64,000 bases of DNA, taken from positions 1 to 64,000 of the IMG/VR virus record IMGVR_UViG_3300005937_000008; one strand, given 5' to 3'. The notes beneath the pieces were generated by a model. It was not told where the DNA came from, made no database searches, and saw only the letters and a list, made by a program, of their open reading frames with translations. Positions 1 through 64,000 of this stretch are shown one piece after another. Position numbers and translations under genes: made by a program. Numbering within the stretch: position 1 is the stretch's first letter; every line of letters begins with the position of its first letter. The DNA is from a virus (taxonomy: Duplodnaviria > Caudoviricetes).

Positions 1-534
1 GCTGATGGTGTCCGGAGCCGCGTCCTTGATCGTCTTGTAGTCGACGACGATCGGGCCACGCAGCCAGTCCGGCCTCACGCGGCAGCGGACGCCGGTCACC
101 GGGTCGGTCCAGTAGATCGACCGTTCTGCGATGCCCGTGCCCGGTGTGAACAGTGGGCCGGCGATGGGGTGCTGGCGGATCGCCTCGGCCATCTCCAGGA
201 CCATGTCGTGGTCTTTGGTCAGGAGCGGCACCTTGCCTGCGGCGTAGGCCTCGTCGCGCTGGATCTGCGCGTCCTTCTTCCGCCAGTCCGGGAAGTCGAT
301 GACCTCCAACTCCGGGCCCTCCCCCAGTACGTGGAGGTGCGCGGCGTGCCCGAGGTCGAACTCCTTCTTCGGCGCCTGCGGGTGGTCGCGGTCGTACTTG
401 AACTGGGCGGGGCAGCCCGGGTTGAGCAGGGCCCGCAGGCCGGACGAGGAGATCGACGTGCGGTCCGCGTGGTACTCCTCGGCCGACAGATCGTCGCGCC
501 ACGTCGGCGCCTCCACCTCCACGGCGGCGGTCAC
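1..534 (-). CDS. RecE/exonuclease VIII-like PD-(D/E)XK nuclease (3' end outside window)
   Basis: Manual translation from GTG at 534: EEYHADRTSISSSGLRALL...FDLGHAAHLHVL...ERSIYWTDPVTGVRCRVRPDWL..IVVDYKT; GTGA overlap with upstream stop. Confidence 0.8.
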   Translation of the reverse strand, partial: MTAAVEVEAPTWRDDLSAEEYHADRTSISSSGLRALLNPGCPAQFKYDRDHPQAPKKEFDLGHAAHLHVLGEGPELEVIDFPDWRKKDAQIQRDEAYAAGKVPLLTKDHDMVLEMAEAIRQHPIAGPLFTPGTGIAERSIYWTDPVTGVRCRVRPDWLRGPIVVDYKTIKDAAPDTIS

Positions 535-878
535 GCGACACCGTCCACGACGGTGGCGCGCTCGCAGGCTTCGCAGAGTCCGTCTTCGGTGAACGGTCCG
601 TCCTCGTCGCCGCACTGGCAGCGGAGCGGGGCGACGGTGACGCCGATCCCCTGCTGCAGCTGCCGGATGCCGTCCTCGCGGCTGGCGGCGTGGTTCATGG
701 CGTCGACGAGCTCGGGGTAGGCGGCGCGGAGGCGGGCCCGGTGGACGATGTCGGCGGCGTCGATGGCGGCCATGAGTTTCTGGGTGAAGCTGCCGGGCTG
801 GTAGCCGCCCTCGGCGCCGTAGTGCCACAGCACGTGACGGGCGGTCTCAGCGGCGAAGGTGGGGCTGCTGGTGCTCAT
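531..878 (-). CDS. Hypothetical early protein (115 aa)
   Basis: ORF track; translationally coupled to RecE-like gene. Confidence 0.6.
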   Translation of the reverse strand: MSTSSPTFAAETARHVLWHYGAEGGYQPGSFTQKLMAAIDAADIVHRARLRAAYPELVDAMNHAASREDGIRQLQQGIGVTVAPLRCQCGDEDGPFTEDGLCEACERATVVDGVA

Positions 879-1082
879 GTGGTCTCCAAGAAGGTGTGCT
901 GGGTGAGGGCGGCCCGCCCGGCGGGGAGGGGGGCGGGCCGCCCTGGGGGTGGCCGCGGAGTTGGGGCTCGCGGCCAGCTATGTGGCTGTGGGGTGGGTCT
1001 CCGCGCCCGCGGCGGGGGGCGTAGCGGGCACGGAGACCCTGGCTGCGGCACACCAGCAGGGGAATGCGCGCCGCAGCCGGTC

Positions 1083-2081
1083 TCAGGCCGAGGCTGCGGC
1101 GGCCTTCTCGGCGAGCTTCTGCTTGTGCGCCTCGTAGTCGTCGTGCCACTTCTGCGGGTTGTGGCCGGCCTGCTCGGCTTCGCCCCACGCCCACTCGCCG
1201 ATCTCGCCGGACTCGAGCTGCTCGCCGAGGTCGCGGACGGTCGTCTCAGCGAGGTCCGGGTCGGCCTTCTTCAGGGCATGCAGGAGCCGGTACGCGGACC
1301 AGGCGTAGATGCCGGAGTGGACCCAGGCGTTGAAGGCTCCGCGGCCTCGATCAGAGTCCATGTCGATGCCGAACATCTCGGAGGTGGACCGCAGGGTCTG
1401 CCGGAGCATCTCCTCGGCCATCTCGGCGACGGCGCCCGGGGCGGGGGGTGCGGTGATCTGTTCGGGCTTGCCGCCCTTGCGGAGCGTGCGGGACCAGGTG
1501 TCGAGCACGGTCACTCGGTCCTTGTCGTCGCCGCTGTAGCGGCAGGGCATCTGCATGCCGATGAAGTCGTCGCCGACGAAGAGGAGAGGCTTCTCGGGGT
1601 GGGCCTGCCACGTGCGGAGGTGGGTGTCTGCCTTCTCCCATCGGGCGAGCATCTTGGTGTCGACGCTGACCATGTCGCCGGACGTGGCCGCGTCGGTCAG
1701 CGCGTCGCGGAAGAGACCCTGCCACTTGGGGAAGGTGTGGTCCTTGGCGGGGACGGTGAGCTTGCCCTCGTCGTCGGTGATGGTCAGCGCGTCCGTGCCG
1801 GCCGTCAGGTCGAGGATCGTGTCGCCCTCGTGGTTCTCCAGCCAGGGCACGAGCCAGGCGAGGGTCTGCGCGCTGACGGTGAAGGACCAGGTGTCGGTCT
1901 CCTCGCGGACCTTGGTGCGGGCGACGGCGAAGGTGTAGCGGTCGGTGCCGAGGGCGTGGATGTGGACGCCGTCGCACTCGAAGCGGATGCCGTTGATCGC
2001 GGGCAGGGTGTCGTCGTCGCTGATGTGGGGGCGGGTCTGCTTGATGAGCCGCTGCAGCTTGTGGGCGTTGATCGTGGTCAC
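1083..2081 (-). CDS. DNA polymerase III beta-clamp (DnaN)-like domain protein with unrelated C-terminal region
   Basis: N-terminal LPAINGIRFECDGVHIHALGTDRYTFAV resembles the clamp signature (..LTGV.L....L...ATDRYRLA). Confidence 0.6.
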   Translation of the reverse strand: MTTINAHKLQRLIKQTRPHISDDDTLPAINGIRFECDGVHIHALGTDRYTFAVARTKVREETDTWSFTVSAQTLAWLVPWLENHEGDTILDLTAGTDALTITDDEGKLTVPAKDHTFPKWQGLFRDALTDAATSGDMVSVDTKMLARWEKADTHLRTWQAHPEKPLLFVGDDFIGMQMPCRYSGDDKDRVTVLDTWSRTLRKGGKPEQITAPPAPGAVAEMAEEMLRQTLRSTSEMFGIDMDSDRGRGAFNAWVHSGIYAWSAYRLLHALKKADPDLAETTVRDLGEQLESGEIGEWAWGEAEQAGHNPQKWHDDYEAHKQKLAEKAAAASA

Positions 2082-2190
2082 GAAGGTCTCCGTGGGATGC
2101 TGGTGTCGGATCCCCGGGCGTCGGAAGCGTCCGGGGCTTCTTGCTTGTGCGCCGGCCTGGCGGGCTCGGTGTCTCCGCCGGGCCGGCGGG

Positions 2191-2580
2191 TCAGGTGGCG
2201 GCCGCGCGCTTCGTCCCGGCGATGAACTCCGGAATGGGCTGCGTCTTGGTGACGACGGCCTCGGTCATGGACCGGAGCTCCAGGCGGCGGGCCATCTCGG
2301 TGAGCTGGCCGTTCATGGCGCGGATCTCCTTGCCGTGCCGGTCTTCCATGCGGGCGACAGCGGCGGCGTATTCGTCGCGCTCGGACTGCAGCTGGGCGAT
2401 GAGGATGGCGTCCTGGCAGCCGCGCAGCAGTGCGGTGTGGAGGTCGCGTTCCCGTTCCTCGACCCCGGCGACGAGCTGCGCGTTGTGCCGGTCCAACTCG
2501 CGGTTCTCGCGGCGCAGTCGGGCGTTGACGACGCCTGGCTTGTGCCGGCCGCGGGCGAGGAAAGGGAGGGCGATGCTCAC
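2191..2580 (-). CDS. Coiled-coil hypothetical protein (129 aa)
   Basis: GTG start overlapping upstream stop; heptad-like helical sequence. Confidence 0.55.
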   Translation of the reverse strand: MSIALPFLARGRHKPGVVNARLRRENRELDRHNAQLVAGVEERERDLHTALLRGCQDAILIAQLQSERDEYAAAVARMEDRHGKEIRAMNGQLTEMARRLELRSMTEAVVTKTQPIPEFIAGTKRAAAT

Positions 2581-2933
2581 TTCGCCTCCCGCAGGCTGGC
2601 CGCGGCGTCGCGGAGCAGGCGGGCGGCTTCGCGTTTGCCGTGGCCGCGGGCGTCGTTCCAGGTGACGATCGCCGCTTCGGGAATGCGGGCGAGGAGTGCG
2701 TCTTCGGCCCGCCATACGAGGAGGGACTTGCCGGTATAGATGGGCTGGCCGTGGGCGGCGATGTTGAGGGCGCCGATCACGTCGACCCGGCAGTCGGCGG
2801 GCCGGGTGCCGTTGGCGGCCTGCTTGTGGTCGTACAGATCGCGCTTGCAGTGCCCGTTCTTGTCGATGACGCCAGCGGCCTTGTCAAGGAGGTCGGCGAC
2901 CTCGGCGGTGGTGGGCTCGGTGAGGGTGCTCAC
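2577..2933 (-). CDS. Actinophage hypothetical protein, DUF6197-like (118 aa)
   Basis: DLLDKAAGVIDKNGHCK...VDVIGALNIAA...IVTWNDARG pattern; GTGA coupling. Confidence 0.5.
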   Translation of the reverse strand: MSTLTEPTTAEVADLLDKAAGVIDKNGHCKRDLYDHKQAANGTRPADCRVDVIGALNIAAHGQPIYTGKSLLVWRAEDALLARIPEAAIVTWNDARGHGKREAARLLRDAAASLREAK

Positions 2934-4583
2934 TGCTTCTCCTCCTCGGGCTGGGCGGAGTTGTCCGGCCGGGTACGGAAGGTGCGGTAGATGGCCACGG
3001 CGAACCCGATGCAGAGGGCGAAGGGGAAGGCGGCCAGGGCGACGGTGCTCACTGCTGCTCCTTGCTGGGGTTCGGGTAGCCGATGGCGTCGAGGAGCTCA
3101 AGGACCCCGTCACGGACCGCCGGGTCCCTGGCGATGAGCCGGCCTGCGAGACGCGGCATCAGCTCGTCCAGCGGGTGCGGGTGTTCGGCGGCAATCCGGT
3201 CGGCGATATGCACGGCCGCTGCCCGGCGGACTTGCGGGGTGACGTCGCCGACGGTGAGCGCGTCATGCTTCAGCTCGGCACCCATCACGACCCCTTCCTC
3301 GGATGCTGGTTGTTGCGGGCGCAGGCGGCTCGGGCCCTGCGGGCGTCGGCTTCGATGACGGCGAGCAGGAATAGCGAGATGGTCACGGCGGACAGCAGGT
3401 CGGCGATCACGAGGCGGCCTCCTTGCGGCTGATGCGGTCGCAGAAGTCCTCAAACGACTCGGTGAAGCCGCCCACAAGGGAGGCCATGAAGTCGTCGTCA
3501 TCCGGGGCGTGTTCGCGGCCGAGCCAGTCCGAGATGCCGCGGATGATGACGACGGCCCCGGTTTCGGCTGCGGCCCCCAGGACGGAGTCGAGGGATTCGG
3601 CGGCCATCACGCGGTCACCGCCTCGTCGAAGCGGGCGGCGTCGGTACGCAGCCAGTACTCGCGCCAGGTACCCGGCGCCCACGACGAGTCATCGGCCCCG
3701 AACTCCTCGTGCGCTTCCTGGTCGACGCGGACGAGGGCGTCCTCGGTGATGTCGGCGAGAGCACGCATCACGCCACCTCCGGGAGCCCGCGCAGTCGCTG
3801 CTGCCGCTGCACGAACGCCTGCAGTTCGGCGACCGCTTCGGCGAGTTCGTTGAGCGTCTCCGGCGTGGACCGGCTCACGCTGATCGCCACGGACTGCCCG
3901 GCCTCGCCGATGATCAGCTGGGCGCACGGTTTGCCGTCGACGCTGCGGAAATGCTTGGTGCGGATCGGGCCGTCATTCAGGTCGAAGTTGATCCCGCCAT
4001 AGCTTTCGGCACGGGTCATGACGCCTCCCCTCGCAGGACGGCCATGAGGAAGTCGTCGAGGACGATCGGGGCGACGTCCGGGCGGGTGGAGTCGTGCAGT
4101 TCGAGGTGGCCGCCGGATGCGGCGGCAGTGCGGATGGCGTCACTGTCCGGGGCGGACATGTCGATGCGGGTGGTCTCGCTCACTTCGCCTCCTCAGGCGT
4201 GGTGTTGTTCGGGGTGGTGGGGGCGAGCAGGTTCCGCAGCCGGTCGGCGGACTCCTCGGCGCGCTGCTCGTCCTGCCGTGCGATCAGGTCGCGGATCTGC
4301 TGCTCCAGGCGGGCGGCAGGAACATCCAGGCGGGACATGTCGACGGTCACCGGGGCTCACCCGCCTCGATGCGGTCCTGGCAGTCGGGACAGAGACCGGT
4401 GATCTGCCACTCCGCCCGGTAGCGGGCGGCCTCGGCCTCGTCCCAGAACACGCGGGCCGAACCGTCGGCAGTGACGAGCGGCAGCCCGCAGCCAATCGGA
4501 GGCTTCAGGCAGCGCTCCTCACGCACCGCATCCGCAGGCAGATCACCGCCAGACAGAGCAGACAGGAAGTCGGGGATGGTCAT
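2930..4583 (-). other. Run of ten small translationally coupled early ORFs (40-83 aa)
   Basis: ORFs 2930-3052, 3049-3285, 3285-3410, 3407-3607, 3607-3768, 3768-4019, 4016-4183, 4180-4350, 4347-4583 and neighbours, joined by GTGA/ATGA/TGATG overlaps with upstream AGGAG/GGAGG-like RBS. Confidence 0.6.
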
Positions 4584-5149
4584 GCGGTCACGACCTCTCG
4601 CTTGCCGCCGATCGGCGTCTTCTGGAACTTGCGGTGCCACCGGTACTTCGGGTTCGGCGCCTTGTTCTCGGTCCACTCGATCGGGCCGTGGCACTTCCGC
4701 AGTGGGTTGTGGTACCAGGACCGCTGCATGGCCAGGTCGCCGCACTCCGGGCAGGCGATCACCGGGCCCATCGGGGAATGGCGCTGGCGGTCCATGCGCT
4801 CCATGTCGTCTAGGCGCCGAAACTCAAGGTCACCTGCGATGACCTCGGTCCCGTCCAGCCCGATGTCGGAGTAGTCGTCGGACCAGTAGGCGAGCGCGTC
4901 ATCCTCGTTCTCGGCGTCCACCCACATCACCCGCGTGATGGTCTCGACGACGACGATCGGGTAACGGCGCTCGTCCAGGCCCCACGATCGGGCGCCCTTC
5001 GTTCGATCCAGCAGCGCCTCGACGCACGGATCGGGCTCGGCCAGCTCGGGCCGCGGCCACGACGCGTTCAGGTAGCGGTGCGAACCAGCATGCTTCAGGT
5101 CCTTGTCGCACTCACGCCAGTCGCCGGGCTTCGGCTCACCGCACTTCAC
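4580..5149 (-). CDS. Hypothetical protein with Cys/His metal-binding motifs (189 aa)
   Basis: C-x10-C-x5-H-x3-H at N-terminus and CPEC...C-H near C-terminus. Confidence 0.55.
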   Translation of the reverse strand: MKCGEPKPGDWRECDKDLKHAGSHRYLNASWPRPELAEPDPCVEALLDRTKGARSWGLDERRYPIVVVETITRVMWVDAENEDDALAYWSDDYSDIGLDGTEVIAGDLEFRRLDDMERMDRQRHSPMGPVIACPECGDLAMQRSWYHNPLRKCHGPIEWTENKAPNPKYRWHRKFQKTPIGGKREVVTA

Positions 5150-5412
5150 GATGCGTCACCGCCCATCGCGGCGCGGGTTTCACGGTCGGCCATGGTCGCC
5201 GCCCAGAACGTGTAAAACAGGACGTCCAGGGCTTCCTCGCGCTCCGACAGCGGCAGCGTCTCGAAGGCGACACGGCCGATCTCCTCGACCTCAAACCCCT
5301 CCGGATGCGCGGCCCGCAGCATCTCCTCCGCCTCGTTCCACATCGCCTGCCACGGCGACACGAAGGTGACCGACGACGTGATCCGGTCGAACTCCGTCAG
5401 CTCGAAGCTCAC
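5146..5412 (-). CDS. Hypothetical protein (88 aa)
   Basis: ORF track; coupled starts/stops. Confidence 0.55.
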   Translation of the reverse strand: MSFELTEFDRITSSVTFVSPWQAMWNEAEEMLRAAHPEGFEVEEIGRVAFETLPLSEREEALDVLFYTFWAATMADRETRAAMGGDAS

Positions 5413-6245
5413 GACGCCTCCCCGAGTGCCTGCTGTGCCGGGTAGCGGTCGGCGTAGAACTCGCCCCAGACCTTGTCGAACATCCTCCGGTCTGCCTCCG
5501 TGTACGACTTCACCTGCCGCTCACGGCCATCCACCAGGCCGATCGAGTCCTTCGGCTTCTCGCCGTGCTGCATCTGGTAGGCCAGCGACACGCGCCGGCC
5601 GAACGATGAGCGCACCGAACGGAGCTCGGCCGTCGACAGGCCACGGTCCTTCAGGTACGTCTCCACCAGAAGCGCGCGGTCCTCGGCGGGAATCTCGGCG
5701 ATCTCGCCGGCCGCCTCCGCGTAGTGGTGCAGTTGCCGGGACCGCTTCCACTTCGGGTCGACCGAGTCGTCCATCGCCGCGATCAGCTGGACCAGGCCCA
5801 GCGCGCGGCGGATACGGCGCTCCTCGATCTTCTGCTGCAGCGCGTCCAACTGCTCGTCAGTGGCTGCCGGGTTGATGGCGCCACCCTTGGTCCAGTACGC
5901 CTCGATCGCATCTGCGGTCTCGTTCTGGAAGGCGACAAGGGTCGGGCGGAGTTCCTCAACGACGCGGTTCTCGTTGACGTTGGCCAGCAGCATGAGGAAG
6001 CTGCGAACCGTCGTCGCGGTCATCACGTAGGACTTGCCGTCGGCGCCAGTCGTGACCGTCTCGGTCACGACTCCCCACGAGCGGGTCTTGAGCTTCCGAA
6101 GCTGCGGCGAGTAGGCAAGACCGAGGTCTTCGATCGCCGGCTTCAAGATGATGTGCGGCTGGCCATCGACCAGGGTGGTGTGGACGGAGCCGGCGGACAG
6201 GTCGAGTTTTACGACCTCACGCGACTCGGGTGACAATGGAGACAA
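5409..6245 (-). CDS. Phage antirepressor, P22 Ant N-terminal-like domain
   Basis: DGQPHIILKPAIEDLGLAYSPQLRKLK...GADGKSYVM...FLMLLANVNENRV...LVAFQNETADAIEAYWTKG matches the P22_AR_N pattern. Confidence 0.75.
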   Translation of the reverse strand: MSPLSPESREVVKLDLSAGSVHTTLVDGQPHIILKPAIEDLGLAYSPQLRKLKTRSWGVVTETVTTGADGKSYVMTATTVRSFLMLLANVNENRVVEELRPTLVAFQNETADAIEAYWTKGGAINPAATDEQLDALQQKIEERRIRRALGLVQLIAAMDDSVDPKWKRSRQLHHYAEAAGEIAEIPAEDRALLVETYLKDRGLSTAELRSVRSSFGRRVSLAYQMQHGEKPKDSIGLVDGRERQVKSYTEADRRMFDKVWGEFYADRYPAQQALGEAS

Positions 6246-6335
6246 CGGGGTCCCCTCTCTTCTCGGTGGTGGTGAAGGTGGATCTCGGGTGAGGTCGTCC
6301 GCTGCGTCGGGTTGCGGGCGGCCTCTTTGCTGCCG

Positions 6336-6674
6336 TCAGGCGGCGGCGCGGGCCGGGCGGGAGATGCGCGGCTCCGGGGGGCGGGAGTTGTGCTCACGCT
6401 CGGCCTCGTCGCCTTCGAGGGCTTCGAACTCGGCCTTCAGGTAGGCGTCGATTTCGGCTATGGCGTAGATGAGCCGGCCGCGGTAGCGGCGGGCCTTGGG
6501 CCCCTTGCCGTGGTGCTTGTAGTTCCAGAGCGTGCTGCGGCTGAGGCTGAGGCGGCGGGCTGCCTCGTCGCTCCAGACGTAGCCTTCGGGCGGATCGGGC
6601 TGGGTGCCGTCCTTCGAGGGCCTGGGCATGTGTTTTTCCTCCGGTGGGGGTTGCTGTGGGGGACGGTTCGTCAT
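6336..6674 (-). CDS. Excisionase/AlpA-like HTH protein
   Basis: SDEAARRLSLSRSTLWNYKHHGKGPK..RYRGRLIY wHTH; position directly after cro-like gene. Confidence 0.7.
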   Translation of the reverse strand: MTNRPPQQPPPEEKHMPRPSKDGTQPDPPEGYVWSDEAARRLSLSRSTLWNYKHHGKGPKARRYRGRLIYAIAEIDAYLKAEFEALEGDEAEREHNSRPPEPRISRPARAAA

Positions 6675-6958
6675 TGGGGCATTGACGCGGGGGGGTCGAA
6701 AAGGACCAGGACTCTGACGCCGAGGGCCTCCACGACGCGGTGCGCTTCGTTGACATCGAGCCAGTCGAGTTCTCCGCGCACGATGCGCTCGATCTTGGAC
6801 TTGCTCACCTGGGCTGCGAGGGCGAGTTCCCGGATGCTGTAGGACTGGCCGCGGCCTGGGTGTTCCATGATCTTCAGGAAGAGTTCGAGGTCCCTCAGGA
6901 CGTAGCGCACACTCAATGGATTTCCCCCGATTTGCGAGGTGCCTTTCGATGCGCCCAA
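6671..6958 (-). CDS. Cro-like XRE HTH regulator (true start may be downstream)
   Basis: YSIRELALAAQVSKSKIERIVRGE; divergent from repressor-like gene. Confidence 0.7.
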   Translation of the reverse strand: MGASKGTSQIGGNPLSVRYVLRDLELFLKIMEHPGRGQSYSIRELALAAQVSKSKIERIVRGELDWLDVNEAHRVVEALGVRVLVLFDPPASMPQ

Positions 6959-7162
6959 CTTAACTACACCGTGGACGATCCGTCAATGACTCAATGACGA
7001 CCGAATGACCGGTATCGGCCAAGCCTTCGGCCGGTTAGCATCGATCTGTAGACGGTTCGTCTCAAACTCAGGATGGTTGTACGGAGTGACCTGCTAGTTT
7101 TCCGGCGCACGCACTTACTAGATAAGACAGTCGGTGACAGAGTGACGCGAGAGGACGACGAC

Positions 7163-7597
7163 ATGACGGCAGCGGCCACAGCTCCGGACCCCGGCGCGGC
7201 CGAGGCCAGTGCGCTTGGCGCGCTCTCCCAGCTCATCCAGGACGCCAACGACCGCGGACTCTCCTACCAGGAGATGGCCGATCGCGCCGTCGATGCAGGA
7301 ACAGGGGTCCGCTACTACAAGCAGTCCCTGCAGAAGCTGGTCAAGAACCCTCCCGTCAACCCGCCTAACGTGCCCCAGATGAAGGCCCTCGCCAACGCCC
7401 TCGGCAAACCCCTGCGCATCATCAAGGCCGCCGCCGCCCAGCAATGGCTGATGTTCGAGGCGACCGAACTCGCCGGCTACGACGAGGACACGCGGATCAT
7501 CGTGGCGCATCTCGCCGGGCAGTCCCCCGCGGACAAGCGCCGGTGGCGGCGCATGATCGAGGCCGAAGAGCAGGCCCGGCGTGAGGTGGACGAGTAG
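7163..7597 (+). CDS. Immunity repressor-like HTH protein (144 aa)
   Basis: GLSYQEMADRA...SLQKLVK...QMKALANALG; divergent from cro-like gene and upstream of integrase; ATG 7163 preceded by GAGGA. Confidence 0.65.
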   Translation: MTAAATAPDPGAAEASALGALSQLIQDANDRGLSYQEMADRAVDAGTGVRYYKQSLQKLVKNPPVNPPNVPQMKALANALGKPLRIIKAAAAQQWLMFEATELAGYDEDTRIIVAHLAGQSPADKRRWRRMIEAEEQARREVDE

Positions 7598-7701
7598 CAG
7601 GACAGCTACCGAACTTCTGTCAACTGACCGCGAATGTCCGTAAGTAGACTTTTCTGCAACTGATTGTCGACGACTCTCGGTAGACGTACTCTGCACCAAC
7701 C

Positions 7702-8190
7702 GTGCACAACTGGCCATTTGGCTTCAAGTGCACCGTTGCTTGGGGAGGACACGTGCTGCAGGTCACCTACGAGGCCACTACCCTTCCGTCCGGGATGCTG
7801 GCCGACATAGGCGAAGAACGGGGAAGAGTCCAAATCCGCGTCCATGAGCCCGCCCCCCTCGAAGACGTCGTGCGGCAACTCAACATCCAGGTAGACCGGT
7901 TCCTGTCCAGGTCGGAGTGGTATCAGCTCTGGCGCGACGAGATCGTCAGCCGTGAGACCCCCGGCTGCTCGCTGCGCGTCGTGTACCGCATCGACCGCCG
8001 GGCCCCTGCGGTCGGGATCGGTGAGAAGCGGGGCCTCGTCACCGTGTACATCCCGCCGTGGACCAGCGTCAAAGAGTTCGCCGCCGCCATGAACCCGACC
8101 GCCCGGGAGTTCCTTGCCGGAGGGCACTGGTTCCAGCACTACGCCGGGGAGATCATCGACATCAGTCCGGAGGAATTCACCGGAGTCTGA
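7702..8190 (+). CDS. Immunity-region protein with internal domain duplication (start probably GTG near 7753)
   Basis: Two similar halves: LQVTYE..IGEERGRVQI..WYQLWRDEIV and LRVVYR..IGEKRGLVTV..WFQHYAGEII. Confidence 0.6.
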   Translation: MHNWPFGFKCTVAWGGHVLQVTYEATTLPSGMLADIGEERGRVQIRVHEPAPLEDVVRQLNIQVDRFLSRSEWYQLWRDEIVSRETPGCSLRVVYRIDRRAPAVGIGEKRGLVTVYIPPWTSVKEFAAAMNPTAREFLAGGHWFQHYAGEIIDISPEEFTGV

Positions 8191-8205
8191 GCAAGGGGGT
8201 CCGCC

Positions 8206-9498
8206 GTGGCGGGATACGTCGAAGATCGCTGGTACAACAAGGACGCCGAAGGCAAGTACACGATCCCCACCGCACGGCACGGCACGGGCAAGCGCTACAA
8301 GGTCACCGGAATTCCAGGCGTCAAGGCCCGCTCGTTCACCAAGCTCACCGGCGCCGACGGCGCCAAAGCGTGGCTCGCCAAGGCCCAGCACGAGAGCGCC
8401 AAGGGCGAGTTCATCGACCCCCGCGCCGGCACCATCCTGATCCGCGCCTACGTCGAGGAGGAGTGGTGGCCCGACCAGGACTACGGCGACCCGGCAACCG
8501 AGGCCACCGTCAAGGGCCGCATCTGGAACCACATCCTGCCCCACCTCGGCTCACTTCCCCTCAACGCGGTCAAGACCCCGCAGCTGCGCGCCTGGCTCAA
8601 GACGATCAACGCCCAGCTCGGCGACGGCACCGTCAACGAGGTGTGGGGATATCTGTCCGCCATCCTGCAGGCTGCGGTCGACGACGAGCGGATCACCAAG
8701 AACTACTGCCGCTCCCAGACATCCGTCCGCCCGCCCAGCCGGCCCGAACGCAAAGCGCGGGCGTGGCAGAAGGCACGGATCCTCGCCGTGCAGGAAGCCC
8801 TGCCGGAGCGGTTCCAGGTCATGGTGGATCTCGGGGTGGGCGCCGGCCTGCGCCAGGGTGAGGTGTTCGGTCTGGCCGTCGAGGACATCGACGAGTCGGA
8901 GGGCGTCATCCACGTCCGGCGTCAGGTCAAGAAGGTCGGGGCCAAGCTCATCTTCGCGCTGCCGAAGGGGAAGAAGACCCGCACCGTTCCGGTGCCGCCG
9001 CATCTTCTCGCCGTGCTCCGCGGGCACCTGCAGCGGTTCCCCGCGAAGAAGGTGACGCTGCCGTGGGCGAATCCGGCACCTCCTGAGACGGAGCGGGAGG
9101 AGAAGGAGAGGGCGCCGCGGACCTTCGAGCTGGTCGTGACCGCAGCACGGGGCGGGGCCGTGCGGCGGGACAGTTGGGACACGCGCGCCTGGAAGCCTGC
9201 CCTCGCTGCGGCCGGCCTGATCCCGGAGCCGGAGCGGACGAAGCAGCCGATCAAGCACCGCCCGGGCTGTTTCCGCACGGTGGTGAAGTATGCCGAGAGC
9301 CGCGAGCACGGGTACCACGCGCTGCGGCACACGTTCGCCTCGGTGCTGCTGGACGCGCGCGAGCCGATCGTGGCAGTCTCAAGATGGCTGGGGCACGCGG
9401 ATCCGTCGATCACACTCCGGATCTACGCCCACATGATGCCTGAGGCCGACGGCCGCGGCAGGACGGCGATGCAGGCCTGGTTCGAGACGAATTCCTAA
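8206..9498 (+). CDS. int: Tyrosine integrase (430 aa)
   Basis: GLRQGE (R), HALRH (HxxR), LGH and IYAH (Y) catalytic residues; N-terminal arm-binding and SAM-like region; att-like site immediately downstream. Confidence 0.95.
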   Translation: MAGYVEDRWYNKDAEGKYTIPTARHGTGKRYKVTGIPGVKARSFTKLTGADGAKAWLAKAQHESAKGEFIDPRAGTILIRAYVEEEWWPDQDYGDPATEATVKGRIWNHILPHLGSLPLNAVKTPQLRAWLKTINAQLGDGTVNEVWGYLSAILQAAVDDERITKNYCRSQTSVRPPSRPERKARAWQKARILAVQEALPERFQVMVDLGVGAGLRQGEVFGLAVEDIDESEGVIHVRRQVKKVGAKLIFALPKGKKTRTVPVPPHLLAVLRGHLQRFPAKKVTLPWANPAPPETEREEKERAPRTFELVVTAARGGAVRRDSWDTRAWKPALAAAGLIPEPERTKQPIKHRPGCFRTVVKYAESREHGYHALRHTFASVLLDAREPIVAVSRWLGHADPSITLRIYAHMMPEADGRGRTAMQAWFETNS

Positions 9499-9503
9499 AA
9501 GAT

Positions 9504-9896
9504 CTCCCCAGGCGCTCCCCACGAAAACTGATCATGAAAAAAGCGGCACCTCCCGGAGGTTCGGGAGGTGCCGCTTTCACGTGTTCAGCGTACCCCTACA
9601 GTGCACAACGCACGCCTCTGACCTGCGGATAGCCGCGCCGGGAAGTACAGGTAGCAGACGCCGCCGGTGCCGGAGACGACCTTGCCGCTGGCGTTGTACC
9701 GCTTGGTGCGCAGCCAGATGTTCTCCATCTGTTGGCAGCGGTACCGGACATCAGGGGTAACGCGAGCCCGGTACGGCATCAGGGTCCTGAACTGGCTTCA
9801 TTACGATTCACGCAACCTCGCACGGCTTAACGGAACTTGAGTCGAAAGCGCTCCCCCGATGCTCCCCACGCAAGATCACTCCCCAGGCGCTCCCCA
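9504..9896. repeat. Putative attP with integrase arm-type sites
   Basis: CTCCCCA at 9504, 9515, 9862, 9879, 9890 (variant 9851); exact 18-mer CTCCCCAGGCGCTCCCCA at 9504-9521 and 9879-9896, all same orientation. Confidence 0.75.
9537..9577. terminator. Intrinsic terminator (probably bidirectional)
   Basis: 15-bp perfect stem AAAGCGGCACCTCCC / GGGAGGTGCCGCTTT, 8-nt loop, A6 run on the left. Confidence 0.85.
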
Positions 9897-9933
9897 GATT
9901 GAGGCCGATGAGACAGCCTGTCACCTACCCGTC

Positions 9934-10176
9934 TCATCGGCCCAGCGCCTCGCCGAGGCGCCCCGGTGCGTACTCCCGGCCCGCACGCGCAGCCTCCTCA
10001 CGCCTTATGTCCTCCATCCGCACCACGCATTCCTGGCAGGCGCGGACCTCGCGCTCGCCGTCCTGTCGGGGATGGACTACACCCACGACGGCCGTGGGGA
10101 CGACTCCCTTGCTGGGATGGCGGAAGCAGAGCCCGTCGGTCCAGTCGTAGAGGTCGAGGATCTGCTGCCGCTCCAT
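9934..10176 (-). CDS. Small Cys/His-containing hypothetical protein (80 aa)
   Basis: MERQQILDLYDWTDGLCFRHP...RACQECV; GGAG RBS; LexA-like box upstream. Confidence 0.6.
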   Translation of the reverse strand: MERQQILDLYDWTDGLCFRHPSKGVVPTAVVGVVHPRQDGEREVRACQECVVRMEDIRREEAARAGREYAPGRLGEALGR

Positions 10177-10280
10177 GGCCCTGTCTCCCGTTATCTCGGC
10201 CGGCTCGGTTGTGGGGGCTTGGCCCTGATTCCCGTCTTGCTCAACGGAATGCGCTGGCCAGTGGTAGTTCACCCCTTCGG

Positions 10281-10296
10281 GTGAACATCTGTTCGA
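10281..10296. promoter_or_regulatory. LexA/SOS box candidate
   Basis: GTGAACATCTGTTCGA: one mismatch to actinobacterial TCGAAC-N4-GTTCGA; just downstream of a minus-strand TAGTGT -10 candidate (10303-10308). Confidence 0.65.
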
Positions 10297-10495
10297 ATCT
10301 CGCACACTACAGCGCACCCCACGGCATATGCCACAACCGCAGGGCTGCCGGTGGGGGGTGGCAGCGCTTCGAGGGCGTCGCCCTCGCTTCTTCTACGGCG
10401 GCGACAGGCTGGTCCGTCGCGCCGGTCGGGCACTTTTTCGCGTGGCGACCGTTTGGGTACTGACGCAAGATCGTTAGGGCCACAGCGTGTGACGG

Positions 10496-10738
10496 GTGCC
10501 AGCCCGCCGCAACCCCAGACCCGACTGGGTCCTCGACCGCCGAAGAGCCCTCGGCCACCGGATAGCGGACCTACGGCGGCAAGCGGAGCTCTCCCAAGAG
10601 GAGCTGGCCCACCTCGCCGGCATGGAGCGTCGCAGCATCCAGCGCTACGAGAACGCGCAGCGGGATCCGCAGTACAGCGACCTGCTCCTCATTGCCCACG
10701 CCCTGCGTGTGCATGTCGCTGACCTCCTCAGCGGCTGA
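10496..10738 (+). CDS. XRE-family HTH regulator (80 aa)
   Basis: LGHRIADLRRQAELSQEELAHLAGMERRSIQRYENAQRDP. Confidence 0.85.
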   Translation: MPARRNPRPDWVLDRRRALGHRIADLRRQAELSQEELAHLAGMERRSIQRYENAQRDPQYSDLLLIAHALRVHVADLLSG

Positions 10739-10979
10739 GTTGCGGTGCGTGGCGCAGCTCTGTTCCGAACCGTGCTGCTGTCGAACTTTATTCAACGACC
10801 AATTGCCCGCGAGGTTACGGCGTTTGCTGCATATATGCGGGTGGGTTCGGTGATCGGCGCGTGAACTTCTCGCCCACCGTAACCCTCAGGCCAACACTCC
10901 ATACGCCCTGGTCAACCGTTGGCCAAACGTTCCGGCAGGTAACCCGTCCCGTCGCAGGGTCCAGGCGACGGGGCGGGCG

Positions 10980-11297
10980 TCATATCGCGCCGTCGTGCAG
11001 CTGGCGGTAGGCGTTGTCGAGGGCCGCAGTCCATGCCTGCCACAGCTGTTCGCCGATAGAGCAGCGCTGCCGGTCCACGTCGGCGCACTGGCGGCACTCG
11101 TTGGCGTGGACGGCGTGCGCGTGCTGGGCTTCCTGTACGGGGCTGAGGCGGGTGGCTGGTGGCAGTGCGGGCCAGTGCGGGCCTGTTTCAGGCGGGGGCT
11201 GGTCGCCTCTACGCTCGTCCATGTCGACGCTCCACTCCGTCGGCCGCGCCCCCGGGTCGAGCTGCATCGGCCGCGGGGGTCTGTCGTGTCTGGTCAC
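10980..11297 (-). CDS. Hypothetical protein (105 aa) with H..H...C..C...C cluster
   Basis: ORF track; divergent from GntR gene. Confidence 0.55.
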   Translation of the reverse strand: MTRHDRPPRPMQLDPGARPTEWSVDMDERRGDQPPPETGPHWPALPPATRLSPVQEAQHAHAVHANECRQCADVDRQRCSIGEQLWQAWTAALDNAYRQLHDGAI

Positions 11298-11380
11298 GAT
11301 ACCCCTGCGGTATAGGCGGTATAGGCCGTCTAGGTCGACTCGTCTCGCGTGTCTGACTAGGCCCGCCTAACTTCTGGATC

Positions 11381-11626
11381 ATGAGGTGGGAGCCGGAAGT
11401 ACCGCGATGGCGGCAGGTGTACGCCGTGATGACGGAGCGGATCGACGACGGCACCTACCCGCCCGACGAACGCCTCCCGTCCGCAATGGCGATCTGCGAC
11501 GAGTTCGGGATCTCCCAGGTGACCGCGAAACGCGTGTTGACAGAGCTACGGGGCGCCGGGCTCGCCTACATGCAGCCGGGCATCGGAACGTTCGTGGCGC
11601 CGCTGCCGCAGCCGCCTACCTCGTAG
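11381..11626 (+). CDS. GntR-family wHTH regulator (DNA-binding domain only)
   Basis: WRQVYAVMTERIDDGTYPPDERLPSAMAICDEFGISQVTAKRVLTELRGAGL..GIGTFV. Confidence 0.85.
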   Translation: MRWEPEVPRWRQVYAVMTERIDDGTYPPDERLPSAMAICDEFGISQVTAKRVLTELRGAGLAYMQPGIGTFVAPLPQPPTS

Positions 11627-11660
11627 CCTGCTGTCAGACCGGCGCCCTAAGATCAGAGGC

Positions 11661-11840
11661 ATGCCCCCCACGCCCCGGCCGGATGGTGCCGCGCGTTCTG
11701 CCGACGAGCTGAACGCGGCGATCCGGGCGTTGTTCCCGCACCGGGATGTGCGGTTGACGGACGAGCAGCGGGAGACGTACCGGGGGCTGCTGGCGGAACT
11801 GCGGCGGGTCGAACGCGGAGACGTCACGGCGGCGGCCTAG
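11661..11840 (+). CDS. Small hypothetical protein (59 aa)
   Basis: Manual translation MPPTPRPDGAARSADELNAAIRALFPHRDVRLTDEQRETYRGLLAELRR; GAGG RBS. Confidence 0.5.
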   Translation: MPPTPRPDGAARSADELNAAIRALFPHRDVRLTDEQRETYRGLLAELRRVERGDVTAAA

Positions 11841-12721
11841 AAGGCGAAGGCCAGCTGCTCGCAGTCTGTGGTCTCGATGCGGGGCGGGGCTGCAAGAACC
11901 CGGGTATGCCAGGCGAGGGCGCCTTCCTTGCAGTTCGCGCAGGTCTTCGCGCGGTGCGTGCACTGCGACAGCTTCATCTTGCGCTTGCGGTAGCCGAACG
12001 ACCAGGCCTGCGAGTCGGCCGACGTGAGCTGGTCGCCGTAGATGCCGAGCCCGTCGGTCTTCACGCCGAACCCGTGCAGGCGAAGGCCCTGCCCGTGGAA
12101 GTAGTCGACGATCTCGGCTATCTCCTCGCTGTCCTGCCGTCGGCACACCGACCCCAGACCTACGACCGGTTCGGCGGCCAGATCGAACCCGGCTTCGGCG
12201 TACAGGCGGGCGCAGTGCTTGTAGTCGTCGAGGCTATAGCCCTGAAGGACAAGGATGAACGGGATGTCCGGGGCCAGGCGGCGCAGCTCGACGGCGTTGC
12301 CGACGGTGAGCCGCTGGTGGATCCGGACGGCAGTGGTGAGGTCTTGCTCCGGCTCTCCGGGCTTCAGGCCGCGCAGCTCCCGGGTGCCGTGGAACTCCTG
12401 CCCGTGGAAGAACCCTCCCCGGATGACGACTTCCTCGCACATCAGATCCTGCGGGGCCGCCCACAGCATCCGCTCCGGCCCGAGCTGGTCGCGGTAGCGG
12501 CGCACCTCCGCCACGTACTCCTCGGCGGTCAAGGTCCAACGGCCGTGACGCTGGAGTTCGGTGAACCCGCCAGAGTCGAGGCAGAAGTCGTGCAGTGCCC
12601 GCGGGAACGGGGTGGCACGCCGGGCCAGACGGGTGCGGGACACGAAGAACACCACGTCGTTGAACCGAGGGTCCGGGTCCCACAGCCAGTGAGGCTCCGG
12701 CGTGCCCAAGTAGAACCTCAC
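11837..12721 (-). CDS. DpdA-like / tRNA-guanine transglycosylase-fold protein (294 aa)
   Basis: TGT-type motifs DSGGF, PQDLMCE, LQG, GLGSVC, LHGFG, SADS and a C-terminal Cys cluster (CTH..TCANC). Confidence 0.7.
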   Translation of the reverse strand: MRFYLGTPEPHWLWDPDPRFNDVVFFVSRTRLARRATPFPRALHDFCLDSGGFTELQRHGRWTLTAEEYVAEVRRYRDQLGPERMLWAAPQDLMCEEVVIRGGFFHGQEFHGTRELRGLKPGEPEQDLTTAVRIHQRLTVGNAVELRRLAPDIPFILVLQGYSLDDYKHCARLYAEAGFDLAAEPVVGLGSVCRRQDSEEIAEIVDYFHGQGLRLHGFGVKTDGLGIYGDQLTSADSQAWSFGYRKRKMKLSQCTHRAKTCANCKEGALAWHTRVLAAPPRIETTDCEQLAFAF

Positions 12722-13389
12722 GCTGATTCCTTGACGACGTGGGCGTTGCGGTAGGCGATCAGCATGTCGATGACCTCGTCGACCCGTCCGGCTTCCAGCG
12801 ACCGGAACAGGGCCGGGAGGCGGTGCCGCTCGTTCTCCTCCAGCAGCCCGAAGCCCTGGTGCGACTCGAACTCGATCCGCCCGTTGCGGCGACCGTCCCG
12901 CTCCTCGGCGCGCACACGCATGGCCTTGATCAGTCGGTAGTAGTCCCGGTTGGCAGCGTCGATGCGGCGCTGGTCTCGGACAGACGGAACCTCCGTCGTG
13001 CCGTTGCAGCGGTAGCAGGTGTCAGGGCCGCGGCGCGTGTGGTAGATGCCCGTTCCGTTGCAACGGGGGCAGGGGCGCAGCGGGTCGAGCAGTTCGATCG
13101 CGGTGGTCTGCTTGGTGTCCTGCTCTGCAACCGGCGTCCAGCGGTCCGCCTCGCGCTCACCCTCGGGGTCGGCGTCGGCGATGCAGCAGGCGCAGCGGAA
13201 CAGCGGGGTGACCTTGACGGGCGTGCCGTCGGGGCTGGTGACGGGGCGCCAGGAGGCGGTGTGCTCGTCGCAGGTCAGGTTCGCCCAGGTGTCCCAGTCG
13301 AGTCGGTGGGTGGCCTGCTGCATGCAGGTGCCGCTGTGGCACGTCCCGGCGGGCTTACTGGGGTCATCGACGACCTTGTTGGTGTTCAT
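12718..13389 (-). CDS. Cys-rich protein with DnaJ-type zinc-finger repeats (223 aa)
   Basis: CPRCNGTG and CYRCNGT plus further N-terminal Cys pairs; coupled to the TGT-like gene. Confidence 0.65.
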   Translation of the reverse strand: MNTNKVVDDPSKPAGTCHSGTCMQQATHRLDWDTWANLTCDEHTASWRPVTSPDGTPVKVTPLFRCACCIADADPEGEREADRWTPVAEQDTKQTTAIELLDPLRPCPRCNGTGIYHTRRGPDTCYRCNGTTEVPSVRDQRRIDAANRDYYRLIKAMRVRAEERDGRRNGRIEFESHQGFGLLEENERHRLPALFRSLEAGRVDEVIDMLIAYRNAHVVKESA

Positions 13390-13432
13390 TCCCGTCTCCC
13401 CTGCTCGCCGTTCCCTTTACGCCTCTAAGCTT

Positions 13433-13478
13433 GGCCTAGCGACTTGGCGTTGTCAAGCGAGATGGCCTAGCGACTTGG
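13433..13478. promoter_or_regulatory. Divergent promoter with tandem operator
   Basis: GGCCTAGCGACTTGG at 13433-13447 and 13464-13478 flanking a minus-strand TTGACA (13451-13456). Confidence 0.65.
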
Positions 13479-13494
13479 CCAAGAAGGTGAGAAG

Positions 13495-13713
13495 ATGCCG
13501 GACATGGACACCGCCAAGCTCGAACTCGCAGCCCAGCGCTACCGCGACGCGCAGGCCAACCTCGACGCAGCCCGCGCAGACCTCCAAACCGAGGTCGTCT
13601 CAGCACTGAGCAGCACCGACGAGCGAGGCGCCCAAGCCCAGGTCGCACGCATCACCGGCTGGACGCGGGAACAGATCAGACTGCTCATGAAGGCTGCGCG
13701 CGAGGAGTCGTAG
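13495..13713 (+). CDS. Small HTH regulator (72 aa)
   Basis: GAQAQVARITGWTREQIRLLM. Confidence 0.65.
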   Translation: MPDMDTAKLELAAQRYRDAQANLDAARADLQTEVVSALSSTDERGAQAQVARITGWTREQIRLLMKAAREES

Positions 13714-13722
13714 GATCCCAAC

Positions 13723-13926
13723 ATGCCCGCGATCACCCTCCCCGCCGACCTCCTCGCCCTCGAAACCCGCGCCTGGAACGACATCCAAACCGGACAGCTC
13801 ACCGCCGACACGGCCGAAGCCGTACATGCCGCAGTGGTGGCGTTCGCGGACGCGGCCGGGCTGGAGCGGATCGACGTGGAGACGGCGGTGAAGCAGGCCG
13901 TCAGGCACCCAGAGACGGCAGGCTAG
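13723..13926 (+). CDS. Hypothetical protein (67 aa)
   Basis: ORF track; follows HTH gene. Confidence 0.5.
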   Translation: MPAITLPADLLALETRAWNDIQTGQLTADTAEAVHAAVVAFADAAGLERIDVETAVKQAVRHPETAG

Positions 13927-14381
13927 GGCCGCCACGACTCCTGATAGCCGGGCCGGTCGCTGTACACGGCTGCTTTGCGCTTCGCCCACCGCTCCAGGAT
14001 GTGCAGCATGGCGGGCAGATAGTCGGCCTCGCGGCGCAGCGCGTTCCTGCGGAACACGTCGTCGTCTCCGGACCCGGCGAGACGAGCGGACTCCCTTTGG
14101 TGCCCCTCGTGGCTGCGGAGGGTGCGTTCATACTCGGCGAGAAGTTCGCGGTCGATCTCGATCTCGCGCAGCACCCGCGCCGGATCATGGCGAGCGATGT
14201 GCTCGGTCGTGGCCCGGAGTTGGCGGCTACTCAGTGCGAAGCCGTCGGCCACGGTGATGCCGTCGACGGCCAGCACCTCATCCGACTCGGCGTTGACGTG
14301 CCACGGGCCAGGACTCGCAGCCTCAGCCGCGCGCTCGTCTCCGTCGAGCTGGGCGCGTAGCCACTGCACCAGATCGTCCAC
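13923..14381 (-). CDS. DUF6221-like protein (152 aa)
   Basis: MDDLVQWLRAQLDGDERAA...PGPW...HIARHDPARVLREIE...YSDRPGYQESWRP; GGAGG RBS. Confidence 0.7.
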   Translation of the reverse strand: MDDLVQWLRAQLDGDERAAEAASPGPWHVNAESDEVLAVDGITVADGFALSSRQLRATTEHIARHDPARVLREIEIDRELLAEYERTLRSHEGHQRESARLAGSGDDDVFRRNALRREADYLPAMLHILERWAKRKAAVYSDRPGYQESWRP

Positions 14382-14664
14382 GGCCCCTCCAACGGTTGCG
14401 GCCCCGCCCGGGGGTTCCACGACCCAGGCAGGGCCTCAGCAACTGGCAAACCCGCGCTTGGCTAGTGCCTGCAACGGATACCACCATGCTACGACCCGCC
14501 ACCGACAACGCCGGGCCGCTGCGCTGCGCCACAAAACGACGCCGGCATGCAGACGCACGACCGCCCGCCCACAACCACGGAGGACGGGCGGAACGCGGTG
14601 CGCCAGGTAGCTACTCCGGCGCGCGGCAGCCGATCGGACGGCGCACGGGGCGCCGCACTGCCAG

Positions 14665-14739
14665 TAGCACCGGACGGATTTGAACCGCCGACCTCTGGGA
14701 TATGAGCCCAGCGAGCTGACCGAGCTGCTCCACGGTGCG
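14665..14739 (-). tRNA. tRNA-Met(CAT), initiator-type; CCA not encoded
   Basis: Cloverleaf CGCACCG..CGGTGCT-A; anticodon arm CTGGG-CTCATAT-CCCAG; GGTTCAAATCC T-loop; C1:U72 mismatch and three G-C pairs in anticodon stem. Confidence 0.85.
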
Positions 14740-14791
14740 AACTCCAGCATGGCACAGGGCGGCGGCAGAAACTCACGGGCAGGAAGACGAG

Positions 14792-14830
14792 TTGGCGCCC
14801 ACCGCGACGGGGGGACGCGGTAGGCGCCAA
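14792..14830 (-). terminator. Stem-loop downstream of second recombinase
   Basis: TTGGCGCC(C/T)ACCGCG 15-bp inverted repeat, 9-nt loop, ~25 nt after stop. Confidence 0.6.
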
Positions 14831-14855
14831 GGGCAGTGTGGCATGGGGCGGGTGG

Positions 14856-15875
14856 CTACAGGCCGATGTCCTCCGATGCCGCATCGGTCCACTTGTCGGC
14901 TTCGCGGATGTAGCCCCAGAAGACGGGACTGTTGTCTGCGTGGCCGGACTGTGCGCGGATCTTCTCTTCGCGCTTCCCGGCTCGGCGGCTGGTGGTGATG
15001 AACCCGGCCCGCATGCTGTGGCCGGTCAACCGGACGGCGATCCCAGCGCGTTCAGCGTTGCGGGCGATGATCTCGCGAACGGCTTCCGGGGAGAGGGCGC
15101 GGTCGCCGAGGCGGCCGTGGACGGTGATGGGCAGGAAGGCGGGGCCGCTGGTGATGCCTGCGGCGGCGCGCCAGGTGAGCCAGGCACGGACGGGGCAGGT
15201 GTCGGGGTTCTTGCCGTAGTGGACGACGACGTCCCGGGGCGGGCGGCCTTTGACGGCGGGCACCTTGACTTCGAGGCCCTGGCTGACGTGCACGATGGTG
15301 TCGGCTCGCAGCTCGGCGACTTCGGCGGAGCGCCCGGCAATTCCGAAGGCCATGAGCCAGAGCGCGCGGTCGCGGAGCCCGGCGAGCCCGTCGGCGACGG
15401 CGGAATTCATCTGTCGGAGTTGTTCGGGGGTGACGGCGGCGGCTTTGCCCCTGCCTCGCGCCATGCGGTCGGGGTCGTTCTTGAGCGGCTTGAGCGCCTT
15501 GCGTGCGGCTTCGGTGGCGCGCTTCGGGACTTCGACCCCGAGCCCTCGCGCGGTGACGGTGACTCCGGTGATCCGTCGGTCGATGGATGTTGGCGCGGCG
15601 AGCTTGATGGTGTCGAGCCAGACGACGAAGCCGACGAGGTTGCCCCTGCTGACTGCGGTTGACGGCATGCGGTGGCCCGTCCGCTCGGCGAGCCAGTCGT
15701 GGAACTGTTCCCAAAGCGCCCAGTCGTTGGCGTATCCGCGCTTGGTGTTGTTGGGGATGTTCCTGTCGAGGTGTTCGTCGGCCGCCTGCTCCATGGCGGC
15801 GAGGACGGCGAGCGTCGCAGCGTCGTAGACGGGTGGGTTGGCATCCGGCTGGCGCGGGATGAGGTTGCCGCTCAT
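14856..15875 (-). CDS. Second tyrosine recombinase, Cre/Xer-like (339 aa)
   Basis: LRDRAL..GRSAE (R), HSMR (HxxR), SGH, GYI (Y); core-binding helical N-terminus, no arm-binding domain. Confidence 0.85.
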   Translation of the reverse strand: MSGNLIPRQPDANPPVYDAATLAVLAAMEQAADEHLDRNIPNNTKRGYANDWALWEQFHDWLAERTGHRMPSTAVSRGNLVGFVVWLDTIKLAAPTSIDRRITGVTVTARGLGVEVPKRATEAARKALKPLKNDPDRMARGRGKAAAVTPEQLRQMNSAVADGLAGLRDRALWLMAFGIAGRSAEVAELRADTIVHVSQGLEVKVPAVKGRPPRDVVVHYGKNPDTCPVRAWLTWRAAAGITSGPAFLPITVHGRLGDRALSPEAVREIIARNAERAGIAVRLTGHSMRAGFITTSRRAGKREEKIRAQSGHADNSPVFWGYIREADKWTDAASEDIGL

Positions 15876-16276
15876 CGCTCACCACCCGTTTCGGTGGATG
15901 CAGCTTCGTAGTGCTGAACCCAGAGCGCCTTGGTGTTCGGCGTGGACCAGGCCAGCTGCTTGCCGCAGGAGCAGGCGACGGATGCGCCTTGGCCGCCCTC
16001 GTTGTCGGTCTGCGGCGCATGCTCCCCAAGGGCGCCCACATGAGTGGGGCATAGGTGGAGCCAGAAGCGTCCGTGCGACCGGAGGGACCGGACATCCAGA
16101 GCCCGCAGCAGCGTCCGGCCCGCCTTCGCTGAAGGCAGCGGAGCGTGCGACTGGTAGGCGATGCTGTCGATCGTCGTCCAGCCAGCGGGGGCGTCGTCGG
16201 TCTCGGATAGGTCAGACACCGTGCAGTTGAGTGCGTCGCACCGGAAGCGGTACGTGCGCAGGACTTCGACGGTCAC
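15872..16276 (-). CDS. Hypothetical Cys/His protein (134 aa)
   Basis: GTG 16276; YRFRCDALNC...LHLCPTH...ACSCG; coupled to recombinase. Confidence 0.55.
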   Translation of the reverse strand: MTVEVLRTYRFRCDALNCTVSDLSETDDAPAGWTTIDSIAYQSHAPLPSAKAGRTLLRALDVRSLRSHGRFWLHLCPTHVGALGEHAPQTDNEGGQGASVACSCGKQLAWSTPNTKALWVQHYEAASTETGGER

Positions 16277-16623
16277 ACGGCCCTCCTCGTCTTCGGCGAC
16301 CACGACCAACCCATCCGTGCACGGTGATTCTTTCCGCCGTGTCCGGCGGGCAGATTGCAGGGGCGCGGCGCGTACTGCGACGGCACGAGGTTGGGCGGCC
16401 CGCCGACGCTGCCGCATTCCTTCTCGCCGGGGGAGGCGAAGTCCCGGAACCAGTCCATGTGCAGGACTGCGCTGGAATCGTCTTTGTAGCACTCGTGAGC
16501 GGCGCAACCTCCGCACAGTTCGCACTCAGCGCACTCATCGAGGCGCCACGGATCGACCTTCCCGAGGCAAGGTGAATCAAGCACGGAGTCCCACATGCGC
16601 TGATCGTCAGCCACGGGCGTCAT
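16273..16623 (-). CDS. Cys-rich hypothetical protein (116 aa)
   Basis: CAECELCGGCAAHEC and C...CNLPAGHGGKNH. Confidence 0.5.
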   Translation of the reverse strand: MTPVADDQRMWDSVLDSPCLGKVDPWRLDECAECELCGGCAAHECYKDDSSAVLHMDWFRDFASPGEKECGSVGGPPNLVPSQYAPRPCNLPAGHGGKNHRARMGWSWSPKTRRAV

Positions 16624-16864
16624 GACCCGGACTGACGAGGCTAGCCACGGCCGCCGCAGCGCCTGTCACCCGCTCTGCATGGGTGGGCTGTGTGCCGTCC
16701 GAGGCGTAGTAGTTGAACCAGGGGCGGATGACGTCCGGCCCCTCGGTGCGGATCTTCTCGGCGAGCCCAGAAGCGTAGTCGTCGAGGACGGCGTTGGCCC
16801 GGGCGGTACTCAACCCGGCTTGGCAGAGGTGCACGATGAGGCGTGCGCGGGAGTCTGAGGCCAT
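16607..16864 (-). CDS. Hypothetical protein (85 aa)
   Basis: ORF track. Confidence 0.5.
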   Translation of the reverse strand: MASDSRARLIVHLCQAGLSTARANAVLDDYASGLAEKIRTEGPDVIRPWFNYYASDGTQPTHAERVTGAAAAVASLVSPGHDARG

Positions 16865-16912
16865 GTCTAATTGTACCGTTTTTTCGCCCGCGATATGGCA
16901 TGTTATCGAGCG

Positions 16913-17377
16913 TCAGGGGCGCCGCATGGCGCCCGGCGCGACGGCGGCGACCCGAGCGCGCTTCCGGTCACCAGGCCTGAACGTCCGCTCCACGAGACCG
17001 TGCCCAGCGTTGTAGGTGGCGGTCATGACGGCGTCGGTGTCGCACACGGATGGCAGGCTGTACAGCTCCCTGGCCACGTAGTCGAGCAGGTCGCTGCGTG
17101 CGGCCTGGCGGCCGATCCCGCGGGCCTCCTGCCAGGCTTCCCGGTCCACGGTGATGCGCCAGTCGCACCGGACCGCGGCTTGTCCTGGGGGCTGCGCTTC
17201 CGGTCGCGGGGTGATGCAGGTTGCGTAGGCGCCCGTCTCTTCGAATGGCGCCAGGTCATTGATCGCGAAGACTAGGTAGCTCGCCAAGTCGCCCTCGACG
17301 CGCGCGGGATCGATGCCGTTGTCGTCCGCGTAGGAATCGAGCGACACGGTCCAAAGCGTGCGCAGGATGGCAATCAT
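16913..17377 (-). CDS. Hypothetical protein (154 aa)
   Basis: ORF track; GGAG RBS. Confidence 0.55.
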   Translation of the reverse strand: MIAILRTLWTVSLDSYADDNGIDPARVEGDLASYLVFAINDLAPFEETGAYATCITPRPEAQPPGQAAVRCDWRITVDREAWQEARGIGRQAARSDLLDYVARELYSLPSVCDTDAVMTATYNAGHGLVERTFRPGDRKRARVAAVAPGAMRRP

Positions 17378-17444
17378 CAGGTCTCCAGTGTGCCGGTAGG
17401 CTGACAGGCGTGCGCCCCGGCTGCTTACCTCAGCCGGGGCACCA

Positions 17445-17654
17445 TCACTTCTGACTGTCGATCTCTTCGCACTTCCGGCAGGTAGGGTATTCGTTGAGGG
17501 CTACCCAGCTGTTCACGCGGCGCGGGAGCGGGATCCCGCAGAGGGCGACGTTCTCCGCCCTGTCCTTCCAAAGGCCGTCCGCCACGAAGTGCTTGGTGCG
17601 CCCGTAGCGGGTCAGCCCCATGGACGGGTCCCACCAGACGAGGTTCCGGGCCAT
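17445..17654 (-). CDS. Small zinc-finger-like protein (69 aa)
   Basis: KHFV...ALCG...PTCRKC. Confidence 0.55.
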   Translation of the reverse strand: MARNLVWWDPSMGLTRYGRTKHFVADGLWKDRAENVALCGIPLPRRVNSWVALNEYPTCRKCEEIDSQK

Positions 17655-17656
17655 GG

Positions 17657-17905
17657 TCAGACCTCGCTCTGAGCGGCAGTCTGCCTGTGTCGGTTGTACT
17701 CGTCGGCCTGCTGGGCGTTGCGTTCCAGGCCGTCAGCAAGATGTATGGCGAGTTCCGGGGTGATCTCGATGTAGATCACGCGGCCGTCTTCCTTCTCGGG
17801 GTCGATGATGCGGGCCTGGAGGTACACGGCCTTGCCGCCCCCCTTCGCCAGGCGGTGGCCCCATCCTGTGAGGCGCGCCGCCCAGGGCTGCTTGCGTCCG
17901 GCCAT
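17657..17905 (-). CDS. Hypothetical protein (82 aa)
   Basis: ORF track; TGATG coupling. Confidence 0.55.
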   Translation of the reverse strand: MAGRKQPWAARLTGWGHRLAKGGGKAVYLQARIIDPEKEDGRVIYIEITPELAIHLADGLERNAQQADEYNRHRQTAAQSEV

Positions 17906-18471
17906 CAGTTGCTCTCCTCGTTGAGTTTGGCGGCCCTGGCGTGGGCACGCTCGCGGCTACTCGGCCTGGTATCACGCCTGTAGCGGGCCGGTATGGCTGG
18001 CACTGTGGGGGTGGCGTAGCCGAGAGCGGCAAATACGTGCATGCCGGTGACGGTGTCGAGTACGGCGAAGTAGCCGGGGCCGAGCTGCTGAACCTCGTAG
18101 CGGGGCTTCGCGGGAGCCGTCTGGCTCGGCGCCTCAGGCTCCGGCGTGGGGTCCTGCCTCGGGGCGGGCGTGTGCTCGCCGCACCTCCAGCCGCCGTGCT
18201 CGTTCTTCTCCGGCAGCTCGTAGCCCTCGGGCAGGCCGGGCTCCCACGGCTTCTCGCCGGAGCCCTGGCAGATGTCGCCGTCCGGCTGCTGGGGCAGGCC
18301 GCCGGAGAGGGTGAAGTGGCCCATGTCGACGGACTCGCGATGCTTGCGCATGGTGCCGTCCTTGCGGAGCTTGCCCGCCCACTTGCAGCGAGGGCAGGTC
18401 GCGTAGCTGTCGTCGGCGGTGGCGTGGTCGGCCATGAGCGGTTCCGTCTTCTCGGTCTTGTTCTCGGTCAT
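17905..18471 (-). CDS. Hypothetical protein with CxxC motif (188 aa)
   Basis: TCPRCKWAGKLRKDGTMRKH...ICQGSG; first gene of divergent operon. Confidence 0.55.
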   Translation of the reverse strand: MTENKTEKTEPLMADHATADDSYATCPRCKWAGKLRKDGTMRKHRESVDMGHFTLSGGLPQQPDGDICQGSGEKPWEPGLPEGYELPEKNEHGGWRCGEHTPAPRQDPTPEPEAPSQTAPAKPRYEVQQLGPGYFAVLDTVTGMHVFAALGYATPTVPAIPARYRRDTRPSSRERAHARAAKLNEESN

Positions 18472-18502
18472 CACGCTCACTACTTCTCCCTGGTCGCCTC
18501 TT

Positions 18503-18584
18503 GTTTCTGTACCTACAGAATGCGCCCGCGGGGAGAGTCTTGTCAAGGCGTCGCGCGAGATGGATGCTAGTTTCTGTACCTACA
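18503..18584. promoter_or_regulatory. Divergent promoter with repeated operator
   Basis: GTTTCTGTACCTACA at 18503-18517 and 18570-18584 (first copy extends to palindrome TTCTGTA-CC-TACAGAA); minus-strand TTGACA at 18541-18546. Confidence 0.7.
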
Positions 18585-18603
18585 AATAGGAGGAGGTGGC
18601 CGA

Positions 18604-18822
18604 GTGGCCAGGCCGAAGACCGGCGAGACGCCCATCCGCAACGTCCGCGTACCCGACGGCGTCTGGAACGCCGTCAAAGCCAAGGCGAAAGCGGAGGGGC
18701 GAACCATCACCGATGTCGTCGTGACCGCGCTCCACCGGTATGCCGCCACCCCCGCCAAGATGGACGACGCGAGCAGCGAGCAGTCCGGGACATTGCAAAG
18801 CGCCCCGCTCCCCCACCGCTGA
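18604..18822 (+). CDS. Ribbon-helix-helix (Arc/CopG-like) regulator (72 aa)
   Basis: TPIRNVRVPDGVWNAVKAKAKAEGRTITDVVVTALHRY; AGGAGGAGG RBS. Confidence 0.75.
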   Translation: MARPKTGETPIRNVRVPDGVWNAVKAKAKAEGRTITDVVVTALHRYAATPAKMDDASSEQSGTLQSAPLPHR

Positions 18823-18843
18823 TGCGGCAAGGAAGCGGGGCGC
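18800..18843. terminator. Stem-loop between convergent lysis cassette and RHH gene
   Basis: GCGCCCCGCT...AGCGGGGCGC outer stem with inner CCGC-TGAT-GCGG hairpin. Confidence 0.55.
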
Positions 18844-18854
18844 AGTCGCGTGGT

Positions 18855-18911
18855 TCAGAATCCGAGGACGACGGACAGGCTGGCGTACAGGTCGAGAACA
18901 ACGGACAGCAT
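18855..18911 (-). CDS. Putative 18-aa hydrophobic peptide MLSVVLDLYASLSVVLGF
   Basis: Strong purine-rich RBS (GAAAGGGGGTGA) before ATG; lies just before terminator. Confidence 0.4.
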   Translation of the reverse strand: MLSVVLDLYASLSVVLGF

Positions 18912-18948
18912 GGGCTCACCCCCTTTCCCGGCTGGTGGGGCAGTCGGG

Positions 18949-19116
18949 TCAGGGCTCCTCGTTGGCCGGTGGGGGCGGCAGGTCGGGTTCGAGGAACGGG
19001 GAGATGGACGGCGCCGGGATCGGCTGAGGGTCGAGGCGGCCCAGGCGCTCGAGACTCGCGGCGTATGCGGCGGTCGTGTCGCGGCGCGGGAGCCGGGCGG
19101 CAGGCGGTTCAGGCAT
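18949..19116 (-). CDS. Pro-rich hypothetical protein (55 aa)
   Basis: Manual translation MPEPPARLPRRDTTAAYAASLERLGRL...; AGGAGG RBS. Confidence 0.5.
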   Translation of the reverse strand: MPEPPAARLPRRDTTAAYAASLERLGRLDPQPIPAPSISPFLEPDLPPPPANEEP

Positions 19117-19125
19117 GCGGGCCTC

Positions 19126-19797
19126 CTAGGCGTACTGCGTGCGGCGCGGATCCAGGGCCGCGGCCTGATTGCTACTGTTGCCCCCGCTGTTGCCGTTGCC
19201 GGGCTGGTCGGGCTCGCAGTCGTACCGCGGGTTGTTCTCGTCGAAGCCGTCGACCGGCTTGCAGCTGTAGGTGGTGCCGAGATAGGTGAACGTCCAGCCG
19301 GCTGGCGGCTTCCCGTTACTGCCGTCCTTGCCGTCCTTGCCGTCGGCGCCGTCGACCCCGTCCCTGCCCGGAGGCCCGGAAGGCCCGGGGACGGTCGAGT
19401 CCGCGCCCGGCGATCCGCTCGGGCCCGGCACCGTCGAGTCGGCCCCATCCTTCCCCGGGGCCCCGGATGCGCCAGAAGGGCCCGGCGACGGGGTGCTGGT
19501 GGGCGCCGGCTTGCCCGATGCGCCCGCCGGCCCGGTACTGCCCCGCGGCCCGCGGGGGCCGACGACAGACTTTCCGGACGCGCCGCGCGGACCTGCTACC
19601 GGCTTGCCGCCGAGATTGCGCACCTGCTGAGACAGGGCTGCGATGTCGGCGTCCTTGTCCTTCAGGTCGCTCGACATGCCCTGGATGCTCAGCACGATCC
19701 ACGCGAACGCGGCCCCCAGCGCGACGGCGGCGACGACCGCAAAGAAGTCGCCTCGGCGCCAACGTCTCTCTTCAGCGCGGATCTCCGACCGCGTCAC
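19126..19797 (-). CDS. Membrane-anchored collagen-like protein in lysis cassette (223 aa)
   Basis: N-terminal TM, short coiled coil, interrupted Gly-X-Y repeats, C-terminal Cys pair. Confidence 0.75.
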   Translation of the reverse strand: MTRSEIRAEERRWRRGDFFAVVAAVALGAAFAWIVLSIQGMSSDLKDKDADIAALSQQVRNLGGKPVAGPRGASGKSVVGPRGPRGSTGPAGASGKPAPTSTPSPGPSGASGAPGKDGADSTVPGPSGSPGADSTVPGPSGPPGRDGVDGADGKDGKDGSNGKPPAGWTFTYLGTTYSCKPVDGFDENNPRYDCEPDQPGNGNSGGNSSNQAAALDPRRTQYA

Positions 19798-20090
19798 GAC
19801 CCGGACCCCCGTGTCAGGAGGATGATGACGGGCAGCAGGATCCCGACGAGCGGCACGATCACTGCGCCGACCAGCCAGCGGCGTGTTGCGACGATCCGCT
19901 CGGCGTCCTTCTCCCGCAGTGTTTCCAGGGTGGCGACGCGTTGTGCCAGGGCGTCGTGGCGGATGTCGTAGAGCTTTTGGTCCACCTTTTGGGCCAGCTC
20001 TGCGGACAGCGCTCTGATGTCGTCCCGAATGTCGCCGGTCCGCTCATCGAGGCGGCGGGCGAGCTCCCCGAGAGTCGGATCCTCCGGCAC
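19794..20090 (-). CDS. Coiled-coil protein with C-terminal TM helix (lysis accessory)
   Basis: Helical N-terminus; WLVGAVIVPLVGILLPVIILL. Confidence 0.65.
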   Translation of the reverse strand: MPEDPTLGELARRLDERTGDIRDDIRALSAELAQKVDQKLYDIRHDALAQRVATLETLREKDAERIVATRRWLVGAVIVPLVGILLPVIILLTRGSGS

Positions 20091-20102
20091 GCGCTACTCC
20101 GA

Positions 20103-20468
20103 TCAAACGCCCGGCTTCGCGGGCTGCGCTGCGGGCGCCGTCGGCGAGGCCGGGGAGACCTGCACTCGCGTCAGCAGCGTGAGCACTGCGAGGACGACGG
20201 TGTTGATGGCGCCGACAGTCTCCTGCGACACGTTGTAGCCGAGCGTTCCGACGAGGACCGCCCCGGCGGCAACGACCGCGGTGAACGCCTGCGGAGCGAT
20301 GGGGCGGGTCATGGCGGCGGCGATGGCGCCGAGGATCGCGGACACGGCGGCGACGATGGCGCCAGCCGTCTCGGCGCTCAGGCTGGTGATGCCGAGGGAG
20401 ACGATGAGGCCGAGGACGGCCGAGAGGGTGTTCAGAACCACTACCGGTTCGCGCCCGAAGAGCTTCAC
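20103..20468 (-). CDS. Holin (121 aa)
   Basis: MKLFGREPVVVL start, four hydrophobic segments, position in lysis cassette. Confidence 0.75.
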   Translation of the reverse strand: MKLFGREPVVVLNTLSAVLGLIVSLGITSLSAETAGAIVAAVSAILGAIAAAMTRPIAPQAFTAVVAAGAVLVGTLGYNVSQETVGAINTVVLAVLTLLTRVQVSPASPTAPAAQPAKPGV

Positions 20469-21046
20469 AGTGATCTCGCTTCCTGTTCGGCGAGCCAGCG
20501 CCGGACGGTCTGGTTGTGGCGGGCGTCCGCGAGCGCGTTGTGCTCGCCGCTCGCCTGCTTGGGCAGGGCGTCCCAGCCGAGGCCGAGGCGGCGGGCTTCC
20601 TGCTGGATGTCGCTGGTGTACATGGGCACCCCGTCCGGGAGGTCGATCATGCGGCCCCACAGTTGGGCGAGGCACACATGGTCGTAGGCCCCGTAGGAAG
20701 CCCAGAGTTCGACGTCCTGCCCGGCGTCGCGGATGAAGTCCCGCACCTCGCGGGCGATCCGCTCCACGGGCTTCACCGCCGGATCGAGGTAGTTGAACAG
20801 CCACCGCTTCGGCATGTGCAGGATCCAGTCCCCGTGCGGCTTCGGCAGGTTGGGGACCACGTGCTCCATCAACCACTTGTGCCTGCGTACCCGCCGCCGG
20901 AACCGCCAGCCCTTCCAGCCGCGCGCGGCCAGCAGGGCGTTGACGGCGTAGTAGGAGCGGCCGTCGTCCGCGACCATGCCGATCGAGATCGGCTCGATGC
21001 GCACCCCGTCCTCGAGGAATTCCCAGTCGTAGAAGACGTCGGTCAT
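20465..21046 (-). CDS. DEDDh 3'-5' exoribonuclease-like protein (RNase AS/DUF5051 type)
   Basis: FYDWEFLEDG..ISIG..YAV; YGAYDHV; EHNALADARH. Confidence 0.75.
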   Translation of the reverse strand: MTDVFYDWEFLEDGVRIEPISIGMVADDGRSYYAVNALLAARGWKGWRFRRRVRRHKWLMEHVVPNLPKPHGDWILHMPKRWLFNYLDPAVKPVERIAREVRDFIRDAGQDVELWASYGAYDHVCLAQLWGRMIDLPDGVPMYTSDIQQEARRLGLGWDALPKQASGEHNALADARHNQTVRRWLAEQEARSL

Positions 21047-21969
21047 GCGACCACCATGAACAGGCCGGTCTGCGACCCCAGCTTCTTCAGGGACACGCTG
21101 CCCGGGATGCCGTCGGCGTCGTCACCGGAGTAGCCCAGTCGTCGCTGCCACGCCTTGTACGCGTTGACGGTCGTAGACCCGAACGAGCCGTCACCGGCAT
21201 ACGTTTTGGCGAGGTAACCGAGCTTCACCAGCGCCGCCTCGACGAGGTTGGTGCCGGTCATGTACGTGATGTGGCCCTGCTTGGCATCGGGGTCGGTCTT
21301 GGCGGCCTTGATGAGCAGAGACAGGTCGACCCGCGGCTTCGACGGGGTGGGTGCCGGCGCCGGGGTGACCGTGCCGCCGGGTGTCTTGGTCAGCTGCACC
21401 TTCACGGCGGCCCGGAAGTCGTCCATGTCGAAGCTGGGGTCGATCTTCCCGGGCTGGACTTCCTTGTGCCCGGCGACGGACTTCTCCGACCAGCCGTGCG
21501 CCCGGCACAGGGCCGCCGCCCACAGCACTGCGTCCCGGTACTGGTCGGCCGGGTAGGGGTCCTTGCCGTTGCCGAGGTTCTCGATCTCCAGGCCGTAGAG
21601 GCAGTCGTTGCCGTCGGCGTTGGCCTGGTCGTCGTGCGGCAGTGCGGTCTCGTTGCGGAGCGCATTGAGGACGTCGAGGTCGACGGCGCCCGCGTGGTTG
21701 GTGCGGCCGTGGCCGATCATCCACAGGCCGTCCGTCTTGCCCAGCCAGGAGTGGCACAGCGGGCCGGGCAGATCCGCGCGGCCGTTGTAGCAGAGCTCCC
21801 GATCGTTGCGGCCGGCCGTGTGATGGATGAGCACCCCCACCACCGGGCCGAAGGTCTTTCCGGTCGCGGCCTCGCGGTTGCGGGTGGCCCAGTCGGCGTG
21901 CTCGTGCACGGTGAGCCCTTCGGCTCTCAGCTTGGCGAGCATCTGGGTGGCGGACAGCGGTGTAGCCAT
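21043..21969 (-). CDS. Endolysin: N-acetylmuramoyl-L-alanine amidase with C-terminal peptidoglycan-binding domain
   Basis: VLIHHTAG, GLEIEN, VAGHKE..PGKIDP zinc-amidase motifs; GDGSFG..T..AYKAWQ..LG..ADGIPG PG-binding motif. Confidence 0.9.
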   Translation of the reverse strand: MATPLSATQMLAKLRAEGLTVHEHADWATRNREAATGKTFGPVVGVLIHHTAGRNDRELCYNGRADLPGPLCHSWLGKTDGLWMIGHGRTNHAGAVDLDVLNALRNETALPHDDQANADGNDCLYGLEIENLGNGKDPYPADQYRDAVLWAAALCRAHGWSEKSVAGHKEVQPGKIDPSFDMDDFRAAVKVQLTKTPGGTVTPAPAPTPSKPRVDLSLLIKAAKTDPDAKQGHITYMTGTNLVEAALVKLGYLAKTYAGDGSFGSTTVNAYKAWQRRLGYSGDDADGIPGSVSLKKLGSQTGLFMVVA

Positions 21970-22042
21970 GGATGCTCCAGGCGTGACGAAGGCCCCGGCC
22001 ATCGGCGCGGGGCGTGCAGGGTGGGGCGGGCGCGGGTGGGTC

Positions 22043-22492
22043 TCAGTAGTCCCAGGTGGTGGCAGAAAACTGGGCGTGGATCACGTCGACCGGCTCGGTA
22101 TGCGTGTGCCGTACCTCGATGGCCACCGGCTGGCCGGCATTGCCGTGGAACAGCCATGTGCCGTTGCGCAGGTCCTGGCCGACCGTGTCGTCTGCATCCG
22201 ATTCCCCGGTGTTGTCCGGGTTGGTGTATGGATCACGCACGAAACGGACGTTGAACTGGCGCTCGTCGCCCTCATACGTACCGATGTCGTCGAACTTCAC
22301 CAGATATGACCAGATGAAGTCGCCGCTGGTCTTCGGCTTGATGAGGGCCGAGTTCGGGTTCTTCGCCGTGCCGTCGCCCTGGTACATGCCATCGTCGTTC
22401 CGCAGCACGGTGTCGAACCGGATCGTCGTCCACGTGTTCGGCGGAATGGGCTGCCGGATGTTGGTGTACAGCTTGCACTGCGTGGCCATCAC
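22043..22492 (-). CDS. Putative beta-sandwich tail tip / receptor-binding protein (149 aa)
   Basis: Beta-rich (IPPNTWTTIRFD..); last gene of tail block. Confidence 0.45.
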   Translation of the reverse strand: MMATQCKLYTNIRQPIPPNTWTTIRFDTVLRNDDGMYQGDGTAKNPNSALIKPKTSGDFIWSYLVKFDDIGTYEGDERQFNVRFVRDPYTNPDNTGESDADDTVGQDLRNGTWLFHGNAGQPVAIEVRHTHTEPVDVIHAQFSATTWDY

Positions 22493-22521
22493 ACACTTCC
22501 ATCCTGGATGGGCGACTGCGG

Positions 22522-22764
22522 TCAGGAGGACGTCGTCATGTTCCGGGTCGTGTAGGCCGTGAAGCCCTTCGTGCCGGTGACGTTGTAGTAGCGGGGCGCG
22601 AGGAGATCGACGAGCGCTTGCAGGAGGGCGTCGCCTTCGGACTCGGTCGCCGGGCTCTCGGTGCTGATGCTCAGCTGAAAGCTGGTCGCCGAGTTGCTGT
22701 TCAGGCGGCCGTTGATGGTCCAGGTGGTGTCGCTCGTCGACGTCTGCGGGGTGTCGAGGGGCAT
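22522..22764 (-). CDS. Small tail-region protein (80 aa)
   Basis: ATG 22764 with AGGAG RBS. Confidence 0.55.
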   Translation of the reverse strand: MPLDTPQTSTSDTTWTINGRLNSNSATSFQLSISTESPATESEGDALLQALVDLLAPRYYNVTGTKGFTAYTTRNMTTSS

Positions 22765-22771
22765 GCTGCTC

Positions 22772-23533
22772 CTAGGCGGTGTAGGTGGTGACGATGACGA
22801 TTCCGGCGGCCCCGGTGGAGCCGGCGACTGCGGCATTGCTGGCGCCGTTGGAGGGGCCGGATGCGCCGCCGCCGTAGAGGCGGCCGTCGAAGCCGGAGGT
22901 CGAGCCGGAGGTGACGCCGGTGGCGCGGCGCGGGTTGGAGAGGAAGCTGCTGCCGCCGTTGTTGTACTTCACCGGCGTCGCACTGATCACCTGCCCGTTG
23001 CTGCCGTCTCCGCCCGCGAGGCGCCAGTCTCCCCCGGTGCCGCCAGAGGCGCCGTTGGTGCCGCCGATGGTGACGCTGGTGCTGGTGGCGGTTCCTCCCG
23101 CACTGCCTTCGCCGCCAAGGGCAGTAATGAGTGCGCCGAAGCTGCTGGTGCCGCCCGTACTGCCTGCATTGGCTCCGGCCGAGCCGCCAGCGCCTCCGGC
23201 GCCGACGGTGACGGCGACGCTGGCGCCGGCCGTGGAGGGAGTGAACCAGCCGGTTGCGTATTCTCCGCCTGCCCCGCCGGGTGCGCACGCCGCCTGCCCT
23301 GATCCGGTTGCGGCGATGCCGCCGGATCCTCCTCCGGCGCCCTGCACTTGGACGTGGACGAGGATGGCGTTGGCGGGCCGGGTCCAGGTGCCGGAGCTGG
23401 TGAAGACCTGCCGGTCGACGTTGCCGATGATGATGGCGTCGGCGGTCGTGGCCAGGGTTTGGAGATGCTCCCAGAGCCTGGTGTGGTCGCTGGACTGTGG
23501 ATAGGTGATGCCCTTGGAGGTGTTCGCGGTCAT
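22772..23533 (-). CDS. Glycine-rich tail fibre-like protein (253 aa)
   Basis: QVFTSSGTWTRP..VQVQGAGGGSGG and GAGGAGG repeats. Confidence 0.75.
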   Translation of the reverse strand: MTANTSKGITYPQSSDHTRLWEHLQTLATTADAIIIGNVDRQVFTSSGTWTRPANAILVHVQVQGAGGGSGGIAATGSGQAACAPGGAGGEYATGWFTPSTAGASVAVTVGAGGAGGSAGANAGSTGGTSSFGALITALGGEGSAGGTATSTSVTIGGTNGASGGTGGDWRLAGGDGSNGQVISATPVKYNNGGSSFLSNPRRATGVTSGSTSGFDGRLYGGGASGPSNGASNAAVAGSTGAAGIVIVTTYTA

Positions 23534-24342
23534 GAGCTTCGCCTCCAGGAGATCGAGACGGTGAAGGCGGCCGACCAGCTGCCGCGTCCGGCGAGATGGA
23601 TGTACGGGTCGTCGGAGCTGACGTTGATGGCGATACCTCCGCGGGTGCCATCGATGAGGGCTTGGCCCCACGAGGTGGGCAGGGTGAACGTGGTCGAGCT
23701 GCCGATTTTCAGCGACGGCCCGGACGTGGTCTCGTTCAGGGTGGGCGCCCCGCCCGGCCGGGACGTCTGCGAGACGAGCCGTAGCGTCGCCGAGCGGGCC
23801 GCGAAATCACCGGCCGACAGCCGCTTGATCTTCACGGTGGCCTTGGTGCAGGTCGCGCCGTTCAAGGTGTGTGGCTTCGAGCCGTAGAAGGCGCACCCCG
23901 TGTTGCGTCCGTAGCTGCTGCCGCCGTAGCGGCCCTGAAAGAGGTCGAATGAGTTCGTCGGGTCGCCGTCGGAACGCCAACTACCGTCCCGGTAGCAGGC
24001 GGTGGCCGTCGGCACACAGGTCAGCGTGCCCGTCCTCACGGTCGGCTTCGGGGCCGGCGGTGGATCGCCGGTATCCACGGGAGCACTGTCCGCGGGCGCG
24101 GGAGTTGCCGGCGTCGAGGTGGGTGCGGCTGGGATGACGTTGATGACGTAGTAGGTGCTGCCGAGGCGGGCCGCCAGCACGATGTTTCCGACCGCCACGG
24201 TCAGTCCGGTCGCTACCCGGGCGGTGACGGCGATGCCGCCGACGCTGATCAGGCAGGCACCCGACGATGCTGCAGTCAGGGCGACGCCGCGCAGCACGCC
24301 CTTACCGGAGAGGGATATGCGAGTGTCAGCGAAATCCGCCAC
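23530..24342 (-). CDS. Minor tail protein (270 aa)
   Basis: Position; FQGRYGG...GCAFYG pattern typical of actinophage minor tail proteins. Confidence 0.65.
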   Translation of the reverse strand: MADFADTRISLSGKGVLRGVALTAASSGACLISVGGIAVTARVATGLTVAVGNIVLAARLGSTYYVINVIPAAPTSTPATPAPADSAPVDTGDPPPAPKPTVRTGTLTCVPTATACYRDGSWRSDGDPTNSFDLFQGRYGGSSYGRNTGCAFYGSKPHTLNGATCTKATVKIKRLSAGDFAARSATLRLVSQTSRPGGAPTLNETTSGPSLKIGSSTTFTLPTSWGQALIDGTRGGIAINVSSDDPYIHLAGRGSWSAAFTVSISWRRSS

Positions 24343-24354
24343 CGGCCCTCCCCT

Positions 24355-25440
24355 CTACAGGACGCGGACGGTGAGGGACTGCTCGCCTGGCGAATAGGGC
24401 AGCGACAGGGATTCGATCACGCATGACGCGTTCGTCAGGCCGGCGCCGGTCACGGACACGATGTCGCCGGTCATGAGGCCGGGGTGGGGGACCATCGTCA
24501 CGGCCAGTCTGCGGAACGCCTGTCGTCGCAGGAGTGTCAGTTTCGATGCAGCGGACTTCCGGCATTGGCTGACGGTGGTCAGCAGCGACGACTGGAAGGT
24601 GTACGGGACGGGCAGCGGATTGAAGGGGCCGCCGTAGCGGTAGGGCGAGTCGCCGATGCCGTCGTAAGCGACGCCCTGGATCTGGTTCCCGGAGGCGTCC
24701 TCGCCTTGGGCGACGACGACGTTGAAGGCTCCGTCGCGTGACGTTGCCCCCTGCCACCGGACGACGGTGCCGGTGGATGGGTCGTCGGTGATGGCGATGA
24801 CCGGGCTGCCGGCGTCGGATACAGGCTCGATGAACAGGTAGCCGTCCTCGGTGACGCGTGCGTCTGCGGCCCAGGAGTCGAGCACTTCGGTGATGGCGGC
24901 GAGCCGGTCGGAGTCCCATTGCAGGCCGAGCGGGACGGCCCGGTCGGTCAGTGCGCCGTCGAAGCTGCAGGTGAGTGCGGGCTCGACGAGGCCGCGGATG
25001 ACGGATCCGAGGGTGTCGGTGCTGGACGGCTGGAAGGGGCTGACGAGTTGGGCTTCGTCGATGAGGGTGAGGAGTCCGGCGCAGTTGACGGAGACGGTAT
25101 CGCCGTCGGTCGACGACTCGGTGATGAGGAACCAGCCGCGATTGATCCATTCGAATTGGCCGCCGATGTCGATACCGTAGTCGATGCGGAGCATCTGCCC
25201 GTAGGCGGCGAGCGGGTGGGTCGGGTCGGTGCCGGGGTCCCAGTCGTAGCCTTGGTCGCGGCGGGGTACGGTGAGGCTGATCTGTTCGGGGACGGCAAGG
25301 GATCGGTCGCGGCTCTCCGATCCGTCGTCGATGGGGATGTTGTCGGCGATGAGCTGCCCGTCGAGCCAGGATTCGGCCCGGATGTCCATGGTGTAGGAGC
25401 CCTGTACGACCGCGAGCGCGGTAGTCGACATGTCGAGCAT
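24355..25440 (-). CDS. Minor tail / baseplate hub protein, DUF5047-like (361 aa)
   Basis: Position after distal tail gene; PLAAYGQMLRIDYG..RGWFLI pattern. Confidence 0.7.
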   Translation of the reverse strand: MLDMSTTALAVVQGSYTMDIRAESWLDGQLIADNIPIDDGSESRDRSLAVPEQISLTVPRRDQGYDWDPGTDPTHPLAAYGQMLRIDYGIDIGGQFEWINRGWFLITESSTDGDTVSVNCAGLLTLIDEAQLVSPFQPSSTDTLGSVIRGLVEPALTCSFDGALTDRAVPLGLQWDSDRLAAITEVLDSWAADARVTEDGYLFIEPVSDAGSPVIAITDDPSTGTVVRWQGATSRDGAFNVVVAQGEDASGNQIQGVAYDGIGDSPYRYGGPFNPLPVPYTFQSSLLTTVSQCRKSAASKLTLLRRQAFRRLAVTMVPHPGLMTGDIVSVTGAGLTNASCVIESLSLPYSPGEQSLTVRVL

Positions 25441-25441
25441 G

Positions 25442-26911
25442 TCAGGGCCCGAAGTCGTACTGTGCGATGTCCAGGAGCGTGCCGGTGAAGAAGGCGGCGA
25501 TGTCAGCGAGGGTCGAGAAGTTGTTCGCGATATCGGCGAGGGTGAACCCGGCGGCCTCCATGACGTCCGGCCAGTCGTCGGCCTTGACGACGTTCAGCTG
25601 GAACCACCTGAACTCGTCGTACCAGTTCGGATCCTCGGAGTCGTCGAGGAGGGCGTAGGTGCCGTCGAGGCGCGACAGTGAGGTCTGCTTGCGCACCAGG
25701 ATGACGCCCTCGGTTGCGTTGTCGAGGACAGAGTTCAACGCGTCACCGTCCTCGTCGGTTTCGGTGCGGACGGTGATGGAGCCGGAGCGGGACGAGCGGG
25801 GCTTGCCCTGGACGACGATGCGCCCGTTGATGTTGAACTGGGTGGCGTCGCGGTCTCGTTTCCAGCCGAGCGGTGATTCGACCTTCACCGCAGCGCCGAC
25901 ACCGCGGATCGCGTCCGAGATGACGTCGCTGGCCACGGTGGAGGTGATCGGGCCGGAGTAGACGGTCCACTGGTTGCCGTTCACGTCGGTGAGGACGGCC
26001 GCATAGTTGAGGGAGACCCCGAACGGCTGCTCGGCATCCACGCGCAGCAGGGTTGCCTGTCCGGTGACGTCGATGTTGCTGGCCGCGCGGACCGGGGTGA
26101 GCGTGGTGTCGACCTGCCGGTACAGCGTGGCGGTCACGATGTCGTCGCCGGTAAGGCCGGTCGCGGACACCAGGTTGCGAGGCGGAAACACCGACTGGGC
26201 GGTGGCGTTGACGTCGCTCGACGCCTCACGGATGCGCAACACGCCGCCGACGCCGGTGTTGTTGCCGGAGAGCGTGGCGGTCACGGTCGGCGCCTGAGTA
26301 CCCGAGCCGGACGAGACGCTACCGGTGGCCATGCCGAGTCGTTCGAGGTTGCCGGTGGCGATGCCGTCGTCGATGCGCTCGGTGATCGTCCCGTAGGTGA
26401 TCCCGGTTGCCGTGACGGCTTCCACGGAGATACCGAGGGCGTTGGAGTTGATGGCGTAGCCGAGCAGGACGAAGTCGCCTGCGAGCCACGTCAGGGCATC
26501 AGAGCAGGCCGCGGAGAAGGAGGTGTTGGCCGAGGTGTCCTCACCGAACGACCAGGCCCACCGCCAGCCGGTGCCGGCGCTGCGGGACAGGGTCGTCATG
26601 CGGGCGGCGATCACTGACCCCGCGGATCCGGTGGGGATCGCCGTGGTCGGCGTCGCATCCGAACCTGCCAGCTCTCGCACGAACCAGGTCAGCCTTCGAG
26701 GTCCGGCGCCTGAGCCGAAGGTGCCGCCCCCGCCGGAGAACGTGCCGGCGAGTGTCCATCCGGACGGGGTCGACGGGGTGGAGGCGCTGGGGTGACCGGA
26801 CGCGACCGTGAGAATGGCCAACTGGCCCGCAGCCGTTCCGCTCGGATACGCGACGGTGATGGTGTCGGTGTGGCTGACGCCGGCACCGGTCGCGACATAC
26901 GAGATGGTCAC
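25442..26911 (-). CDS. Distal tail-like minor tail protein (489 aa)
   Basis: Immediately downstream of tape measure; GTGA coupling. Confidence 0.65.
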   Translation of the reverse strand: MTISYVATGAGVSHTDTITVAYPSGTAAGQLAILTVASGHPSASTPSTPSGWTLAGTFSGGGGTFGSGAGPRRLTWFVRELAGSDATPTTAIPTGSAGSVIAARMTTLSRSAGTGWRWAWSFGEDTSANTSFSAACSDALTWLAGDFVLLGYAINSNALGISVEAVTATGITYGTITERIDDGIATGNLERLGMATGSVSSGSGTQAPTVTATLSGNNTGVGGVLRIREASSDVNATAQSVFPPRNLVSATGLTGDDIVTATLYRQVDTTLTPVRAASNIDVTGQATLLRVDAEQPFGVSLNYAAVLTDVNGNQWTVYSGPITSTVASDVISDAIRGVGAAVKVESPLGWKRDRDATQFNINGRIVVQGKPRSSRSGSITVRTETDEDGDALNSVLDNATEGVILVRKQTSLSRLDGTYALLDDSEDPNWYDEFRWFQLNVVKADDWPDVMEAAGFTLADIANNFSTLADIAAFFTGTLLDIAQYDFGP

Positions 26912-29900
26912 CCGTTTCGCCTCCCCACCTTCGCTCGATGGGCCGCATCCCGCGCCGACGCGTTGATCTTCGGTTTGACGGTGATCTCGATGAGGTCGCG
27001 CAGCCGGTCATCGTTGAAGTGGATGTGGACGTCCTGGCCGTTCGCCTCGATGGCTTCCGCCAGCCGCTCCCACAACTGCTCGTCCTGCCTGGCCGCGGAC
27101 CGGCCGCTGGCGGCGGTCGGGACGTACCGACGGCGCATGGACACGCCGGTGGCGGTGTCGGCGAGACGTTGGGCTGCGCCGCCAACGAGGTGGCTGTGCA
27201 TGTCGATGCCGTGCATCATGCCGAGGACGACCTGCTTGCCGACCTCGTCGCGGAACACACCCGACGGAGACTTGATCTTCAGGGCCTTTTTGATCTCCTT
27301 GACCAGCGACTTGGCCAGCGAGTTGATCTGCTTCTGAAGGTCCTTCTCCTGCGCCTTCAGGCCGGCGAGGAAGCCTTCTCCGGCGTGCTTGCCGGAGTCG
27401 TACATCATGTCGGCCATGTCCTTGCCGAAGGACGTGGCGAGCTTGCCGCCGGAGGCCATCAGCTTGTTCAGCTTGTCGATGTCCTGGGTGGTGACGTTCT
27501 TCTGGCTGAGGATCGTCGCGAGCTGGCTGCCCGGACCGGCATCCGACAGTTGCTGCAACAGTTCTTTCGACGCGCCGCGCGCCTTCAGGGACTTGCTCAG
27601 CTGGACGAAGCCGCTGGCAGTCTTCTGCTGCGCGCCCGCCTGCGAGATGAGGTCACCGACGCTCGTCGCCGAGGTGCCGGAGATCGACAGGAAGTCCCGG
27701 ATGTTCCCGGCCTGGTCGGACGCGTACTGGTTGGCCTCGGCGATCTTTTTCTGAACGGAGGCCCGCTTGTCCGCGAGGCTTTCGAGCTTGGCTCCCTTCT
27801 TCTGAACGGACGCCGCGGTCTTGTTGTAGCCCGCGTTGAGGAGCTTCGTCGCCACGCTCTTGATCGCCGAGGCGATCGCGGACGACGTGCCGGTCTCCAG
27901 CTTCTTCAGCAGCCCGGTCTGGATGGTGTTGGAGATGGAAACCTTCGCCGACCGCTGGGCGTTGTGGAGCGAGATCTTCGCGGCCTTCAGCTGCGTTTCG
28001 GCAGCCTGCAGCTCTTTCTCCGCGGCCTTGATGCCCTTGTGCCGCTTCTTCGCCGCGGCCAGCTTGTCCTTGGCGTCCTCGACGCGATCCTGGGCCTTCC
28101 TGTACCGGTCGGCCGCGTTCATGATGGTGCCGGAGGCGTAGCCGGGCAGCTTGATGCCGTTGGCCTTGGCGAACATCATCGACTGCGGATGGCTGAGGAC
28201 ATCCTCGCCACCCTTGAAGTTCACCAGCTCCGGACCCTTCTCCCCCACCCAGGCGAGCCCCTTCGCGGCGCCGCCAGTGCCCTGGGCGTACCAGTGCGGG
28301 GAGCGCGACAGCCACGCCGAGTAGGCGCTCACGGGGTTGCCGTACCGGGAAGCGATGTACGACAGGCCCCACTTGATCTGGGTGGAGGCGTTGGTCTTCC
28401 AGTCGGAGCCGGCCGATGCCATCTTCGATGCCGGCAAAGCCTGCGGGATACCGTAGGCGCCGCTGCTCTTGTTGAGGGCGCGTTCGTTCCAGCCGGACTC
28501 ACCATTCCACAGGTTCTTGAGCGCCGCCCACTGCGGGCCCGCCCAGCCGCGGGTCAAGGCCAGCGTCTGCCCGATCTTCTGGTTCGCCGAGGAGCCGCCG
28601 CCGCTGCCCCCGAGTCCGAGCAGGCCAAGGACGTCGCCGCCCAGCCCGCCGAGCGCCTTGAGCGCCTTACCGGGGAGGGAAGCGATGGAGACGAGGCCCT
28701 TCTTGACGAGTGCGGCCAACGCCTTCGGCAGCGACCCGAACACCTTCTTCGCGATCGCCTTTCCGCTGGTCTTGGCCATGCCCTTCATCAGGCCGGAGAC
28801 CAAGTGGCCGCCGATGCTCATGAACACGCGGGAAGGCGAGCGGATGCCGAAGAAGCGCTTGACCGCGGAGATGACCGGGTCGACCAGGTTCTTCTTGATC
28901 CAGGATCCGATGCCCTTGACCGCGCCAACGATGCCGTTCTTCATGCCGGAGACGAAGGCGCCGCCCTTGGACTTCAGCCACGAGCCTGCGGTCCTGAAGA
29001 CGCCGACGGCAGGGTTGATGATGCGGTTCTTGGTCCAGCCGCCGATGCCCTTGGCGGCGCTGACCACGCCGTTCTTCATGCCGGACACGAACGATTTACC
29101 CTTGCCGACCAGCCACGTCCCGGCGCGGCCGAACACGCTGACGGCCGGGTCGATGATGGTTCGCTTCGCCCAGCCGCCGATACCTTTCGCCACGGCCACG
29201 ATGCCGTTTTTCAAGCCGGAGACGAAGCTGCGGCCCTTGCTGATGAGCCAGATGCCTGCGGTCTTGAACGCGTCGACTGCGGGTCGGCCGGCCGTGCGCC
29301 ACACCCACGAACCGAGCCCCTTGGCGCCCCGGGCGATACCGCGGCCGAGGCCGACGACAAAATCGGCGCCCTTACGCAGCAGCCAGCTGCCGGCCTTCGC
29401 AAACGGCTTCAGGATCCAGCCGATGACGCGGCCGATCCACTCGCCGATCTGCCCGCCGGTCTTGAGGATGCCGCTGCCGAGGCCGCCGACGAGGCGCTCT
29501 CCGAACGCCGCGAAGCGGCCCGCGTAGCCGACGATGCCGAGGGCCAGTTTGCCGATGAACTCGCCCAGCTTGCCTGTCAGGCCGGGGAAGACGCGGGTGA
29601 ATCCGCCGATCAAGCCCTCGAAGAAGCTCTTGCCGAACCGGCCGAGCGGCTTGATGACGAACTTGCCCAGGCCTCGCTCGATGAAGCCGCCCAGTTTGCT
29701 GATGTTCTTGAAGAGCGGTTCAAGGATTTTCAGGAAGGGGATGTGCTCGACCAGCTTGCCGAGCACGCCGGCAATGCGTCCGATCGGGATGACCGAGAGC
29801 ACGGCCAGGATCGTGTCGAGCCAGTGCTTCTTCCAGAAGCTCACAGTGAACAGCGGCTTGAACAGATCGGTGATGAACCCAATGGCAAAGGGGATAGCCT

Positions 29901-31581
29901 GCCCACCAACGGCCTTGCCGACGTCCACGAAGTCGATGCCGCCCACGACCTTCGCCAGCTTCTTCGTCAGATCCGCAGCATGCTCGCCGACCCAGCCGAT
30001 CATCCTCCCGAGGCCCTTGCCCAGCGAGCTTCCGAGCTTGCCCCAGTCGATGTCCTCGATGCCGCCCGAGACGGCGTTGCGGATGGTCTCGCCGAACGCT
30101 TTCGCCTGAGACTTCGGCGCCTTCGGTGTCTTGGGCTTGGCCAGCATCCCGGGCTGCGACGGCAGTTTGAACAGCTGCTGCTGCTTCGGGGCCAGGCTGA
30201 CCGGGCCCTGCGGCTTCGCCAGCAGCCTCGGCGCCGCAGGCTGGGTCAGCATCACGGACGGCAGCTGGTTCTTGCTCGTCTTCTTGCCGCCGGAGTCGGT
30301 CAGGCCGTCCAGGAAGTCGGAGAACAGGCCACCTGCCGACTTGCCGCCAGTCAGGCCGGAGAAGAAGTCACCGACGACCTTCTTGGCATCCGAGAATCCC
30401 TTTTTGATTGTGTCGACGGGGATGAGCTTGCCCATGGCGGTGCCGAACTTCGCGGCCGCGGGCATGGCCGTGTTGGCGAGGAAGTGCACGAAGTCGGTGA
30501 GCGGCGGCAGCACCTTGGTGCCGACGCGGACGCCCATGACCTCCAAGTTGGAGACGAGCAGGTGCCATTGGGCCTCGGCGGTCTTGCGCTGCTGTTTGAC
30601 CGCGTCGTCGAACCGGCCGGTGGACTTGTTGACCTGGTCCTGCTTCTTCTTCAGCACATCCAGGTTGTTGATCATCAGGAGGATGCCGGACGACGACCGT
30701 CCGCCGCCGAACGCCCTGGACAACAGCTGCGACTCCTCGGCGGCCGACAATCCGCTCGCGTCAAGGTGGTCCTTCAGCATCTGGATGGCGCCGATCAAGC
30801 CGTCCTTGCCGCGCATCGCCTTGGCCAGGTCCAGGCCGGTGAGATGAATCTTCTTCAACTGCTTCTCGGCCGCCCCGCTGGGTGCGCCGAGCAGGCTGAA
30901 GGACATCCGCAGCCGGGTCGCTGCGGACGCGGAGTCGATGCCTTCGTCCGTCATCAGGGCGAGCGCGGCGCCAACCTGCTTCATCGACAGGCCGAACTCC
31001 TTCGCGGACGGCAGGATGCCCGTGCCGATCGCCGCGTTGAAGTCCGCCATTTTCATGTTGCCCGCGCCGATGATGGCGTTGACGGTGGAGACCGCCTCAT
31101 GGAATGAGGTGGCACCGCGGATGCCGGTGCGCCAGGCGCCGGCCAAGGCGTTGGTGGTCTCCTCCAGGTCGGCGTGGCCAACCGCCGCCAGGTCAGACGC
31201 CTCCTTCAACGCCTTCATCGCGGACACGTTGTCCATGCCCACGCTCTTGAGGTGGTACAGGGACTCGGCGAGCTTCTGCGGGCCCTGCTGGGTCGTCGTG
31301 CCCAGCTTCAGCACCTGCTCCGACAGGATTTTGACGTCCTTCGTGGTGGCGCCCGCCTGCGTCGAGATCCGCGTCATCTCCGACTGGAACTCGACAGCGC
31401 TCTTGGTTCCCTTGGCGAGCCCTGCCGCGAGCCCCACAGCCAGCGCTGCGCCTGCCACCTTTGCGGTGCGGGCGAGCTTTCCCAGGGCGGTGTCTGTGCC
31501 GCCTGCCGCGCGGCCGACCGTGTGGAAGGTGCGGCTGGCGGAGTCGTGGGCGACGAGCCGGTAGATGATGCCGGTGGACAT
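26908..31581 (-). CDS. Tape measure protein with lytic transglycosylase-like domain (1557 aa)
   Basis: Phage TMP domain near N-terminus; four ~45-aa repeats (~28860-29400); LWNGESGWN..SSGAYGIPQALPASKM SLT-like motif. Confidence 0.92.
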   Translation of the reverse strand: MSTGIIYRLVAHDSASRTFHTVGRAAGGTDTALGKLARTAKVAGAALAVGLAAGLAKGTKSAVEFQSEMTRISTQAGATTKDVKILSEQVLKLGTTTQQGPQKLAESLYHLKSVGMDNVSAMKALKEASDLAAVGHADLEETTNALAGAWRTGIRGATSFHEAVSTVNAIIGAGNMKMADFNAAIGTGILPSAKEFGLSMKQVGAALALMTDEGIDSASAATRLRMSFSLLGAPSGAAEKQLKKIHLTGLDLAKAMRGKDGLIGAIQMLKDHLDASGLSAAEESQLLSRAFGGGRSSSGILLMINNLDVLKKKQDQVNKSTGRFDDAVKQQRKTAEAQWHLLVSNLEVMGVRVGTKVLPPLTDFVHFLANTAMPAAAKFGTAMGKLIPVDTIKKGFSDAKKVVGDFFSGLTGGKSAGGLFSDFLDGLTDSGGKKTSKNQLPSVMLTQPAAPRLLAKPQGPVSLAPKQQQLFKLPSQPGMLAKPKTPKAPKSQAKAFGETIRNAVSGGIEDIDWGKLGSSLGKGLGRMIGWVGEHAADLTKKLAKVVGGIDFVDVGKAVGGQAIPFAIGFITDLFKPLFTVSFWKKHWLDTILAVLSVIPIGRIAGVLGKLVEHIPFLKILEPLFKNISKLGGFIERGLGKFVIKPLGRFGKSFFEGLIGGFTRVFPGLTGKLGEFIGKLALGIVGYAGRFAAFGERLVGGLGSGILKTGGQIGEWIGRVIGWILKPFAKAGSWLLRKGADFVVGLGRGIARGAKGLGSWVWRTAGRPAVDAFKTAGIWLISKGRSFVSGLKNGIVAVAKGIGGWAKRTIIDPAVSVFGRAGTWLVGKGKSFVSGMKNGVVSAAKGIGGWTKNRIINPAVGVFRTAGSWLKSKGGAFVSGMKNGIVGAVKGIGSWIKKNLVDPVISAVKRFFGIRSPSRVFMSIGGHLVSGLMKGMAKTSGKAIAKKVFGSLPKALAALVKKGLVSIASLPGKALKALGGLGGDVLGLLGLGGSGGGSSANQKIGQTLALTRGWAGPQWAALKNLWNGESGWNERALNKSSGAYGIPQALPASKMASAGSDWKTNASTQIKWGLSYIASRYGNPVSAYSAWLSRSPHWYAQGTGGAAKGLAWVGEKGPELVNFKGGEDVLSHPQSMMFAKANGIKLPGYASGTIMNAADRYRKAQDRVEDAKDKLAAAKKRHKGIKAAEKELQAAETQLKAAKISLHNAQRSAKVSISNTIQTGLLKKLETGTSSAIASAIKSVATKLLNAGYNKTAASVQKKGAKLESLADKRASVQKKIAEANQYASDQAGNIRDFLSISGTSATSVGDLISQAGAQQKTASGFVQLSKSLKARGASKELLQQLSDAGPGSQLATILSQKNVTTQDIDKLNKLMASGGKLATSFGKDMADMMYDSGKHAGEGFLAGLKAQEKDLQKQINSLAKSLVKEIKKALKIKSPSGVFRDEVGKQVVLGMMHGIDMHSHLVGGAAQRLADTATGVSMRRRYVPTAASGRSAARQDEQLWERLAEAIEANGQDVHIHFNDDRLRDLIEITVKPKINASARDAAHRAKVGRRNG

Positions 31582-31608
31582 GGCGCCTCCCCTCAATGTG
31601 CGGGCGGG

Positions 31609-32174
31609 TCAGGGCCAGTTGCGGCTCGGCTCGGAGGCCTCGTTCTCGGCGGCCTCGTCGGCCTCAGCTTGGAGCTGATAGAAGATCTCCCACTCGGCGA
31701 GCTCGCGGGCCGAGATCCGCCGGAGCATCTCCGCTACGGAGCAGTGGAAGACGTCTCGCGCGAGGACGAAGTAGAACCGCCGTTGTCCGTCGGCGGCTCG
31801 GAGTTTCCCTCCAGTTCCGCCTTCTCCTCCTCGGACAGGCCGGACAGGCGGGTGGCGATGTCGTAGAGGCGGTCGATGACGGCGCCGTTCTTCGCGCCGA
31901 GCGCGGGCGCGTCCTGGTCGGTGAACAGGCGCTCCCCCGCCTCGTCGACGAGGCACTTGACGAGGAGCTTGGCCCGCATGCCTTCCTGGATGAGGACGGG
32001 CTCCATGCCCTTGCCGTCGAAGGTGGGACGGAACTGGCGGATGCTGCCCTGGAAGGCGTCGAGTTCGTCGCCGGTGAGGCCGCGGATGATGACCTCGCCG
32101 CCCCACTCGGGCACGTCGGCCTTTTCGGTCTGGACGTCTACGGCCTCGAGGATGCCGTCGCGGGACAGTGCCAT
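31609..32174 (-). CDS. Tail assembly chaperones G (31734-32174) and GT by -1 frameshift (ending 31609)
   Basis: Slippery heptamer G GGA AAC at 31803-31809; -1 frame continues KLRAADGQRRFYFVLARDVFHCSVAEMLRRISARELAEWEIF to stop. Confidence 0.85.
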
Positions 32175-32181
32175 GGTGCTC

Positions 32182-32655
32182 CTAGCTGATGTCGCGTGTG
32201 ATGCCGTCCAGGACGCGACTGACGGCCCGGCGTGATGCCGGGCCCGCCGTGCGTAGGACGGAGTAGAAGTAGGGGTGCGGCGTCTGCGTGACCCAGTTCT
32301 CGCGGTTGCCGTAGACGGGGTGACGCCAGCGCTTCTTGCCCTCGACCATCGACGGCAGGCTCCTCATGTGGGACGGCATCTTGCGTCCGTCTACACGAAT
32401 TGCCACACCCGCCTGTTTGCCCGTGGTCTTCACCTCGAGCCGGGTCGCCCGGGCGAGGCTGCCACGCAGCCCGTCCGGGGTGTAGCCACGACCAGACGGG
32501 ATAGAGCGGATCGACGAGCGCACGCGGGGAACGAGCGGGGCCGCGGCAGCACGCAGTTCCTTCCGGAACCGCTTGGTGACTTCCCGATCGTCCATGCGCC
32601 GCAGCTCGCCACTGATCCGCCGCAGATCATTCCCGCCCTGAAGCCGGATCGTCAT
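32182..32655 (-). CDS. HK97 gp10-like tail completion protein (157 aa)
   Basis: Basic, RHPVYGNRENWVTQ..PYF motif; position. Confidence 0.6.
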   Translation of the reverse strand: MTIRLQGGNDLRRISGELRRMDDREVTKRFRKELRAAAAPLVPRVRSSIRSIPSGRGYTPDGLRGSLARATRLEVKTTGKQAGVAIRVDGRKMPSHMRSLPSMVEGKKRWRHPVYGNRENWVTQTPHPYFYSVLRTAGPASRRAVSRVLDGITRDIS

Positions 32656-32875
32656 CGCTGGCCTCCTCGCCGAACCGGACGAAGATGCGGTGCGTCGCGA
32701 CATCCCGCCCGTCGGAGATCTTGTGTCCCGTCTCGTCCGTGGCGAAGAACGTGACGTACAGGCCGTAGGGGCTGAAATCCAGACCCTGCACGTCGCTCGG
32801 GTCGAGACCCAGCCCCTTACTGAAGGCGACGACGGTCGAGCGGGACACCCACTCGGGGACACTCGGGACCGTCAC
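32627..32875 (-). CDS. Hypothetical protein (82 aa)
   Basis: ORF track; coupled to tail tube gene. Confidence 0.5.
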   Translation of the reverse strand: MTVPSVPEWVSRSTVVAFSKGLGLDPSDVQGLDFSPYGLYVTFFATDETGHKISDGRDVATHRIFVRFGEEASDDDPASGRE

Positions 32876-33351
32876 GGCACCGTGATGTTCTCGACGGGAA
32901 TCGAGGTGACGCTGAACTGGATGGTGATCTGCGCCGGGTTCTCCACGTCGCGGCTCTTCGGCTGGCCGGTCACCTTCACCGGGAACACGTCGTACTTCAG
33001 GCCCGCCGTGTCCCCCTCGGGGAAGATGCAGATGAAGCCGGCGGTGTCACGCGGCAGCAGGGTCCGCACATCCGAGGACGTCGACGACATGTACAGCGTG
33101 ATGCTGGAGTCGTCGGCGGTGATCCTGCCCGGGATCTTCGACACGAAGCGGCTGCCGAGATCCGGGGTGTCCTGCTGATCCGAGTTGGTGGCGAAGCCCG
33201 ACACGGAGGCGATCTCCGCCGTCAGGTCGGAGCCCGCGTTCAGCTCGGAACGAGTCGGCGCGCTCTTGTTCGCGATGGTCGCGACCCAGTAGTAGCGGGT
33301 CGTACCCGGCGGGATGTACCGGGAAGTTGCGGAGATCGGGGTGGCAGGCAT
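32872..33351 (-). CDS. Major tail tube protein (159 aa)
   Basis: APTRSELNAGSDLT..I..VSGF..DTPDLGSRFVSKIPGR pattern; upstream of chaperone. Confidence 0.8.
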   Translation of the reverse strand: MPATPISATSRYIPPGTTRYYWVATIANKSAPTRSELNAGSDLTAEIASVSGFATNSDQQDTPDLGSRFVSKIPGRITADDSSITLYMSSTSSDVRTLLPRDTAGFICIFPEGDTAGLKYDVFPVKVTGQPKSRDVENPAQITIQFSVTSIPVENITVP

Positions 33352-33354
33352 CGG

Positions 33355-33642
33355 CTATTCGCCCTTCTTCTCTTGCGGCGCCTTGGCGCGCGACCGCGCC
33401 GGCCTCTCGGTGGGTGCTTCCGCCGGCTCCGACTTGTCCGGCTCGTCTGCGGTCTCGGCCTGCTCTTCGGCCGCGGCGGCTTCGACTTCCGCCTGCGCCT
33501 TCAAGGCGGCGCGCTTCTCGAGCTCCTCGGGCGGGACCTGCTGCCAGCCCGCGCCGGTGTAGTGCGGCATGGCGTCCTTGGGGACCTCGATCTCCTGGCC
33601 CTCCGGCAGGGTCGGGTGCCGCATCGTAATGGTGTCGCTCAC
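33355..33642 (-). CDS. Hypothetical protein, acidic/Ala-rich tail (95 aa)
   Basis: GTG 33642 coupled to upstream stop. Confidence 0.6.
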   Translation of the reverse strand: MSDTITMRHPTLPEGQEIEVPKDAMPHYTGAGWQQVPPEELEKRAALKAQAEVEAAAAEEQAETADEPDKSEPAEAPTERPARSRAKAPQEKKGE

Positions 33643-33980
33643 GGGACCCTCACCACCGCGACGGTCACGCTGGTCGTGGCCGAGTAGTTGATGGTGGCGA
33701 GGCCGGTCGTCGGGTCGGCGTACAGGCTGGCGGGCAGCGGGATGATGCTCAGGCCGGTCGTCGCGGCGATGCTCGGCGACGTGCTGTCGGCGATGGCGAG
33801 GCGGCCGTCGATCGTGCCCGGCGTGGTGATGGTGACGGTGATTCCGGAGCCGCTCGCATTCTTGACGAGCAGGAAGGTGCCGCTGCCGCATGCGGCGGTG
33901 TCGCCGTTCGTGGCGGCCACCAGTGAGGTGGAAATGTCGACGCCCACGTTGGGCACGACTTGGGTGACGAGCGCGGTCAT
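33639..33980 (-). CDS. Small beta-rich virion protein (113 aa)
   Basis: ORF track; AGGAG RBS; Thr/Ser-rich. Confidence 0.6.
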   Translation of the reverse strand: MTALVTQVVPNVGVDISTSLVAATNGDTAACGSGTFLLVKNASGSGITVTITTPGTIDGRLAIADSTSPSIAATTGLSIIPLPASLYADPTTGLATINYSATTSVTVAVVRVP

Positions 33981-34060
33981 CCGCGTACTCCTGTTCTTGT
34001 TGACCCAACAGATGGGCGATGGGACGATCCGGCGACGTCCACAAATGGGGGGGAAGGCCG

Positions 34061-34267
34061 ATGGCCGTTCGTGATGTCCAGGCGCCGAGATTCCGCGCCG
34101 AGGAGAAGGCCAAGAAGACCGGAGTACGGCTCGCTGACCTGATCGAGCTCGTTGACAGGGCTCGTGAGGCAGGCATCGATCCCGAGACTGTGGTGCTGGG
34201 CGACTATTACGTGCTGGGCGCCCCGAGGGGTCGTAGGGGCTGCATCATCAAGTGGCTGGAGCTCTAG
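34061..34267 (+). CDS. Antisense ORF (68 aa) inside tail operon with own promoter
   Basis: TTGACC(34000)-N17-GACGAT(34023), GGGGGAAGG RBS, fills the only gap in the minus-strand operon. Confidence 0.5.
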   Translation: MAVRDVQAPRFRAEEKAKKTGVRLADLIELVDRAREAGIDPETVVLGDYYVLGAPRGRRGCIIKWLEL

Positions 34268-34731
34268 GCGCCGCTGTAGGCGTCGCAGGACACCTCGAAC
34301 GCGACCGCCGCCTGGGCGCCTTGGGTGGTCTGCGCCTGGTCCAGGCTGTGTGACGAGATCATCGCCCGCATGACGGTGCCGCCGAGCTTCCGGTCTGCGG
34401 TGATCGCCGCGCCAGCCTCCGACAGGAGCTGATAGGCCCGCTGCCGGGCGCCTGTGATGTCGTCGCTGCCGCGGAGCACTACGGCGACGCAGCGGATGGT
34501 GAACTGCTCGCGGTCCACTACGCCGCTCATGCCTTCTTCGAGGAGCGTGGACTCGGCGCTGCCCTCGTCCTCGGCGCCCGTGTAGCCGACGGAGATGACC
34601 TCTTTGACGGTGGCCTGCGACGTCGACGGGCCGTCCCGCACCGTGACACCGGCCCCGCCCAGCCCGGGCCATTCTGCGAACGTGGCCAACAGGGCATCAA
34701 TGGCGGCCGGGAGTCTGGACGTCCACGCCAT
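34264..34731 (-). CDS. Tail terminator-like protein (155 aa)
   Basis: Position between head-tail connector and tail tube; beta-rich C-terminus. Confidence 0.6.
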   Translation of the reverse strand: MAWTSRLPAAIDALLATFAEWPGLGGAGVTVRDGPSTSQATVKEVISVGYTGAEDEGSAESTLLEEGMSGVVDREQFTIRCVAVVLRGSDDITGARQRAYQLLSEAGAAITADRKLGGTVMRAMISSHSLDQAQTTQGAQAAVAFEVSCDAYSGA

Positions 34732-35544
34732 CTACGCCACCCCCGGAAGTTGCGTGTCGAGGAGCTCCAACGCCCGCCGGGGGATCGCGAAGCCGCGGGA
34801 TGCGAGCGCCATGTCGACGTCACCGCCGCCCAGTTGCACACCCATCGCGCCGCGCTGCGTCTCCCACAGATGCTGAAGAATGATCTTCCCGGCGAGTTGA
34901 TAGTTCTCCGGGATCACCGCATAGCCCGCCTGATAGGTGCCATCCAGTACGCCCGTGAAGGCTGGCCCAGATTCCACCGTCACCAATCCGGTCTCTCCGT
35001 CGGCCTGCAAGCTGCCAACATCCCATGAGGTGGCGCCGTCCGCAGATACGAACGACGTCAGCGACAACACCGGGACGTTCCGCAGCAGCACTTGCGTCGC
35101 CGAACCGCCCACCGTGAAGCGATCGGTGAACGAGCGCCGCACGACCACCTTGCCCAGCGCCCGCTCGACCGCCCGCGTCGCCGCCCCGATGGACCCGCGC
35201 AATTCGTCATCGTCTGCCGTCTCCGTCGCCCCGAAGTTGAGCTGGGCGCGCGCATCGGCCAGCGACACAATGCCCGTCGGAACGGCGGGCCGCACGTCGA
35301 AGACGTCGCTGTACGCGGTCGTCGGATTCGAGGTGACCATCCGCCAGGCATGCCTGCCGACCTGCGTGGTCACGTAGTCGACGCGCAACTTGCCCGTGGC
35401 TGCCGGAGGCAGCGGCACTGCCGGGGTGAGCGTGCTGCCGTCCGGCAGCGTGAGCGTGAGCGTCGCCGACGACGGGTTAGTCAGGGCGCCCGACGCGTCG
35501 AGCACGTCAACCGCCACCTGAAAAACGGAGCCGAGATCGATCAC
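34732..35544 (-). CDS. Head-tail connector (gp6-like) with N-terminal Ig-like extension (270 aa)
   Basis: IVSLADARAQLN..DDDELR..I.AAT..VE; QLAGKIILQHLWETQRG. Confidence 0.7.
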   Translation of the reverse strand: MIDLGSVFQVAVDVLDASGALTNPSSATLTLTLPDGSTLTPAVPLPPAATGKLRVDYVTTQVGRHAWRMVTSNPTTAYSDVFDVRPAVPTGIVSLADARAQLNFGATETADDDELRGSIGAATRAVERALGKVVVRRSFTDRFTVGGSATQVLLRNVPVLSLTSFVSADGATSWDVGSLQADGETGLVTVESGPAFTGVLDGTYQAGYAVIPENYQLAGKIILQHLWETQRGAMGVQLGGGDVDMALASRGFAIPRRALELLDTQLPGVA

Positions 35545-36797
35545 AGGGCCCCTCCCCTCGCTGCCGGTACGGCCGGTTCTCCACGTTGCGCCACAGGTAC
35601 GGCCTGCTCGCCGCGACGCGCCCGAGGCCCGATTCCTGTTGCCGTTCGCGCAATGCCGCGCACCACCGCGCCAGCAACCTGCCCAGACGCCTCAAGCCCT
35701 ACGGAGACGGCCATGCTGCCGCCGGATGCGGCCCCGACCGCTCCGGCCGCCGTGAGAACAGCGGAGGCGGCGAGTGTTGCGTCGAGGCCACGACCGACCG
35801 TGCCCGCCGCAGTCAGACTTGCGGTTGAGGTGATCGCGGCGTCGCCGGTAGTGCTGCCGGTCACCACTCCGTCGGCGGTCAGGGCCGCCGATATGGCGAG
35901 GCTCGCCGCCCCGGAGGCGCCCCGTATGCCGTCCGCCGCAAGGCCGGCTGTAGATAGCAAGCCGGCGCTGCCTGCTGTTGCCCGAATGCCGTCCGCTGCG
36001 AGGCTGCCCGTAGCCGCCAGGCTTGCACCGGCGGCCGTGGCGCGCACGCCGTTGGCCGTAAGGACAGCCACGGATGCCAGGGTTGCGGCGCCAGCGGTGG
36101 CCCGCACGCCGGAGGCAGAGAGACTCGCTGTTGCCGCGAGCGCTGCATCGCCCGAGGCCGCCCGCTGGCCTGCCGCGGTCAGGGTTGCGGTTGTGGTCAA
36201 AGTGGCGGAGCCGGTGGTGGCCCGGACGCCGGTAGCGGCGAGGGTGGCAGTCGCGGACAGCGCCGCATCACCGGTGGCGCCGGAGGTGACGTCGGCGCCG
36301 GTGAAATCATCGAACCGGAGTAGGTTCGTGGATTCGGCGCGGAGGCCGACGCTGGTGCCGGTGGTGACGGCCGTGTCGGTGACGCTGACGCGCTGGACGC
36401 CGTTAACGAAGCCCTTGATCGTCGACCCGACGGCCTGAACCTTCGCCACGTCGCCCGCGACGGCCGCCCCGGAGAAGCTACCGATGGAGGTGAAGCTTCC
36501 GCCGACGACGCTGAACAAGTTCCATGAGGTGCCGTCGTTGCGCCACAGGTAGCCCTGCGTGAAACCGGTATTCCCGCGGCACCACACGCCATGCGAGACG
36601 GCTCCAGTGGAGGCGATCGTCACCTGTGCGGAGTTGTCGTTGGTGGCCATCGCCGTAGCGGCACGGATGACGATCGTGCCGCCCGCTGTCCCCGACGACA
36701 GCTGGTTGGACACGATGGTCCAGAGGCCGGTCCCGTCAACCCAGTCGGCACCGGGGGCCCCGTTGGCCCGGTTGAAGTCGTCGGTGAAGGTCGTCAT
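35541..36797 (-). CDS. Putative neck/head fibre: lectin-like N-domain plus ~20-aa tandem repeats (418 aa)
   Basis: FTDDFNRANG...RFDDF beta domain; about ten repeats of type TGDAALSATATLAATGVRA. Confidence 0.6.
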   Translation of the reverse strand: MTTFTDDFNRANGAPGADWVDGTGLWTIVSNQLSSGTAGGTIVIRAATAMATNDNSAQVTIASTGAVSHGVWCRGNTGFTQGYLWRNDGTSWNLFSVVGGSFTSIGSFSGAAVAGDVAKVQAVGSTIKGFVNGVQRVSVTDTAVTTGTSVGLRAESTNLLRFDDFTGADVTSGATGDAALSATATLAATGVRATTGSATLTTTATLTAAGQRAASGDAALAATASLSASGVRATAGAATLASVAVLTANGVRATAAGASLAATGSLAADGIRATAGSAGLLSTAGLAADGIRGASGAASLAISAALTADGVVTGSTTGDAAITSTASLTAAGTVGRGLDATLAASAVLTAAGAVGAASGGSMAVSVGLEASGQVAGAVVRGIARTATGIGPRARRGEQAVPVAQRGEPAVPAARGGAL

Positions 36798-36823
36798 GAG
36801 GGCGACCCCTCCCCGTCAGGGTG

Positions 36824-37231
36824 TTACGCCGCTTGCGCCCCGAGCGACACTCCGAGCGTGCTCTGGGTGAACGTGTCGCCAGACGCCCAAGCCTTCGACG
36901 CCGTCAGCGCAATCGAGAACAGGAACGTCCCGGACGTCGATGCCGTCCACACCGAGATGTGCGTCAGCGTCTCCGAGGTACCCCCGTTCGTCCACGCGGA
37001 GGGCGCGGTGCCCAGCGACAGCGCCGAGCCAGACGAGGAGGACGACATCACGCAGCTGTTGCGCGTCGACGACCCGGCGCTGACGTTGGAGGTGCCAGCC
37101 GCACCAGGGTCGCCGGTGTGCAGCTGCACGAACGTCCCGGCGACCGCCGAGTACGCGGCACCACCGTTACCGGTGGTGCGCAGAGTGTTCAGCCAGCCGG
37201 AGACGAGGCTGGGGGCGAGTCCTGCGGTCAT
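36824..37231 (-). CDS. Putative capsid decoration / fibre-anchor protein (135 aa)
   Basis: VQLHTGDPGAAGT..T.THISVWTASTSGTFL pattern seen in virion proteins; position. Confidence 0.55.
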   Translation of the reverse strand: MTAGLAPSLVSGWLNTLRTTGNGGAAYSAVAGTFVQLHTGDPGAAGTSNVSAGSSTRNSCVMSSSSSGSALSLGTAPSAWTNGGTSETLTHISVWTASTSGTFLFSIALTASKAWASGDTFTQSTLGVSLGAQAA

Positions 37232-37365
37232 TGCTCGGCCTCCTCGGGCTCAGCGGCGCCCTCGGGCTCGGTGATGTCGCCGTCGGACTGGTCGGCGTCA
37301 GCGGGGCGAGCGGGAGTGACCTCACCAGAGGCCTCCAACTGGATCACGAACACGCGCTCTTCCAC
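37228..37365 (-). CDS. Small acidic protein (45 aa)
   Basis: Manual translation MEERVFVIQLEASGEVTP...; ATGA overlap with next gene. Confidence 0.5.
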   Translation of the reverse strand: MEERVFVIQLEASGEVTPARPADADQSDGDITEPEGAAEPEEAEQ

Positions 37366-37367
37366 GG

Positions 37368-37697
37368 CTACTTGCTCTCCGGCTTCGCCGGGGCGCGCTT
37401 CGCCGCGGTCTTCTTCGCGGCGGCAGACTTCTCATCCACGTCCGCGGCACTCGGCTTCGTCGCCGCGCCGGCGGGTTCCGGCTTCGGCTCGACGGCGGCC
37501 TCCGGCGGGCGGGGCGCTGCCGTCGTCTCCGGAGCCGAGGCCTTCTTCGCCTCGTCGTCCGGCTTCACGACGTCGTAGTCGTAGTCGTCCTTGAGTGCAG
37601 TGGCGACCTGCTCGGCGTCCACCTTGCGCCCGGCCCGCACGTAGCCCTGGTACTCGTGGATCAGGGCGGCCTTCATGTCGGCCTTGATGTCCCTCAT
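37368..37697 (-). CDS. Hypothetical head-region protein (109 aa)
   Basis: ORF track; ATGA coupling. Confidence 0.6.
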   Translation of the reverse strand: MRDIKADMKAALIHEYQGYVRAGRKVDAEQVATALKDDYDYDVVKPDDEAKKASAPETTAAPRPPEAAVEPKPEPAGAATKPSAADVDEKSAAAKKTAAKRAPAKPESK

Positions 37698-38380
37698 AGC
37701 TCCCTCACCTGCTCAATTTCGGGCAGTTTGGCGTAGTAGTCCTCTTTGAGCCGCCGCCGCAGCGGCGAGCGCTGCCGGGTGCGGTGCTCCAGTCGCACAT
37801 CCCACAGGGCTTCGGCCGGCTCGGCATGATGCTTGATGTCGTTCCCGCACAGCACCCGTGTCCCGGAATCGCCGGGGGCCGTCACTACGTAGTGGGCCTG
37901 CTGCACTCCGATCCCCGGGAGGGCCCGGAACAACACCCGCAGCGGGAACTGGGAGTCGATGTCGTCGCGCTCCCACATCGTCACCTCGGCCACATCCAAC
38001 GCGGTCGCGGCCAACAGCGTGCGCGTGTCGGCAGGCACTTGGGTGAGTATCTCATCGGCATCGATCCGCAAGAACCAGTCGCCCGGCTCGGCAATCGTCG
38101 AGCCAAAGCGGAACATGAAGTCGCGCTTCTCCACCTCGTTGCCCCACCACGGCTGCCGCGGCGTGTGGATCGTGCACCCCATGCCAGCGCCGGCCGCGGT
38201 GTGGGCGATCGTCTCCGCCTGCTCGATCCCTGAGGCCGGCTTCCGCACGGCACCCGGGAACTGAGCGTAGGGACCGTCTACGGCGACCAGGTGGTCACAG
38301 AGTCTCGCCGCGGAGGCCACGCACTCGGCGAGCCACGAGGCGGGTTCCTCGTACCAGGACAGCAGGCCGATGATCTTCAC
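37694..38380 (-). CDS. GT-A fold glycosyltransferase (family 2-like, 228 aa)
   Basis: IIGLLSWYEE..WLAECVAS..LCDHLVAVDG; EVEKRD; WFLRIDADE (DxD). Confidence 0.75.
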   Translation of the reverse strand: MKIIGLLSWYEEPASWLAECVASAARLCDHLVAVDGPYAQFPGAVRKPASGIEQAETIAHTAAGAGMGCTIHTPRQPWWGNEVEKRDFMFRFGSTIAEPGDWFLRIDADEILTQVPADTRTLLAATALDVAEVTMWERDDIDSQFPLRVLFRALPGIGVQQAHYVVTAPGDSGTRVLCGNDIKHHAEPAEALWDVRLEHRTRQRSPLRRRLKEDYYAKLPEIEQVREL

Positions 38381-38877
38381 CCGTGCACCCCCAGCCAGCC
38401 GCCCCGCGGATTCTTCAGTGGCATTCCCGGCTGAACCGTGGCCCTGCATGCCTCACCGAGTGCGTGATGCACCGTCCACTCCTCGTGGCCGTTGCCGCAG
38501 TCATGCACCACGCACACCGAGCCCGGCTTGCCGACCTCGCCCCAGAGCTTGATCTCCCCGAAGCGGAACTCGATGTCGCTGTCCAGGATCACCAGGTCTG
38601 CCGCGGCCATCTGATCCGCCGACGGCGTGACGAGCTCCGGATGTGCCGGCGCCTGCCGCCATGCGGGATCCGACTCGAAACCCAGGAACTCGCACGCTGC
38701 CAGATCAAGGTGGTCTGTGATGCGGCCGATCCCGACGCCCGTCTCCAGGACCAGGGCCGGTCGCAGCATCCGCTGGAGCATGCCGACGAAGCGGCAGAAG
38801 TCCTGCTCCGGCGACCACTCGTCCCACGACAGCCAGCCGAGCTCGGCGTGCCGCGTGAACTGCTTCTCGTCCTGCAT
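38377..38877 (-). CDS. Class I SAM-dependent methyltransferase (166 aa)
   Basis: LRPALVLETGVGIG motif I; LGFESD; DLVILDS; GSVCVVHD. Confidence 0.7.
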   Translation of the reverse strand: MQDEKQFTRHAELGWLSWDEWSPEQDFCRFVGMLQRMLRPALVLETGVGIGRITDHLDLAACEFLGFESDPAWRQAPAHPELVTPSADQMAAADLVILDSDIEFRFGEIKLWGEVGKPGSVCVVHDCGNGHEEWTVHHALGEACRATVQPGMPLKNPRGGWLGVHG

Positions 38878-38928
38878 GACACCCCCGACAGGGGCCGAAC
38901 CCGCCGATCCGGCCCCCGCCTAGTTGAT

Positions 38929-40323
38929 CTAGAAGGTCGGTGCCACGAGGCCGGTCCCGGTCACCTCGACGACGCTCGCCGGATAGCGGGCCGCCGTGAA
39001 GGCCAGGTAGCCATACACCTGCAGGCGGACCGTCAGCGTGCCCGAGCCGACGTCCGGTAGCACCCTGGAACGGAGCCCCGATTCGTACAGCAGGATGTCC
39101 GAGGCGCGCAGAACGTGGACGACGTCCTCGTTCGTGCCCGCACCCAGCGCGGTCGGCATCGACGGATCCGTGACGACCGGCAGCCCGTGCATCTGACCGA
39201 CGATCTGCTGCGAAGCCACTGAGCCGAGCGTGGCGATCGCGTTCTGCGGGTTCCCGGCCTCCGGAACGACCAGAGGACGCCCGTTGGAGTCCGCCGCCGC
39301 CAGCAGATACGCCCACCGGCGCGGGTGCATCACGATCACGGTCGGCGCCATGAAGCGCAGGGTGTGCACCCGCTGCACCGCATCCGCGATCTTGCTGTAC
39401 AGCTTCGCCACCGTCGGCGTCGCATCCGTGTACGTGATCGTCGTGATACCCGACGTGCCACGAACGCCCGTCACCTGGCCGGACGAACCCGAGCCAGAGA
39501 TGACCTGAAGGTCCGTCTTCGTCGCATGGTCCGCCACCAGGTCACGGAAGATGACCTCGTCGAACGACACCGGCGACTGATCCAGGAGCTGGATGGCCAC
39601 GTCCTGCTGGCCGGCGATCGTGCGCACCGGAGCGTTGATGAACGTGTCCGTCAGGTCCGTCTCCTGCACCGCCGCGTTGTCCGCGGTCTGCACCGCGGTG
39701 GCAGTGCCGGTGGCGACCTTCGGGATGTTGATCGAGTCGGTGCCCGGCGGCAGCGGCTGCTGGTTGACGACGTTCGCGTAGGCGCGGCCCGCGCGGGCCA
39801 GGTCCACATACTGGCTCATCAGCCACAGCGGCGGAACGAAGTAGCCGCCGTTGCCGTCGGTGCGGTTGAGGTCGCGGTACTCCTGGCCGGTCGCCACATC
39901 CTGGGCGTGCCGCTGCAGCCGCTCGCGGGCCCCGCCGTCCGCATCCATGTTGAGCTGGACGCGGGCCAGGTCCTGCAGGTAGGAGCGGCCGTTGCCGCGC
40001 TCGTAAGTGCGGGCCTCGGTGACGGTCTCGACGCGGGCGCGGGCCCGCTTGACCGCGGCAGCACCCTCGGTGACGGTGCGGGACCGCTCCGCCTCGTCGG
40101 AGAGTTCGCTGATGCGCTCGTCGAGGGCGCGCAGCTCCTCGTCCTTGGCCTTCACCTGTGCCGTGAACTCGCGGAACTCGGCGTCCTCCTCGGGAAGGAG
40201 GTCCTCGCGGGCCTCCTCCTCGGCGAGATCAGTGATGGCCTTGCGCTTGGCGAGGATCTCCTCGCGTTCACGCGCAGTCTGCTCGCGCCTGGCGACCAGC
40301 CGCTTGAAACGCTCGTCAGCCAT
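38929..40323 (-). CDS. Major capsid protein, HK97 fold with delta domain (464 aa)
   Basis: Coiled-coil N-terminus; DGNGGYFVPPLW..INIPK..VRTIAG pattern; position. Confidence 0.92.
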   Translation of the reverse strand: MADERFKRLVARREQTAREREEILAKRKAITDLAEEEAREDLLPEEDAEFREFTAQVKAKDEELRALDERISELSDEAERSRTVTEGAAAVKRARARVETVTEARTYERGNGRSYLQDLARVQLNMDADGGARERLQRHAQDVATGQEYRDLNRTDGNGGYFVPPLWLMSQYVDLARAGRAYANVVNQQPLPPGTDSINIPKVATGTATAVQTADNAAVQETDLTDTFINAPVRTIAGQQDVAIQLLDQSPVSFDEVIFRDLVADHATKTDLQVISGSGSSGQVTGVRGTSGITTITYTDATPTVAKLYSKIADAVQRVHTLRFMAPTVIVMHPRRWAYLLAAADSNGRPLVVPEAGNPQNAIATLGSVASQQIVGQMHGLPVVTDPSMPTALGAGTNEDVVHVLRASDILLYESGLRSRVLPDVGSGTLTVRLQVYGYLAFTAARYPASVVEVTGTGLVAPTF

Positions 40324-40465
40324 GACGAGTCTCCATTCCTGGATGGTGGATCGTGACGGCGGCCCGTGCCGGACCGTGATGAGCCGTCGACCAGCCAGTG
40401 CCAGGCGCGCGACAGCAGCCGTGATCAGTGCCAGACCACGGAAAGATCAGAGATGTGCGTCGGTC

Positions 40466-41515
40466 TCAGCCGACGTCTTCGAGATGGCGTCGCAGATGGC
40501 GCTCGATGGCCGCCTTCTGGTCGGCATCCATGTCAGCCTGAGGCAGCAGCGACAACGCGTGCCGGACAGCAGGCAGGTTCGCCGGGGCGCCGATGCGCGG
40601 CTCGTGGTGTGCGAACCGGTACGACTCGGGGGCCTCTGGATCGCCGCCGGGGTCGACCCAGGCATGCATGTAGCGCAGAACAGCCTGATTGCCAGCCGCG
40701 CCGGCTGCTGCTCCGCGGCGGTCGAACCCCGGCTCAGTGGAAACGTCCGTCCGGTGCGCCGGGATGTGCGGCGAGACCTGAACGGGTACGTCGCCGTCCG
40801 CGATGGCGCGGGCCTCGGCAAGCGACAGCCGGCCGGGCGCCTTGCGCTCCGGCTTCATCTGCCGGTGCAGGGCAAGGACGTTGTCGCGGGCCCGCGTCAG
40901 CCGGCCCAAGTCGACGCCGTCGCCTGACCGCAGCTCCGCCATGGCGGCTTCTGGGTCGAGCTTGGCGAGCACCTCAAGCGCGTCGGCCGCCGAATTGAGC
41001 TGCGCCGAAGTCGCCGGGTTCGCGCCGAAGTTCACGACCGATACGTCGCCCTTGTGAAGGGACACCTCGGTCAGGGTGCGCTCGGTGTCGTCCTCCGACC
41101 AGGCATCGGCCTTCACGCGGAATGCGAACGACATTTCGTCCATGTCGCCGCGTTCCATCTTCGTTTCCAGACGCTGCACGTCCGGGTCGCGCCGGTCCAG
41201 GCTCGCCTCCACCAGCAAGCCCTTGGAGTCCGTCGACAGCTGCAGCGTCCCCGACTTGGTGCGGGCCAGCGGCATGCCCTCGTGGTTGATGAGCAGATGC
41301 AAGTCGGGCTTCGCCGCCAGCGTCACGTCGAACGCGCCCGGGTCGACACGCTCCGTCCACCCGTAGGGTGGGCCGCCGAGCACGTCGTAGCCATTCCCGA
41401 AGACGCTCGCATACCCGGTCAGGGTCAGCCCGTCGCCCTTGGCACGGAGTTCGAAGCCGGCTGCGGCGATCGCGCGCCGCTCCGGAGCATCACGCAGCTG
41501 ATGCCGGTCAACCAT
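40466..41515 (-). CDS. HK97-family prohead protease with C-terminal extension (349 aa)
   Basis: LTGYASVF..ERVDPGAF..LLINHEG..LART..DEMSFAF..EVSL..DVSVVNFGANP. Confidence 0.9.
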   Translation of the reverse strand: MVDRHQLRDAPERRAIAAAGFELRAKGDGLTLTGYASVFGNGYDVLGGPPYGWTERVDPGAFDVTLAAKPDLHLLINHEGMPLARTKSGTLQLSTDSKGLLVEASLDRRDPDVQRLETKMERGDMDEMSFAFRVKADAWSEDDTERTLTEVSLHKGDVSVVNFGANPATSAQLNSAADALEVLAKLDPEAAMAELRSGDGVDLGRLTRARDNVLALHRQMKPERKAPGRLSLAEARAIADGDVPVQVSPHIPAHRTDVSTEPGFDRRGAAAGAAGNQAVLRYMHAWVDPGGDPEAPESYRFAHHEPRIGAPANLPAVRHALSLLPQADMDADQKAAIERHLRRHLEDVG

Positions 41516-42755
41516 CGGTGCCTTCCTTTCGGATGAGGCGCAACGGCCCCGGTTCGTCGCTCCGGATCGTTGGAGGTGAAATGACCGCGCCCGACGCGAT
41601 CGGCAGCGGCGTGAAGTCCTGGCCCGCCCCGTTCGGCAGCGGAGGCTCGTCCTCAAGCGCCCGGAGGCCGTCGATGTTGTCCCAGCCGATCAGGCGCTTC
41701 TTCTCGTGCACCTCGAAGCGGGTCAGCAGGTCCGCCCTGATGAGCACGTCCGGGTCGAACTTGACGTACTGGCCTCGCGGCAGCAGCGCCGACAGGTGCG
41801 ACTCCAGCAGGGCCAGCCACGGCAGCAGCGAGAACTGCACCAGCTCGATCTGCCGCTGCTCTGGGCTGCTGTACGACATCGACCCGCCGGTCTCGCCGCC
41901 GATCATCTCCGGCGGGATTCCATAGATGGAGGCGATCGTCGTCGCGGTCAGCCGCATCGTCTGCACAAACTGCGCCTCGTTCGGGCTGACCGTGACCGGC
42001 TCGTAATCCCAGTCCTTGCCGTACACGATCGGCTCGTGCGAGCGGATCGCCTGCACCAGTCGCCGCTTGATGACGTTCGCCTGCGTCTGGTCGACGACCT
42101 GCTGCGTGTTCTTGAAGCGCCCGGGGGGCACGCCACCGCTGCGATACCAGTCATCGGAAAACTGCTGCGCCGCAAGCCCCGTCGACACCGTCACCGCATA
42201 CGCGCCGATCGGCGACAGACCCCACACGCGGCCCGGCAACTGGAACCACGGGATGTGCACGACGTCCTCGGATGGCAGCCGCTCCCCCATGTAGGAGAAC
42301 TTCGGGTTGGTGAACGACCCTGGCTCGCCCATCGACGCCAGCCGGTCCTCGCACAGCACGAATGCCGGATCCAGCCACTCGACCTCGACCGGGTACTCCA
42401 GATAGTCCCGCGCCGTCACCACACCAACCGCGTTTCCGCGGTACGCGAGCGATGTCACTGCACGGAACACCCAGTCGTGCAGCGTCCCCTGTGCGGACGG
42501 CTGAGTGAACAGCGACGGCAGCGGCAACTCCTGCTTCGAGTCGCCCATCTGCCGGTACACGCACAACGGCATCCCGGAAATCGTTGCCGCCAACAGTCGC
42601 CCCGCAGCAAGCACCGGGCCTAGCCGCAGAGCACCGTCCTCATTCAGCGCCGCCGGCGACGCAAGCGGATCCGACGGCCACGACACCGAAGACGAATCCA
42701 GACTCCGCCGCTCGTCACCGCCACGCCTCAGCAACCCGCGAAGGGGATTGCGCAC
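41508..42755 (-). CDS. Portal protein, HK97 family (415 aa)
   Basis: LAYRGNA..GLSPI..GGVPPG..IASIYGIPPEMIG. Confidence 0.92.
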   Translation of the reverse strand: MRNPLRGLLRRGGDERRSLDSSSVSWPSDPLASPAALNEDGALRLGPVLAAGRLLAATISGMPLCVYRQMGDSKQELPLPSLFTQPSAQGTLHDWVFRAVTSLAYRGNAVGVVTARDYLEYPVEVEWLDPAFVLCEDRLASMGEPGSFTNPKFSYMGERLPSEDVVHIPWFQLPGRVWGLSPIGAYAVTVSTGLAAQQFSDDWYRSGGVPPGRFKNTQQVVDQTQANVIKRRLVQAIRSHEPIVYGKDWDYEPVTVSPNEAQFVQTMRLTATTIASIYGIPPEMIGGETGGSMSYSSPEQRQIELVQFSLLPWLALLESHLSALLPRGQYVKFDPDVLIRADLLTRFEVHEKKRLIGWDNIDGLRALEDEPPLPNGAGQDFTPLPIASGAVISPPTIRSDEPGPLRLIRKEGTDG

Positions 42756-42770
42756 GACGCACCCCCTCCG

Positions 42771-44318
42771 TCAGAACACCGACTCCAGAACGTCGTACTG
42801 GGCTTGTTCGAGCAGATGCGAGCGGGTGACGTAGGACCAGCGGGCCAGCGTCATCGCCACCAGCGGGCTGATGTCGCCCTCCACGCCCTTCACCGTCCAG
42901 GCGATCGTCTCGCCCGTCTGCCGGGTCTTCGCCGAAGCGACCGCCACATCCAGATGCCGGTTCGGCACGACGCGGAAGTTCTCTTCGCGGACCGCCTCCA
43001 GCACCTGGCCAGCCGCCGCCGCCATATCGACCGCGTTCGTCACCGCCAGATCACCCGGCTCCGGCGCCTCGGAATCCTCCGGCCGCTGGAAGCCCGCCTT
43101 GTCCAGCGCGGTCTCGAGGAACGCGAACGTCCCCCGGCCCATGCTGACGGCCACCGGATCCAGCGCATCCCGCAGTTCCATCAGCCGCGGGATCAGCCAC
43201 TTCGTGCCCGGCCGGTAGTCCGCCAGCTGCGTGTGCCCCAGCCCGTCTGCGCGCAGCCCGTACACGCACACCGCGGCATAGTCCCGCAGCGGGCTGATGT
43301 CGACACCGATCGCCACACCTGCCTCGCGGTCCCGCTCCGACGACGCGTCCGCCAGCCGCACCCACGCCCCAGGGTCGATGACCGCATTGCCTTGTGTGAT
43401 CTTCGGCCAGATACACAGCCGCTCCCGCGCAAAACCGGCGTTGCCCATCGAGCGGCGCTCCCGAAGGATCGTCTCCTCCGTCAGCCGCATCCCCAATGCG
43501 GGATTCGACGCCGCCCACAGCCGCCGGTCGTCCAGATCGATGTCATCCAGGTGGTCGAGATCGCCCGCAACCCCCCAGTCCCGCCAGCCGAGACTGTCAT
43601 CGCCGCCCGCATCAGCGCGCCGCTTCAGGTTGAACATGACCTCGCCGGACTCGCCATTCAGCGGCGGCGACGACGTGTAGATGATCTGGGCGTTCGGTCG
43701 GGCCGCCATCGCCGGCATCAACGCGTCCTGCTGCTCCGCCGTGAACGCGAACGACTCGTCAATGATGACCAGATCACCCGAGAAACCACGGCCCGAACCC
43801 TTCGACCGGGCCACGAACTTGATGCGGGCCTCAGTGTCGAGCCTCTCGAAGCCTTCCTCGCCGTTCGTATTGATGAACTTGACGAGGACGCCATCGATAT
43901 CCCACAGGTTCTCGTTGTTCGGATTCACCTGCTTGCCCAGCCGCCGAAGCAGCGTCCGGCAGCGGCGAAAGGCCTCCATCGACGTCTTGTACTCGTGCGC
44001 CGACCACATGATGAGCGACTCATCCAGCAGCAGAAACCCGGCTAGAGCGCGAATCTCCAGAATCGAGCCCTTGCCGTTCTGGCGGGCCACGATCTCGCCG
44101 TACTCGTAACACGCCCACTTGCCGTCATCCCGGCACGCCAACATCAGGTTCACGGCGTCCGCCTGCCACGGATCCGCAACCAGGCCGGCCCGATTCGCCA
44201 GCTCGCACGCCTCCGGCCCCAGCGTGTACTCGTAGGCCGGGGCAAGCTCAACCCTCGGCCTTGCGCCGCCTTTCAGCGATCCGCTTCGAGAGATCCGCGA
44301 CACCCGAACCCCCCGCAA
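42771..44318 (-). CDS. Terminase large subunit (start uncertain)
   Basis: Walker A ARQNGKG; RGFSGDLVIIDE Walker B; YTSS motif III; C-terminal GVDISP..DISPLVA nuclease domain. Confidence 0.93.
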   Translation of the reverse strand: MRGVRVSRISRSGSLKGGARPRVELAPAYEYTLGPEACELANRAGLVADPWQADAVNLMLACRDDGKWACYEYGEIVARQNGKGSILEIRALAGFLLLDESLIMWSAHEYKTSMEAFRRCRTLLRRLGKQVNPNNENLWDIDGVLVKFINTNGEEGFERLDTEARIKFVARSKGSGRGFSGDLVIIDESFAFTAEQQDALMPAMAARPNAQIIYTSSPPLNGESGEVMFNLKRRADAGGDDSLGWRDWGVAGDLDHLDDIDLDDRRLWAASNPALGMRLTEETILRERRSMGNAGFARERLCIWPKITQGNAVIDPGAWVRLADASSERDREAGVAIGVDISPLRDYAAVCVYGLRADGLGHTQLADYRPGTKWLIPRLMELRDALDPVAVSMGRGTFAFLETALDKAGFQRPEDSEAPEPGDLAVTNAVDMAAAAGQVLEAVREENFRVVPNRHLDVAVASAKTRQTGETIAWTVKGVEGDISPLVAMTLARWSYVTRSHLLEQAQYDVLESVF

Positions 44319-44646
44319 TTTCCGCCGGAGCTGGCGCAGACGTTGACGAACCCTTCAAACCCTGCCGAATCTCCGCCACAAGCCCCCGAAGAGCCGTCGC
44401 CTGCTGGCGAGACTCCGCCAAAAACCCCGAGATATCACCGGAGCTGGCCCCGCCTTCTTCGTCATCCGTATTGCCAGGTGAAGCCCAACGCAGGAGAATC
44501 GCGTTCAGCCAATCCAGCCGGTCAGCGAGACGGCACGCCTCCTCCAACAGCACCATGTGCGCCGGAGTCAGAGCCGCAGCCGCCGTCATCTCCCGCCAGA
44601 GCCGCTCGCCCCGATCCCCCAAGTCGGCCGGAGGCGAATCGCTCAT
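44248..44646 (-). CDS. Terminase small subunit (132 aa)
   Basis: LGDRGERLWREM..LLEEACRLADRLD; position. Confidence 0.75.
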   Translation of the reverse strand: MSDSPPADLGDRGERLWREMTAAAALTPAHMVLLEEACRLADRLDWLNAILLRWASPGNTDDEEGGASSGDISGFLAESRQQATALRGLVAEIRQGLKGSSTSAPAPAEIAGGSGVADLSKRIAERRRKAEG

Positions 44647-44649
44647 CGA

Positions 44650-44790
44650 ATCCCCCAGAAATTAAAGGATCTTGCTCCTGAGATTTCCCTGCGGGGGGAG
44701 ATTTTTTTCAGGGGCGTGTGGGGTCAAAGCGAGAGTGGATCAAAAAACGGACATTCCCACCCATGCGTGCACGTTTATGCAGGTCAGAGG
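44650..44790. other. Candidate cos/packaging initiation region
   Basis: Lower-GC non-coding gap between HNH and small terminase with A/T and G/C runs (minus strand AAAAAAATCTCCCCCCG); HNH-TerS-TerL order is typical of cos phages. Confidence 0.5.
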
Positions 44791-45080
44791 CTTGCAGCCC
44801 TCACCGAGTGCACCGCCCTCGGCTTCTTCCTCGCCCTTGCCTGGTTCGACTTGATGGAGTTGCAGCGGCGGTGGGCAAGCCTGCAGTTCGCCCGGTCGAG
44901 TGGGTCGCCGCCCTCCCACAGCTCGCGCACGTGGTCCACGGTTCGGGCCATCGGATGCGTGCGGCCGTCGAGGCTCTGGTCGACCCATTCGCCGCACCAC
45001 CAGCAGTGCGTCTCCTCGGCGTAGACCTGGGCCTGCACGTTCCACCATGCCGTGCCCGCACGTCCCTTGCTGTAGGCCAC
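44784..45080 (-). CDS. HNH endonuclease (98 aa)
   Basis: CWWCG..TVDHV..ANCRLAHRRCNSIK. Confidence 0.88.
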   Translation of the reverse strand: MAYSKGRAGTAWWNVQAQVYAEETHCWWCGEWVDQSLDGRTHPMARTVDHVRELWEGGDPLDRANCRLAHRRCNSIKSNQARARKKPRAVHSVRAASL

Positions 45081-45099
45081 GGCTACCTCCAGGCCTGAG

Positions 45100-45369
45100 C
45101 TACGCCACGCTCCACTGCCCCTGCTCGCCGAGGTAGAGGCAGCACCCGCACCTACTGCACAGAGCAGTGGGTCGCACATCTCCTAGGCCAGTGGTCTCAA
45201 CAGGGCTGTGCTCTAGGCAGGTCCCTGCCTGCCGGAGCCTGATGACGAGTGCTGCAGCGCTACCTGCAGCAGGCTGGATACCCAGCAGGTCATGCTCCAG
45301 TACGGCGATCCTGAGCGGGTTACTGCGCTCCTGCCGTACTGGCTGCTCCTTGCGCCTGAAGGGCCACAT
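45100..45369 (-). CDS. Hypothetical protein (89 aa)
   Basis: ORF track; C-terminal CSRC. Confidence 0.5.
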   Translation of the reverse strand: MWPFRRKEQPVRQERSNPLRIAVLEHDLLGIQPAAGSAAALVIRLRQAGTCLEHSPVETTGLGDVRPTALCSRCGCCLYLGEQGQWSVA

Positions 45370-45378
45370 GCCAGCAGA

Positions 45379-45528
45379 CTACGTGCTGCCCTCTGCAGGG
45401 TCGGTGCCGTAGTCCCCAGCGGCGAGGCGTTCGGGTTGGCGGCAGATGTCCCAGTCGCATGGGCTGCCGGGTTCGTAGTGCCAGCACTGCACTGGCGGGT
45501 CGTCGAGGTCGCCGTCGATGTCTTCCAC
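45379..45528 (-). CDS. Small acidic Cys protein (49 aa)
   Basis: Manual translation MEDIDGDLDDPPVQCWHYEPGSPCDWDICRQP. Confidence 0.45.
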   Translation of the reverse strand: MEDIDGDLDDPPVQCWHYEPGSPCDWDICRQPERLAAGDYGTDPAEGST

Positions 45529-45530
45529 GG

Positions 45531-45662
45531 CTATCTCTGCAGCGTGTGCACGGTGGTCGGCAACAGCCAGAGCGCGAGCCCGGCGTAGGCCAGGCGGTCG
45601 CGCGGCGCGGTGGCGAGCAGCAGGAGGATGACGCCGACCGTGTAGCAGAAGACGTTCAGCAC
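45531..45662 (-). CDS. Small two-TM protein (43 aa)
   Basis: Manual translation MLNVFCYTVGVILLLLATAPRDRLAYAGLALWLL; GGAGGG RBS. Confidence 0.45.
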   Translation of the reverse strand: MLNVFCYTVGVILLLLATAPRDRLAYAGLALWLLPTTVHTLQR

Positions 45663-45672
45663 GAGCCCTCCC

Positions 45673-45918
45673 TCAGGCGGCCTTGGGTGCGCGTTGCGGC
45701 ATGGGCCGGTAGGTGGCGGCCTGTGCCTGCACGTCGGGTAGCGCGTACAGCGTCTTGTATTCGTGGCCTTGCCCGGAGTATTGGTCGGGCCGGCCTTGGA
45801 AGCGGCGGACTTTGCCGCGCCTGGCCCACTGCCGAATCACCGTACCGGGCACGCCGGTTGCTGCCGACGCTTCGTGCTCGTAGACGAGGTCTTCGGGGTA
45901 CAGGTCGGTCACGTTCAC
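45673..45918 (-). CDS. MerR-like HTH protein, possible late regulator (81 aa)
   Basis: EASAATGVPGTVIRQWARRGKV..LYALPDV. Confidence 0.7.
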   Translation of the reverse strand: MNVTDLYPEDLVYEHEASAATGVPGTVIRQWARRGKVRRFQGRPDQYSGQGHEYKTLYALPDVQAQAATYRPMPQRAPKAA

Positions 45919-46058
45919 GCGCACCCCCGTGCATGCAGAAAGCCCCCGGCCGGAAGCTGGGGGCTGTAGTAGCTGCGGACACACGAGTATCCGGATGTGG
46001 GCACTGTGACATACCGCGATCACGTGCGCAAGCGCAAGGCCTGTGCGTGATCCTTCAG

Positions 46059-46712
46059 TTACGCGGCGGTGCGTGTGGCGAGGGGTAGGCCGAGGACTTC
46101 GGTGCGGTCGTATTGGTTGTCGCAGCCGCGGCATCGGGCGCCGGGTGTGGAGACGGTGACGCGGAGGATCGTGCCGCAGGGGCAGGCGACGGCGATGGGA
46201 CGTTCCTTGCGTTCGCCGGTGATCTGCCGGTCGCACTGCCGGACGAGGCTGGTGACCTCCGTGGCGAACTCTCCGAACGCCGGGTGCGAGCTCGCGGCCC
46301 ATTCGAGGTTGACGCGTAGCTGGTAGACGACGCCGTCGAGTTGCTGCTGTAGTCCGCCCTGCCAGCGGGGGTGCCGCCAGCCGAGGTACTCGTGCCAGTC
46401 GACGAGCCAGTCTTGGAGAACGGTGACGACTCCGCCGCGCGCCATGAGGCTGAGGGGTTCGAGGCGGAGCGGGAGCGGGGCGGTGCGCGAGGAGGACACC
46501 ATCACTCCGTCACCGCCGCGACCGGGAACAAGGCGTGTGGCCAACTGGGCGTACAGGCCGTCGGGTCCGGGGAGTTGACGGAGCGCGAGGTCGACGCGGT
46601 CCTGGCAGAGCCGGCATGCCACACGGCCGAGTTCGTCGTGCCGGAGCGGGCGATGACACGCGGCGCATGTCGGCCACACGTAGTCCTCGGCGGGCAGGGT
46701 GCGGTCGTTCAT
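46059..46712 (-). CDS. Multi-zinc-finger phage protein (217 aa)
   Basis: CAAC, CRLC, CPCG, CRGC; typical position upstream of late genes. Confidence 0.65.
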   Translation of the reverse strand: MNDRTLPAEDYVWPTCAACHRPLRHDELGRVACRLCQDRVDLALRQLPGPDGLYAQLATRLVPGRGGDGVMVSSSRTAPLPLRLEPLSLMARGGVVTVLQDWLVDWHEYLGWRHPRWQGGLQQQLDGVVYQLRVNLEWAASSHPAFGEFATEVTSLVRQCDRQITGERKERPIAVACPCGTILRVTVSTPGARCRGCDNQYDRTEVLGLPLATRTAA

Positions 46713-46866
46713 GGTGCGCTCCTTGGCGGCGGTACAGGGAACACGGTGCTGCTGCTGCCAATGGTGCACTAGTCCGTCGACAATCCGGGCCATTGGCCCA
46801 CCTGCCGCCTCCCGCGCATGCCGAAGGCCCCGCCGGGGTGGCGGGGCCTTCGCGTTGCCGCCCGGT

Positions 46867-47076
46867 TCAGGTGGCGGTCGCCTGGGTGCAGGTGTTGGCG
46901 TGGTCCTGTGCCCACTGGATGGCTTGGGCTGTGGCGGTGCCGGTGTCGGTGAGGCTGTCGGCGCCGGCGGTGTAACGGTGTCCGTGGGGGCATTGGGCGT
47001 CGGCGAGCAGGTGGACGGTGACGGCGGTGCAGGCGCCGTTGATCGTTGCGGTCGCGGTAGGGGTGGCGGTGGTCAT
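46867..47076 (-). CDS. Small His/Cys protein resembling AICE transfer-region proteins (69 aa)
   Basis: CPHGH...QWAQDHANTC. Confidence 0.45.
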   Translation of the reverse strand: MTTATPTATATINGACTAVTVHLLADAQCPHGHRYTAGADSLTDTGTATAQAIQWAQDHANTCTQATAT

Positions 47077-47090
47077 GGGTACTCCTTGGG

Positions 47091-47513
47091 CTAGGGCTTC
47101 TTCTTGCCGGGCTTACTGCCGACCTTGGCGTTGACCTTGGATGCGGCCCAGCCGACGGCGACGATGACGCCGACCAGGCAGGCGACGAGCATGGTCAGGT
47201 TCTGGCCGACGGCGCCGATGATCCCGATGAGGGTGCCGCCCATGAGGACGACGATCGCGCACGTGCAGGCGGTGACGGCGACCATCACGAGGACGACCAG
47301 GAACGTGATGATGATGAGGCGCTGCAGGGCAGGGTCGAGGCCCTGCGGCTGCGGCGCCTGCACGATGATCGGGGCCTGGCTGGGCTGCCCGATCACGACA
47401 TGATGCGGTCGGCCGTAGTCGTCGTAGACGACGTTCGGCGGCCGGTGGTGGGCGGGAATGACCGGCTGCTGCCCAAGCACGTCGGGCAGCTGCTCGGGCG
47501 GCAACTGGGTCAT
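47091..47513 (-). CDS. SpdD-like spread protein (140 aa)
   Basis: Pro/Gln-rich N-terminus, two long TM segments, basic tail: the architecture of Streptomyces SpdD-like proteins. Confidence 0.5.
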   Translation of the reverse strand: MTQLPPEQLPDVLGQQPVIPAHHRPPNVVYDDYGRPHHVVIGQPSQAPIIVQAPQPQGLDPALQRLIIITFLVVLVMVAVTACTCAIVVLMGGTLIGIIGAVGQNLTMLVACLVGVIVAVGWAASKVNAKVGSKPGKKKP

Positions 47514-47524
47514 GGCGGGTCTCC

Positions 47525-47794
47525 TTACGGCTTGCAGGTGGGGTAGGCGGCGCCGACTTGGCAGTGCAGATAGGTCGGCTTGGACACTTCGAACCGGTGG
47601 CTGGCACCTTGGGTGTCGCGGGTGGTGAGCCACAGGCGGGCCTTGCAGCGGCCTCCGGTGCAGTCCCACCGGTTGTTCTCGTGGGCGGTGACCATTCCCG
47701 ACGGGCCGACGGCTTCGGGGTTGCAGGTGCCTGCAGTGAGGGCGAGGACGGCGCCAACGGCCGCCAGCCCTACGCGGGCGCGCGTGATTCGCAT
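47525..47794 (-). CDS. Small secreted/lipoprotein-like Cys protein (89 aa)
   Basis: Signal-like MRITRARVGLAAVGAVLALTAGTC; further Cys pairs. Confidence 0.55.
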   Translation of the reverse strand: MRITRARVGLAAVGAVLALTAGTCNPEAVGPSGMVTAHENNRWDCTGGRCKARLWLTTRDTQGASHRFEVSKPTYLHCQVGAAYPTCKP

Positions 47795-47802
47795 CAGGGC
47801 TC

Positions 47803-48132
47803 CTATCGGAATTTACGGGCGGCGGCGTCGGAGCGGCGCACCTTGGCCTTGGCGTCGTTGCGGGCCTTGCGGGCGGCCTGCTTCTCGGGGCCGCGGGCGG
47901 TGCGCAGGGCAACCTCGGCGCGGGCGAGGTCGTCCTCGGCGGCATCGAGGTTGCCGAACGCGATGTGGGCCTGACGGTCGCGGCGTTCCTGCGCCTTGTC
48001 GTAGATGCGGTCGGCACGGTTGCCGTGGCCGCCGTCAGCGGACTCGTGGCCGTTCTTGACGACCTGACGGCCGCCCTTGATGGCGTGGCCGGCGATGCCG
48101 AAGACCTCGCCCCACGTGAACATGCCGGGCAT
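47803..48132 (-). CDS. Basic coiled-coil hypothetical protein (109 aa)
   Basis: ORF track; GGAAGGA RBS. Confidence 0.55.
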   Translation of the reverse strand: MPGMFTWGEVFGIAGHAIKGGRQVVKNGHESADGGHGNRADRIYDKAQERRDRQAHIAFGNLDAAEDDLARAEVALRTARGPEKQAARKARNDAKAKVRRSDAAARKFR

Positions 48133-48320
48133 GGTGGTTTTCCTTCCGGTTAGTGGACTGGTGTGGTTGTGCGGGGTGGTGCGGTCCTGCGTTTGAGGGG
48201 GTCTAGCGGGCCTCTGAGGGCCTGCCTCACCTCGTCACCAAATCGACATTCATGCAGGTCAGTGCAGGTGGGGTACGAATGGTGGGGCGGTCGGTGGAAA
48301 GTCACCGCCCCACCTGCGCC

Positions 48321-50468
48321 TCACCTTGCTTCAGCGGATTCCGTTTCGCGGTTGCCGAGGGCTCGTTGTACGCGCTGGAGGTGCACGACGGGGTAGCCCT
48401 GGTAGACGTTTGTGTCCTCGCCGTGGTCGGTGAGGAGGCGGCGTAGGCGGCTACCGTCCCAGTCGGTGTAGTATGCCGGGTTGAGGTTCTTCAGCCGGTG
48501 CAGGACCTCGGGTGTGCGGACTCGCTCCTGCCCGGACATGACCTGCTCGAGGTCGGCAAGCTCGTCGACGTCTGCGACGGCTTCCAGCTTGTGCAGGGTG
48601 GTGACCTGCCTGCGTAGAGCCTTGGCCCGGTCGGTGATGGCGATGGCTTCGTCGTCGTCGATGAAGTGCGTGCGGACGTTCTCCGACACCTGCCCCTTGG
48701 GCATGTCGATGCCGCTGCCTGCGACGACGAGCTGGCCCTTGTCGATGTCCTGCCGCAGCTTGTGCGGGGCGGCGCCGGCGACCACGGGAGCGTCACCGAG
48801 AGCCATCTTGGCCTGCGACTCGCTGCCTAGGACCAGGGAGGCGCGCAGGTGGTTGCCTTCGCGGGACCGCTTGGGCAGGTTCTGGTCGGTGGGGTCCTGC
48901 GTGCCTTCCCAGATGGTGACGTTGACGGCACGGCCCTGATCGTGGATCTTCTTGACGGCCTGGAAGTACCGTGACGTGGCCTTTTGCCCCCCGTAGGGAG
49001 CCCCGTACTTGACGTTCCCCTTGTCGTCGACGTACTCCTCCCGGGCGCCCGACCCGTAGGCGACCTGGGCTTCGTCGACGATGCAGACCAGCGGATCGAA
49101 CACGGTTCCCGCGGGAGCCAGCAAGCGCCGCTGCATCTCCTCGAAGACGTCCTCGACCATGTGCGTGACGTCCTTGACGTGGTCGTCGGTGGGGCCTTCG
49201 ATGAGGATCGTGGCCAGGCCGAGGAACATTCGCCAGTCGCCGATGCCCTTGAGGTCGCCGATGCGGAACTCGACGGTCGGGTCGAGCGAGAGCCACAGGG
49301 CGAGGGCGCGCAGGGCTGCGGTTTTGCCCTGGTTGGACAGGCCGGTGACCAGGATGTGCTTCTGGTAGAGGCTGACGAGGACGGCATCGCCGCGCAGGCT
49401 GAGGCCCCACGGGGCGCGGCCGCTCTTGTATCTGGCGGTCATCGTGGTGTCGGTGACCAGCGGCGATACAGGCACGGGCTCGTCGAGGGCGCCGGAGTCG
49501 GCGACCCAAAGGCGGACGGTGCGGGGCTGCGGGGCGACGCTGATGTACAGCTCGTGCTCGTGCCGGCCGAGGTTCTCGGCGAGCTTGCGCCGCTTGTTCT
49601 GGATCTCCAGGGTGTCGACGCCGGACGGCAGGTGGACGTCGAGTTCGACGCCGCAGCCTGCGATGGCGATGGGCGACAGCATGGAGGCGCCTGCGTCTTC
49701 CATGTCGATGATGGCCTTGCGCAGGGTGGAAATGCCCAGGTCGCGGAAGGCTTTGACGACGATCGACGGGGTGATGGGCTCGCCGTCGCCGCGCACGCTG
49801 GCGGGGAGCGCCCAGCGCGGGGCGGCCTGGCGTTTGCGGCCGGTGCTCCAGAGTGCGATCAGGCCGAGGGCGGGCCCGAGCATCTTGGCGGCGCCCCATA
49901 CGACGGCGCCGATGAAGAACGCCCAGTCGACCATCTCAAGGAACATGTGGAAGGGAACGAGCACGTCAGCGGCGTTCTCGTTGGCGACGGCGAGGGCGAT
50001 CCCGCCCATGGTGAGCGCGCCGAGGCCGGTGAGGGCGACCGCTCCTGCTGCGCGGGGCGCCTGGCGCATTGCGCCCAGCATGTCCATGCGCCGCTGGTGG
50101 CGGGCCTGCCGGAAGCGGTGGGCGCGCTCTTCCCACTCCTTGGCTTCTTCGGTGTTCCCGACGGCTTCGGCGGCGCGGATGTTGCGGCCGTAGCGGGCGG
50201 TGGTGCGCTCCTCCCAGATGCGCCGCCACGCGATGCGTGCCCCGCCTGCGGTGTAGGCGCCGTGGCGGACGATGATCCGGCATGCGGAGCGGGTGCGTTC
50301 GTCGGTGAGCGCGGCCCGCATCCGTTCGCGTGCACGGCGCCGCTCCGCCTGCTTCTTCGCGACCCGCTCCGGGAGAACCTCGAGGGACGCCTCGGGGGCG
50401 GGCGTCTTGACGAGTTTGAGGGGGCGCTCTTGGCAGTCGTCGAGGGTGCCAGGGATGTCGATAGTCAT
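48321..50468 (-). CDS. TraB-like FtsK/SpoIIIE DNA translocase (715 aa)
   Basis: N-terminal TM segments; Walker A GLSNQGKT; Walker B LVCIVDEAQ; GRA..V...TQDP; C-terminal wHTH-like domain. Confidence 0.85.
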   Translation of the reverse strand: MTIDIPGTLDDCQERPLKLVKTPAPEASLEVLPERVAKKQAERRRARERMRAALTDERTRSACRIIVRHGAYTAGGARIAWRRIWEERTTARYGRNIRAAEAVGNTEEAKEWEERAHRFRQARHQRRMDMLGAMRQAPRAAGAVALTGLGALTMGGIALAVANENAADVLVPFHMFLEMVDWAFFIGAVVWGAAKMLGPALGLIALWSTGRKRQAAPRWALPASVRGDGEPITPSIVVKAFRDLGISTLRKAIIDMEDAGASMLSPIAIAGCGVELDVHLPSGVDTLEIQNKRRKLAENLGRHEHELYISVAPQPRTVRLWVADSGALDEPVPVSPLVTDTTMTARYKSGRAPWGLSLRGDAVLVSLYQKHILVTGLSNQGKTAALRALALWLSLDPTVEFRIGDLKGIGDWRMFLGLATILIEGPTDDHVKDVTHMVEDVFEEMQRRLLAPAGTVFDPLVCIVDEAQVAYGSGAREEYVDDKGNVKYGAPYGGQKATSRYFQAVKKIHDQGRAVNVTIWEGTQDPTDQNLPKRSREGNHLRASLVLGSESQAKMALGDAPVVAGAAPHKLRQDIDKGQLVVAGSGIDMPKGQVSENVRTHFIDDDEAIAITDRAKALRRQVTTLHKLEAVADVDELADLEQVMSGQERVRTPEVLHRLKNLNPAYYTDWDGSRLRRLLTDHGEDTNVYQGYPVVHLQRVQRALGNRETESAEAR

Positions 50469-50471
50469 GGG

Positions 50472-51380
50472 TCAGCTTCCGGTGAGTGCAAGGACGTTGT
50501 CGGAGCCGAGGGCGGCCAGGTCGGGGCGCTCCCGCTCGATCTCGGCGCGCAGCTTCTGGGCGTGCTGGCGGGAGGTGTGCGGGTAGCCGGGCAGGGCAAG
50601 GAGGGCGGCGGTCATCTCGCCCTCGACGGGGCGCCTCTTCTTGCTGTCGTAGAGCGCCTCGATGGCCGCCTTCGCGTCGGCGCGGGAGGCGCTCCGGGGG
50701 CGCTTCGCTGCCGCCTTGCGGGGCGCCTTCTTCGACGCCTTGGGGGCGCTCTGGGGGCGCTCCGGCTTGACGGTTCGGGGCGCCTCGGGGGGCGCTCCGG
50801 GGGCGTCGCTCGGGGCGCTCTGGGGCGTCGTCTCGGGGCGCTCCAGGGCGGGTGCCGGGGGCGCCTCGGGGGCGGCAGTCGGAGCGTCGGCGGGGGCGCT
50901 CTGGAGCGTCTGGTTCGCCTCCACTCGGGGCGCCTCGGGGGCGGCCGGAATGCGGGCGGCGAGAGCGCCGTGCAGCTGCTGCATGAGGGCACCGAACGCA
51001 AGCAGGGCGGCGATCGGCGGGACCGCGGCAACGACGTAGTCCATGGGCTGGGCGTGCGATCCGACACCGGCCACGTTCAGGGCGATGGAGCCGCCGGAGC
51101 CGGCGACGGTGAGGCCGATGGCCCACGGGTCGACGGCCCGGCGCAGGCTCGCCCGCAGGATGAGGACTTCGCCGATGAGGATGAACAGGTCGACGGTTGC
51201 CGGCCACGCCCAGGAGCGGACGGCGGAGTGGCCGAGGCCGTAGCGGGAGGCCACGTCGTGCAGGTGCTCATATGACAGCCAGAAGGCGGCCATGGTGAGG
51301 ATGACGCTGGCGACGGCCGCGATGACGGCGAGCGTCGCGAGGACGTTCGGCTGTTCACGCGGCTCGGTCTGGGTGGTCAC
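50472..51380 (-). CDS. SpdB2-like (DUF2637-type) four-TM spread protein (302 aa)
   Basis: AFWLSYEHLHDVA..WAWPATVDLFI..SIALNVA..VPPIAALLAF; Pro/Ala linker; basic helical C-terminus. Confidence 0.7.
   Translation of the reverse strand: MTTQTEPREQPNVLATLAVIAAVASVILTMAAFWLSYEHLHDVASRYGLGHSAVRSWAWPATVDLFILIGEVLILRASLRRAVDPWAIGLTVAGSGGSIALNVAGVGSHAQPMDYVVAAVPPIAALLAFGALMQQLHGALAARIPAAPEAPRVEANQTLQSAPADAPTAAPEAPPAPALERPETTPQSAPSDAPGAPPEAPRTVKPERPQSAPKASKKAPRKAAAKRPRSASRADAKAAIEALYDSKKRRPVEGEMTAALLALPGYPHTSRQHAQKLRAEIERERPDLAALGSDNVLALTGS
50697..50944 (+). repeat. Strand-polar GGGGCGC(T/C) repeat cluster, clt/TRS candidate
   Basis: 11 exact GGGGCGC at 50697, 50720, 50743, 50754, 50777, 50789, 50812, 50835, 50858, 50893, 50927 in all three reading frames; further copy near 50421. 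Confidence 0.7.
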
Positions 51381-51586
51381 GCGAGCCTCCGGGTGAGGGC
51401 GAGCCACACGGCGGCGGCGAGTCCGATGAAGATCTGGACGGCGGTCTGGGCGAGGAGCAGGGCGGCACCGTGCACGGCGAGGAGTAGGGCTGCCAGGAGC
51501 AGTGAGCCGATCGCTGCGGCCAGGCCGGGGAAGTAGCCGGTGAGGATGAGGAGGGCCGCCAGGAGCGACCAGAGCAGCGCGCGCAT
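51377..51586 (-). CDS. Small hydrophobic Spd-like membrane protein (69 aa)
   Basis: Almost entirely hydrophobic; coupled to SpdB2-like gene. Confidence 0.6.
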   Translation of the reverse strand: MRALLWSLLAALLILTGYFPGLAAAIGSLLLAALLLAVHGAALLLAQTAVQIFIGLAAAVWLALTRRLA

Positions 51587-51612
51587 GGCGGGCTCCCTTC
51601 AGGTAGTGGCGG

Positions 51613-51825
51613 TCAGGCGTGGGCGCGGCGGTAGAAGACGATCTGCATCGGGATGAAGGTGGCGATCGCGGCGGCCAGGGCGGCGCCGGTGATAGCCGCG
51701 TTCGGCAGTCCGGCGGCCGTGCTGGCCCTGTCCGCGATGAACCCGGCGAGGATCGACGCGCCGATGATCAGCAGGGATTGGCGGTACGTGAACTTGTGGG
51801 ACATGAAGGCTCGGAACGTGCGCAT
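51613..51825 (-). CDS. Small two-TM protein (70 aa)
   Basis: MRTFRAFMSHKFTYRQSLLIIGASILAGF... Confidence 0.6.
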   Translation of the reverse strand: MRTFRAFMSHKFTYRQSLLIIGASILAGFIADRASTAAGLPNAAITGAALAAAIATFIPMQIVFYRRAHA

Positions 51826-51917
51826 GACGGCCTCTCTTCGGTGGTGCGGATGGGTGTGTGGTGCTGGCCAGGTCTCCTCACCGCCGGGGGTGCAGGGTCC
51901 GGCGGATCGGGGAACGG

Positions 51918-52076
51918 TCAGCGGACGATCATGTGTTCGGGGTGGCGGCCGCCCATGTGGGCCACGCACTCCGGGCAGTCCTCGCGCCAGCCGAGGTGGC
52001 GGTGCGCGGACCGGTCGTGCGCGTGCCGCCAGCACTGACGGCACTCGCCCCTCGGCGGGTTGTTGGGATCCGGCAT
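51918..52076 (-). CDS. pRL2-8-like zinc-binding plasmid protein (52 aa; missed by ORF track)
   Basis: Manual translation MPDPNNPPRGECRQCWRHAHDRSAHRHLGWREDCPECVAHMGGRHPEHMIVR; recognised from memory as the Streptomyces plasmid pRL2-8 family. Confidence 0.65.
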   Translation of the reverse strand: MPDPNNPPRGECRQCWRHAHDRSAHRHLGWREDCPECVAHMGGRHPEHMIVR

Positions 52077-52081
52077 CGCGG

Positions 52082-54050
52082 TCAGCCCTTCGACTTCCGG
52101 CCGTGCGCCTGGTCGAGGGCCTTGCCGGCTTCCTTGACCTGGCCGGACTTGATGCCGCCGTAGACCTTCTGGCTCTTCGCGACGGCGGCCGGGCTGGTCA
52201 GGTCGGTCTTCTTGTCAGACACGCGGTGTCCTCTCGGATCGGTGGTTGGTGTCGGTGCGTGCCCCGGGCTGCGGTTGAGGCGGCGGCCCAACTTCGGCCT
52301 AGCCGGGGCTGGTTGCCGTGGCGCGGGCGGGGGATGCCCGCACCCGGCGGTCTGGGGGTCAGGCGGCGACCGGGAGTCGCAGCCCGCGCAGCTCGTCGAC
52401 GAGCCGCGGACCCAGCTGGGTGACGTCGTCGACACCGGCGGCCTGGTCGAGGATCAGACGACGCGTCTCCTCGTCGGCGGCAATGAACTGGTCGATCAGA
52501 CGGGCACGGTCCTGGATAGACATGACGGATCACTGACTCTCTCTGGGTGCGCGGGGATGGTGGGGTGGTGCGGGTTGGGCACCGCGGCGGCGGGTGCCGT
52601 GGGGGTGCGGATTTCTCCGCCGCCGCGGCGGTCTATCGGGTGCGGCGGGCTTCGGCGTCGACCTCGGCCTTCAGCCGCCTGGCCGCAGCGACCGCTTCCG
52701 GGCCGCGCCTCTTCGAGCGGCGAAGGTGGTCGGCGGCAGCCAGCTGCTCCGGAGTGCGGCGGATCACTGCTGCTCACCGCCGTCATGCTCGTCGAACACG
52801 GCCAGGAGGTGCGTCACTGCGACTTCCAGCCGGCCGAGGGCACGGGCCGTCGCCTGGCCATCGCCCGCGTCCGTCTGCTCGGCGGCGGCCAGCGCCTCAC
52901 GGGCCTGACCGATGCGGTAGCGGTCGTGGCCGGTCAGCCGGAACGGGGCCCGGTCGCCGACCGGGTCCAGGTCGGCACGGATCACACCGTCCACGCCACC
53001 CCGCCGGAACACTGCCTGCAGCCGGATCGTCCCGTCACTACCGGCCAGCTCGGTGGGGGTGGCGCCCAGGTGTGCGGCCCACGCCTCAAACACCGTGCGC
53101 TCCGACGCGAGGCCGACCAGGCCGCCCGTATCCGTCAACCACCACGCGACCGTCGGCAGACCGTGGTTCTGCTGCGCCTGCAACAAACCACCCAGCTCCG
53201 AGTACGCCAGCCACTGCCGGAACTCCGGACTGTTCGACATCAGCGCACCTCCCCAGCCGGGACAACCACCAGGAACACGTCCTCGTCCAGCAGCATGACC
53301 ACCTCGGCCGGCACACCCTCCATACGGCGGGCGTGCGCGAACTCCTCCGCCGGCCAACTGCCACGCGGGGAACCGGCCGGGAACCGCTCGAGAACGGTGC
53401 GGGCGGTCACCAGTCCTCCCCCGGGATGCGGCCGTCGCGCAGGGCTTCGGCTTCCTCGCGGTACTCCTGGGCGTGCCGCAGGGCGATCGGGACGGTGGCC
53501 GCCGCCTGACGGCGCATGTTGTCGGACAGGGTGGGGTCGTTGGCGGCGGCCTTCGCGGACTCGGCGTTCCGGGCCGAACGGGCCGCGCACTTCTCGCGGT
53601 CGTCGGCCAGCTCGTTCATCTCGCGGCGGGACATGCCGGCCATCACCGACCACCGCCGACCACACGCCGCAGGTCGATGGCGGGCTGACCGAACAGCAGC
53701 GTCGCCCGGCCGGCCAGGCGCACGGTGCGGCCCATCCAGCCCTCAGCCTCAGCCAGGTCCTGCGCGTCAGCGATGATCAGAGCCTTGCCCGTGCCGTCCG
53801 CCGCGGTCATCGTCCCGTACAGGACGTCACCGACGACCGGCGACACGTAGTCGACCTTCACGTCGACGACGAACAGGTGCTCGCCGATCTCATCCGCCAG
53901 CCACACACCCGCGTCCGTGCGGACGTGGCCGTCCGCGTTCAGGTGCGACAAGTAGCGCTCGCGGGCCTCGGGGGTGAACTGGCCCCGAGGACGAGGGGTG
54001 GCCTGGTGATCGACACCCGCACGGGTGCCACTAAGCTCTTGGGTAGCCAC
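52082..54050 (-). other. Leading small ORFs of the transfer operon
   Basis: ORFs 52082-52222 (46 aa), 52359-52523 (54), 52633-52767 (44), 52764-53240 (158), 53240-53410 (56), 53407-53646 (79), 53643-54050 (135), mostly coupled. Confidence 0.6.
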
Positions 54051-54183
54051 AGGGTCTCCTAGATAGAACCTGGTGGTTAGGCCCTGGCCTGGGAGTGGAG
54101 TCCCGGAGCTGGGGCCGTCTTCGTTTGTGGGTGCAGCTGGTGGAGCAGCCGCTGAAGCTTCAGGCGGTGGAGCGCCCTCGGCT

Positions 54184-54262
54184 TCAACACCATCCTGAAG
54201 CTAGTCTGAGCCTGTGTCAACACCCTATTGAGAAGTGGCGCGTTGACTTCTACTCTGGCCTC
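54184..54262. promoter_or_regulatory. Divergent promoter pair controlling transfer operon and regulator/NUDIX operon
   Basis: Minus: TTGACA(54220-54215)-N17-CAGGAT; plus: TTGAGA(54228)-N17-TACTCT(54251), ATG 7 nt later (leaderless); TCAACACC repeated at 54184 and 54217. Confidence 0.65.
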
Positions 54263-54607
54263 ATGACAGATGCGTTCACGGAGTCCCTGGAGGCGAAAGT
54301 CGCCGAAGTTGCAGCCATCGATGACCTGCTTACGCAGGGCCGCGCCGCTCTTGAAGCCCGCCAGAAACTGGCGACGAGCGACCAGGCCCTCTATGTGATC
54401 CAGCAGGCAGCCGTACAAGGGCTGCGCCCAGGGCGCACGTGGGCCGAGGTCGGCGAACTGTTCGGGCGTAGCTATGCCTGGGCGGAAGCCATCGCCAAAG
54501 GGCGAAGTGCGAAACGGGGAAAGAGTGACCATGGCGCCGAGTCAACGCCTCGCGCGGGCGCGGCAGAAGGACACTCCCCCGACATGGAACCGCCAGAAGA
54601 CGAGTAG
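54263..54607 (+). CDS. HTH regulator, Kor-like position (114 aa)
   Basis: GRTWAEVGELFGRSYAWAEAIAKG; divergent from transfer operon. Confidence 0.6.
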   Translation: MTDAFTESLEAKVAEVAAIDDLLTQGRAALEARQKLATSDQALYVIQQAAVQGLRPGRTWAEVGELFGRSYAWAEAIAKGRSAKRGKSDHGAESTPRAGAAEGHSPDMEPPEDE

Positions 54608-54679
54608 CTAGACATCGCGGCGACACCACCCTGTCGCCGCCCCGCCAGACCCGAGCGCCACGAGCACGGGAGCCCGATA

Positions 54680-55318
54680 GTGGACGTCGTAGGGACGTGG
54701 ACAGGCGAAACCGCATGCCTCCTTCAGCAGGCCATGCGGATGACCAACGAGGAGTTCGCCGAACGACTCGGCCTGTCCGATCGGACCATCACCCGGTGGC
54801 ACGCATCACCCGAGATGAGCCACCGACCCGAAGTGCAACAGATCCTCGACACGGCATACGAACAGGCAGGTGAGGCGGTGCAACGACGGTTCGCGCTCTT
54901 GCTGCGCCCCGCTGAGCCGCGCATGGAAGCGCAGGCCCTGCGGGTAGCGATAGCCGTCGTGCTGCGAGATGACGATGTGCTGCTGGTCTGCAGGCGCGGG
55001 GACGGCGAGCTGCGCTGGCAATTCCCGGCCGGCATGGTCAAGCCGGGCGCCGACCCGGCGACGACAGCGGTGCAGGAAACCCACGGCGAGACCGGCGTGC
55101 ACTGCACCATCCGCGAGCACCTCGGCGAACGCATCCACCCGGTGACTGGGGTTATCGCTGAATACCACCTCTGCGATTTCCTGGCCGGCGATGCCACCAA
55201 CCGAGACCCGCTGGAGAACGTAGACGTGACCTGGGTTCCGCGCGCAGCCGTCACCCGCTTCATTCCGCAACACCAGATCTACCCGCCCATCCTGAGCGCC
55301 CTGGAGGTAGCTGCATGA
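54680..55318 (+). CDS. XRE-HTH fused to degenerate NUDIX domain (212 aa)
   Basis: MTNEEFAERLGLSDRTITRW; NUDIX box G-MVKPG-A-DPATTAV-QE-TH-GE-TGV lacks several acidic/Arg residues. Confidence 0.8.
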   Translation: MDVVGTWTGETACLLQQAMRMTNEEFAERLGLSDRTITRWHASPEMSHRPEVQQILDTAYEQAGEAVQRRFALLLRPAEPRMEAQALRVAIAVVLRDDDVLLVCRRGDGELRWQFPAGMVKPGADPATTAVQETHGETGVHCTIREHLGERIHPVTGVIAEYHLCDFLAGDATNRDPLENVDVTWVPRAAVTRFIPQHQIYPPILSALEVAA

Positions 55319-55725
55319 CCGAGACGACGACCGAGAAGCCGGGCATCTCCGCCGCGATCATCGTGAAGGATGGCGCTGTGCTCATGGTTCGGCGCCGCGT
55401 CGGCGAGGGCGAACTGCTCTGGCAGTTCCCTGCGGGCGCGATCGAGCCGGGTGAGGCGGCCACGGACGCGGCGGTGCGCGAGACCGACGAGGAGACCGGC
55501 CTGACGGTGAAGGCGCTGCGCCTGCTCGGCGAGCGCGTGCACCCGAAGACCGGCCGGCTCATGTCGTACACCGCCTGCGAGCCGGTATCCGGCGAGGCCC
55601 GCGTCGCGGACGACGACGAGTTGGACGCGATCGCCTGGGTCTCCCTCGCCGAAATCCCCGACTACGTCCCCTACGGCCTGTACGGGCCGGTGCAGGAGTA
55701 CCTCGACGAGGTGCTCAGCGCGTGA
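55315..55725 (+). CDS. NUDIX hydrolase (136 aa), Pif-like context
   Basis: Canonical G-AIEPG-E-AATDAAV-RE-TD-EE-TGL. Confidence 0.9.
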   Translation: MTETTTEKPGISAAIIVKDGAVLMVRRRVGEGELLWQFPAGAIEPGEAATDAAVRETDEETGLTVKALRLLGERVHPKTGRLMSYTACEPVSGEARVADDDELDAIAWVSLAEIPDYVPYGLYGPVQEYLDEVLSA

Positions 55726-56027
55726 GGGAACACATGTACCGGCCTGACGCCGGGCGTACCAGCCTGTACCGCATCTGCGACGGAAGCGGCCAGTTGCTGT
55801 ACGTCGGGATCGCCACCGACCCGGAGAGGCGCGTCAACGTGCACCGCTGGGATACGACCAAGAAGTGGCGCCGCGAGATCGCCGAGTTCCGTGCGGAGTG
55901 GTTCGACACGCGGTGCGAGGCAGAGAAGGCCGAAGTGTCCGCCATCCGGAGCGAGCGCCCGCTCCACAACCGGAGATACCACCCGGACTACGGCGACGCC
56001 CCGTGGAGTAGCAACACGGCGGCGTGA
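55722..56027 (+). CDS. GIY-YIG nuclease-domain protein (101 aa)
   Basis: SLYRI...LLYVGIATDPERR..H...AEKAEVSAI..ERPLHN. Confidence 0.75.
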   Translation: MREHMYRPDAGRTSLYRICDGSGQLLYVGIATDPERRVNVHRWDTTKKWRREIAEFRAEWFDTRCEAEKAEVSAIRSERPLHNRRYHPDYGDAPWSSNTAA

Positions 56028-56141
56028 CAGAACAGCGGCCGGGCCTCCCGTGTTCGAGCACGAGAGCCGGCCGCTGCAACAACCGGCGAGCGCGAACTCG
56101 CCGATCACGAAACCCACCCTTCGAAGAGATGAGGTTCACCT

Positions 56142-56444
56142 ATGACTCTAGCGCCTGAGACCTCTGCGGCGCCTGCGGCTTCCGTCACGCCGGATCGCAT
56201 CCTTGACGCCCCACTCAGCCAGCTGCTGACCGAGACGGGTGTCGAGCTCATCGACAGCTCCATCAGTGACCGGGAGTTCTTCGGGGCCGTTGTTCAGCGG
56301 AAGAATGGTGAGCTGCTGCTCACGATGCCGACCGGTCGTAGCGAGCTGGAGCACGACACCGTCGCCCGGTATCTCCTGGCCCAGGTCTTCGACGTCGAAC
56401 TCCCGCAACTGCCGCCGCCGTTCGTCACGACGACTGCGGCCTGA
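56142..56444 (+). CDS. Hypothetical protein (100 aa)
   Basis: ORF track; GAGG RBS; flanked by hairpins. Confidence 0.55.
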   Translation: MTLAPETSAAPAASVTPDRILDAPLSQLLTETGVELIDSSISDREFFGAVVQRKNGELLLTMPTGRSELEHDTVARYLLAQVFDVELPQLPPPFVTTTAA

Positions 56445-56543
56445 TTATCAGTCCCCGCTCGTAGAGTCGAAACGCCGGGCCTGCTCAGACGAAGTGAGCG
56501 GGCCCGGCGTGCACGATCATCCCATCTCACTGAAGGACACGCA

Positions 56544-57068
56544 TTGACTCGTCACCTGCAAGTCGTGCCCGAGTTCAAGGACACGCTCGATCGGCCGGCC
56601 TGGTGGTTCCAGGAGCAGTGGCTGTGGTTCCACACTGACTGGTCGAAGGTCCGCAAGCCGATGACCGAGGAAACCCTGAGGTGGGCCTACGCCCGCGAGG
56701 GCATCCCGTATCCGGACGACGTTCAGCCGGAGCCCGAGCCCTCCATTTCCGTCGACACTCCTCCCCCGCCGCCGAAGCGGAAGGCGGTCACCGCCGAGTC
56801 GCACACTTACCTGATCGAGGCGGAAGGCTCCCACCTGGTGAAGATCGGTATCGCCAGCGATCCGGTGCGTCGACTGCGGGAGCTTCAGACGGGTCAGCCG
56901 ATGGAGCTCCGCTTGCTGTGGTCTATCGCCGGGGACTACGAACACGACTTGCATGTCCACTTCGCCGCCCACCGTGTGCGCGGCGAGTGGTTCGATCTGA
57001 CATCTCTCGGTGATCCGGTAGACGTCGTGAAGGCGGCTGTCGGTGAGATCGAAGTATCGCGCGCGTAG
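56544..57068 (+). CDS. T5orf172/MUG113-type GIY-YIG domain protein (174 aa)
   Basis: YLIEAE..LVKIGIASDPVRRLRELQTG..EHDLH..F..HRVRGEWF. Confidence 0.75.
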   Translation: MTRHLQVVPEFKDTLDRPAWWFQEQWLWFHTDWSKVRKPMTEETLRWAYAREGIPYPDDVQPEPEPSISVDTPPPPPKRKAVTAESHTYLIEAEGSHLVKIGIASDPVRRLRELQTGQPMELRLLWSIAGDYEHDLHVHFAAHRVRGEWFDLTSLGDPVDVVKAAVGEIEVSRA

Positions 57069-57080
57069 CCGCACACGAAT

Positions 57081-57112
57081 CGGCCCCCACACCCGTTTGG
57101 GTGTGGGGGCCG
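57081..57112. terminator. Perfect hairpin at convergence of plus cassette and minus operon
   Basis: CGGCCCCCACACCC-GTTT-GGGTGTGGGGGCCG. Confidence 0.8.
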
Positions 57113-57225
57113 TCGTCTTGCCGCGGACCTGCGCCTCCTCCGCCGTCTTCGCCTCCGCGCGATGGCGAACACCGTGTTGGTGCCGGCTGCGGCGGTGAGG
57201 GCGGCGGCGGTGATGAGCCAGCCGG

Positions 57226-57465
57226 TCACTCGCCCTCCCGTTCCAGTGTCTTGCCGGTCAATGCGAGGACGACGAGCCGCATGTCGCAGAGGTCGACGAT
57301 GCGTTCTGCCCAGTCGAGGGTGAGGGTGGCTTTGCCGGTGAGCATCATATTCATGTGCTTGGTGGACAGGCCGAGTTGGCGGCAGGCCTCGGCTTGGCTG
57401 ATGCCGGCGGTGTCGAGTGCGGCCCGGACCTGGGTGCGGAGGTCCCGTTCCGCCGTGCCGGTCAC
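57226..57465 (-). CDS. XRE-HTH protein (79 aa)
   Basis: GISQAEACRQLGLSTKHMNMMLTGK. Confidence 0.75.
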   Translation of the reverse strand: MTGTAERDLRTQVRAALDTAGISQAEACRQLGLSTKHMNMMLTGKATLTLDWAERIVDLCDMRLVVLALTGKTLEREGE

Positions 57466-59956
57466 TCGCCGGCCTTCTCGCCGTCGAACCAGCGCCTGTC
57501 GTCGGCGGCACACTCGGCGATCGACGGCCCGTCGTCGCCGGCCGGCTTGTCCACGGCCGCCGGCTCCGCCTGTTCCCCCAGCTGCTCGAGTACTTTCGCG
57601 AGTTCGTCGTCGAGCCCCCGCAGCAGTCGTGCGTCGTGGTCGTCGAGCCGTCCGGCGGTCTGCTCGTGGAGGCTGCGGATGGCGTCGGCGTGGATGCGGG
57701 CGATCGCCGCCAGCGTGCCCGGGTCGGGGGCGTCCGCGCTGGCGGCGGGGTTGTCCGGGGTTCCCAGGGTGTCCCGGTACTGGTCGAATGCGGCCCCGAT
57801 GACGGGCATGATCCGGCTGGCGATGCTGCCGGGCGTCCAGTAGGCGACGGGAAGGGCCTCGAGGGTTGCGACGATCTGCTCGCGCAGGCCGGCCGGGGCC
57901 AGGTGGAAGTGCGGGGCGGATGCCTGATCGGTCACGGCTGCTCCTGGCTGTCGTCGAGGATGTTGAGGATGGCGGCGGCTGCCGGATGCGTTTCGCCGGG
58001 GCGGACGGTGGCCTGCCAGCGGCCGGCGAGGGCACGGAGTTGTCCGGTGGCCGCGGACAGGCGGGTGACCTCGTCGGCGAGGGCGCGCCTGTCTCGGTCG
58101 ACGATGGTGAGGACGGTGTCTGCGTCTGCGCCGTAGACGATCAGGTCGTGGGGGTGGGCGTCGGCCCATCGGCGGCCGGGGTTGCTGTGCTCGTAGAGGG
58201 CGGCGGCGATCTGCTGCCGCAGCGGGTTGTCCGCCGTGCCGCTGCTGGTGGCGGGGTTGTCCGGGGTTGTCCGGGCGGGTGGGTCGGTGGCCTGCCAGCA
58301 GCCGATGGGCGGGTCGGGTGCCCAGTAGCCGGTGAGGTCGTCGGGTTGTACGTCGTCGGGGTCGGTCATCGTCCCTCCTGGTCGGGGCAGTTGATGGTCC
58401 GGCAGCCGTCGTGCAGGTAGCAGCCGTGGACGCAGCGGGGCCGGTTGTAGTCGGGCTCGGCGTCCCGTTGCGGGGCGTGGCGGACGCTGTCGTAGGTCGG
58501 CCGCTTGTGCCAGCCGGCGGGCTCGTCTTGGGTGTCGGGGTCCCAGGTGGCGATGGCGGCTTTCACGGCGGCCGGGTCGCGCGGGTAGCACCAGCCGTAG
58601 TCGTATCCCCACTCGCCGGCCTCCCCGCGAGGGACGGCGATGACCCGGATGTTGAAGCCCTGCCACAGCCACAGGTACCGGTGGGTGTCGTCGGCGGCGA
58701 GCTCCTCGCCCTGCCAGTGCTCGTCGGTGATCGGCTTGGGGTGGTGGGTGACGGTCATGCTGCGGGTCGTCCTTCCCTGGTGGCGGCGTTGATCTGGTCG
58801 CGGATGGCTTCGTAGCCGGCGAGCCGGTTTCGCCAGCTGGTCGGCTCGGGTCCGGTCTTGCCGAAGTGGGCCCGTAGTTCGGCAACGAGGGTGTCGTCGC
58901 CCGGGTTTTCGTCGTCGTGGCCGAGGGCTTCGCACAGGACGTCGCGGAAGCGGTCGGCGGCTCCGGCTGCGGTCTGCTTGGCCTGGCATTGGTCGTCGAG
59001 TTCGCCGTGCAGGGCGTCGATGTGGTCAATGCCTTCGCGCAGCCGTTCGGCTTCGGCGGCGGTGAGTTGTCCGCGGCTGGCCCGGTCGGCGAGGTTGCGG
59101 AGCTGGTCGAGGGTGGGTGGCCTGGTCACAGGATCTCCCCGGTCACGTTGACGGCTTCAACTGCCCTGGTCCGGTTGTCGCGGATCCGCTGCCAGGTGCG
59201 CCGGGGCCGTACCGCCAGCAGCAGGAGGCCTTCGGTGGCGAGGATGGCCTGTCCGATCCACCAGCGTGCGTGCCGCCAGGCCGGATTGTCGGGGGCGACG
59301 ATGAGCCACATCGCCCACTCACAGATCCGGTCGCCGGGGCGGTGCCGGCAGGTGAGGTAGCCGGCGGTGAACGCGACGGCGGCGGTCACGGCGAGGACGG
59401 TCACGGCTGCCTCCCCTGCTGTGCTCGGCCGACGGGTTTCGGTTTCCCGTCGGCGCCGACCAGCCCGTCGGCCATCGCCCGGGTGCGCAGGCTGATCAAC
59501 AGCGCCTGGCGGGTGGTTTCGCCGGTGCGGGTGTAGAGGGCGAGGAGCCGGGCGAACTCGTCGTCGAGCTGCAGGTGGAGTTGGCGGGCGGTCACAGGTA
59601 CTCCTGGTCGGCGATCGGTATGTCTTCGATGTGGGCGCGCTCTACGTCGGTGAGCTGGCCGTGCAGATCCCACGGCTGGAGCGGGGGCATGGTGCCGGGC
59701 ACGGGGTCGTGGTCGCCGCAGGGCTCGGGCTGCATGTCGGCGGTCACGGCTGACCTCCGTTGATCGCGCGGGCGAGTCGGAGCATGCGGCGGTGGCGGCC
59801 GTCGGTCTCCTGGATCGTGGCCTCGCGGTCGAACTCCAGCACGGAGAAGGACTCAAGGACCTTGGCGAGCGGGTCGGCGATATGGGGTGGGACGATCCCG
59901 GCTTGGTGTCGCAGCTTCTGGGCGGCGTTCATGATCTCGTCGGCGGGGTGGGTCAT
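57462..59956 (-). other. Run of coupled middle-region hypothetical ORFs
   Basis: 57462-57935, 57932-58369, 58366-58758, 58755-59129, 59126-59404, 59401-59595 (RHH-like), 59592-59747, 59744-59956; GTGA/ATGA overlaps. Confidence 0.6.
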
Positions 59957-59994
59957 GTGGGTGCTCCGGTGGTTGGTGGTGCCGTCGGGCGGGG

Positions 59995-60327
59995 TCAGGC
60001 TTCGGCTCCGCAGGTGCGGCAGGCGAACCCGGCAGGCGGTTTGTCCATGCAGACGAAGCAGCCGGGCGCGGTGAGGAGTTGCTCAGGGCGGAGCCCGAAC
60101 ACGGCGGCCAGGGCTACGAGGTCGTCGACGATGACGGCGACGGCTGGGCGGTCGGGGTCGCGGTTGCGTTCGATGCGGCCGATGGTGAGGTAGCCGACGG
60201 GTTTGCCTGCGGCCTCGGTCTGACGTCCGACCTCGCGGAGGGACCAGCCGCGTGCGGTGCGCAGGGCGTGGATGTGGGCGCCGACGATGCGGGAGACGGG
60301 GAGGTCTTCGGCGAGACGGGGCGGCAT
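59995..60327 (-). CDS. XRE-HTH protein with C-terminal zinc ribbon (110 aa)
   Basis: IHALRTARGWSLREVG..IGRIER; CFVC..CRTC. Confidence 0.75.
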   Translation of the reverse strand: MPPRLAEDLPVSRIVGAHIHALRTARGWSLREVGRQTEAAGKPVGYLTIGRIERNRDPDRPAVAVIVDDLVALAAVFGLRPEQLLTAPGCFVCMDKPPAGFACRTCGAEA

Positions 60328-60343
60328 CAGGCTGCTTCCTGGC

Positions 60344-60826
60344 TCAGGCGGTGATCGTGTGGACGGTGATTCCGGCGGCTTCGGCGAGCCGCATGCAGCC
60401 GCGGGTGCCGACGTTGCGCTGGCCGGGTTCGGGGAACGCGACCATCCATGCGGGCCGCGGGAGCTTGGCGACCATGCCCGCGTTGCGGCGCGGCCCGGCA
60501 CCGGGGCAGTAGTCGTCGAGCAGGCCGGGGTGAGCGACGTCGCCGGGTTTCTTCCGTCGCCGATGCCCGGGGCCGGGAGGGCAGTTGGGGGCGCAGTTGT
60601 CCCAGTCGGCGGGCATCGGGTCTTCGCTGACGCCGAACCGGCCGCCGAGCTCGTTGACCCAGTCGGAGGCGGCCTGGTCGGCGGAGTGTTCGCCGGGGCA
60701 GGCGCCGTGACGGACGATCACCGGGCCGTCGGCGATGTTGACGGCAATGTCGAACAAGGCGGCGGGGACGACGCCGGGCTCGGTGAGGTGGCGGGAGCCG
60801 GCGAGGAGGATCACGGTGGCGTTCAC
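60344..60826 (-). CDS. SLOG-family (YspA/DUF2493-like) protein (160 aa)
   Basis: ILLAGSR..VRHGACPG..ADQAASDW..PADW..AGPRRNAGMV..VAFP..GTRGCMRLAEAAGI. Confidence 0.75.
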   Translation of the reverse strand: MNATVILLAGSRHLTEPGVVPAALFDIAVNIADGPVIVRHGACPGEHSADQAASDWVNELGGRFGVSEDPMPADWDNCAPNCPPGPGHRRRKKPGDVAHPGLLDDYCPGAGPRRNAGMVAKLPRPAWMVAFPEPGQRNVGTRGCMRLAEAAGITVHTITA

Positions 60827-62247
60827 GCGGGCTCCTCCGGGAGTTCGATGCGGGCGGTGACGATCAGCCGGGTGCCGGGCGGGAAGTTCTTGGCGTCGGC
60901 CCAGAACCCGGGCCCGGACTCGATGCCGTGGTGGGCCTTGCCGGGATCGCCTTCGGGCCCCCAGTAGTTGCCGAGGAGCTTCGGCTGGCCGTCGCAGCCG
61001 GTGCGATACCTGGGGTGCAGCTCCAAGACGACGGCCTGTTCCTGGTTGTCCTGGGTCAGGTACTCGTCGGGCTTGTCGTGCTTGATGCACTTCCATGCGC
61101 TGTTGACGGTGTCGAGGTCGCGGCGGGCGGTGTACTCGATGTCGCGGTAGGTGCGGCAGCCGGACTGGGTGCAGGTCTGCCGGTGGGTTCGGCGGCGGCT
61201 CATGCGGCTTCCTTGTCGGTTCGGGCCCACGAGGGCGCTGTACGGGCCTGAGAGGCGCTGGGGCGAGTCGGTGCGGGAAAAGGGTCGCCGGGTGCCTGCG
61301 GGGCGCTCCAGCGCGGAACCGTCGGGCGGGCCGGGCCTGTTGCGGGCGATCCAGCGGGCAGCACGGGAGCCGAGCGAAGCCACAGACGCCCGTCTGCGGG
61401 CCTGGGAGCGTCCCGGACGGGGCGGAAGCCGCACAGACCCCTGAGAGCCGCCCACAGCCACCGCCACGCCCCCAACAGCGGCCAGTCCTGCCCGTGGTGG
61501 CCGCACGCGAGCGCCGCGAACGCGATGGTGCAGGCGAGATAGGCTGCGAGGCCCGTCACGACGGCTGCTCCTCGTCCAGCACCGCAAGGACGCGAGCGCC
61601 GGTGTCGAAGAACAGGCTGCGCGCGAGGACCCGGATCTGATCAGCGGCAGCCCGGTGGATGCTGGCGCGGTCGCCGACCGTGTCGACGCAGGCGCAGTGT
61701 CCGCCTCCGGGGCGTCCTTCGTGCGTGACCGGGCAGATGCCGGGGTCGGGGGTTCGGCCACAGGGGCAGGCCACGGTCACGCCTCCTCGTCCTGCGGCGC
61801 CCCGCCAGTGGACTCCCCGACGGCGGGCGCGGCACAGGTGCGGCACGGCGGGGCTTGCGGCAACTCCCAGGAGCTGCCCGTGATCAGGTCGTCCTCCGGG
61901 TCGATGACGGCGCGCAGGCGGCGGACTTCTTGCACCAGCGCGGGCACGTCCTCGCGGGCGTGGGCCATCAGCTCCCAGTCCGCCATGGTGAAGTCGCCGA
62001 TGTCGGAGCGGTGGAAGTCGTAGTCGCGCGGCTGCTCACCAGTCCGCTTGCAGCGCTCAGCGGCGGACCACGTCGGCGTGGGCGTGATCACGGCGGTCAC
62101 GTACAGGCCGTGGCCGCAGGGGTAGTCGCCGCCGCAGTCGCAGCCTTCCTTGTCGAGGGTCCACGGGCCGGGGGTGAGGTGCTCGCTGGTGGCGCGGGCT
62201 TCGATGTCGTCGAGCTGCTGGTCGGTGGGCGGGGTGTGGTCGTTCAC
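60823..62247 (-). other. Four coupled hypothetical ORFs
   Basis: 60823-61203 (126 aa), 61200-61559 (119), 61556-61780 (74), 61777-62247 (156; LDDIEARA..TPGPW..MAHAREDVPALVQEVRRLR). Confidence 0.6.
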
Positions 62248-62315
62248 GGTGTCCTCCGGTGTCGTGTTGTGGTGTCGGGTGATGTCTTGGGCGTGGCGGG
62301 GGTCAACGGGCGGCA

Positions 62316-63740
62316 TCAGGCGGCAAGCGCCGGCGCGGCTGCGGTGTGGCGGTCGATGGCTTCGCCGGTGATGGCTTCGACGAGCGCGCAGACCAAGATC
62401 TCGGCCATGTTGGGCGGGACGGCGTTGCCGTACTGCTTGACGCGTTCACGCTTGGAGCCGAGGACGATGTACTCGTCGGCGAAGCTCATCGCCCTGCCGA
62501 TCTCGTGGGGCTCCAACATGCGGAACAGCACGTCGTCGATGTCGACGTCGCCCTCGACGACCGCGATCCGCGGATCCGGGGTGACGAGGCCGTGATGGTT
62601 CCCGGACGCCGTGACGGTGGCGAGCGCCTCCGTCACAGGCCGGGCCACCGAGCCGCCGCCGCGGAGTTCAGCGATGAACGGCAGCCACGCGAGGCCGGTT
62701 TCGTTGCGGGCCGTCTGGGTGCGCAGCGGCGCCAGGGCGGTGTTCGCCTCTTTGCCGTCACGGCCTTCGACCGGAACCATCAGCGGCGGTATCCCGAGCC
62801 GGCGGCCGTCGACGGGCCGGGCGAAGCGGGTGATGCCGGCCTGGATGCGGGCGAGGGTCTTCGCCGCGAGCGGCCGGGCCCTGTCGCCGATGCGCTGGCC
62901 GGGCAGCGCCCAGTCGATGCACGTCGCCGCAGGCAGCGTCTCCGGCTCAAGCAGCTTGTAGCGGCAGGCCGAGTTGGGACACCGGTACACGTACTGCTGC
63001 CGGTAACGCCCCATGTCGCGGCCCTGCCTCTTGAACACCTGCATGGCGTCCACGTGGCGGTCGCAGGCCTCGCACCAGGCGCGGGGACGCAGCCACTTGT
63101 TCCAGTCCGGGGTACGGCCGAGCGTGCGGTGCCAGTAGGCCACGAACAGGCGATCCCGGCTCTGCGGCGCCTGGTGCACCGACCGCGGATGCGCGTGCAT
63201 GGCGTTCAGGGCGATGATCCGGGTCTCGTAGCCGAGCTTGCGGATCTCGCCGAGCCAGCGGTCCCACTCGGCCCAGGTGCGGACGTCGACGACGTTCTCG
63301 ACGATCCCCGCCTTCACGAGGCCACCGCGCTCCTGCACGCCGCGCAGGTACAGCGGCACCTCCTCCATCAGCGCCCGCGACTCCTCCTCCGCAGTCGGCT
63401 GCTCGTCCTCGGCCGTCTCCTCGAGGAGGGAGAACAGGTCGTACTGCATGGCCTTGTCGAAGTCCCGCTGCTTGCCCTTCGCCACTGACCAGTTGGTGCA
63501 CTCCGGCGAAGCCCAGAAGATGTCGGTGACGGGCCAGTCCCACACTGGGGCCTGACGGATGTCGCCCTGGTAGTGGTCGGTCTCCGGGAAGTTCGCGGCA
63601 TGCGATTCGATGGCGCGCAGCCAGTGGTTCGCGGCCCGGGTGACGCGGACGCCGGGGACGGCGTGGACGCCCTGGCTGGAGCCGCCTGCACCGCAAAACC
63701 AGTCCATAACGGACAAGGCGTCATTATCGTGGCGGTACAT
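62316..63740 (-). CDS. DNA (cytosine-5) methyltransferase (474 aa)
   Basis: Motif I DWFCGAGG; catalytic ASPECT; ENV motif VI; PQSRDRLF motif VIII; C-terminal QYGNAVPP motif X. Confidence 0.9.
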   Translation of the reverse strand: MYRHDNDALSVMDWFCGAGGSSQGVHAVPGVRVTRAANHWLRAIESHAANFPETDHYQGDIRQAPVWDWPVTDIFWASPECTNWSVAKGKQRDFDKAMQYDLFSLLEETAEDEQPTAEEESRALMEEVPLYLRGVQERGGLVKAGIVENVVDVRTWAEWDRWLGEIRKLGYETRIIALNAMHAHPRSVHQAPQSRDRLFVAYWHRTLGRTPDWNKWLRPRAWCEACDRHVDAMQVFKRQGRDMGRYRQQYVYRCPNSACRYKLLEPETLPAATCIDWALPGQRIGDRARPLAAKTLARIQAGITRFARPVDGRRLGIPPLMVPVEGRDGKEANTALAPLRTQTARNETGLAWLPFIAELRGGGSVARPVTEALATVTASGNHHGLVTPDPRIAVVEGDVDIDDVLFRMLEPHEIGRAMSFADEYIVLGSKRERVKQYGNAVPPNMAEILVCALVEAITGEAIDRHTAAAPALAA

Positions 63741-64000
63741 CACGCGGCACTTCCTTCGCGGTGGGTGGCGGTCAGCCCGGCATGCGCGGCGGCGGTGCGG
63801 TGTTCGGCCGGCAAGTCGGCGTCGCAGTAGAAGCCGATCGTGAGGTGCATGCCGTGGTCCTCGACGACCTTCCACACGGCCGTGCCGGTGCAGGCAGGCC
63901 GGCCGTCTCGCTGACGGTGGAAGTTGGTTGTGCAGTCCGCGTAGTCGGTGAAATCGGGCAGCAGCCAGCCGGCGTCGCGGCGGAAGACCCGGACGATCGG
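63740..64000 (-). CDS. Hypothetical protein, 5' end outside window
   Basis: Open minus frame ..GWLLPDFTDYADC..CTGTAVWKV..FYCDADLP..EGSAA* overlapping methyltransferase start. Confidence 0.5.
   Translation of the reverse strand, partial: PIVRVFRRDAGWLLPDFTDYADCTTNFHRQRDGRPACTGTAVWKVVEDHGMHLTIGFYCDADLPAEHRTAAAHAGLTATHREGSAA

Follow-up and report, generated by a model that had tools for sequence, protein, structure and literature searches.

A predicted TraB-type DNA transfer module in the genome of a temperate Streptomyces tailed phage

A block of transfer-type genes inside a phage genome

The window, a stretch of 64,000 nucleotides from a metagenome virus record, carries a block of transfer-type genes at 46059-55725, between phage early genes and the HNH and terminase genes. 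Most of the block forms a leftward operon on the minus strand, whose central genes encode a TraB-like double-stranded DNA translocase (48321-50468) and, directly upstream of it, an integral membrane protein of the DUF2637 family (50472-51380). A clt-like repeat array (48224-48325) follows traB, and an operon with two NUDIX genes (54263-55725) diverges on the plus strand.

The carrier is a complete-looking temperate tailed phage, probably of Streptomyces, recorded from a metagenome. Directly downstream of the block, the late region (20465-45080, minus strand) encodes an HNH protein, TerL, portal, S78 protease, major capsid protein, connectors, major tail protein, chaperone, a tape measure protein of 1562 aa, tail proteins and an endolysin. 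The predicted virion, lysis and integrase genes have PHROG and Pfam matches of 1e-21 to 1e-88, and the head, tail and lysis genes from TerL to endolysin are present and uninterrupted, as the original prediction of an intact-looking set had it. Replication genes are represented by DnaB and an HTH_36 initiator; no ParA or ParB was detected among the subset of ORFs scanned. A search for direct overlap of the contig ends found none, and the gene at the end does not read through across the junction. Closure comes from an independent metagenome contig (ENA), in which 1.44 kb bridges the two ends and yields a circle of about 73.7 kb without host flanks. The element is therefore a single phage genome of about 73.7 kb, either circular or circularly permuted.

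The edges of the block are free of AICE hallmarks. No integrase, Rep gene (RepSA, RepAM or Prim-Pol) or att repeat adjoins them, nor does a repeat of the tRNA-Met region or any long direct repeat; the two integrases of the genome (14856-15875 and 8206-9498) lie 31-40 kb away. This agrees with the earlier claim that no separate integrase, excisionase or RepSA-type gene bounds the block, and neither att-like repeats nor an integrase remnant, either of which would have marked an inserted AICE, flank it. The block thus lacks the organization of an AICE, a compact, att-flanked element of about 9-25 kb combining Int/Xis, an AICE-type Rep and Tra.

Genes and repeats of the block

The TraB-like protein (minus strand, 715 aa) comprises an N-terminal helical region, two transmembrane helices, an FtsK-fold motor and a C-terminal winged-helix-like domain. 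Long helices at residues 33-135 precede hydrophobic helices at 141-159 and 188-206, which gives the protein a predicted membrane-associated N-terminus. At the level of sequence profiles, the Pfam model FtsK_SpoIIIE scores 21.8 bits, below its cut-off of 24, and AAA_22 is likewise weak and below cut-off; NCBIfam returned nothing above cut-off, and a PDB sequence search with the protein or its profile found no significant match, solved FtsK chains included. The AF2 model matches the FtsK motor domains 2ius, 2iut and 6t8o (Foldseek E 9e-10 to 8e-9, TM about 0.6 on the target) as well as the conjugation protein TcpA. The motor-domain fold is thus common to the window TraB, FtsK/SpoIIIE and TcpA of pCW3, whereas the N-terminus differs. 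Walker A (GLSNQGKT) and Walker B (IVDEAQ) motifs are invariant across 28 homologues. The C-terminal 86 aa are modelled at pLDDT 88 with the topology H-E-H-H-H-E-E-H, and their top structural neighbours are nearly all winged-helix domains, at middling Z of 5-6.3 and Foldseek E >= 0.15. Of the membrane-anchored FtsK/SpoIIIE ATPase with a C-terminal wHTH that had been proposed, the anchor, motor fold and Walker motifs are in place, while the wHTH stands at the level of these winged-helix neighbours.

In an even sample of Streptomyces genomes, 38 of 40 loci place homologues with 55-61% identity in canonical AICEs, defined by the context GntR, DUF2637/SpdB, TraB, Rep and Int. The TraB of an excised AICE-like 13.5-kb plasmid (NZ_CP108827.1) is 54% identical, so that homology to Tra proteins of conjugative elements is seen in 38 AICE contexts and on this plasmid. 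Packaging and chromosomal FtsK proteins are not the group to which the ATPase belongs; with AICE TraBs it shares 54-61% identity and the array behind the stop codon. On its predicted fold and its homology to unstudied AICE TraBs, rather than by comparison with pSVH1 or pSAM2, the protein is a predicted TraB-type translocase.

The DUF2637 protein (50472-51380, minus strand; Pfam 4.4e-12) has three to four hydrophobic helices and occupies the position of SpdB2, which is characterized as an oligomeric protein with about four transmembrane helices, encoded beside traB. Its transmembrane part is 61-69% identical to genes adjoining FtsK-like genes on small Streptomyces plasmids, pRL2 also carries a homologue beside an FtsK-like gene, and copies in two AICEs or related elements (L006 and L012) are 66-71% identical. 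Position and family make this protein a candidate SpdB2 counterpart, in line with the SpdB2-like assignment made earlier.

Further upstream, the operon (51377-54050, minus strand) contains nine small ORFs of 135, 78, 56, 158, 54, 46, 52, 70 and 69 aa, according to the gene calls of the independent ENA contig. Hydropathy marks two of them (51613-51825 and 51377-51586) as membrane proteins, and homologues of the group occur here and there in related phage cassettes as well as in the AICEs L008 and L013. Downstream of traB and the array (46059-48132, minus strand) lie genes for a 109-aa protein kept in four related cassettes, an 89-aa ORF, a 140-aa transmembrane protein (47091-47513), a 69-aa ORF and, kept in nine phage relatives, a Cys-rich protein of 217 aa (46059-46712). 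Together with the two upstream membrane proteins, the 140-aa protein accounts for the small transmembrane proteins that had been predicted. It shares 44% identity with an ORF of the pRL2 transfer operon that is located directly upstream of the pRL2 DUF2637 gene, and is a candidate for the proposed "pRL2-8-like" protein.

The divergent operon (54263-55725, plus strand) encodes a 114-aa ORF, an HTH-NUDIX fusion (54680-55318) with a degenerate Nudix box, and a NUDIX protein (55315-55725) with the canonical box GAIEPGEAATDAAVRETDEETG. The predicted NUDIX pair is hence present, but the separate divergent HTH regulator gene is not: the HTH and the first NUDIX form one fused gene. The relatives L022 and L024 have NUDIX genes with 80-85% identity to those of the window, and the NUDIX genes of the AICEs L009 and L010 reach 33-37%. 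In the relatives L023, L025 and L026, GntR-UTRA (Kor-type) genes take the position of this operon; the window contains no GntR Kor repressor. The intergenic region (54051-54262) carries direct repeats, TCAACACCATCCTGA and TCAACACCCTATTGA, at 54184-54231, which may constitute an operator.

The array behind traB (48224-48325, minus strand) begins inside the stop codon of traB. It can be divided into three parts: GGTGAGGC, GGTGGGGC and the palindrome GGTGACTTTCCACC; inverted copies of GCCCCACC/CCCCACC with the spacer CTGACCTGC; and GGTGACGA followed by GGTGAGGC. Four of the 17 exact GGTGRGGC words in the window fall inside these 102 bp (Poisson about 1.5e-5 after correction). The experimentally defined clt of pWTY27 overlaps the end of its tra gene (PMC3583192), and published clt loci consist of 7-9 bp repeats (PMC3583192, PMC4447253); the predicted array likewise presents the short direct and inverted repeats adjoining tra that mark a cognate clt. 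Its architecture is common to 58 other homologous loci (59/59 examined). The word is lineage-specific, and the words of an array switch together between lineages (GGTGAGG, AGGTGAC, CAGTGAC, CAGGGAG or CGGGGAG). The words of the window TraB are thus lineage-specific and adjacent to the gene, whereas chromosomal FtsK/SpoIIIE proteins use chromosome-wide KOPS/SRS motifs. The word class tracks residues of the TraB C-terminal domain; since this match follows the phylogeny, it does not amount to independent covariation. The predicted cis site is pinned to about 100 bp and the putative reader domain to 86 residues.

A second set of repeats, 13 same-strand GCGCCCC words of which many are spaced 23 nt apart, lies inside the DUF2637 gene (50525-50950). 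It was rejected as the main clt: it is common only to the 83%-identical orthologue in L023 and absent in L022, L024, L025 and L026, whose TraBs use the window's clt word or nearly so. This distribution indicates that the GCGCCCC words track the variant of the DUF2637 gene and not TraB.

Relatives and known systems

In at least 10 other prophages and viral contigs the same cassette is found either just upstream of the packaging genes or, failing that, next to virion or lysis genes; a survey of related prophages for the linked block, as suggested originally, thus recovers it in the same place. The relatives are integrated in chromosomes, and the close ones reside in sequenced, cultured Streptomyces strains. 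Across at least 11 phage or prophage loci with the cassette, the head and tail modules differ, being of the HK97/S78, SPP1-portal or Gp80 type. The window TraB belongs to a clade of seven phage-borne TraBs (support 97/98), with eight on a weaker branch (81/100), and the neighbouring head and tail modules of this clade are mutually unrelated. The small ORFs around traB vary greatly among relatives. No other gene of the region is as well conserved as traB, which is 62-81% identical across the clade and free of stops. The presence of the cassette in phages with differing virion modules points to long retention under selection in phages. Beyond gene content, folds, the conserved repeat array and the phage context, the analysis shows descent from AICE-type modules; most likely the block is a working transfer module captured from AICEs by a phage lineage.

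TraB-clt-Spd modules of AICEs and small plasmids, of which pSAM2, pSVH1 and pWTY27 are the studied examples (PMC2440964, PMC3583192, PMC4447253), resemble the window in TraB family (54-61% identity) and domain order; the closest sequenced AICE-type example found here is the plasmid NZ_CP108827.1. AICE modules also share the repeat architecture from the tra stop codon onwards, a DUF2637/SpdB gene just upstream, and a divergent regulator (GntR or HTH) with NUDIX. In contrast to them, the window block has no adjoining replication gene, integrase or excisionase, and is carried by a 73.7-kb tailed-phage genome. Its clt word reads GGTG(A/G)GG where theirs reads C(A/G)GGGAG, and an HTH-pseudoNUDIX fusion takes the place of GntR as its regulator.

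Two precedents make the idea of phage conjugation less novel than the original prediction implied. The first is the Streptomyces plasmid-phage pZL12/phiZL12 (Zhong et al. 2010, J Bacteriol 192:3747), which, in the passages that later papers devote to it, has a conjugal transfer locus (PMC3583192). Like the window element, it is described there as a single replicon that unites virion genes with a locus for conjugal transfer, which has a major tra gene. The pZL12 type is characterized by autonomous maintenance through RepA and ParAB and by an SCP2-type tra locus. By the same accounts, pZL12 is autonomous, a plasmid of 90 kb that carries ParAB (PMC4487206), whereas the window element has integrases and chromosomal relatives; transfer of pZL12 is said there to require the tra gene together with two genes next to it (PMC3583192). 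The second precedent comes from Thoma et al. 2015 (PMC4447253): SpdB2 homologues in the actinophages phiC31 and VWB place a plasmid-type spreading membrane protein in a temperate Streptomyces phage, as the candidate SpdB2 counterpart of the window would, and these authors suggested a role for phage SpdB2 homologues in the spread of phage DNA. The DUF2637 transmembrane domain of the window is 65-75% identical to its counterparts in Dubu, OnionKnight and phiSASD1. Dubu has no FtsK-like gene annotated near its DUF2637 gene, whereas the window has the full set. As a hidden Tra, Dubu gp36 was rejected on lack of BLAST similarity to TraB, this being the single neighbour compared.

Among 50,697 deposited phage records, which may not include phiZL12, tblastn with TraB found no match even at E <= 5, and megablast with the block found none either; phiC31, VWB, Dubu, OnionKnight and phiSASD1 likewise gave no match to the window TraB. 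Without a BLAST-detectable homologue in this collection, no isolated plaque-forming phage is known to carry this TraB.

Proposed function and alternatives

We consider it probable, though well short of certain, that the block is a working Streptomyces-type module for the transfer of double-stranded DNA and integral to a temperate siphophage, which would thereby spread in two ways, by virions and by contact-dependent transfer of DNA. The module would consist of TraB as a hexameric pump, a cis-acting clt, the DUF2637/SpdB2-like protein as a pore, small membrane partners and the divergent regulator/NUDIX pair. We infer DNA binding, regulation and transfer to proceed as follows. The HTH-pseudoNUDIX protein would repress the leftward operon, and the active NUDIX may act like Pif. 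Upon derepression, the C-terminal winged helix of TraB would bind the GGTG(A/G)GG words behind traB on the circular phage genome, and the membrane-anchored motor would pump the genome as a double-stranded circle into an adjacent hypha or through septal cross-walls, with the DUF2637 protein and the small transmembrane proteins aiding the spread inside the mycelium. TraB and clt are, on published evidence, enough for transfer, and a phage endowed with a TraB pump, a recognition site and membrane partners may also spread as naked DNA without particles. The phage-conjugative hybrid put forward in the original prediction is supported, with transfer without virions as its conjectural part: FtsK grouping, att or integrase remnants and broken structural genes, the points on which computation could have spoken against it, all fall in its favour.

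An unlikely alternative is that TraB and clt serve the phage within one mycelium only, either by pumping replicating or prophage circles across septa and so enlarging the infected zone before lysis, or by FtsK/SpoIIIE-like delivery of genomes to spore compartments; other mycelia would receive nothing. With its position between early and late genes on the same strand, the cassette could be expressed in the lytic programme. Intramycelial spreading of plasmids needs both TraB and Spd proteins, phage SpdB2 homologues have been proposed to spread phage DNA (PMC4447253), and the isolated phages Dubu, OnionKnight and phiSASD1 have DUF2637 genes without TraB. However, the TraB/clt pair of plasmids mediates transfer between mycelia as well (PMC4447253), and the cassettes have kept a partner gene, either Pif-like NUDIX or Kor-like GntR, of a kind typical for the donor/recipient control of AICEs (PMC2440964).

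Still less probable is that the cassette is a passenger: an AICE module, neutral or selfish and perhaps in decay, that illegitimate recombination brought in and that opens no second route of spread. Phage genomes are mosaic, the ORFs flanking traB differ strongly among relatives, and no isolated phage is known to have this TraB; yet the conservation of a stop-free traB above all other genes of the region, the invariant catalytic motifs, a cis array that co-evolves as a unit, and movement among, or persistence in, phages with unrelated virion modules all speak against this view. The view of the block as an AICE in its own right, nested in or beside an unrelated prophage, is largely refuted: while the tyrosine integrase at 8206-9498 is 38-39% identical to AICE integrases, it lies about 37 kb from the nearest block edge with the whole virion module between, AICE-type Rep genes and att repeats are missing near the block, the genome closes into a circle free of host DNA, and at least 10 other loci have the cassette right beside early or late genes of phages.

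Beyond a working transfer module, we tentatively envisage, at somewhat less than even confidence, an old phage-specific sub-lineage of TraB whose clt word was retargeted (GGTGAGG, AGGTGAC or CAGTGAC versus CAGGGAG) and which was exchanged among morphologically unrelated temperate Streptomyces phages. These might be truly conjugative viruses that spread without lysis as double-stranded circles through and between mycelia and use virions for long-range dispersal only. Such a lifestyle, if true, could explain the absence of this TraB from plaque-isolated phages in the public collection. A virus that also moves by conjugation would blur the boundary that separates phages from conjugative elements. 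Were these prophages to be transferred through hyphal contact, lysogeny could pass through soil populations of Streptomyces with no need of receptors, lysis or free particles, phage-resistant strains could receive phage-borne genes, and pocks and plaques could represent a single element in two guises.

A circular phage genome and its gene order

The window covers the initial 64 kb of the 72,266-bp IMG/VR record, and genes are cut at both record ends. The same gene set is present on ENA contig k141_368622 (73,814 bp), which comes from an independent metagenome. Here, bases 1-355 align with window positions 355 to 1 (98% identity) and bases 1795-18820 with record positions 72266 to 55241 (100%), and the 1,439 bases between both matches complete the PD-(D/E)XK exonuclease gene broken in the record. 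The same 1.44-kb gap, which separates window position 1 from record position 72266 (positions 1-1794 of the fetched locus L029), also holds a 292-aa ORF. Together with an overlap of ~109 bases between the two contig ends, as calculated from the contig's coordinates, these matches establish that the element is one circular, or circularly permuted, genome of ~73.7 kb and free of host DNA.

Nearly all genes are located on the minus strand; they are given here in order of falling coordinate. The early and replication genes (Dam and C5 methylases, WhiB, an HTH_36 initiator, and DnaB) are followed by a small plus-strand island (HTH-NUDIX, NUDIX, GIY-YIG, and T5orf172), the transfer-type block (46059-55725), and the late genes, i.e. 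HNH, TerL, portal, S78 protease, major capsid, connectors, major tail, chaperone, a 1562-aa tape measure, tail proteins, and endolysin. Next come an integrase with an adjoining, complete tRNA-Met and, last, DpdA, another integrase (plus strand), an antirepressor, and a beta clamp. The early region outside the window encodes a PhdYeFM antitoxin in addition to WhiB, and the head operon includes a glycosyltransferase (phrog_7009, 1e-85) with an adjacent 166-aa gene directly after the major capsid gene (37694-38877). The DpdA-family DNA transglycosylase is encoded at 11837-12721 (PF23859, 3.9e-65), and no 7-deazaguanine synthesis genes were seen among the genes scanned.

The plus-strand tyrosine integrase (430 aa, 8206-9498) is 38-39% identical to AICE integrases and resides in a plus-strand island (7073-10853), with GC falling to 0.64-0.65 in the stretch that holds it; it could be the main integrase of the phage or mark a small second integrative element inside it. 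The second, shorter integrase (339 aa, weak Pfam match) is found beside the tRNA-Met gene at 14664-15875. No further copy of the tRNA-Met end exists anywhere in the genome, so that the tRNA is apparently encoded by the phage or belongs to attP.

The TraB-like translocase and its operon

Fold and homology identify the 715-aa product of 48321-50468 (minus strand) as TraB-like. Long helices at the N-terminus precede two hydrophobic helices (residues 141-206), and in a structure search the modeled central domain matches the FtsK motors 2ius, 2iut, and 6t8o (E ~1e-9) as well as TcpA, an FtsK-like conjugation protein. This FtsK relationship is hardly visible to sequence profiles, and the Walker A and Walker B motifs do not vary in 28 homologues. 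The last 86 residues (630-715) are predicted to fold confidently (pLDDT 88), and their nearest structures are almost all winged-helix domains, at middling Z-scores of 5-6.3 only.

We searched 201 Streptomyces species genomes, sampled evenly across the genus, and obtained TraB homologues in 51 at E <= 1e-80, with 55-61% identity throughout (no sequence was used from one unpublished genome, G137). Gene context was fetched for 40 of these loci, and 38 are canonical AICEs, in which a divergent GntR gene, DUF2637/SpdB, and TraB are followed by RepAM plus Prim-Pol or a large Rep, and by an integrase 4-6 kb downstream. TerL, portal, and capsid genes were detected in none of the 40, whether with BLAST or with profiles that recover the positive controls. 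It follows that this is a true Tra family of AICEs; TraB homologues number more than 2,600 in all. The two remaining loci (L045 and L032) have neither the usual AICE Rep-Int tail nor phage markers and may be carriers of a third type. The six contexts sampled from the nearest database homologues (62-81% identity) are all phage contexts, and the window TraB belongs to a rarer sub-lineage living in phages. A maximum-likelihood tree, biased in that its phage sequences were taken from the best matches to the window, places it in a clade of seven phage-borne sequences (starred; 97/98), which a weaker branch (81/100) widens to eight, while an unresolved comb contains the AICE clades along with three further phage-borne TraBs.

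A DUF2637 membrane protein gene lies directly upstream of traB; in its TM domain, the protein shares 61-69% identity with DUF2637 proteins encoded next to FtsK-like genes on 7-kb Streptomyces plasmids, and 65-75% with proteins of Dubu, OnionKnight, and phiSASD1, all of them phages that have been isolated. Downstream of traB, a 140-aa TM protein (47091-47513) shares 44% identity with a pRL2 ORF situated directly before the pRL2 DUF2637 gene; a divergent GntR gene stands at the head of this pRL2 operon. The original prediction had assigned to the block a divergent HTH regulator plus a NUDIX pair. The pair is present, but the HTH is fused to the first NUDIX rather than encoded by a gene of its own; this first NUDIX has a degenerate Nudix box lacking key residues, and the next one is canonical. 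In three related phages (L023, L025, and L026) GntR-UTRA genes of the KorSA type fill the slot of the pair, which suggests that both kinds of genes regulate the putative transfer operon (54050 to 46059). GIY-YIG and T5orf172 nuclease-like genes follow the NUDIX pair (54680-57068), and related phages have GntR-UTRA plus UTRA-only genes in this position.

A clt-like repeat array behind traB

The candidate cis array (48224-48325) begins within the stop codon of traB. Its coding-strand sequence reads GGTGAGGC, GGTGGGGC, and the palindrome GGTGACTTTCCACC, followed by inverted GCCCCACC and CCCCACC, a spacer with CTGACCTGC, and finally GGTGACGA and GGTGAGGC. These 102 bases contain four of the 17 exact GGTGRGGC words of the window (Poisson ~1.5e-5 after correction). 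The layout, i.e. two to three direct words, a word-palindrome, two to three inverted words, a CTGAYCWGC spacer, and two direct words, is conserved behind traB in every homologous locus examined (18 loci and 40 more). The word itself is GGTGAGG or GGTGGGG in the window, L022, L024, L025, and L026, AGGTGAC in L023, CAGTGAC in G1 and L027, and CAGGGAG or CGGGGAG in G2, L005, L011, and the AICE loci, and within any one array all copies change together. Word class parallels a stretch of the TraB C-terminal domain with three classes (...GEDTxxYQ-GYP..., ...EExGxxD-GYP..., and ...GAxPYKSxGVM...), an agreement that follows the tree and is thus supportive rather than independent.

Published clt loci are composed of direct and inverted repeats, each 7-9 bp long, to which the cognate Tra protein binds (PMC3583192, PMC4447253). 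Similar to the window array, which overlaps the end of traB, clt of pWTY27 takes in the last 16 bp of traA (PMC3583192). That such a TraB/clt module works for spread inside one mycelium only is a rival we consider rather unlikely.

GCGCCCC words are repeated in the Pro/Ala-rich linker of the DUF2637 gene (50525-50950; 13 same-strand copies of 41 in the window), many of them 23 nt apart, which is no multiple of three. They also occur in the L023 orthologue (83% identical), yet are unlikely to be the TraB clt, as the DUF2637 genes of L022, L024, L025, and L026 have no such array.

Phage carriers of an AICE-type transfer cassette

The original prediction proposed a survey of related prophages for the linked block. 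The cassette is present in at least ten phage contexts besides the window: the IMG/VR proviruses G001 and G002 (termed G1 and G2 here; the latter 38 kb and rated complete), the metagenome contigs L022 and L023, and six prophages in the chromosomes of sequenced Streptomyces (L005, L011, L024, L025, L026, and L027). Candidate cultured lysogens are Streptomyces sp. NPDC007251 (GCA_040634055.1, contig JBEYET010000002.1 at ~204-226 kb; TraB 78-81% and TerL 80% identical), Streptomyces sp. CB01201 (GCA_002803085.1), and the strain of CP026652.1. Most of the ten have HNH, TerS, and TerL a few kilobases downstream of traB. Their virion modules are highly diverse: TerL of the window is 30-34% identical to that of G1 or G2, the L027 portal is SPP1-type, L022 and L023 carry Gp80-type genes, and overall resemblance to the window is limited to L024 (TerL 80%, TraB 78%, NUDIX 80%). 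We judge it improbable that a cassette recurring in this manner is a passenger module. That the block is a nested AICE is highly improbable; as originally predicted, no integrase, excisionase, or AICE-type Rep gene is found near it, and there are no att repeats nearby.

Virion genes and a conjugation locus on one element have a published precedent in the Streptomyces plasmid-phage pZL12, as far as the title of that report and later citations (PMC3583192, PMC4487206) record its conjugal transfer locus. Thoma et al. (2015, PMC4447253) had proposed that SpdB2 homologues of phages aid the dissemination of phage DNA. For AICE-type TraB-clt cassettes in integrase-bearing prophages we found no published description, and no homologue of the window TraB was detectable in 50,697 records of deposited phage genomes. 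The most economical reading of these gene arrangements is that a temperate phage took over the transfer half of an AICE, comprising regulator, Spd-type membrane proteins, TraB, and clt, while the genes it already had for replication, integration, and virions would have been retained. After loading on the array behind its own gene, TraB would drive the phage genome, as a circle, into neighboring hyphae or compartments.

Follow-up and report, generated by a model that had tools for sequence, protein, structure and literature searches.

What reads a short DNA word that recurs eleven times within 237 bp, always on the same strand, inside the coding sequence of a membrane protein? The locus that raises this question lies in a 72,266-bp contig of 68% GC, the first 64 kb of which form the whole stretch of DNA that we analysed (hereafter the window). 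By its gene content the contig is a complete-looking temperate tailed phage of the Streptomyces type. Two DNA methylases, DnaB and the Pol III beta subunit are also encoded on it, and the following genes serve as landmarks:

8206-9498: integrase
21043-22002: amidase
26908-31596: tape-measure protein
38929-40323: capsid
40466-41656: prohead protease
41508-42755: portal
42771-44318: large terminase (packaging genes are on the - strand)
44784-45179: HNH endonuclease
55-57 kb: NUDIX, GIY-YIG and T5orf172 genes
62316-63875: C5-cytosine methylase

The repeats involve two genes that share the - strand with the packaging genes, one for a DUF2637 membrane protein and one for an FtsK/SpoIIIE-like translocase:

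50472-51407, - strand: DUF2637/SpdB2-like membrane-protein gene P0001, 311 aa (PF10935, E=4.4e-12; phrog_733)
50970-51323, - strand: DUF2637 transmembrane part of P0001
50673-50960, - strand: P/A/E/R linker of P0001
50475-50672, - strand: C-terminal tail proper of P0001, aa 246-311
48321-50468, - strand: TraB-like FtsK/SpoIIIE translocase gene P0002, 715 aa, directly downstream of the DUF2637 gene
50523-50943, + strand: phased array of 17 GGGGCG cores (13 extend to GGGGCGC), lattice period 11.5 bp (R=0.96)
50697-50933, + strand: dense core of the array with 11 exact GGGGCGC, seven positions invariant and flanks variable
50421-50429, + strand: outlying GGGGCGCTC copy in the 5' end of traB (codons E-R-P), on the lattice

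P0001 is classed by its PF10935 profile match (46.6 bits against a curated cut-off of 22.8, aa 29-146), and its likeness to SpdB2 of pSVH1 is by description only. Four relatives discussed below (L058, L062, L051 and L067) also match PF10935.

The first-pass annotation of this DNA had reported 11 exact GGGGCGC copies in 237 bp, six of them reading GGGGCGCTC, with GGGGCGT and GGGGCGG variants and a further copy near 50421 in the 5' end of the translocase gene, all on one strand and spread over all three codon phases, and had put the chance expectation at about 0.15 copies. A recount confirmed every one of these statements. The exact copies start on the + strand at 50697, 50720, 50743, 50754, 50777, 50789, 50812, 50835, 50858, 50893 and 50927, and one-base variants are interleaved with them (GGGGCGT at 50800 and 50822; GGGGCGG at 50869 and 50938); further copies of the word lie at 50421, inside traB, and at 50523 and 50628. 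The - strand of the array holds no copy. In its longer form the word is GGGGCGC(T/C)(C/T) on the + strand, which is (G/A)(A/G)GCGCCCC on the coding - strand, and GGGGCGCTC occurs nine times on the + strand of the whole contig and not at all on the - strand. Conservation is confined to the core: its seven positions are invariant among the 11 copies, and the flanks are 45-80% conserved. In a de novo scan of the contig, no other 7-, 8- or 9-mer was as clustered as this word.

Neither base composition nor the encoded peptide accounts for this density. Composition predicts 0.152 GGGGCGC per 237 nt, and outside the array the word occurs at 0.066 per 237 nt. When the same peptide was re-encoded by synonymous resampling with the codon usage of the contig, the stretch contained 1.45 +/- 1.08 copies (maximum 7 in 20,000 trials); when the linker's own synonymous codons were shuffled, it contained 4.05 +/- 1.46 (maximum 10), and 0 of 20,000 trials reached the observed 11. 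The copies fall 5/3/3 in the three codon phases of the coding strand, where they read as EAP (three times), GAP and KAP in one phase, SAP (three times) in another, and ERP (twice) and KRP in the third. As the first-pass annotation had argued, the repeats are not explained by the peptide and are a strand-polar property of the DNA itself.

The spacing of the copies revealed a property that the earlier annotation lacked. Successive starts are 23, 23, 11, 23, 12, 23, 23, 23, 35 and 34 bp apart, and all 11 copies fit one lattice of 11.5 bp. The same period emerged from larger sets, at 11.55 bp for the 13 GCGCCCC within the final 620 nt of the gene (R=0.98; P<0.002 when compared with randomly placed copies) and at 11.5 bp for the 17 GGGGCG cores. 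The outlying copy in traB keeps the register: from 50421 to the copy at 50927 is 506 bp, or 44.0 x 11.5, with an array-like lattice phase of 0.13. A generic search for phased hexamer arrays across the 72 kb found this one alone. Since 23 leaves a remainder of 2 on division by 3, the codon phases rotate through all three. The period of relaxed B-DNA is 10.5 bp; the longer period of the array implies a slowly spiralling filament, or an untwisting of the DNA on the binding that we predict.

The lattice and the word persist beyond this contig. We compared relatives from genome, metagenome and IMG/VR loci with the window's own locus. In L012, where TraB is 76% identical and the DUF2637 gene is 89% identical at the DNA level, ten GCGCCCC lie on the same lattice; in L011 (TraB 73% identical), seven lie in the 352 nt of upstream sequence present. 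Between the own locus and L012, changes affect 3 of the 77 word positions and 26 of the remaining 218 positions in the linker (Fisher p=0.045), so that in close relatives the word is kept while spacers and peptide drift. Eight more distant loci whose C-terminal tail is homologous (L058, L062, L063, L064, L065, L069, L073 and L078) carry 6-15 GCGCC[A/C]C in the same place, with periods of 11.3-11.65 bp and linker peptides that cannot be aligned to that of the window. The period was 11.3-11.6 bp, with R of 0.92-0.98, in the own locus, L012, L058, L062, L064, L013 and L069.

Where a piece of peptide is shared, its codons follow the local word. The conserved peptide KAPRK is encoded by AAGGCGCCCCGCAAG in the window (AAG GCG CCC CGC AAG) and by AAGGCGCCACGGAAG in L058 (AAG GCG CCA CGG AAG), each fitting the word of its own locus, and L058 uses the rare codon CCA to do so. 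More generally, the linker peptides are the word read in three frames, xAP, SAP and xRP in the window, and xAT, xRH and AP (with CCA) in L058-like loci. Since the peptides match the three-frame readings of the words exactly, the DNA word shapes the protein and not the reverse, and the linker peptide of the window is largely a by-product of the word.

These comparisons bear on the simplest account, that the array has no function at the DNA level and came about as 23- and 69-bp slippage duplications in a low-complexity Pro/Ala linker. Tandem Repeats Finder does report 23-bp periods, 69 bp (23 codons) is in frame, and some DUF2637 linkers are plainly P/A-rich without a lattice, such as that of the plasmid L067, whose tail is related. 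Recent duplication of whole units, however, fits poorly with an invariance limited to the 7-bp core and spacers of 40-80%, and the excess over chance persists against the linker's own codon pool. The word and lattice are kept in relatives whose linker peptides are unalignable, and the synonymous codons of a conserved peptide have been retuned to the local word. Metagenome contigs, which are of low depth, contained one exact match, in the probable source run (a rhizosphere metagenome according to a search of sequencing runs), and a 151-nt piece from soil with five differences, and no indels or length variants of the array were seen in them. We consider slippage alone very improbable.

Relatives also weigh on a second account, in which the array would act through DNA structure or modification, as template-strand G-quadruplexes or as GCGC targets of the phage's C5-cytosine methyltransferase. 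GGGG runs with loops of 6-9 nt do lie between 50777 and 50838, the methylase gene is present at 62316-63875, and GCGC occurs in all of the word families. Yet the GCGCCAC and TGAGCGC arrays of relatives keep the lattice without G runs, and methylation targets need neither polarity nor an 11.5-bp lattice. This account is hardly credible to us.

A protein that binds the word is the alternative, and the pump encoded next to the array is an obvious candidate. Two features of P0002 are relevant:

aa 376 of P0002: Walker A motif, GLSNQGKT
48426-48455: helix 3 of the winged helix, GSRLRRLLTD, in the C-terminus of P0002

P0002 begins 3 nt past the stop codon of the DUF2637 gene. Its score against Pfam FtsK_SpoIIIE (21.8 bits) is below the cut-off of 24; it matches phrog_1358 (FtsK/SpoIIIE-like) at E=1e-15, and its relatives are Streptomyces proteins annotated as ATP-binding or FtsK. 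The best TraB match in plasmid and phage collections, which contained no close relative, was the FtsK/SpoIIIE protein of NZ_CP108827.1, a 13.5-kb AICE-like plasmid with integrase and primase; the two are 54% identical. Among 50,697 deposited phage genomes, none had a TraB homologue at E<=1e-10. The C-terminus of P0002 is modelled as a winged helix of H-b-H-H-b-b topology (pLDDT 84-91 there), and its weak Foldseek rows are almost all winged-helix proteins. The array lies directly upstream of this TraB-like FtsK/SpoIIIE gene with its modelled winged-helix C-terminus, in keeping with the first-pass annotation, which had placed it right next to the translocase gene.

The same annotation went on to propose that the array is clt, the cis-acting transfer locus. 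Its repeats would be recognition sequences for TraB, whose winged helix would bind them so that the neighbouring translocase loads there and pumps DNA. Much about the array suits this idea. Published clt loci are plasmid-specific direct repeats of 7-9 bp bound by the cognate TraB or TraA, and the clusters sometimes overlap coding sequence (PMC4447253, PMC3583192, PMC4170104). Our array is polar and sits beside traB, with one lattice copy within the 5' end of that gene, and the modelled topology of the TraB C-terminus is that of a winged helix. Most close TraB homologues retain helix 3 (DGxRLRRxLTD) together with the type of DUF2637 tail found in the window and GCGCCCC-type linkers, the pairs being presumptive ones on the same contig, and L014, in which helix 3 is different, has no such array. 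Downstream of traB, where we also looked for clt, the interval 48135-48320 holds just a hairpin and a conserved promoter-like box and no repeat cluster.

The wider comparison goes against the translocase as reader. Beside GCGCCMC arrays stand translocases of three families that are mutually unalignable or barely alignable: the window's own type (own locus, L011 and L012); the type of L058, which is 33% identical to it and differs in helix 3; and the type of L062, L064 and L069, which has no BLASTP match to the own type and a different wHTH. All share the word family and the lattice. The expectation that a different wHTH would bring a different word failed in the other direction as well, as L013 pairs an own-type TraB (61% identical over the available N-terminus) with a (T)GAGCGC array that matches its different tail. 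Two TraB homologues whose wHTH is swapped to the L058 kind (P0014 and P0067) pair presumptively with tails of the window's type and AP/RP linkers, so that the L058-type wHTH is found with both an A-type array (in L058) and a C-type linker (P0067/P0127, a presumptive same-contig pair). Finally, ten loci whose TraB is 54-72% identical but which lack the window's tail family (L001, L002, L004-L007, L009, L010, L014 and L015) have no phased array within ~4 kb of traB. The polar short direct repeats beside traB that the clt proposal calls for are present; recognition by the TraB wHTH is not supported by this comparison, in which the same word family stands beside three translocase families and wHTH types, and we regard the array as unlikely to be a TraB-read clt. 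Because TraB helix 3 is conserved alongside the window's type of tail, TraB may still be a reader within its own clade.

In these sequence comparisons the word appears to follow the C-terminal tail of the DUF2637 protein and not the translocase. Among the loci tested for periodicity, those of the window's tail family had a phased array (own locus, L012, L013, L058, L062-L065, L069, L073 and L075), with two exceptions (L076, R 0.63, and L078) in which the lattice is at most weak; L011, with its 352 nt of upstream sequence, was outside this set. Tails of subfamily B (VSR[AP]T[CI]QRVR; L013, L051, L075 and L076) go with (T)GAGCGC arrays and different translocases. Apart from the tail, the array-bearing loci have no protein in common with the window within ~3.5 kb.

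A comparison of such local extent would miss a protein encoded at a distance, and the reader may be a host protein or the product of a more distant gene of the element: a replication initiator that binds iterons, a partition protein, or a repressor of a toxic traB with tre-like operators. Direct spacing of 22-23 bp is typical of plasmid iterons. The conserved part of each unit is nevertheless 7-10 bp and not 17-22, and there is no adjacent initiator gene. Separate 21-bp direct repeats at ~67,300-67,470, ~750 bp from the start of the DnaB gene, are a better origin candidate than the GGGGCGC array. Plasmid repressors of the TraR type do bind repeats that precede traB (PMC4447253), but no promoter is expected before traB here, where just 3 nt separate its start from the preceding stop codon. 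The array-bearing loci have no initiator or regulator gene in common, and we find a distant reader of this kind improbable.

Within the tail, three features point to a possible mode of recognition:

50475-50714, - strand: modelled segment, aa 232-311 (four helices, helix-loop-helix, pLDDT 82)
50529-50570, - strand: putative recognition helix, aa 280-293 of P0001
50562-50564, - strand: His282 of P0001, which co-varies with the sixth base of the word

The tail model places Ser-Arg-Gln-His (SRQH) at the start of helix 3. An exhaustive structural scan with the tail gave, as best matches, mostly winged-helix and HTH DNA binders at middling Z scores of 5-6.3 (below 8); Foldseek of the tail against the PDB gave no significant match, and a sequence-profile search of the PDB with the tail returned nothing meaningful. 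The resemblance of the modelled tail to winged-helix/HTH folds is suggestive.

The residue in the last position of this tetrapeptide goes with the identity of one base. At loci with SRQH tails (own locus, L011, L012 and L069) all of the ~40 GCGCCMC copies are GCGCCCC, beside two unrelated translocase families. GCGCCAC makes up 39 of the 63 copies at loci with SRQF, SRQY or TRQF tails (L058, L062-L065, L073 and L078), whose translocases belong to at least two families. We also scored ~70 tail homologues at the protein level, with the linker peptide as a proxy for the DNA word: ~50 SRQH tails had AP/RP-rich linkers with AT/RH near 0, and ~20 tails of the F/Y kind (SRQF/Y, TRQF and SPAF) had 4-16 AT and as many as 6 RH, which are what GCGCCAC gives on translation. 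Two F-type proteins, P0169 and P0171, depart from this in having AP-rich linkers, and F-type tails go with both GCGCCCC and GCGCCAC. There would be nothing chemically unusual in a histidine that contacts the G of a C:G pair, or in an aromatic residue that contacts the methyl group of thymine in an A:T pair. Array and tail lie in one gene and are inherited together, and part of the co-variation is therefore linkage; the split between H and F/Y may rest on few independent events.

Polarity, helical phasing, selection on the DNA and co-variation with the tail are what the sequences show. We hypothesize that the array is a set of docking sites read by the membrane protein's own HTH-like tail, which would tie the DNA to the membrane, and we think this reading probable, if by no means secure. 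In it, ~17 docking sites with the core GGGGCGC, one per 11.5 bp or a multiple thereof and all in the same orientation, would be written into the coding linker of the DUF2637/SpdB2-like gene. Several tails of this membrane-anchored protein, which is probably oligomeric, would line up head to tail on the array and so hold the element's DNA at the membrane, close to the TraB-like pump that the next gene downstream encodes and to which the DNA could be handed over. The function would be clt-like, except that the membrane protein, rather than the pump's winged helix, would recognise the DNA. For SpdB2 of pSVH1, a membrane protein, published work reports oligomer formation, an interaction with TraB and binding to dsDNA (PMC4170104, PMC4447253), the last described as non-specific (PMC4170104).

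Repeats placed in the linker of a gene whose own product binds them have a precedent in phage lambda. The lambda origin comprises four iterons of ~19 bp inside the linker-coding part of the O gene, bound by the O product for replication. Our proposal likewise has direct repeats in a gene's own linker bound by its own product; unlike at the lambda origin, nothing here indicates a role in replication, and the iteron-like repeats of this contig lie elsewhere, near dnaB. Polar 8-bp words tied to an FtsK-family pump are also known as FtsK KOPS and SpoIIIE SRS, but those are dispersed genome-wide and replichore-skewed, whereas eight of the nine GGGGCGCTC copies in this contig fall within 0.5 kb (50421-50893), and we rejected KOPS-like guidance on this ground. 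We also rejected a cos or pac site, as the array is ~6 kb from the terminase and HNH genes.

The closest parallels come from the conjugative plasmids of Streptomyces. Their clt loci, such as the 8-bp TRS of pSVH1, the nine 9-bp repeats of pJV1 and DC1/DC2 of pWTY27 (PMC4447253, PMC4170104, PMC3583192), are, like the array, short element-specific direct repeats in cis beside an FtsK-like gene, and the pWTY27 clt takes in 16 bp of traA (PMC3583192). The array differs from them in being longer (~17 sites), in its strict 11.5-bp lattice and in lying wholly in a coding linker that it crosses in three frames; its word goes with a membrane-protein tail and not with a translocase or wHTH, and its carrier is a tailed temperate phage. 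SpdB2 of pSVH1 and SpdB of pIJ101 are, like P0001, integral membrane proteins of a transfer or spread module (PMC4170104, PMC4447253), but the DNA binding published for them is non-specific and no cognate site is described. The protein annotated as 'protein spdB' in NZ_CP108827.1 had no Pfam match at E<=0.01 (no DUF2637) and no tblastn match to P0001 at 1e-5. SpdA of pIJ101, a spread-region protein that recognises a short motif, sps, on its own plasmid (PMC4170104), resembles our proposal in that respect; sps is a palindrome in few copies and SpdA is soluble, in contrast to the long polar array and proposed membrane-protein reader here. The Streptomyces plasmid-phage pZL12 likewise joins a phage-type replicon to a plasmid-type tra gene (cited in PMC3583192). 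We found no published description of such arrays, and the papers that we found to name DUF2637 do so just in passing.

If the tail does read the array, recognition of the cis site would belong, at least in this family, to an Spd-like membrane protein and not to the pump, and the Spd proteins, long without a clear function, would gain a definite role that can be tested. The system offers a clean test case, a single-residue swap matched to a single-base swap. It is also an instance of overlapping codes, in which the linker is dictated, in all three frames, by a DNA-binding lattice whose period is not divisible by three, and such arrays are invisible to gene callers. The presence of the module in a temperate tailed phage bears on whether phages also spread as naked DNA.

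Tentatively, and at rather less than even confidence, the observations can be joined into one broader reading. Membrane proteins of Streptomyces phages, phage-plasmids and integrative elements would form a family with self-docking arrays, in which His goes with C:G and Phe or Tyr with A:T at position 6 and the word dictates the linker; array, tether and TraB pump could then allow phage DNA to move between hyphal compartments or cells without a virion. That tail-specific words are a general property of the DUF2637 family is hinted at, not proved, by the DUF2637 genes of 44 IMG/VR loci. Three phage records that are 92-94% complete and have no detected FtsK-like gene (L031, L032 and L045) have enriched heptamers and no lattice, and the heptamer arrays of these other DUF2637 genes are weaker and mostly unphased. 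The genes nonetheless often have an over-represented heptamer specific to the type of tail, AGGACGC with HTH_17-type tails and CGCA[G/T/C][C/T]C with 'LRIGQKRAQRIQ' tails, and the top heptamer reaches counts of 7-13 in DUF2637 genes against 3-7 in 46 control ORFs.

Both a TraB-like pump of the plasmid or AICE type and a DUF2637 membrane protein, their genes together covering 48321–51407, are housed in this complete-looking temperate tailed phage. An integrase gene and lysis genes are present, as are genes for tail, capsid, portal, terminase and HNH endonuclease (window 24000–45200). A search of 50,697 deposited phage genomes found no TraB homologue at E ≤ 1e-10. In two TraB homologues, P0014 and P0067, the C-terminal winged helix is replaced by another type (WTFQDLKEVL.../WKFADLKAAL...), an exchange seen inside a TraB family with 60–77% overall identity. 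This replacement indicates that the DNA-recognition module of the family undergoes domain swapping.

Two features lie 3′ of the translocase gene, traB, in the window:

48282–48313: hairpin with a 10-bp stem (GTGGGGCGGT ... ACCGCCCCAC), a few bases past the traB stop
48240–48262: box TGACCTGCATGAAT, which comes after the hairpin

The box is kept 3′ of traB in L005 and L010, two TraB-family loci that carry no phased array within about 4 kb of the gene. CAGGGAG/CTCCCTG repeats are also present downstream of traB in both.

A 413-codon open frame on the − strand (window 49966–51207, second frame) spans the linker and the junction between the DUF2637 gene and traB; it is probably an artefact of high GC content. 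A 23-bp slip within the main GGGGCGC array would shift reading into this frame.

L065, a relative with a GCGCCMC array, holds a second phased array (L065:4147–4396) in which the complementary word GTGGCG occurs eight times with a period of 11.55. This second array runs on the opposite strand, downstream of the DUF2637 gene by approximately 400 bp, as an inverted partner to the main one.

In the integration/replication region of four AICE-like relatives, 8-bp words (GGTAGCGG, TCCGCCAC, CCGCTACA and TGCGTCAC) are clustered on two strands:

L001:1939–2100: 8-bp word cluster, between an HTH gene and a DUF3631 gene (gene context read at L001 alone)
L003:8872–9064: 8-bp word cluster
L006:9708–9866: 8-bp word cluster
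L010:9557–9704: 8-bp word cluster

These clusters may be origin or regulatory repeats.

Past the window end, the contig contains the following:

65241–66554, − strand: DnaB helicase gene
67300–67470 (L060:7300–7470): 21-bp unit (AGAGTTCAGGGTTTCG...), four to six direct copies plus inverted partial copies

The 21-bp repeats lie in an intergenic gap roughly 750 bp from the start of the helicase gene and mark a likely replication origin. Elsewhere, GGGTTGTCCG occurs three times inside 50 bp (window 58225–58275; starts 58225, 58255 and 58265), and GTTGTCCG is found 10 times on the + strand of the contig and once on the − strand.

Follow-up and report, generated by a model that had tools for sequence, protein, structure and literature searches.

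We identified, in the window (the whole 64-kb stretch of DNA analysed here), a pair of adjacent forward-strand NUDIX genes that is preceded by a small gene and faces a leftward operon. The product of the first gene of the pair joins an XRE-like HTH to a NUDIX fold whose box is degenerate (the HTH-pseudoNUDIX), and the second gene encodes a NUDIX protein with an intact box (the live NUDIX); we refer to these genes and their promoter region as the cassette. The host element is a Streptomyces tailed prophage, not a plain conjugative element, and has virion and lysis genes (terminase, portal, capsid, tape measure, and lysin). The genes of the region are as follows:

48321-50468, reverse strand: FtsK/SpoIIIE-type TraB-like DNA translocase, part of the transfer block
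50472-51407, reverse strand: DUF2637 (SpdB-like) membrane protein (Pfam DUF2637, E 4e-12; PHROG 733)
53643-54050, reverse strand: first gene of the divergent leftward operon, 135 aa, no family
54263-54607, forward strand: small protein, 114 aa, with two helices, a C-terminal HTH, and a disordered tail
54680-55318, forward strand: HTH-pseudoNUDIX, 212 aa, with an XRE-like HTH (residues 9-75) and a NUDIX fold with a degenerate box
55315-55725, forward strand: live NUDIX, 136 aa, a canonical NUDIX hydrolase by sequence
55722-56027, forward strand: 101-aa GIY-YIG protein, whose gene shares 4 nt with the end of the live NUDIX gene (Pfam 29.6 bits; PHROG endonuclease)
56142-56444, forward strand: 100-aa protein without a family, often found after the pair in Streptomyces loci
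56544-57068, forward strand: accessory T5orf172/MUG113 protein, the last gene of the forward-strand island

The first-pass annotation had described the pair as divergent from a transfer operon, and this arrangement holds: the leftward genes from 54050 reach the DUF2637/SpdB-like and FtsK/TraB-like genes. The HTH-pseudoNUDIX gene starts at GTG 54680; the database gene call had ATG 54740, and we prefer the former because residues 1-20 are conserved among homologues. Its stop and the start of the live NUDIX gene share 4 nt (ATGA). On the 3′ side, the GIY-YIG and T5orf172/MUG113 genes each follow the pair in few loci, and we regard the GIY-YIG gene as accessory and outside the core; the product of 56142-56444 is found downstream in most window-like loci by tblastn, and its nearest Atlas clusters are unnamed. 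The TraB-like protein has no match in 50,697 phage records. No HD-domain match was found in the genes tested (53407 to 57068), no NAD genes lie near the cassette, and a search for att sites, as direct repeats around tRNA-Met and the integrase, gave nothing useful. Searches with the portal, tape measure, and terminase matched in two of five other records, and therefore we do not call all 33 viral records with the cassette tailed phages.

The degenerate and intact NUDIX domains

Both proteins match the Pfam NUDIX profile PF00293 above its gathering cut-off of 21.1 (52.8 bits for the HTH-pseudoNUDIX and 85.2 bits for the live NUDIX), and BLASTP aligns one to the other with 39% identity over 122 residues (E 1e-27). 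The two motifs said to be shared by these domains, WQFPAG and LGER(I/V)HPxTG, are found in each. The box of the HTH-pseudoNUDIX, G-MVKPG-A-DPATTAV-QE-T-HGE-TGV, fails the active-enzyme signature with its metal-binding Glu residues (GX5EX7REUXEEXGU), as A, Q, and G replace E, R, and E; these are exactly the losses that the first-pass annotation had listed (E to A, R to Q, and EE to GE). It had also called the second domain canonical, and the box of the live NUDIX (G-AIEPG-E-AATDAAV-RE-T-DEE-TGL) satisfies the full signature.

The fusion of an HTH to the degenerate copy is borne out by an AlphaFold model (pLDDT 89.6), in which five helices at residues 9-75 stand ahead of a NUDIX fold at residues 88-210. 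Pfam HTH profiles match the N-terminal part below their cut-offs (HTH_3, E 0.007; Xre-like-HTH, 0.003; and HTH_23), and residues 4-75 share 40-54% identity with plasmid genes, several of which are annotated as XRE regulators. Foldseek matches the model to NUDIX structures at E 4e-9 and below, and the nearest relatives of solved structure are MutT, Ap4A hydrolase, and enzymes like these; NrtR is absent from the 29 PDB sequence matches and from the listed fold matches. The HTH-pseudoNUDIX has more than 1000 homologues, named "8-oxo-dGTP diphosphatase" or "NUDIX hydrolase" in databases, and all NCBIfam matches lie far under the equivalog cut-off.

The live NUDIX gene lies directly 3′ of the HTH-pseudoNUDIX gene in all 33 viral loci, and the pair is also present in most of 57 genome loci. 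The box of the first copy is degenerate in 91 of 91 loci, and the order of a degenerate box followed by a canonical one is kept in every one of the 79 related loci in which both boxes are readable. The dN/dS ratio is 0.23 for the dead NUDIX domain, 0.32 for the HTH, and 0.33 for the live enzyme, and motifs outside the catalytic residues are invariant and common to both domains (LG-R-HP and G-A--D--E). Judged by these comparisons of sequences, the degenerate box is a stable and selected feature, not decay. The cassette is patchily distributed, being found in single copy in 21 of the 301 Streptomyces species genomes searched (7%); in the 50,697 cultured phage records there is no full-length relative, except for one protein with an HTH and a canonical NUDIX domain.

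The two NUDIX domains had been interpreted as the products of a duplication. They are true paralogues, as their 39% identity indicates, but the event was neither local nor recent: in a tree, 27 of 27 sampled dead domains lie to the same side of a branch supported at 98/91, and this side includes fused proteins from Chloroflexota and Firmicutes. The single grouping of the dead domains implies that the pair is old, and the ancient split rules out a recent tandem duplication. Single chains in which a dead domain precedes a live one occur naturally, and their N-termini include HTHs, TM helices, and others (the TM-anchored fused family alone comprises about 28 clusters at 90% identity). The two NUDIX domains probably act as one complex, because the 4-nt gene overlap is retained in 73 of 79 pairs and because natural fusions exist; thus, the earlier picture of a reader plus an eraser stands as far as a dead and a live domain are concerned, but not as free, separate proteins. 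Solitary HTH-pseudoNUDIX genes without an adjoining live NUDIX gene also exist (loci L089-L093), and therefore the complex would not be obligatory. We found no description of dead-plus-live NUDIX tandems in the searchable literature.

The promoter region and the small HTH protein

The small gene at 54263-54607 lies within the range that the first-pass annotation covered, yet is absent from its title. A homologue or analogue of its product is encoded upstream of the pair in most loci. The protein has no family in Pfam, PHROG, or NCBIfam; its model (pLDDT 79) has helices at residues 4-17 and 22-57 and an HTH at 60-79, for which Foldseek returned nothing significant, with a weak likeness to sigma region 4. 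The features that flank the small gene, all read on the forward strand, are the following:

54182-54200: O2, the upstream palindromic candidate operator (CTTCAACACCATCCTGAAG), from a repeat search
54217-54231: O1, a palindromic candidate operator (TCAACACCCTATTGA) that overlaps the -35-like TTGAGA at 54228-54233
54251-54256: -10-like hexamer TACTCT, read from the sequence, 6 nt 5′ of ATG 54263
54617-54640: 9-bp inverted repeat GCGGCGACA-N6-TGTCGCCGC, in the spacer between the small gene and the HTH-pseudoNUDIX gene

The position of the -10-like hexamer 6 nt before ATG 54263 implies a leaderless mRNA. The arrangement of TAC[T/C]CT, followed by 5-8 nt and an ATG, is conserved in 52 loci; a generic scan for consensus promoters and terminators flagged no promoter, including this hexamer, and the conserved leaderless promoter was recognised through the comparison of loci. 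The O1 palindrome, TCAA[C/G]-N5-7-TTGA, is found at the same position in 46 of 48 distinct loci, and a palindrome equivalent to O2 is found 5′ of O1 in related loci; O1 and O2 are the sole two matches to the motif within the 64-kb window. The fifth base of O1 tracks an Ala/Gln position of the small protein (23 loci with G and Gln, 21 with C and Ala, and none discordant), so that O1 and O2 co-vary with the small upstream HTH protein and not with the HTH-pseudoNUDIX. The small protein probably binds O1 and O2 and autoregulates. The inverted repeat at 54617-54640 could be a hairpin or a putative HTH-pseudoNUDIX binding site. Three repeat types are seen in this spacer across loci (GACAY with an inverted repeat, four GTGCAG copies, or GGCAC/GTAC), and the type follows the type of the HTH-pseudoNUDIX recognition helix; physical linkage could by itself account for both the operator and the spacer co-variations.

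Association with TraB and comparison with known elements

Of 90 related loci, 60 carry a TraB-like gene upstream of the pair (58 on the opposite strand at a distance of 3.5-8 kb, and two on the same strand), and about 14 loci have a full upstream flank with no TraB within 10 kb. The TraB of the window shares 54% identity, over 92% of its length, with the FtsK/SpoIIIE protein of the AICE-like plasmid NZ_CP108827.1 (13.5 kb), and in the plasmid L097 TraB is the sole tblastn match. The cassette is carried by a Streptomyces prophage here and by AICE-like elements in Pseudonocardiaceae, including 12-kb elements without phage genes. For example, an AICE-like element of Amycolatopsis (L085) encodes an integrase that carries a C-terminal GntR domain, TraB, WhiB, an Xis-like HTH protein, and an XRE protein, and then the pair. 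In NZ_CP108827.1, a GntR regulator and YdcF occupy the divergent position equivalent to that of the cassette.

The cassette is positioned like korSA-pif-type regulator modules. In pSAM2, KorSA and Pif maintain the integrated state and confer immunity, for which the NUDIX motif of Pif is required; conjugal immunity through this motif has been known since 2003, and AICEs commonly carry NUDIX and XRE genes (PMC2440964, PMC3218068). The comparison with Pif that had been offered for this locus fits by position, given the GntR regulator and accessory enzyme at the same place in NZ_CP108827.1. As in pSAM2, a DNA-binding regulator is encoded together with a small NUDIX protein with an intact box, on an integrated element moved by a TraB/FtsK-type translocase with Spd proteins; the live NUDIX is likened to Pif by position and layout. 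The differences are that KorSA is a GntR regulator, whereas here we find a small unclassified HTH protein and an XRE-like HTH-pseudoNUDIX (neither has a GntR match in Pfam); that there are two NUDIX domains here, one of them apparently inactive; and that the host element here also has a full set of virion genes.

Other systems are alike in part. Regulators are known that use non-catalytic NUDIX domains as ligand sensors (PMC5389931, PMC9503650), such as NrtR, a family of NUDIX-related regulators of NAD metabolism with ADP-ribose as effector (PMC2330246, PMC9503650). Like NrtR, the HTH-pseudoNUDIX combines a DNA-binding domain with a degenerate-box NUDIX fold, which is here a putative ligand sensor. 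However, NrtR has an N-terminal NUDIX domain and a C-terminal winged HTH, whereas here an HTH of another type comes first and the NUDIX fold follows; NrtR is found with NAD genes and the HTH-pseudoNUDIX in a mobile-element context, paired with a live paralogue. We reject membership in NrtR, since the domain order is reversed. In the mdp-nud-xre cluster of AICEs (pMEA100, pSE211, Sco5349, and Frankia AICEs), a NUDIX gene also adjoins an XRE-family regulator (PMC2440964, PMC3218068), but these are described as separate genes accompanied by an HD phosphohydrolase, and the XRE-like HTH of the cassette shares a polypeptide with a second, dead NUDIX domain. Choufa et al. (2022) mention an HTH plus nudix gene on Streptomyces ICE01 in a single sentence (data not shown), and that sentence says nothing of a degenerate box, a partner NUDIX, or a link to TraB.

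Alternative explanations and a proposed function

Our best explanation, which we hold with roughly even confidence, is that the cassette is a Kor/Pif-type control and immunity module attached to a TraB/Spd DNA-transfer block. It could alternatively be the lysis-lysogeny switch of the prophage, with the HTH-pseudoNUDIX or the small HTH protein as a CI-like repressor and induction by a nucleotide ligand that the live NUDIX holds low. The cassette heads the main block that opposes the leftward gene flow (integrase to the right end of the record), its divergent promoter region has two candidate operators, and the surroundings of the integrase yielded no further repressor-like gene. We nevertheless consider such a switch unlikely: the operator motif is confined, within the window, to the cassette's own promoter; the same cassette is found on the 12-kb AICE-like elements that lack phage genes; it tracks TraB and not phage modules (the terminase of the window is unmatched in five other cassette-carrying records); and the early region has further HTH genes (59995-60501; L036:8364-9362).

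The overlap of a DNA-binding gene with a downstream enzyme gene, together with a paralogous dead partner suited to the enzyme's dimer interface and the confinement of the cassette to mobile elements, would also suit a toxin-antitoxin-like addiction or abortive module, in which the live NUDIX depletes an essential nucleotide-linked metabolite, and the HTH-pseudoNUDIX both counteracts that enzyme through heterodimerisation and represses the operon. This seems improbable to us, since stable single-chain fusions are ill-suited to an antitoxin that must be degraded to release its toxin, and the PADLOC match is no better than that of a generic NUDIX; moreover, to our knowledge, no NUDIX toxin has been described.

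Also poorly favoured is a role as counter-defence or defence cargo, by which the live NUDIX would destroy a nucleotide signal of host immunity (derived from ADPR or similar) or alter the nucleotide pool against rival phages, and the HTH copy would only regulate. NUDIX genes are frequent in phages, there is a weak PADLOC match to the candidate system PDC-S07, the adjoining GIY-YIG and T5orf172 genes are of a kind seen in phage accessory islands, and a survey places NUDIX domains in NAD/ADPR conflict systems (PMC9503650). Against this stand the absence of full-length relatives from the cultured phage records bar the one HTH protein with a canonical NUDIX domain, a conserved neighbour that is TraB and not a defence gene, and the presence of the cassette on AICE-like elements that make no virions. 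The destruction of anti-phage alarm nucleotides of the host, as raised in the first-pass annotation, found no support, as PADLOC gave a generic NUDIX match alone.

That both proteins are ordinary MutT-type housecleaning enzymes riding on the element, as the database names and the solved relatives (MutT and Ap4A hydrolase) might suggest, is very improbable, and we reject this reading on the loss of three box residues throughout the first family despite purifying selection, the HTH fused to the degenerate copy, the strictly kept pairing and overlap, NCBIfam matches all far below equivalog cut-offs, and the patchiness, typical of mobile cargo, of a single-copy cassette in few Streptomyces genomes.

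If the cassette is a Kor/Pif-type control and immunity module, the small HTH protein would bind the operators and set the expression of the cassette, and the HTH-pseudoNUDIX and the live NUDIX would pair in a heterodimer-like complex that has a single active site. The dead domain would bind the same nucleoside-diphosphate-X compound that its live partner hydrolyses; we infer this because the substrate-side motifs (LG-R-HP and G-A--D--E) are kept. Occupancy by the ligand, or its turnover, would alter how the HTH binds DNA, either at the cassette or at the divergent transfer operon, and hydrolysis would clear a signal that otherwise triggers transfer or induction. Such clearance would hold the element silent and confer immunity, in the way that Pif acts for pSAM2. 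Alternatively, the dead domain may be a mere structural partner of the enzyme and not a sensor for the HTH; the existence of membrane-anchored fused forms shows that the dead/live core can do without DNA binding.

A more specific proposal, which we offer as a possibility and regard as doubtful, is that a DNA-tethered dead/live NUDIX complex converts the level of a nucleoside-diphosphate-X compound into silence, TraB transfer, or a lytic decision, as a switch common to Streptomyces prophages and AICEs. If this is true, conjugal immunity (Pif) and lysogenic maintenance would be two forms of one nucleotide-signal mechanism, and the fused, membrane-anchored relatives found in other phyla would represent another branch of this signalling device. 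The cassette is a defined and widespread system for attacking the question of the mechanism and substrate of Pif, as it offers a dead paralogue that probably binds ligand and may serve as ligand bait, a live enzyme, candidate operators, and fusions for structural work. Dead-plus-live NUDIX tandems with different anchors (an HTH or a membrane helix) are a recurring architecture, and the presence of one module in both tailed prophages and small conjugative elements hints at regulatory parts common to actinomycete phages and conjugation.

The paired NUDIX genes

Two adjacent genes encode proteins that both match the Pfam NUDIX family above its cut-off; directly upstream lies a small ORF whose product is a predicted helix-turn-helix (HTH) protein, and further genes follow on the same strand, two of which are listed:

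54263-54607, + strand: small ORF, 114 aa
54680-55318, + strand: HTH-pseudoNUDIX ORF, 212 aa, GTG start
55315-55725, + strand: canonical NUDIX ORF, 136 aa
55722-56027, + strand: GIY-YIG gene, overlapping the stop of the canonical NUDIX gene by 4 nt
56544-57068, + strand: T5orf172/MUG113 gene, at the end of the island

The 212-aa and 136-aa proteins share 39% identity across 122 residues (E 1e-27). The box of the former reads G-MVKPG-A-x7-QE-T-HGE-TGV (the dead domain) and that of the latter G-AIEPG-E-x7-RE-T-DEE-TGL, which is canonical (the live domain), so the substitutions that the first-pass annotation had listed for the first copy are exact. The predicted HTH at the N-terminus of the 212-aa protein draws support from several results. 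Pfam HTH matches there all fall below their cut-offs; an AlphaFold model (pLDDT 89.6) places five helices at residues 9-75, ahead of the NUDIX fold; residues 4-75 are 40-54% identical to plasmid genes, several annotated as XRE regulators and some bearing other C-terminal domains; and for the C-terminal part, the matches listed in a fold search were all NUDIX enzymes. Membership in NrtR was rejected, since the domain order does not fit. The database gene call (P0003, 192 aa) starts at ATG 54740, which is probably too short, because the first 20 residues read from GTG 54680 are kept among homologues; GGGAG is located 7 nt upstream of this GTG.

More than 1000 homologues of the HTH-pseudoNUDIX protein were found; not counting the gene call of the window itself, the best 120 have 78-92% identity with it, and all named ones are from Streptomyces. 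The canonical NUDIX gene lies immediately downstream in all 33 related viral loci, with mosaic flanks, and a scan of species genomes added 57 loci from Streptomyces, Kitasatospora, Amycolatopsis, Lentzea, Actinosynnema, Haloechinothrix, and Actinomadura. Each of 21 of the 301 Streptomyces species genomes searched has one copy, a patchy distribution as expected for mobile cargo. The first copy is degenerate in 91 of 91 loci: the first Glu of the box is missing in all except one, G, A, S, D, or R stands in every locus where the EE pair would have its first Glu, and the Arg has given way to Q or E in most Streptomyces loci, with R or K retained in most Pseudonocardiaceae. All 79 loci with a readable second box have it in canonical form. 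Selection maintains the dead domain: its median pairwise dN/dS is 0.23, against 0.32 in the HTH and 0.33 in the live enzyme. Outside the catalytic residues, both families have the invariant motifs W-FP-G, LG-R-HP, Y, G-A--D--E, and W in common.

Coupling, fusion, and origin of the dead and live domains

Of 79 pairs, 73 share 4 nt between the stop of the first gene and the start of the second. A profile search over 1.84 billion representative proteins yielded 80 clusters with an E of 1e-30 or better; among its 150 best matches are at least 13 single chains in which a degenerate box precedes a canonical one. One family of fusions, of about 300 residues, comprises P0152, P0272, and about 26 relatives, or some 28 clusters when grouped at 90% identity; they share just 43-58% identity with the query. 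This family carries a transmembrane helix N-terminal to the dead-then-live tandem and is thus a membrane-anchored form of it; the few members with a named source are from metagenome bins of Anaerolineales and Desulfitobacteriaceae. Another group, about 400 residues long and actinobacterial by likeness, has an HTH ahead of the tandem. Given these two groups, a frameshift artefact was rejected as the source of the fusions.

Gene coupling and fusion together provide Rosetta-stone evidence for a putative physical dead/live complex. The first-pass annotation had pictured a separate reader and eraser: the two NUDIX domains are there, and their separateness is what the fusions and the 4-nt overlap speak against. 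A maximum-likelihood tree built from 57 domains puts every one of the 27 first domains on one side of a branch (support 98/91), which argues that duplication and box loss are ancient and that both halves have been kept together ever since. Solitary HTH-pseudoNUDIX genes also exist (five loci, L089-L093, and a second copy in Amycolatopsis elements), so the dead protein can act alone too.

We also observed a 210-aa protein with a MerR/Xis-like HTH and a canonical NUDIX domain in "Microcystis phage Mwe-JY05" (PP395638.1, 3935-4567); its NUDIX domain clusters with the live-domain family, and an annotated immunity repressor is nearby. The region has 69-78% G+C, odd for a Microcystis phage, which suggests a phage from another, high-GC host.

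Candidate operators and upstream regulator

Upstream of the small ORF, a palindrome, TCAACACCCTATTGA (54217-54231), overlaps TTGAGA; TACTCT comes 17 nt after this hexamer, and 6 nt separate it from ATG 54263. Another palindrome is located 33 nt further upstream. This layout (palindrome, -35-like hexamer, TAC[T/C]CT, ATG) is retained at loci with as little as 25-45% protein identity, which indicates a leaderless transcript under operator control. No further occurrence of the operator motif was found anywhere in the 64-kb window. The fifth operator base, C or G, covaries with a residue, Ala or Gln, of the small protein's predicted recognition helix (21 C/Ala and 23 G/Gln loci, none discordant), whereas three loci are discordant when the base is compared with the helix type of the HTH-pseudoNUDIX protein; the small protein is thus the likelier candidate operator binder of the two. 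The spacer before the HTH-pseudoNUDIX gene contains repeats, whose type tracks the helix type of that protein. Both correlations could be explained by linkage alone. In three loci (L007, L015, and L032) an unrelated small ORF (motif MPAGIHL ... MNxHINxFLRWL) stands in place of the small HTH gene, so the upstream regulator slot seems exchangeable.

Host element, transfer genes, and possible role

The window is part of an IMG/VR virus record of 72,266 bases, which encodes amidase, tape-measure, capsid, prohead protease, and portal proteins, with a large terminase and an integrase adjoining a tRNA-Met in the window, and farther right, methylases for cytosine and for adenine as well as a DnaB-type helicase; the element is therefore a tailed prophage. 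There are two tyrosine integrases in the window (8206-9498 and 14664-15875). The 3′ end of the tRNA-Met (minus strand) faces away from the prophage, so this gene may mark where a second element, lying to the left, ends, and not the attachment site of the prophage; a search for att repeats around the tRNA-Met and integrase found none. In the prophage's right arm, the sole other + strand gene noticed is of Phd/YefM antitoxin type (record 67851-68063; L036:7851-8063, beyond the window). The GIY-YIG and T5orf172/MUG113 genes, downstream of the pair in few related loci only, look like mobile nuclease-type passengers and may explain local mosaicism.

Between terminase and cassette, all on the minus strand, are an FtsK/SpoIIIE-type gene (48321-50468), a DUF2637 gene (50472-51407), and small membrane proteins. 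The first-pass annotation's "transfer operon" is thus a genuine TraB/Spd-type block, though inside a phage: the FtsK-type protein shares 54% identity, over 92% of its length, with FtsK/SpoIIIE of NZ_CP108827.1, a 13.5-kb circular record whose integrase, small HTH protein, primase-polymerase, and spdB make it look like an actinomycete integrative conjugative element (AICE). The window protein had no match among 50,697 cultured phage records. In the region 42771-54050 this plasmid/AICE-type TraB and DUF2637/SpdB-like block directly adjoins the terminase, and the prophage carrying it may be a phage-conjugative hybrid. By iterative profile search, 60 of 90 loci have a TraB-like ORF; in 58, about four fifths of those with a full 10-kb flank, it lies 3.5-8 kb upstream of the cassette on the opposite strand.

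The cassette occupies a "regulator plus accessory enzyme" slot beside transfer genes, because other elements put regulator and enzyme genes at such positions. An AICE-like element of Amycolatopsis (L085) has, in order, an integrase with a GntR domain, a second HTH-pseudoNUDIX gene, TraB, a WhiB-like gene, an Xis-like HTH gene, and an XRE gene, and then the pair and host genes. In NZ_CP108827.1 a GntR regulator and a YdcF-family protein take the equivalent divergent position. On the 186-kb Streptomyces plasmid NZ_CP027023.1 (L095, 4469-8653), a relative of the same HTH with a different C-terminal domain is flanked by a GntR regulator and an ATP-binding protein, and on the other side by an isochorismatase-family hydrolase and an FAD oxidoreductase, all divergent from a run of unannotated genes. 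The integrase ORF of the Amycolatopsis plumensis element (L085 1-954), a tyrosine integrase, reads through into a GntR-type winged HTH with no intervening stop codon, which would make it an integrase-Kor fusion.

Nudix and XRE genes are already known to be common on AICEs (PMC2440964; PMC3218068), as is conjugal immunity conferred by Pif (PMC2440964), and an HTH-nudix gene on a Streptomyces ICE has one earlier mention, data not shown (Choufa et al., 2022). In the literature searched, we found no description of a pairing that is dead-then-live throughout, of the coupling and fusion of the two halves, of their single origin, of the TraB linkage across prophages and AICE-like elements, or of the operator architecture.

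A prophage maintenance switch, a role that overlaps with Kor/Pif-like control, is an improbable reading, although the cassette leads the main gene block read opposite to the lytic direction and the surroundings of the integrase showed no other recognisable repressor. Weaker still are the readings as toxin-antitoxin, counter-defence, or housekeeping genes. On pSAM2, a TraB-type AICE, the repressor gene korSA is paired with the Nudix gene pif (PMC2440964), which conforms to the slot pattern at the cassette position. The best reading of the cassette, with a confidence that we would put midway between doubt and belief, is a Kor/Pif-like module for control and immunity that has a dead/live NUDIX complex at its core.
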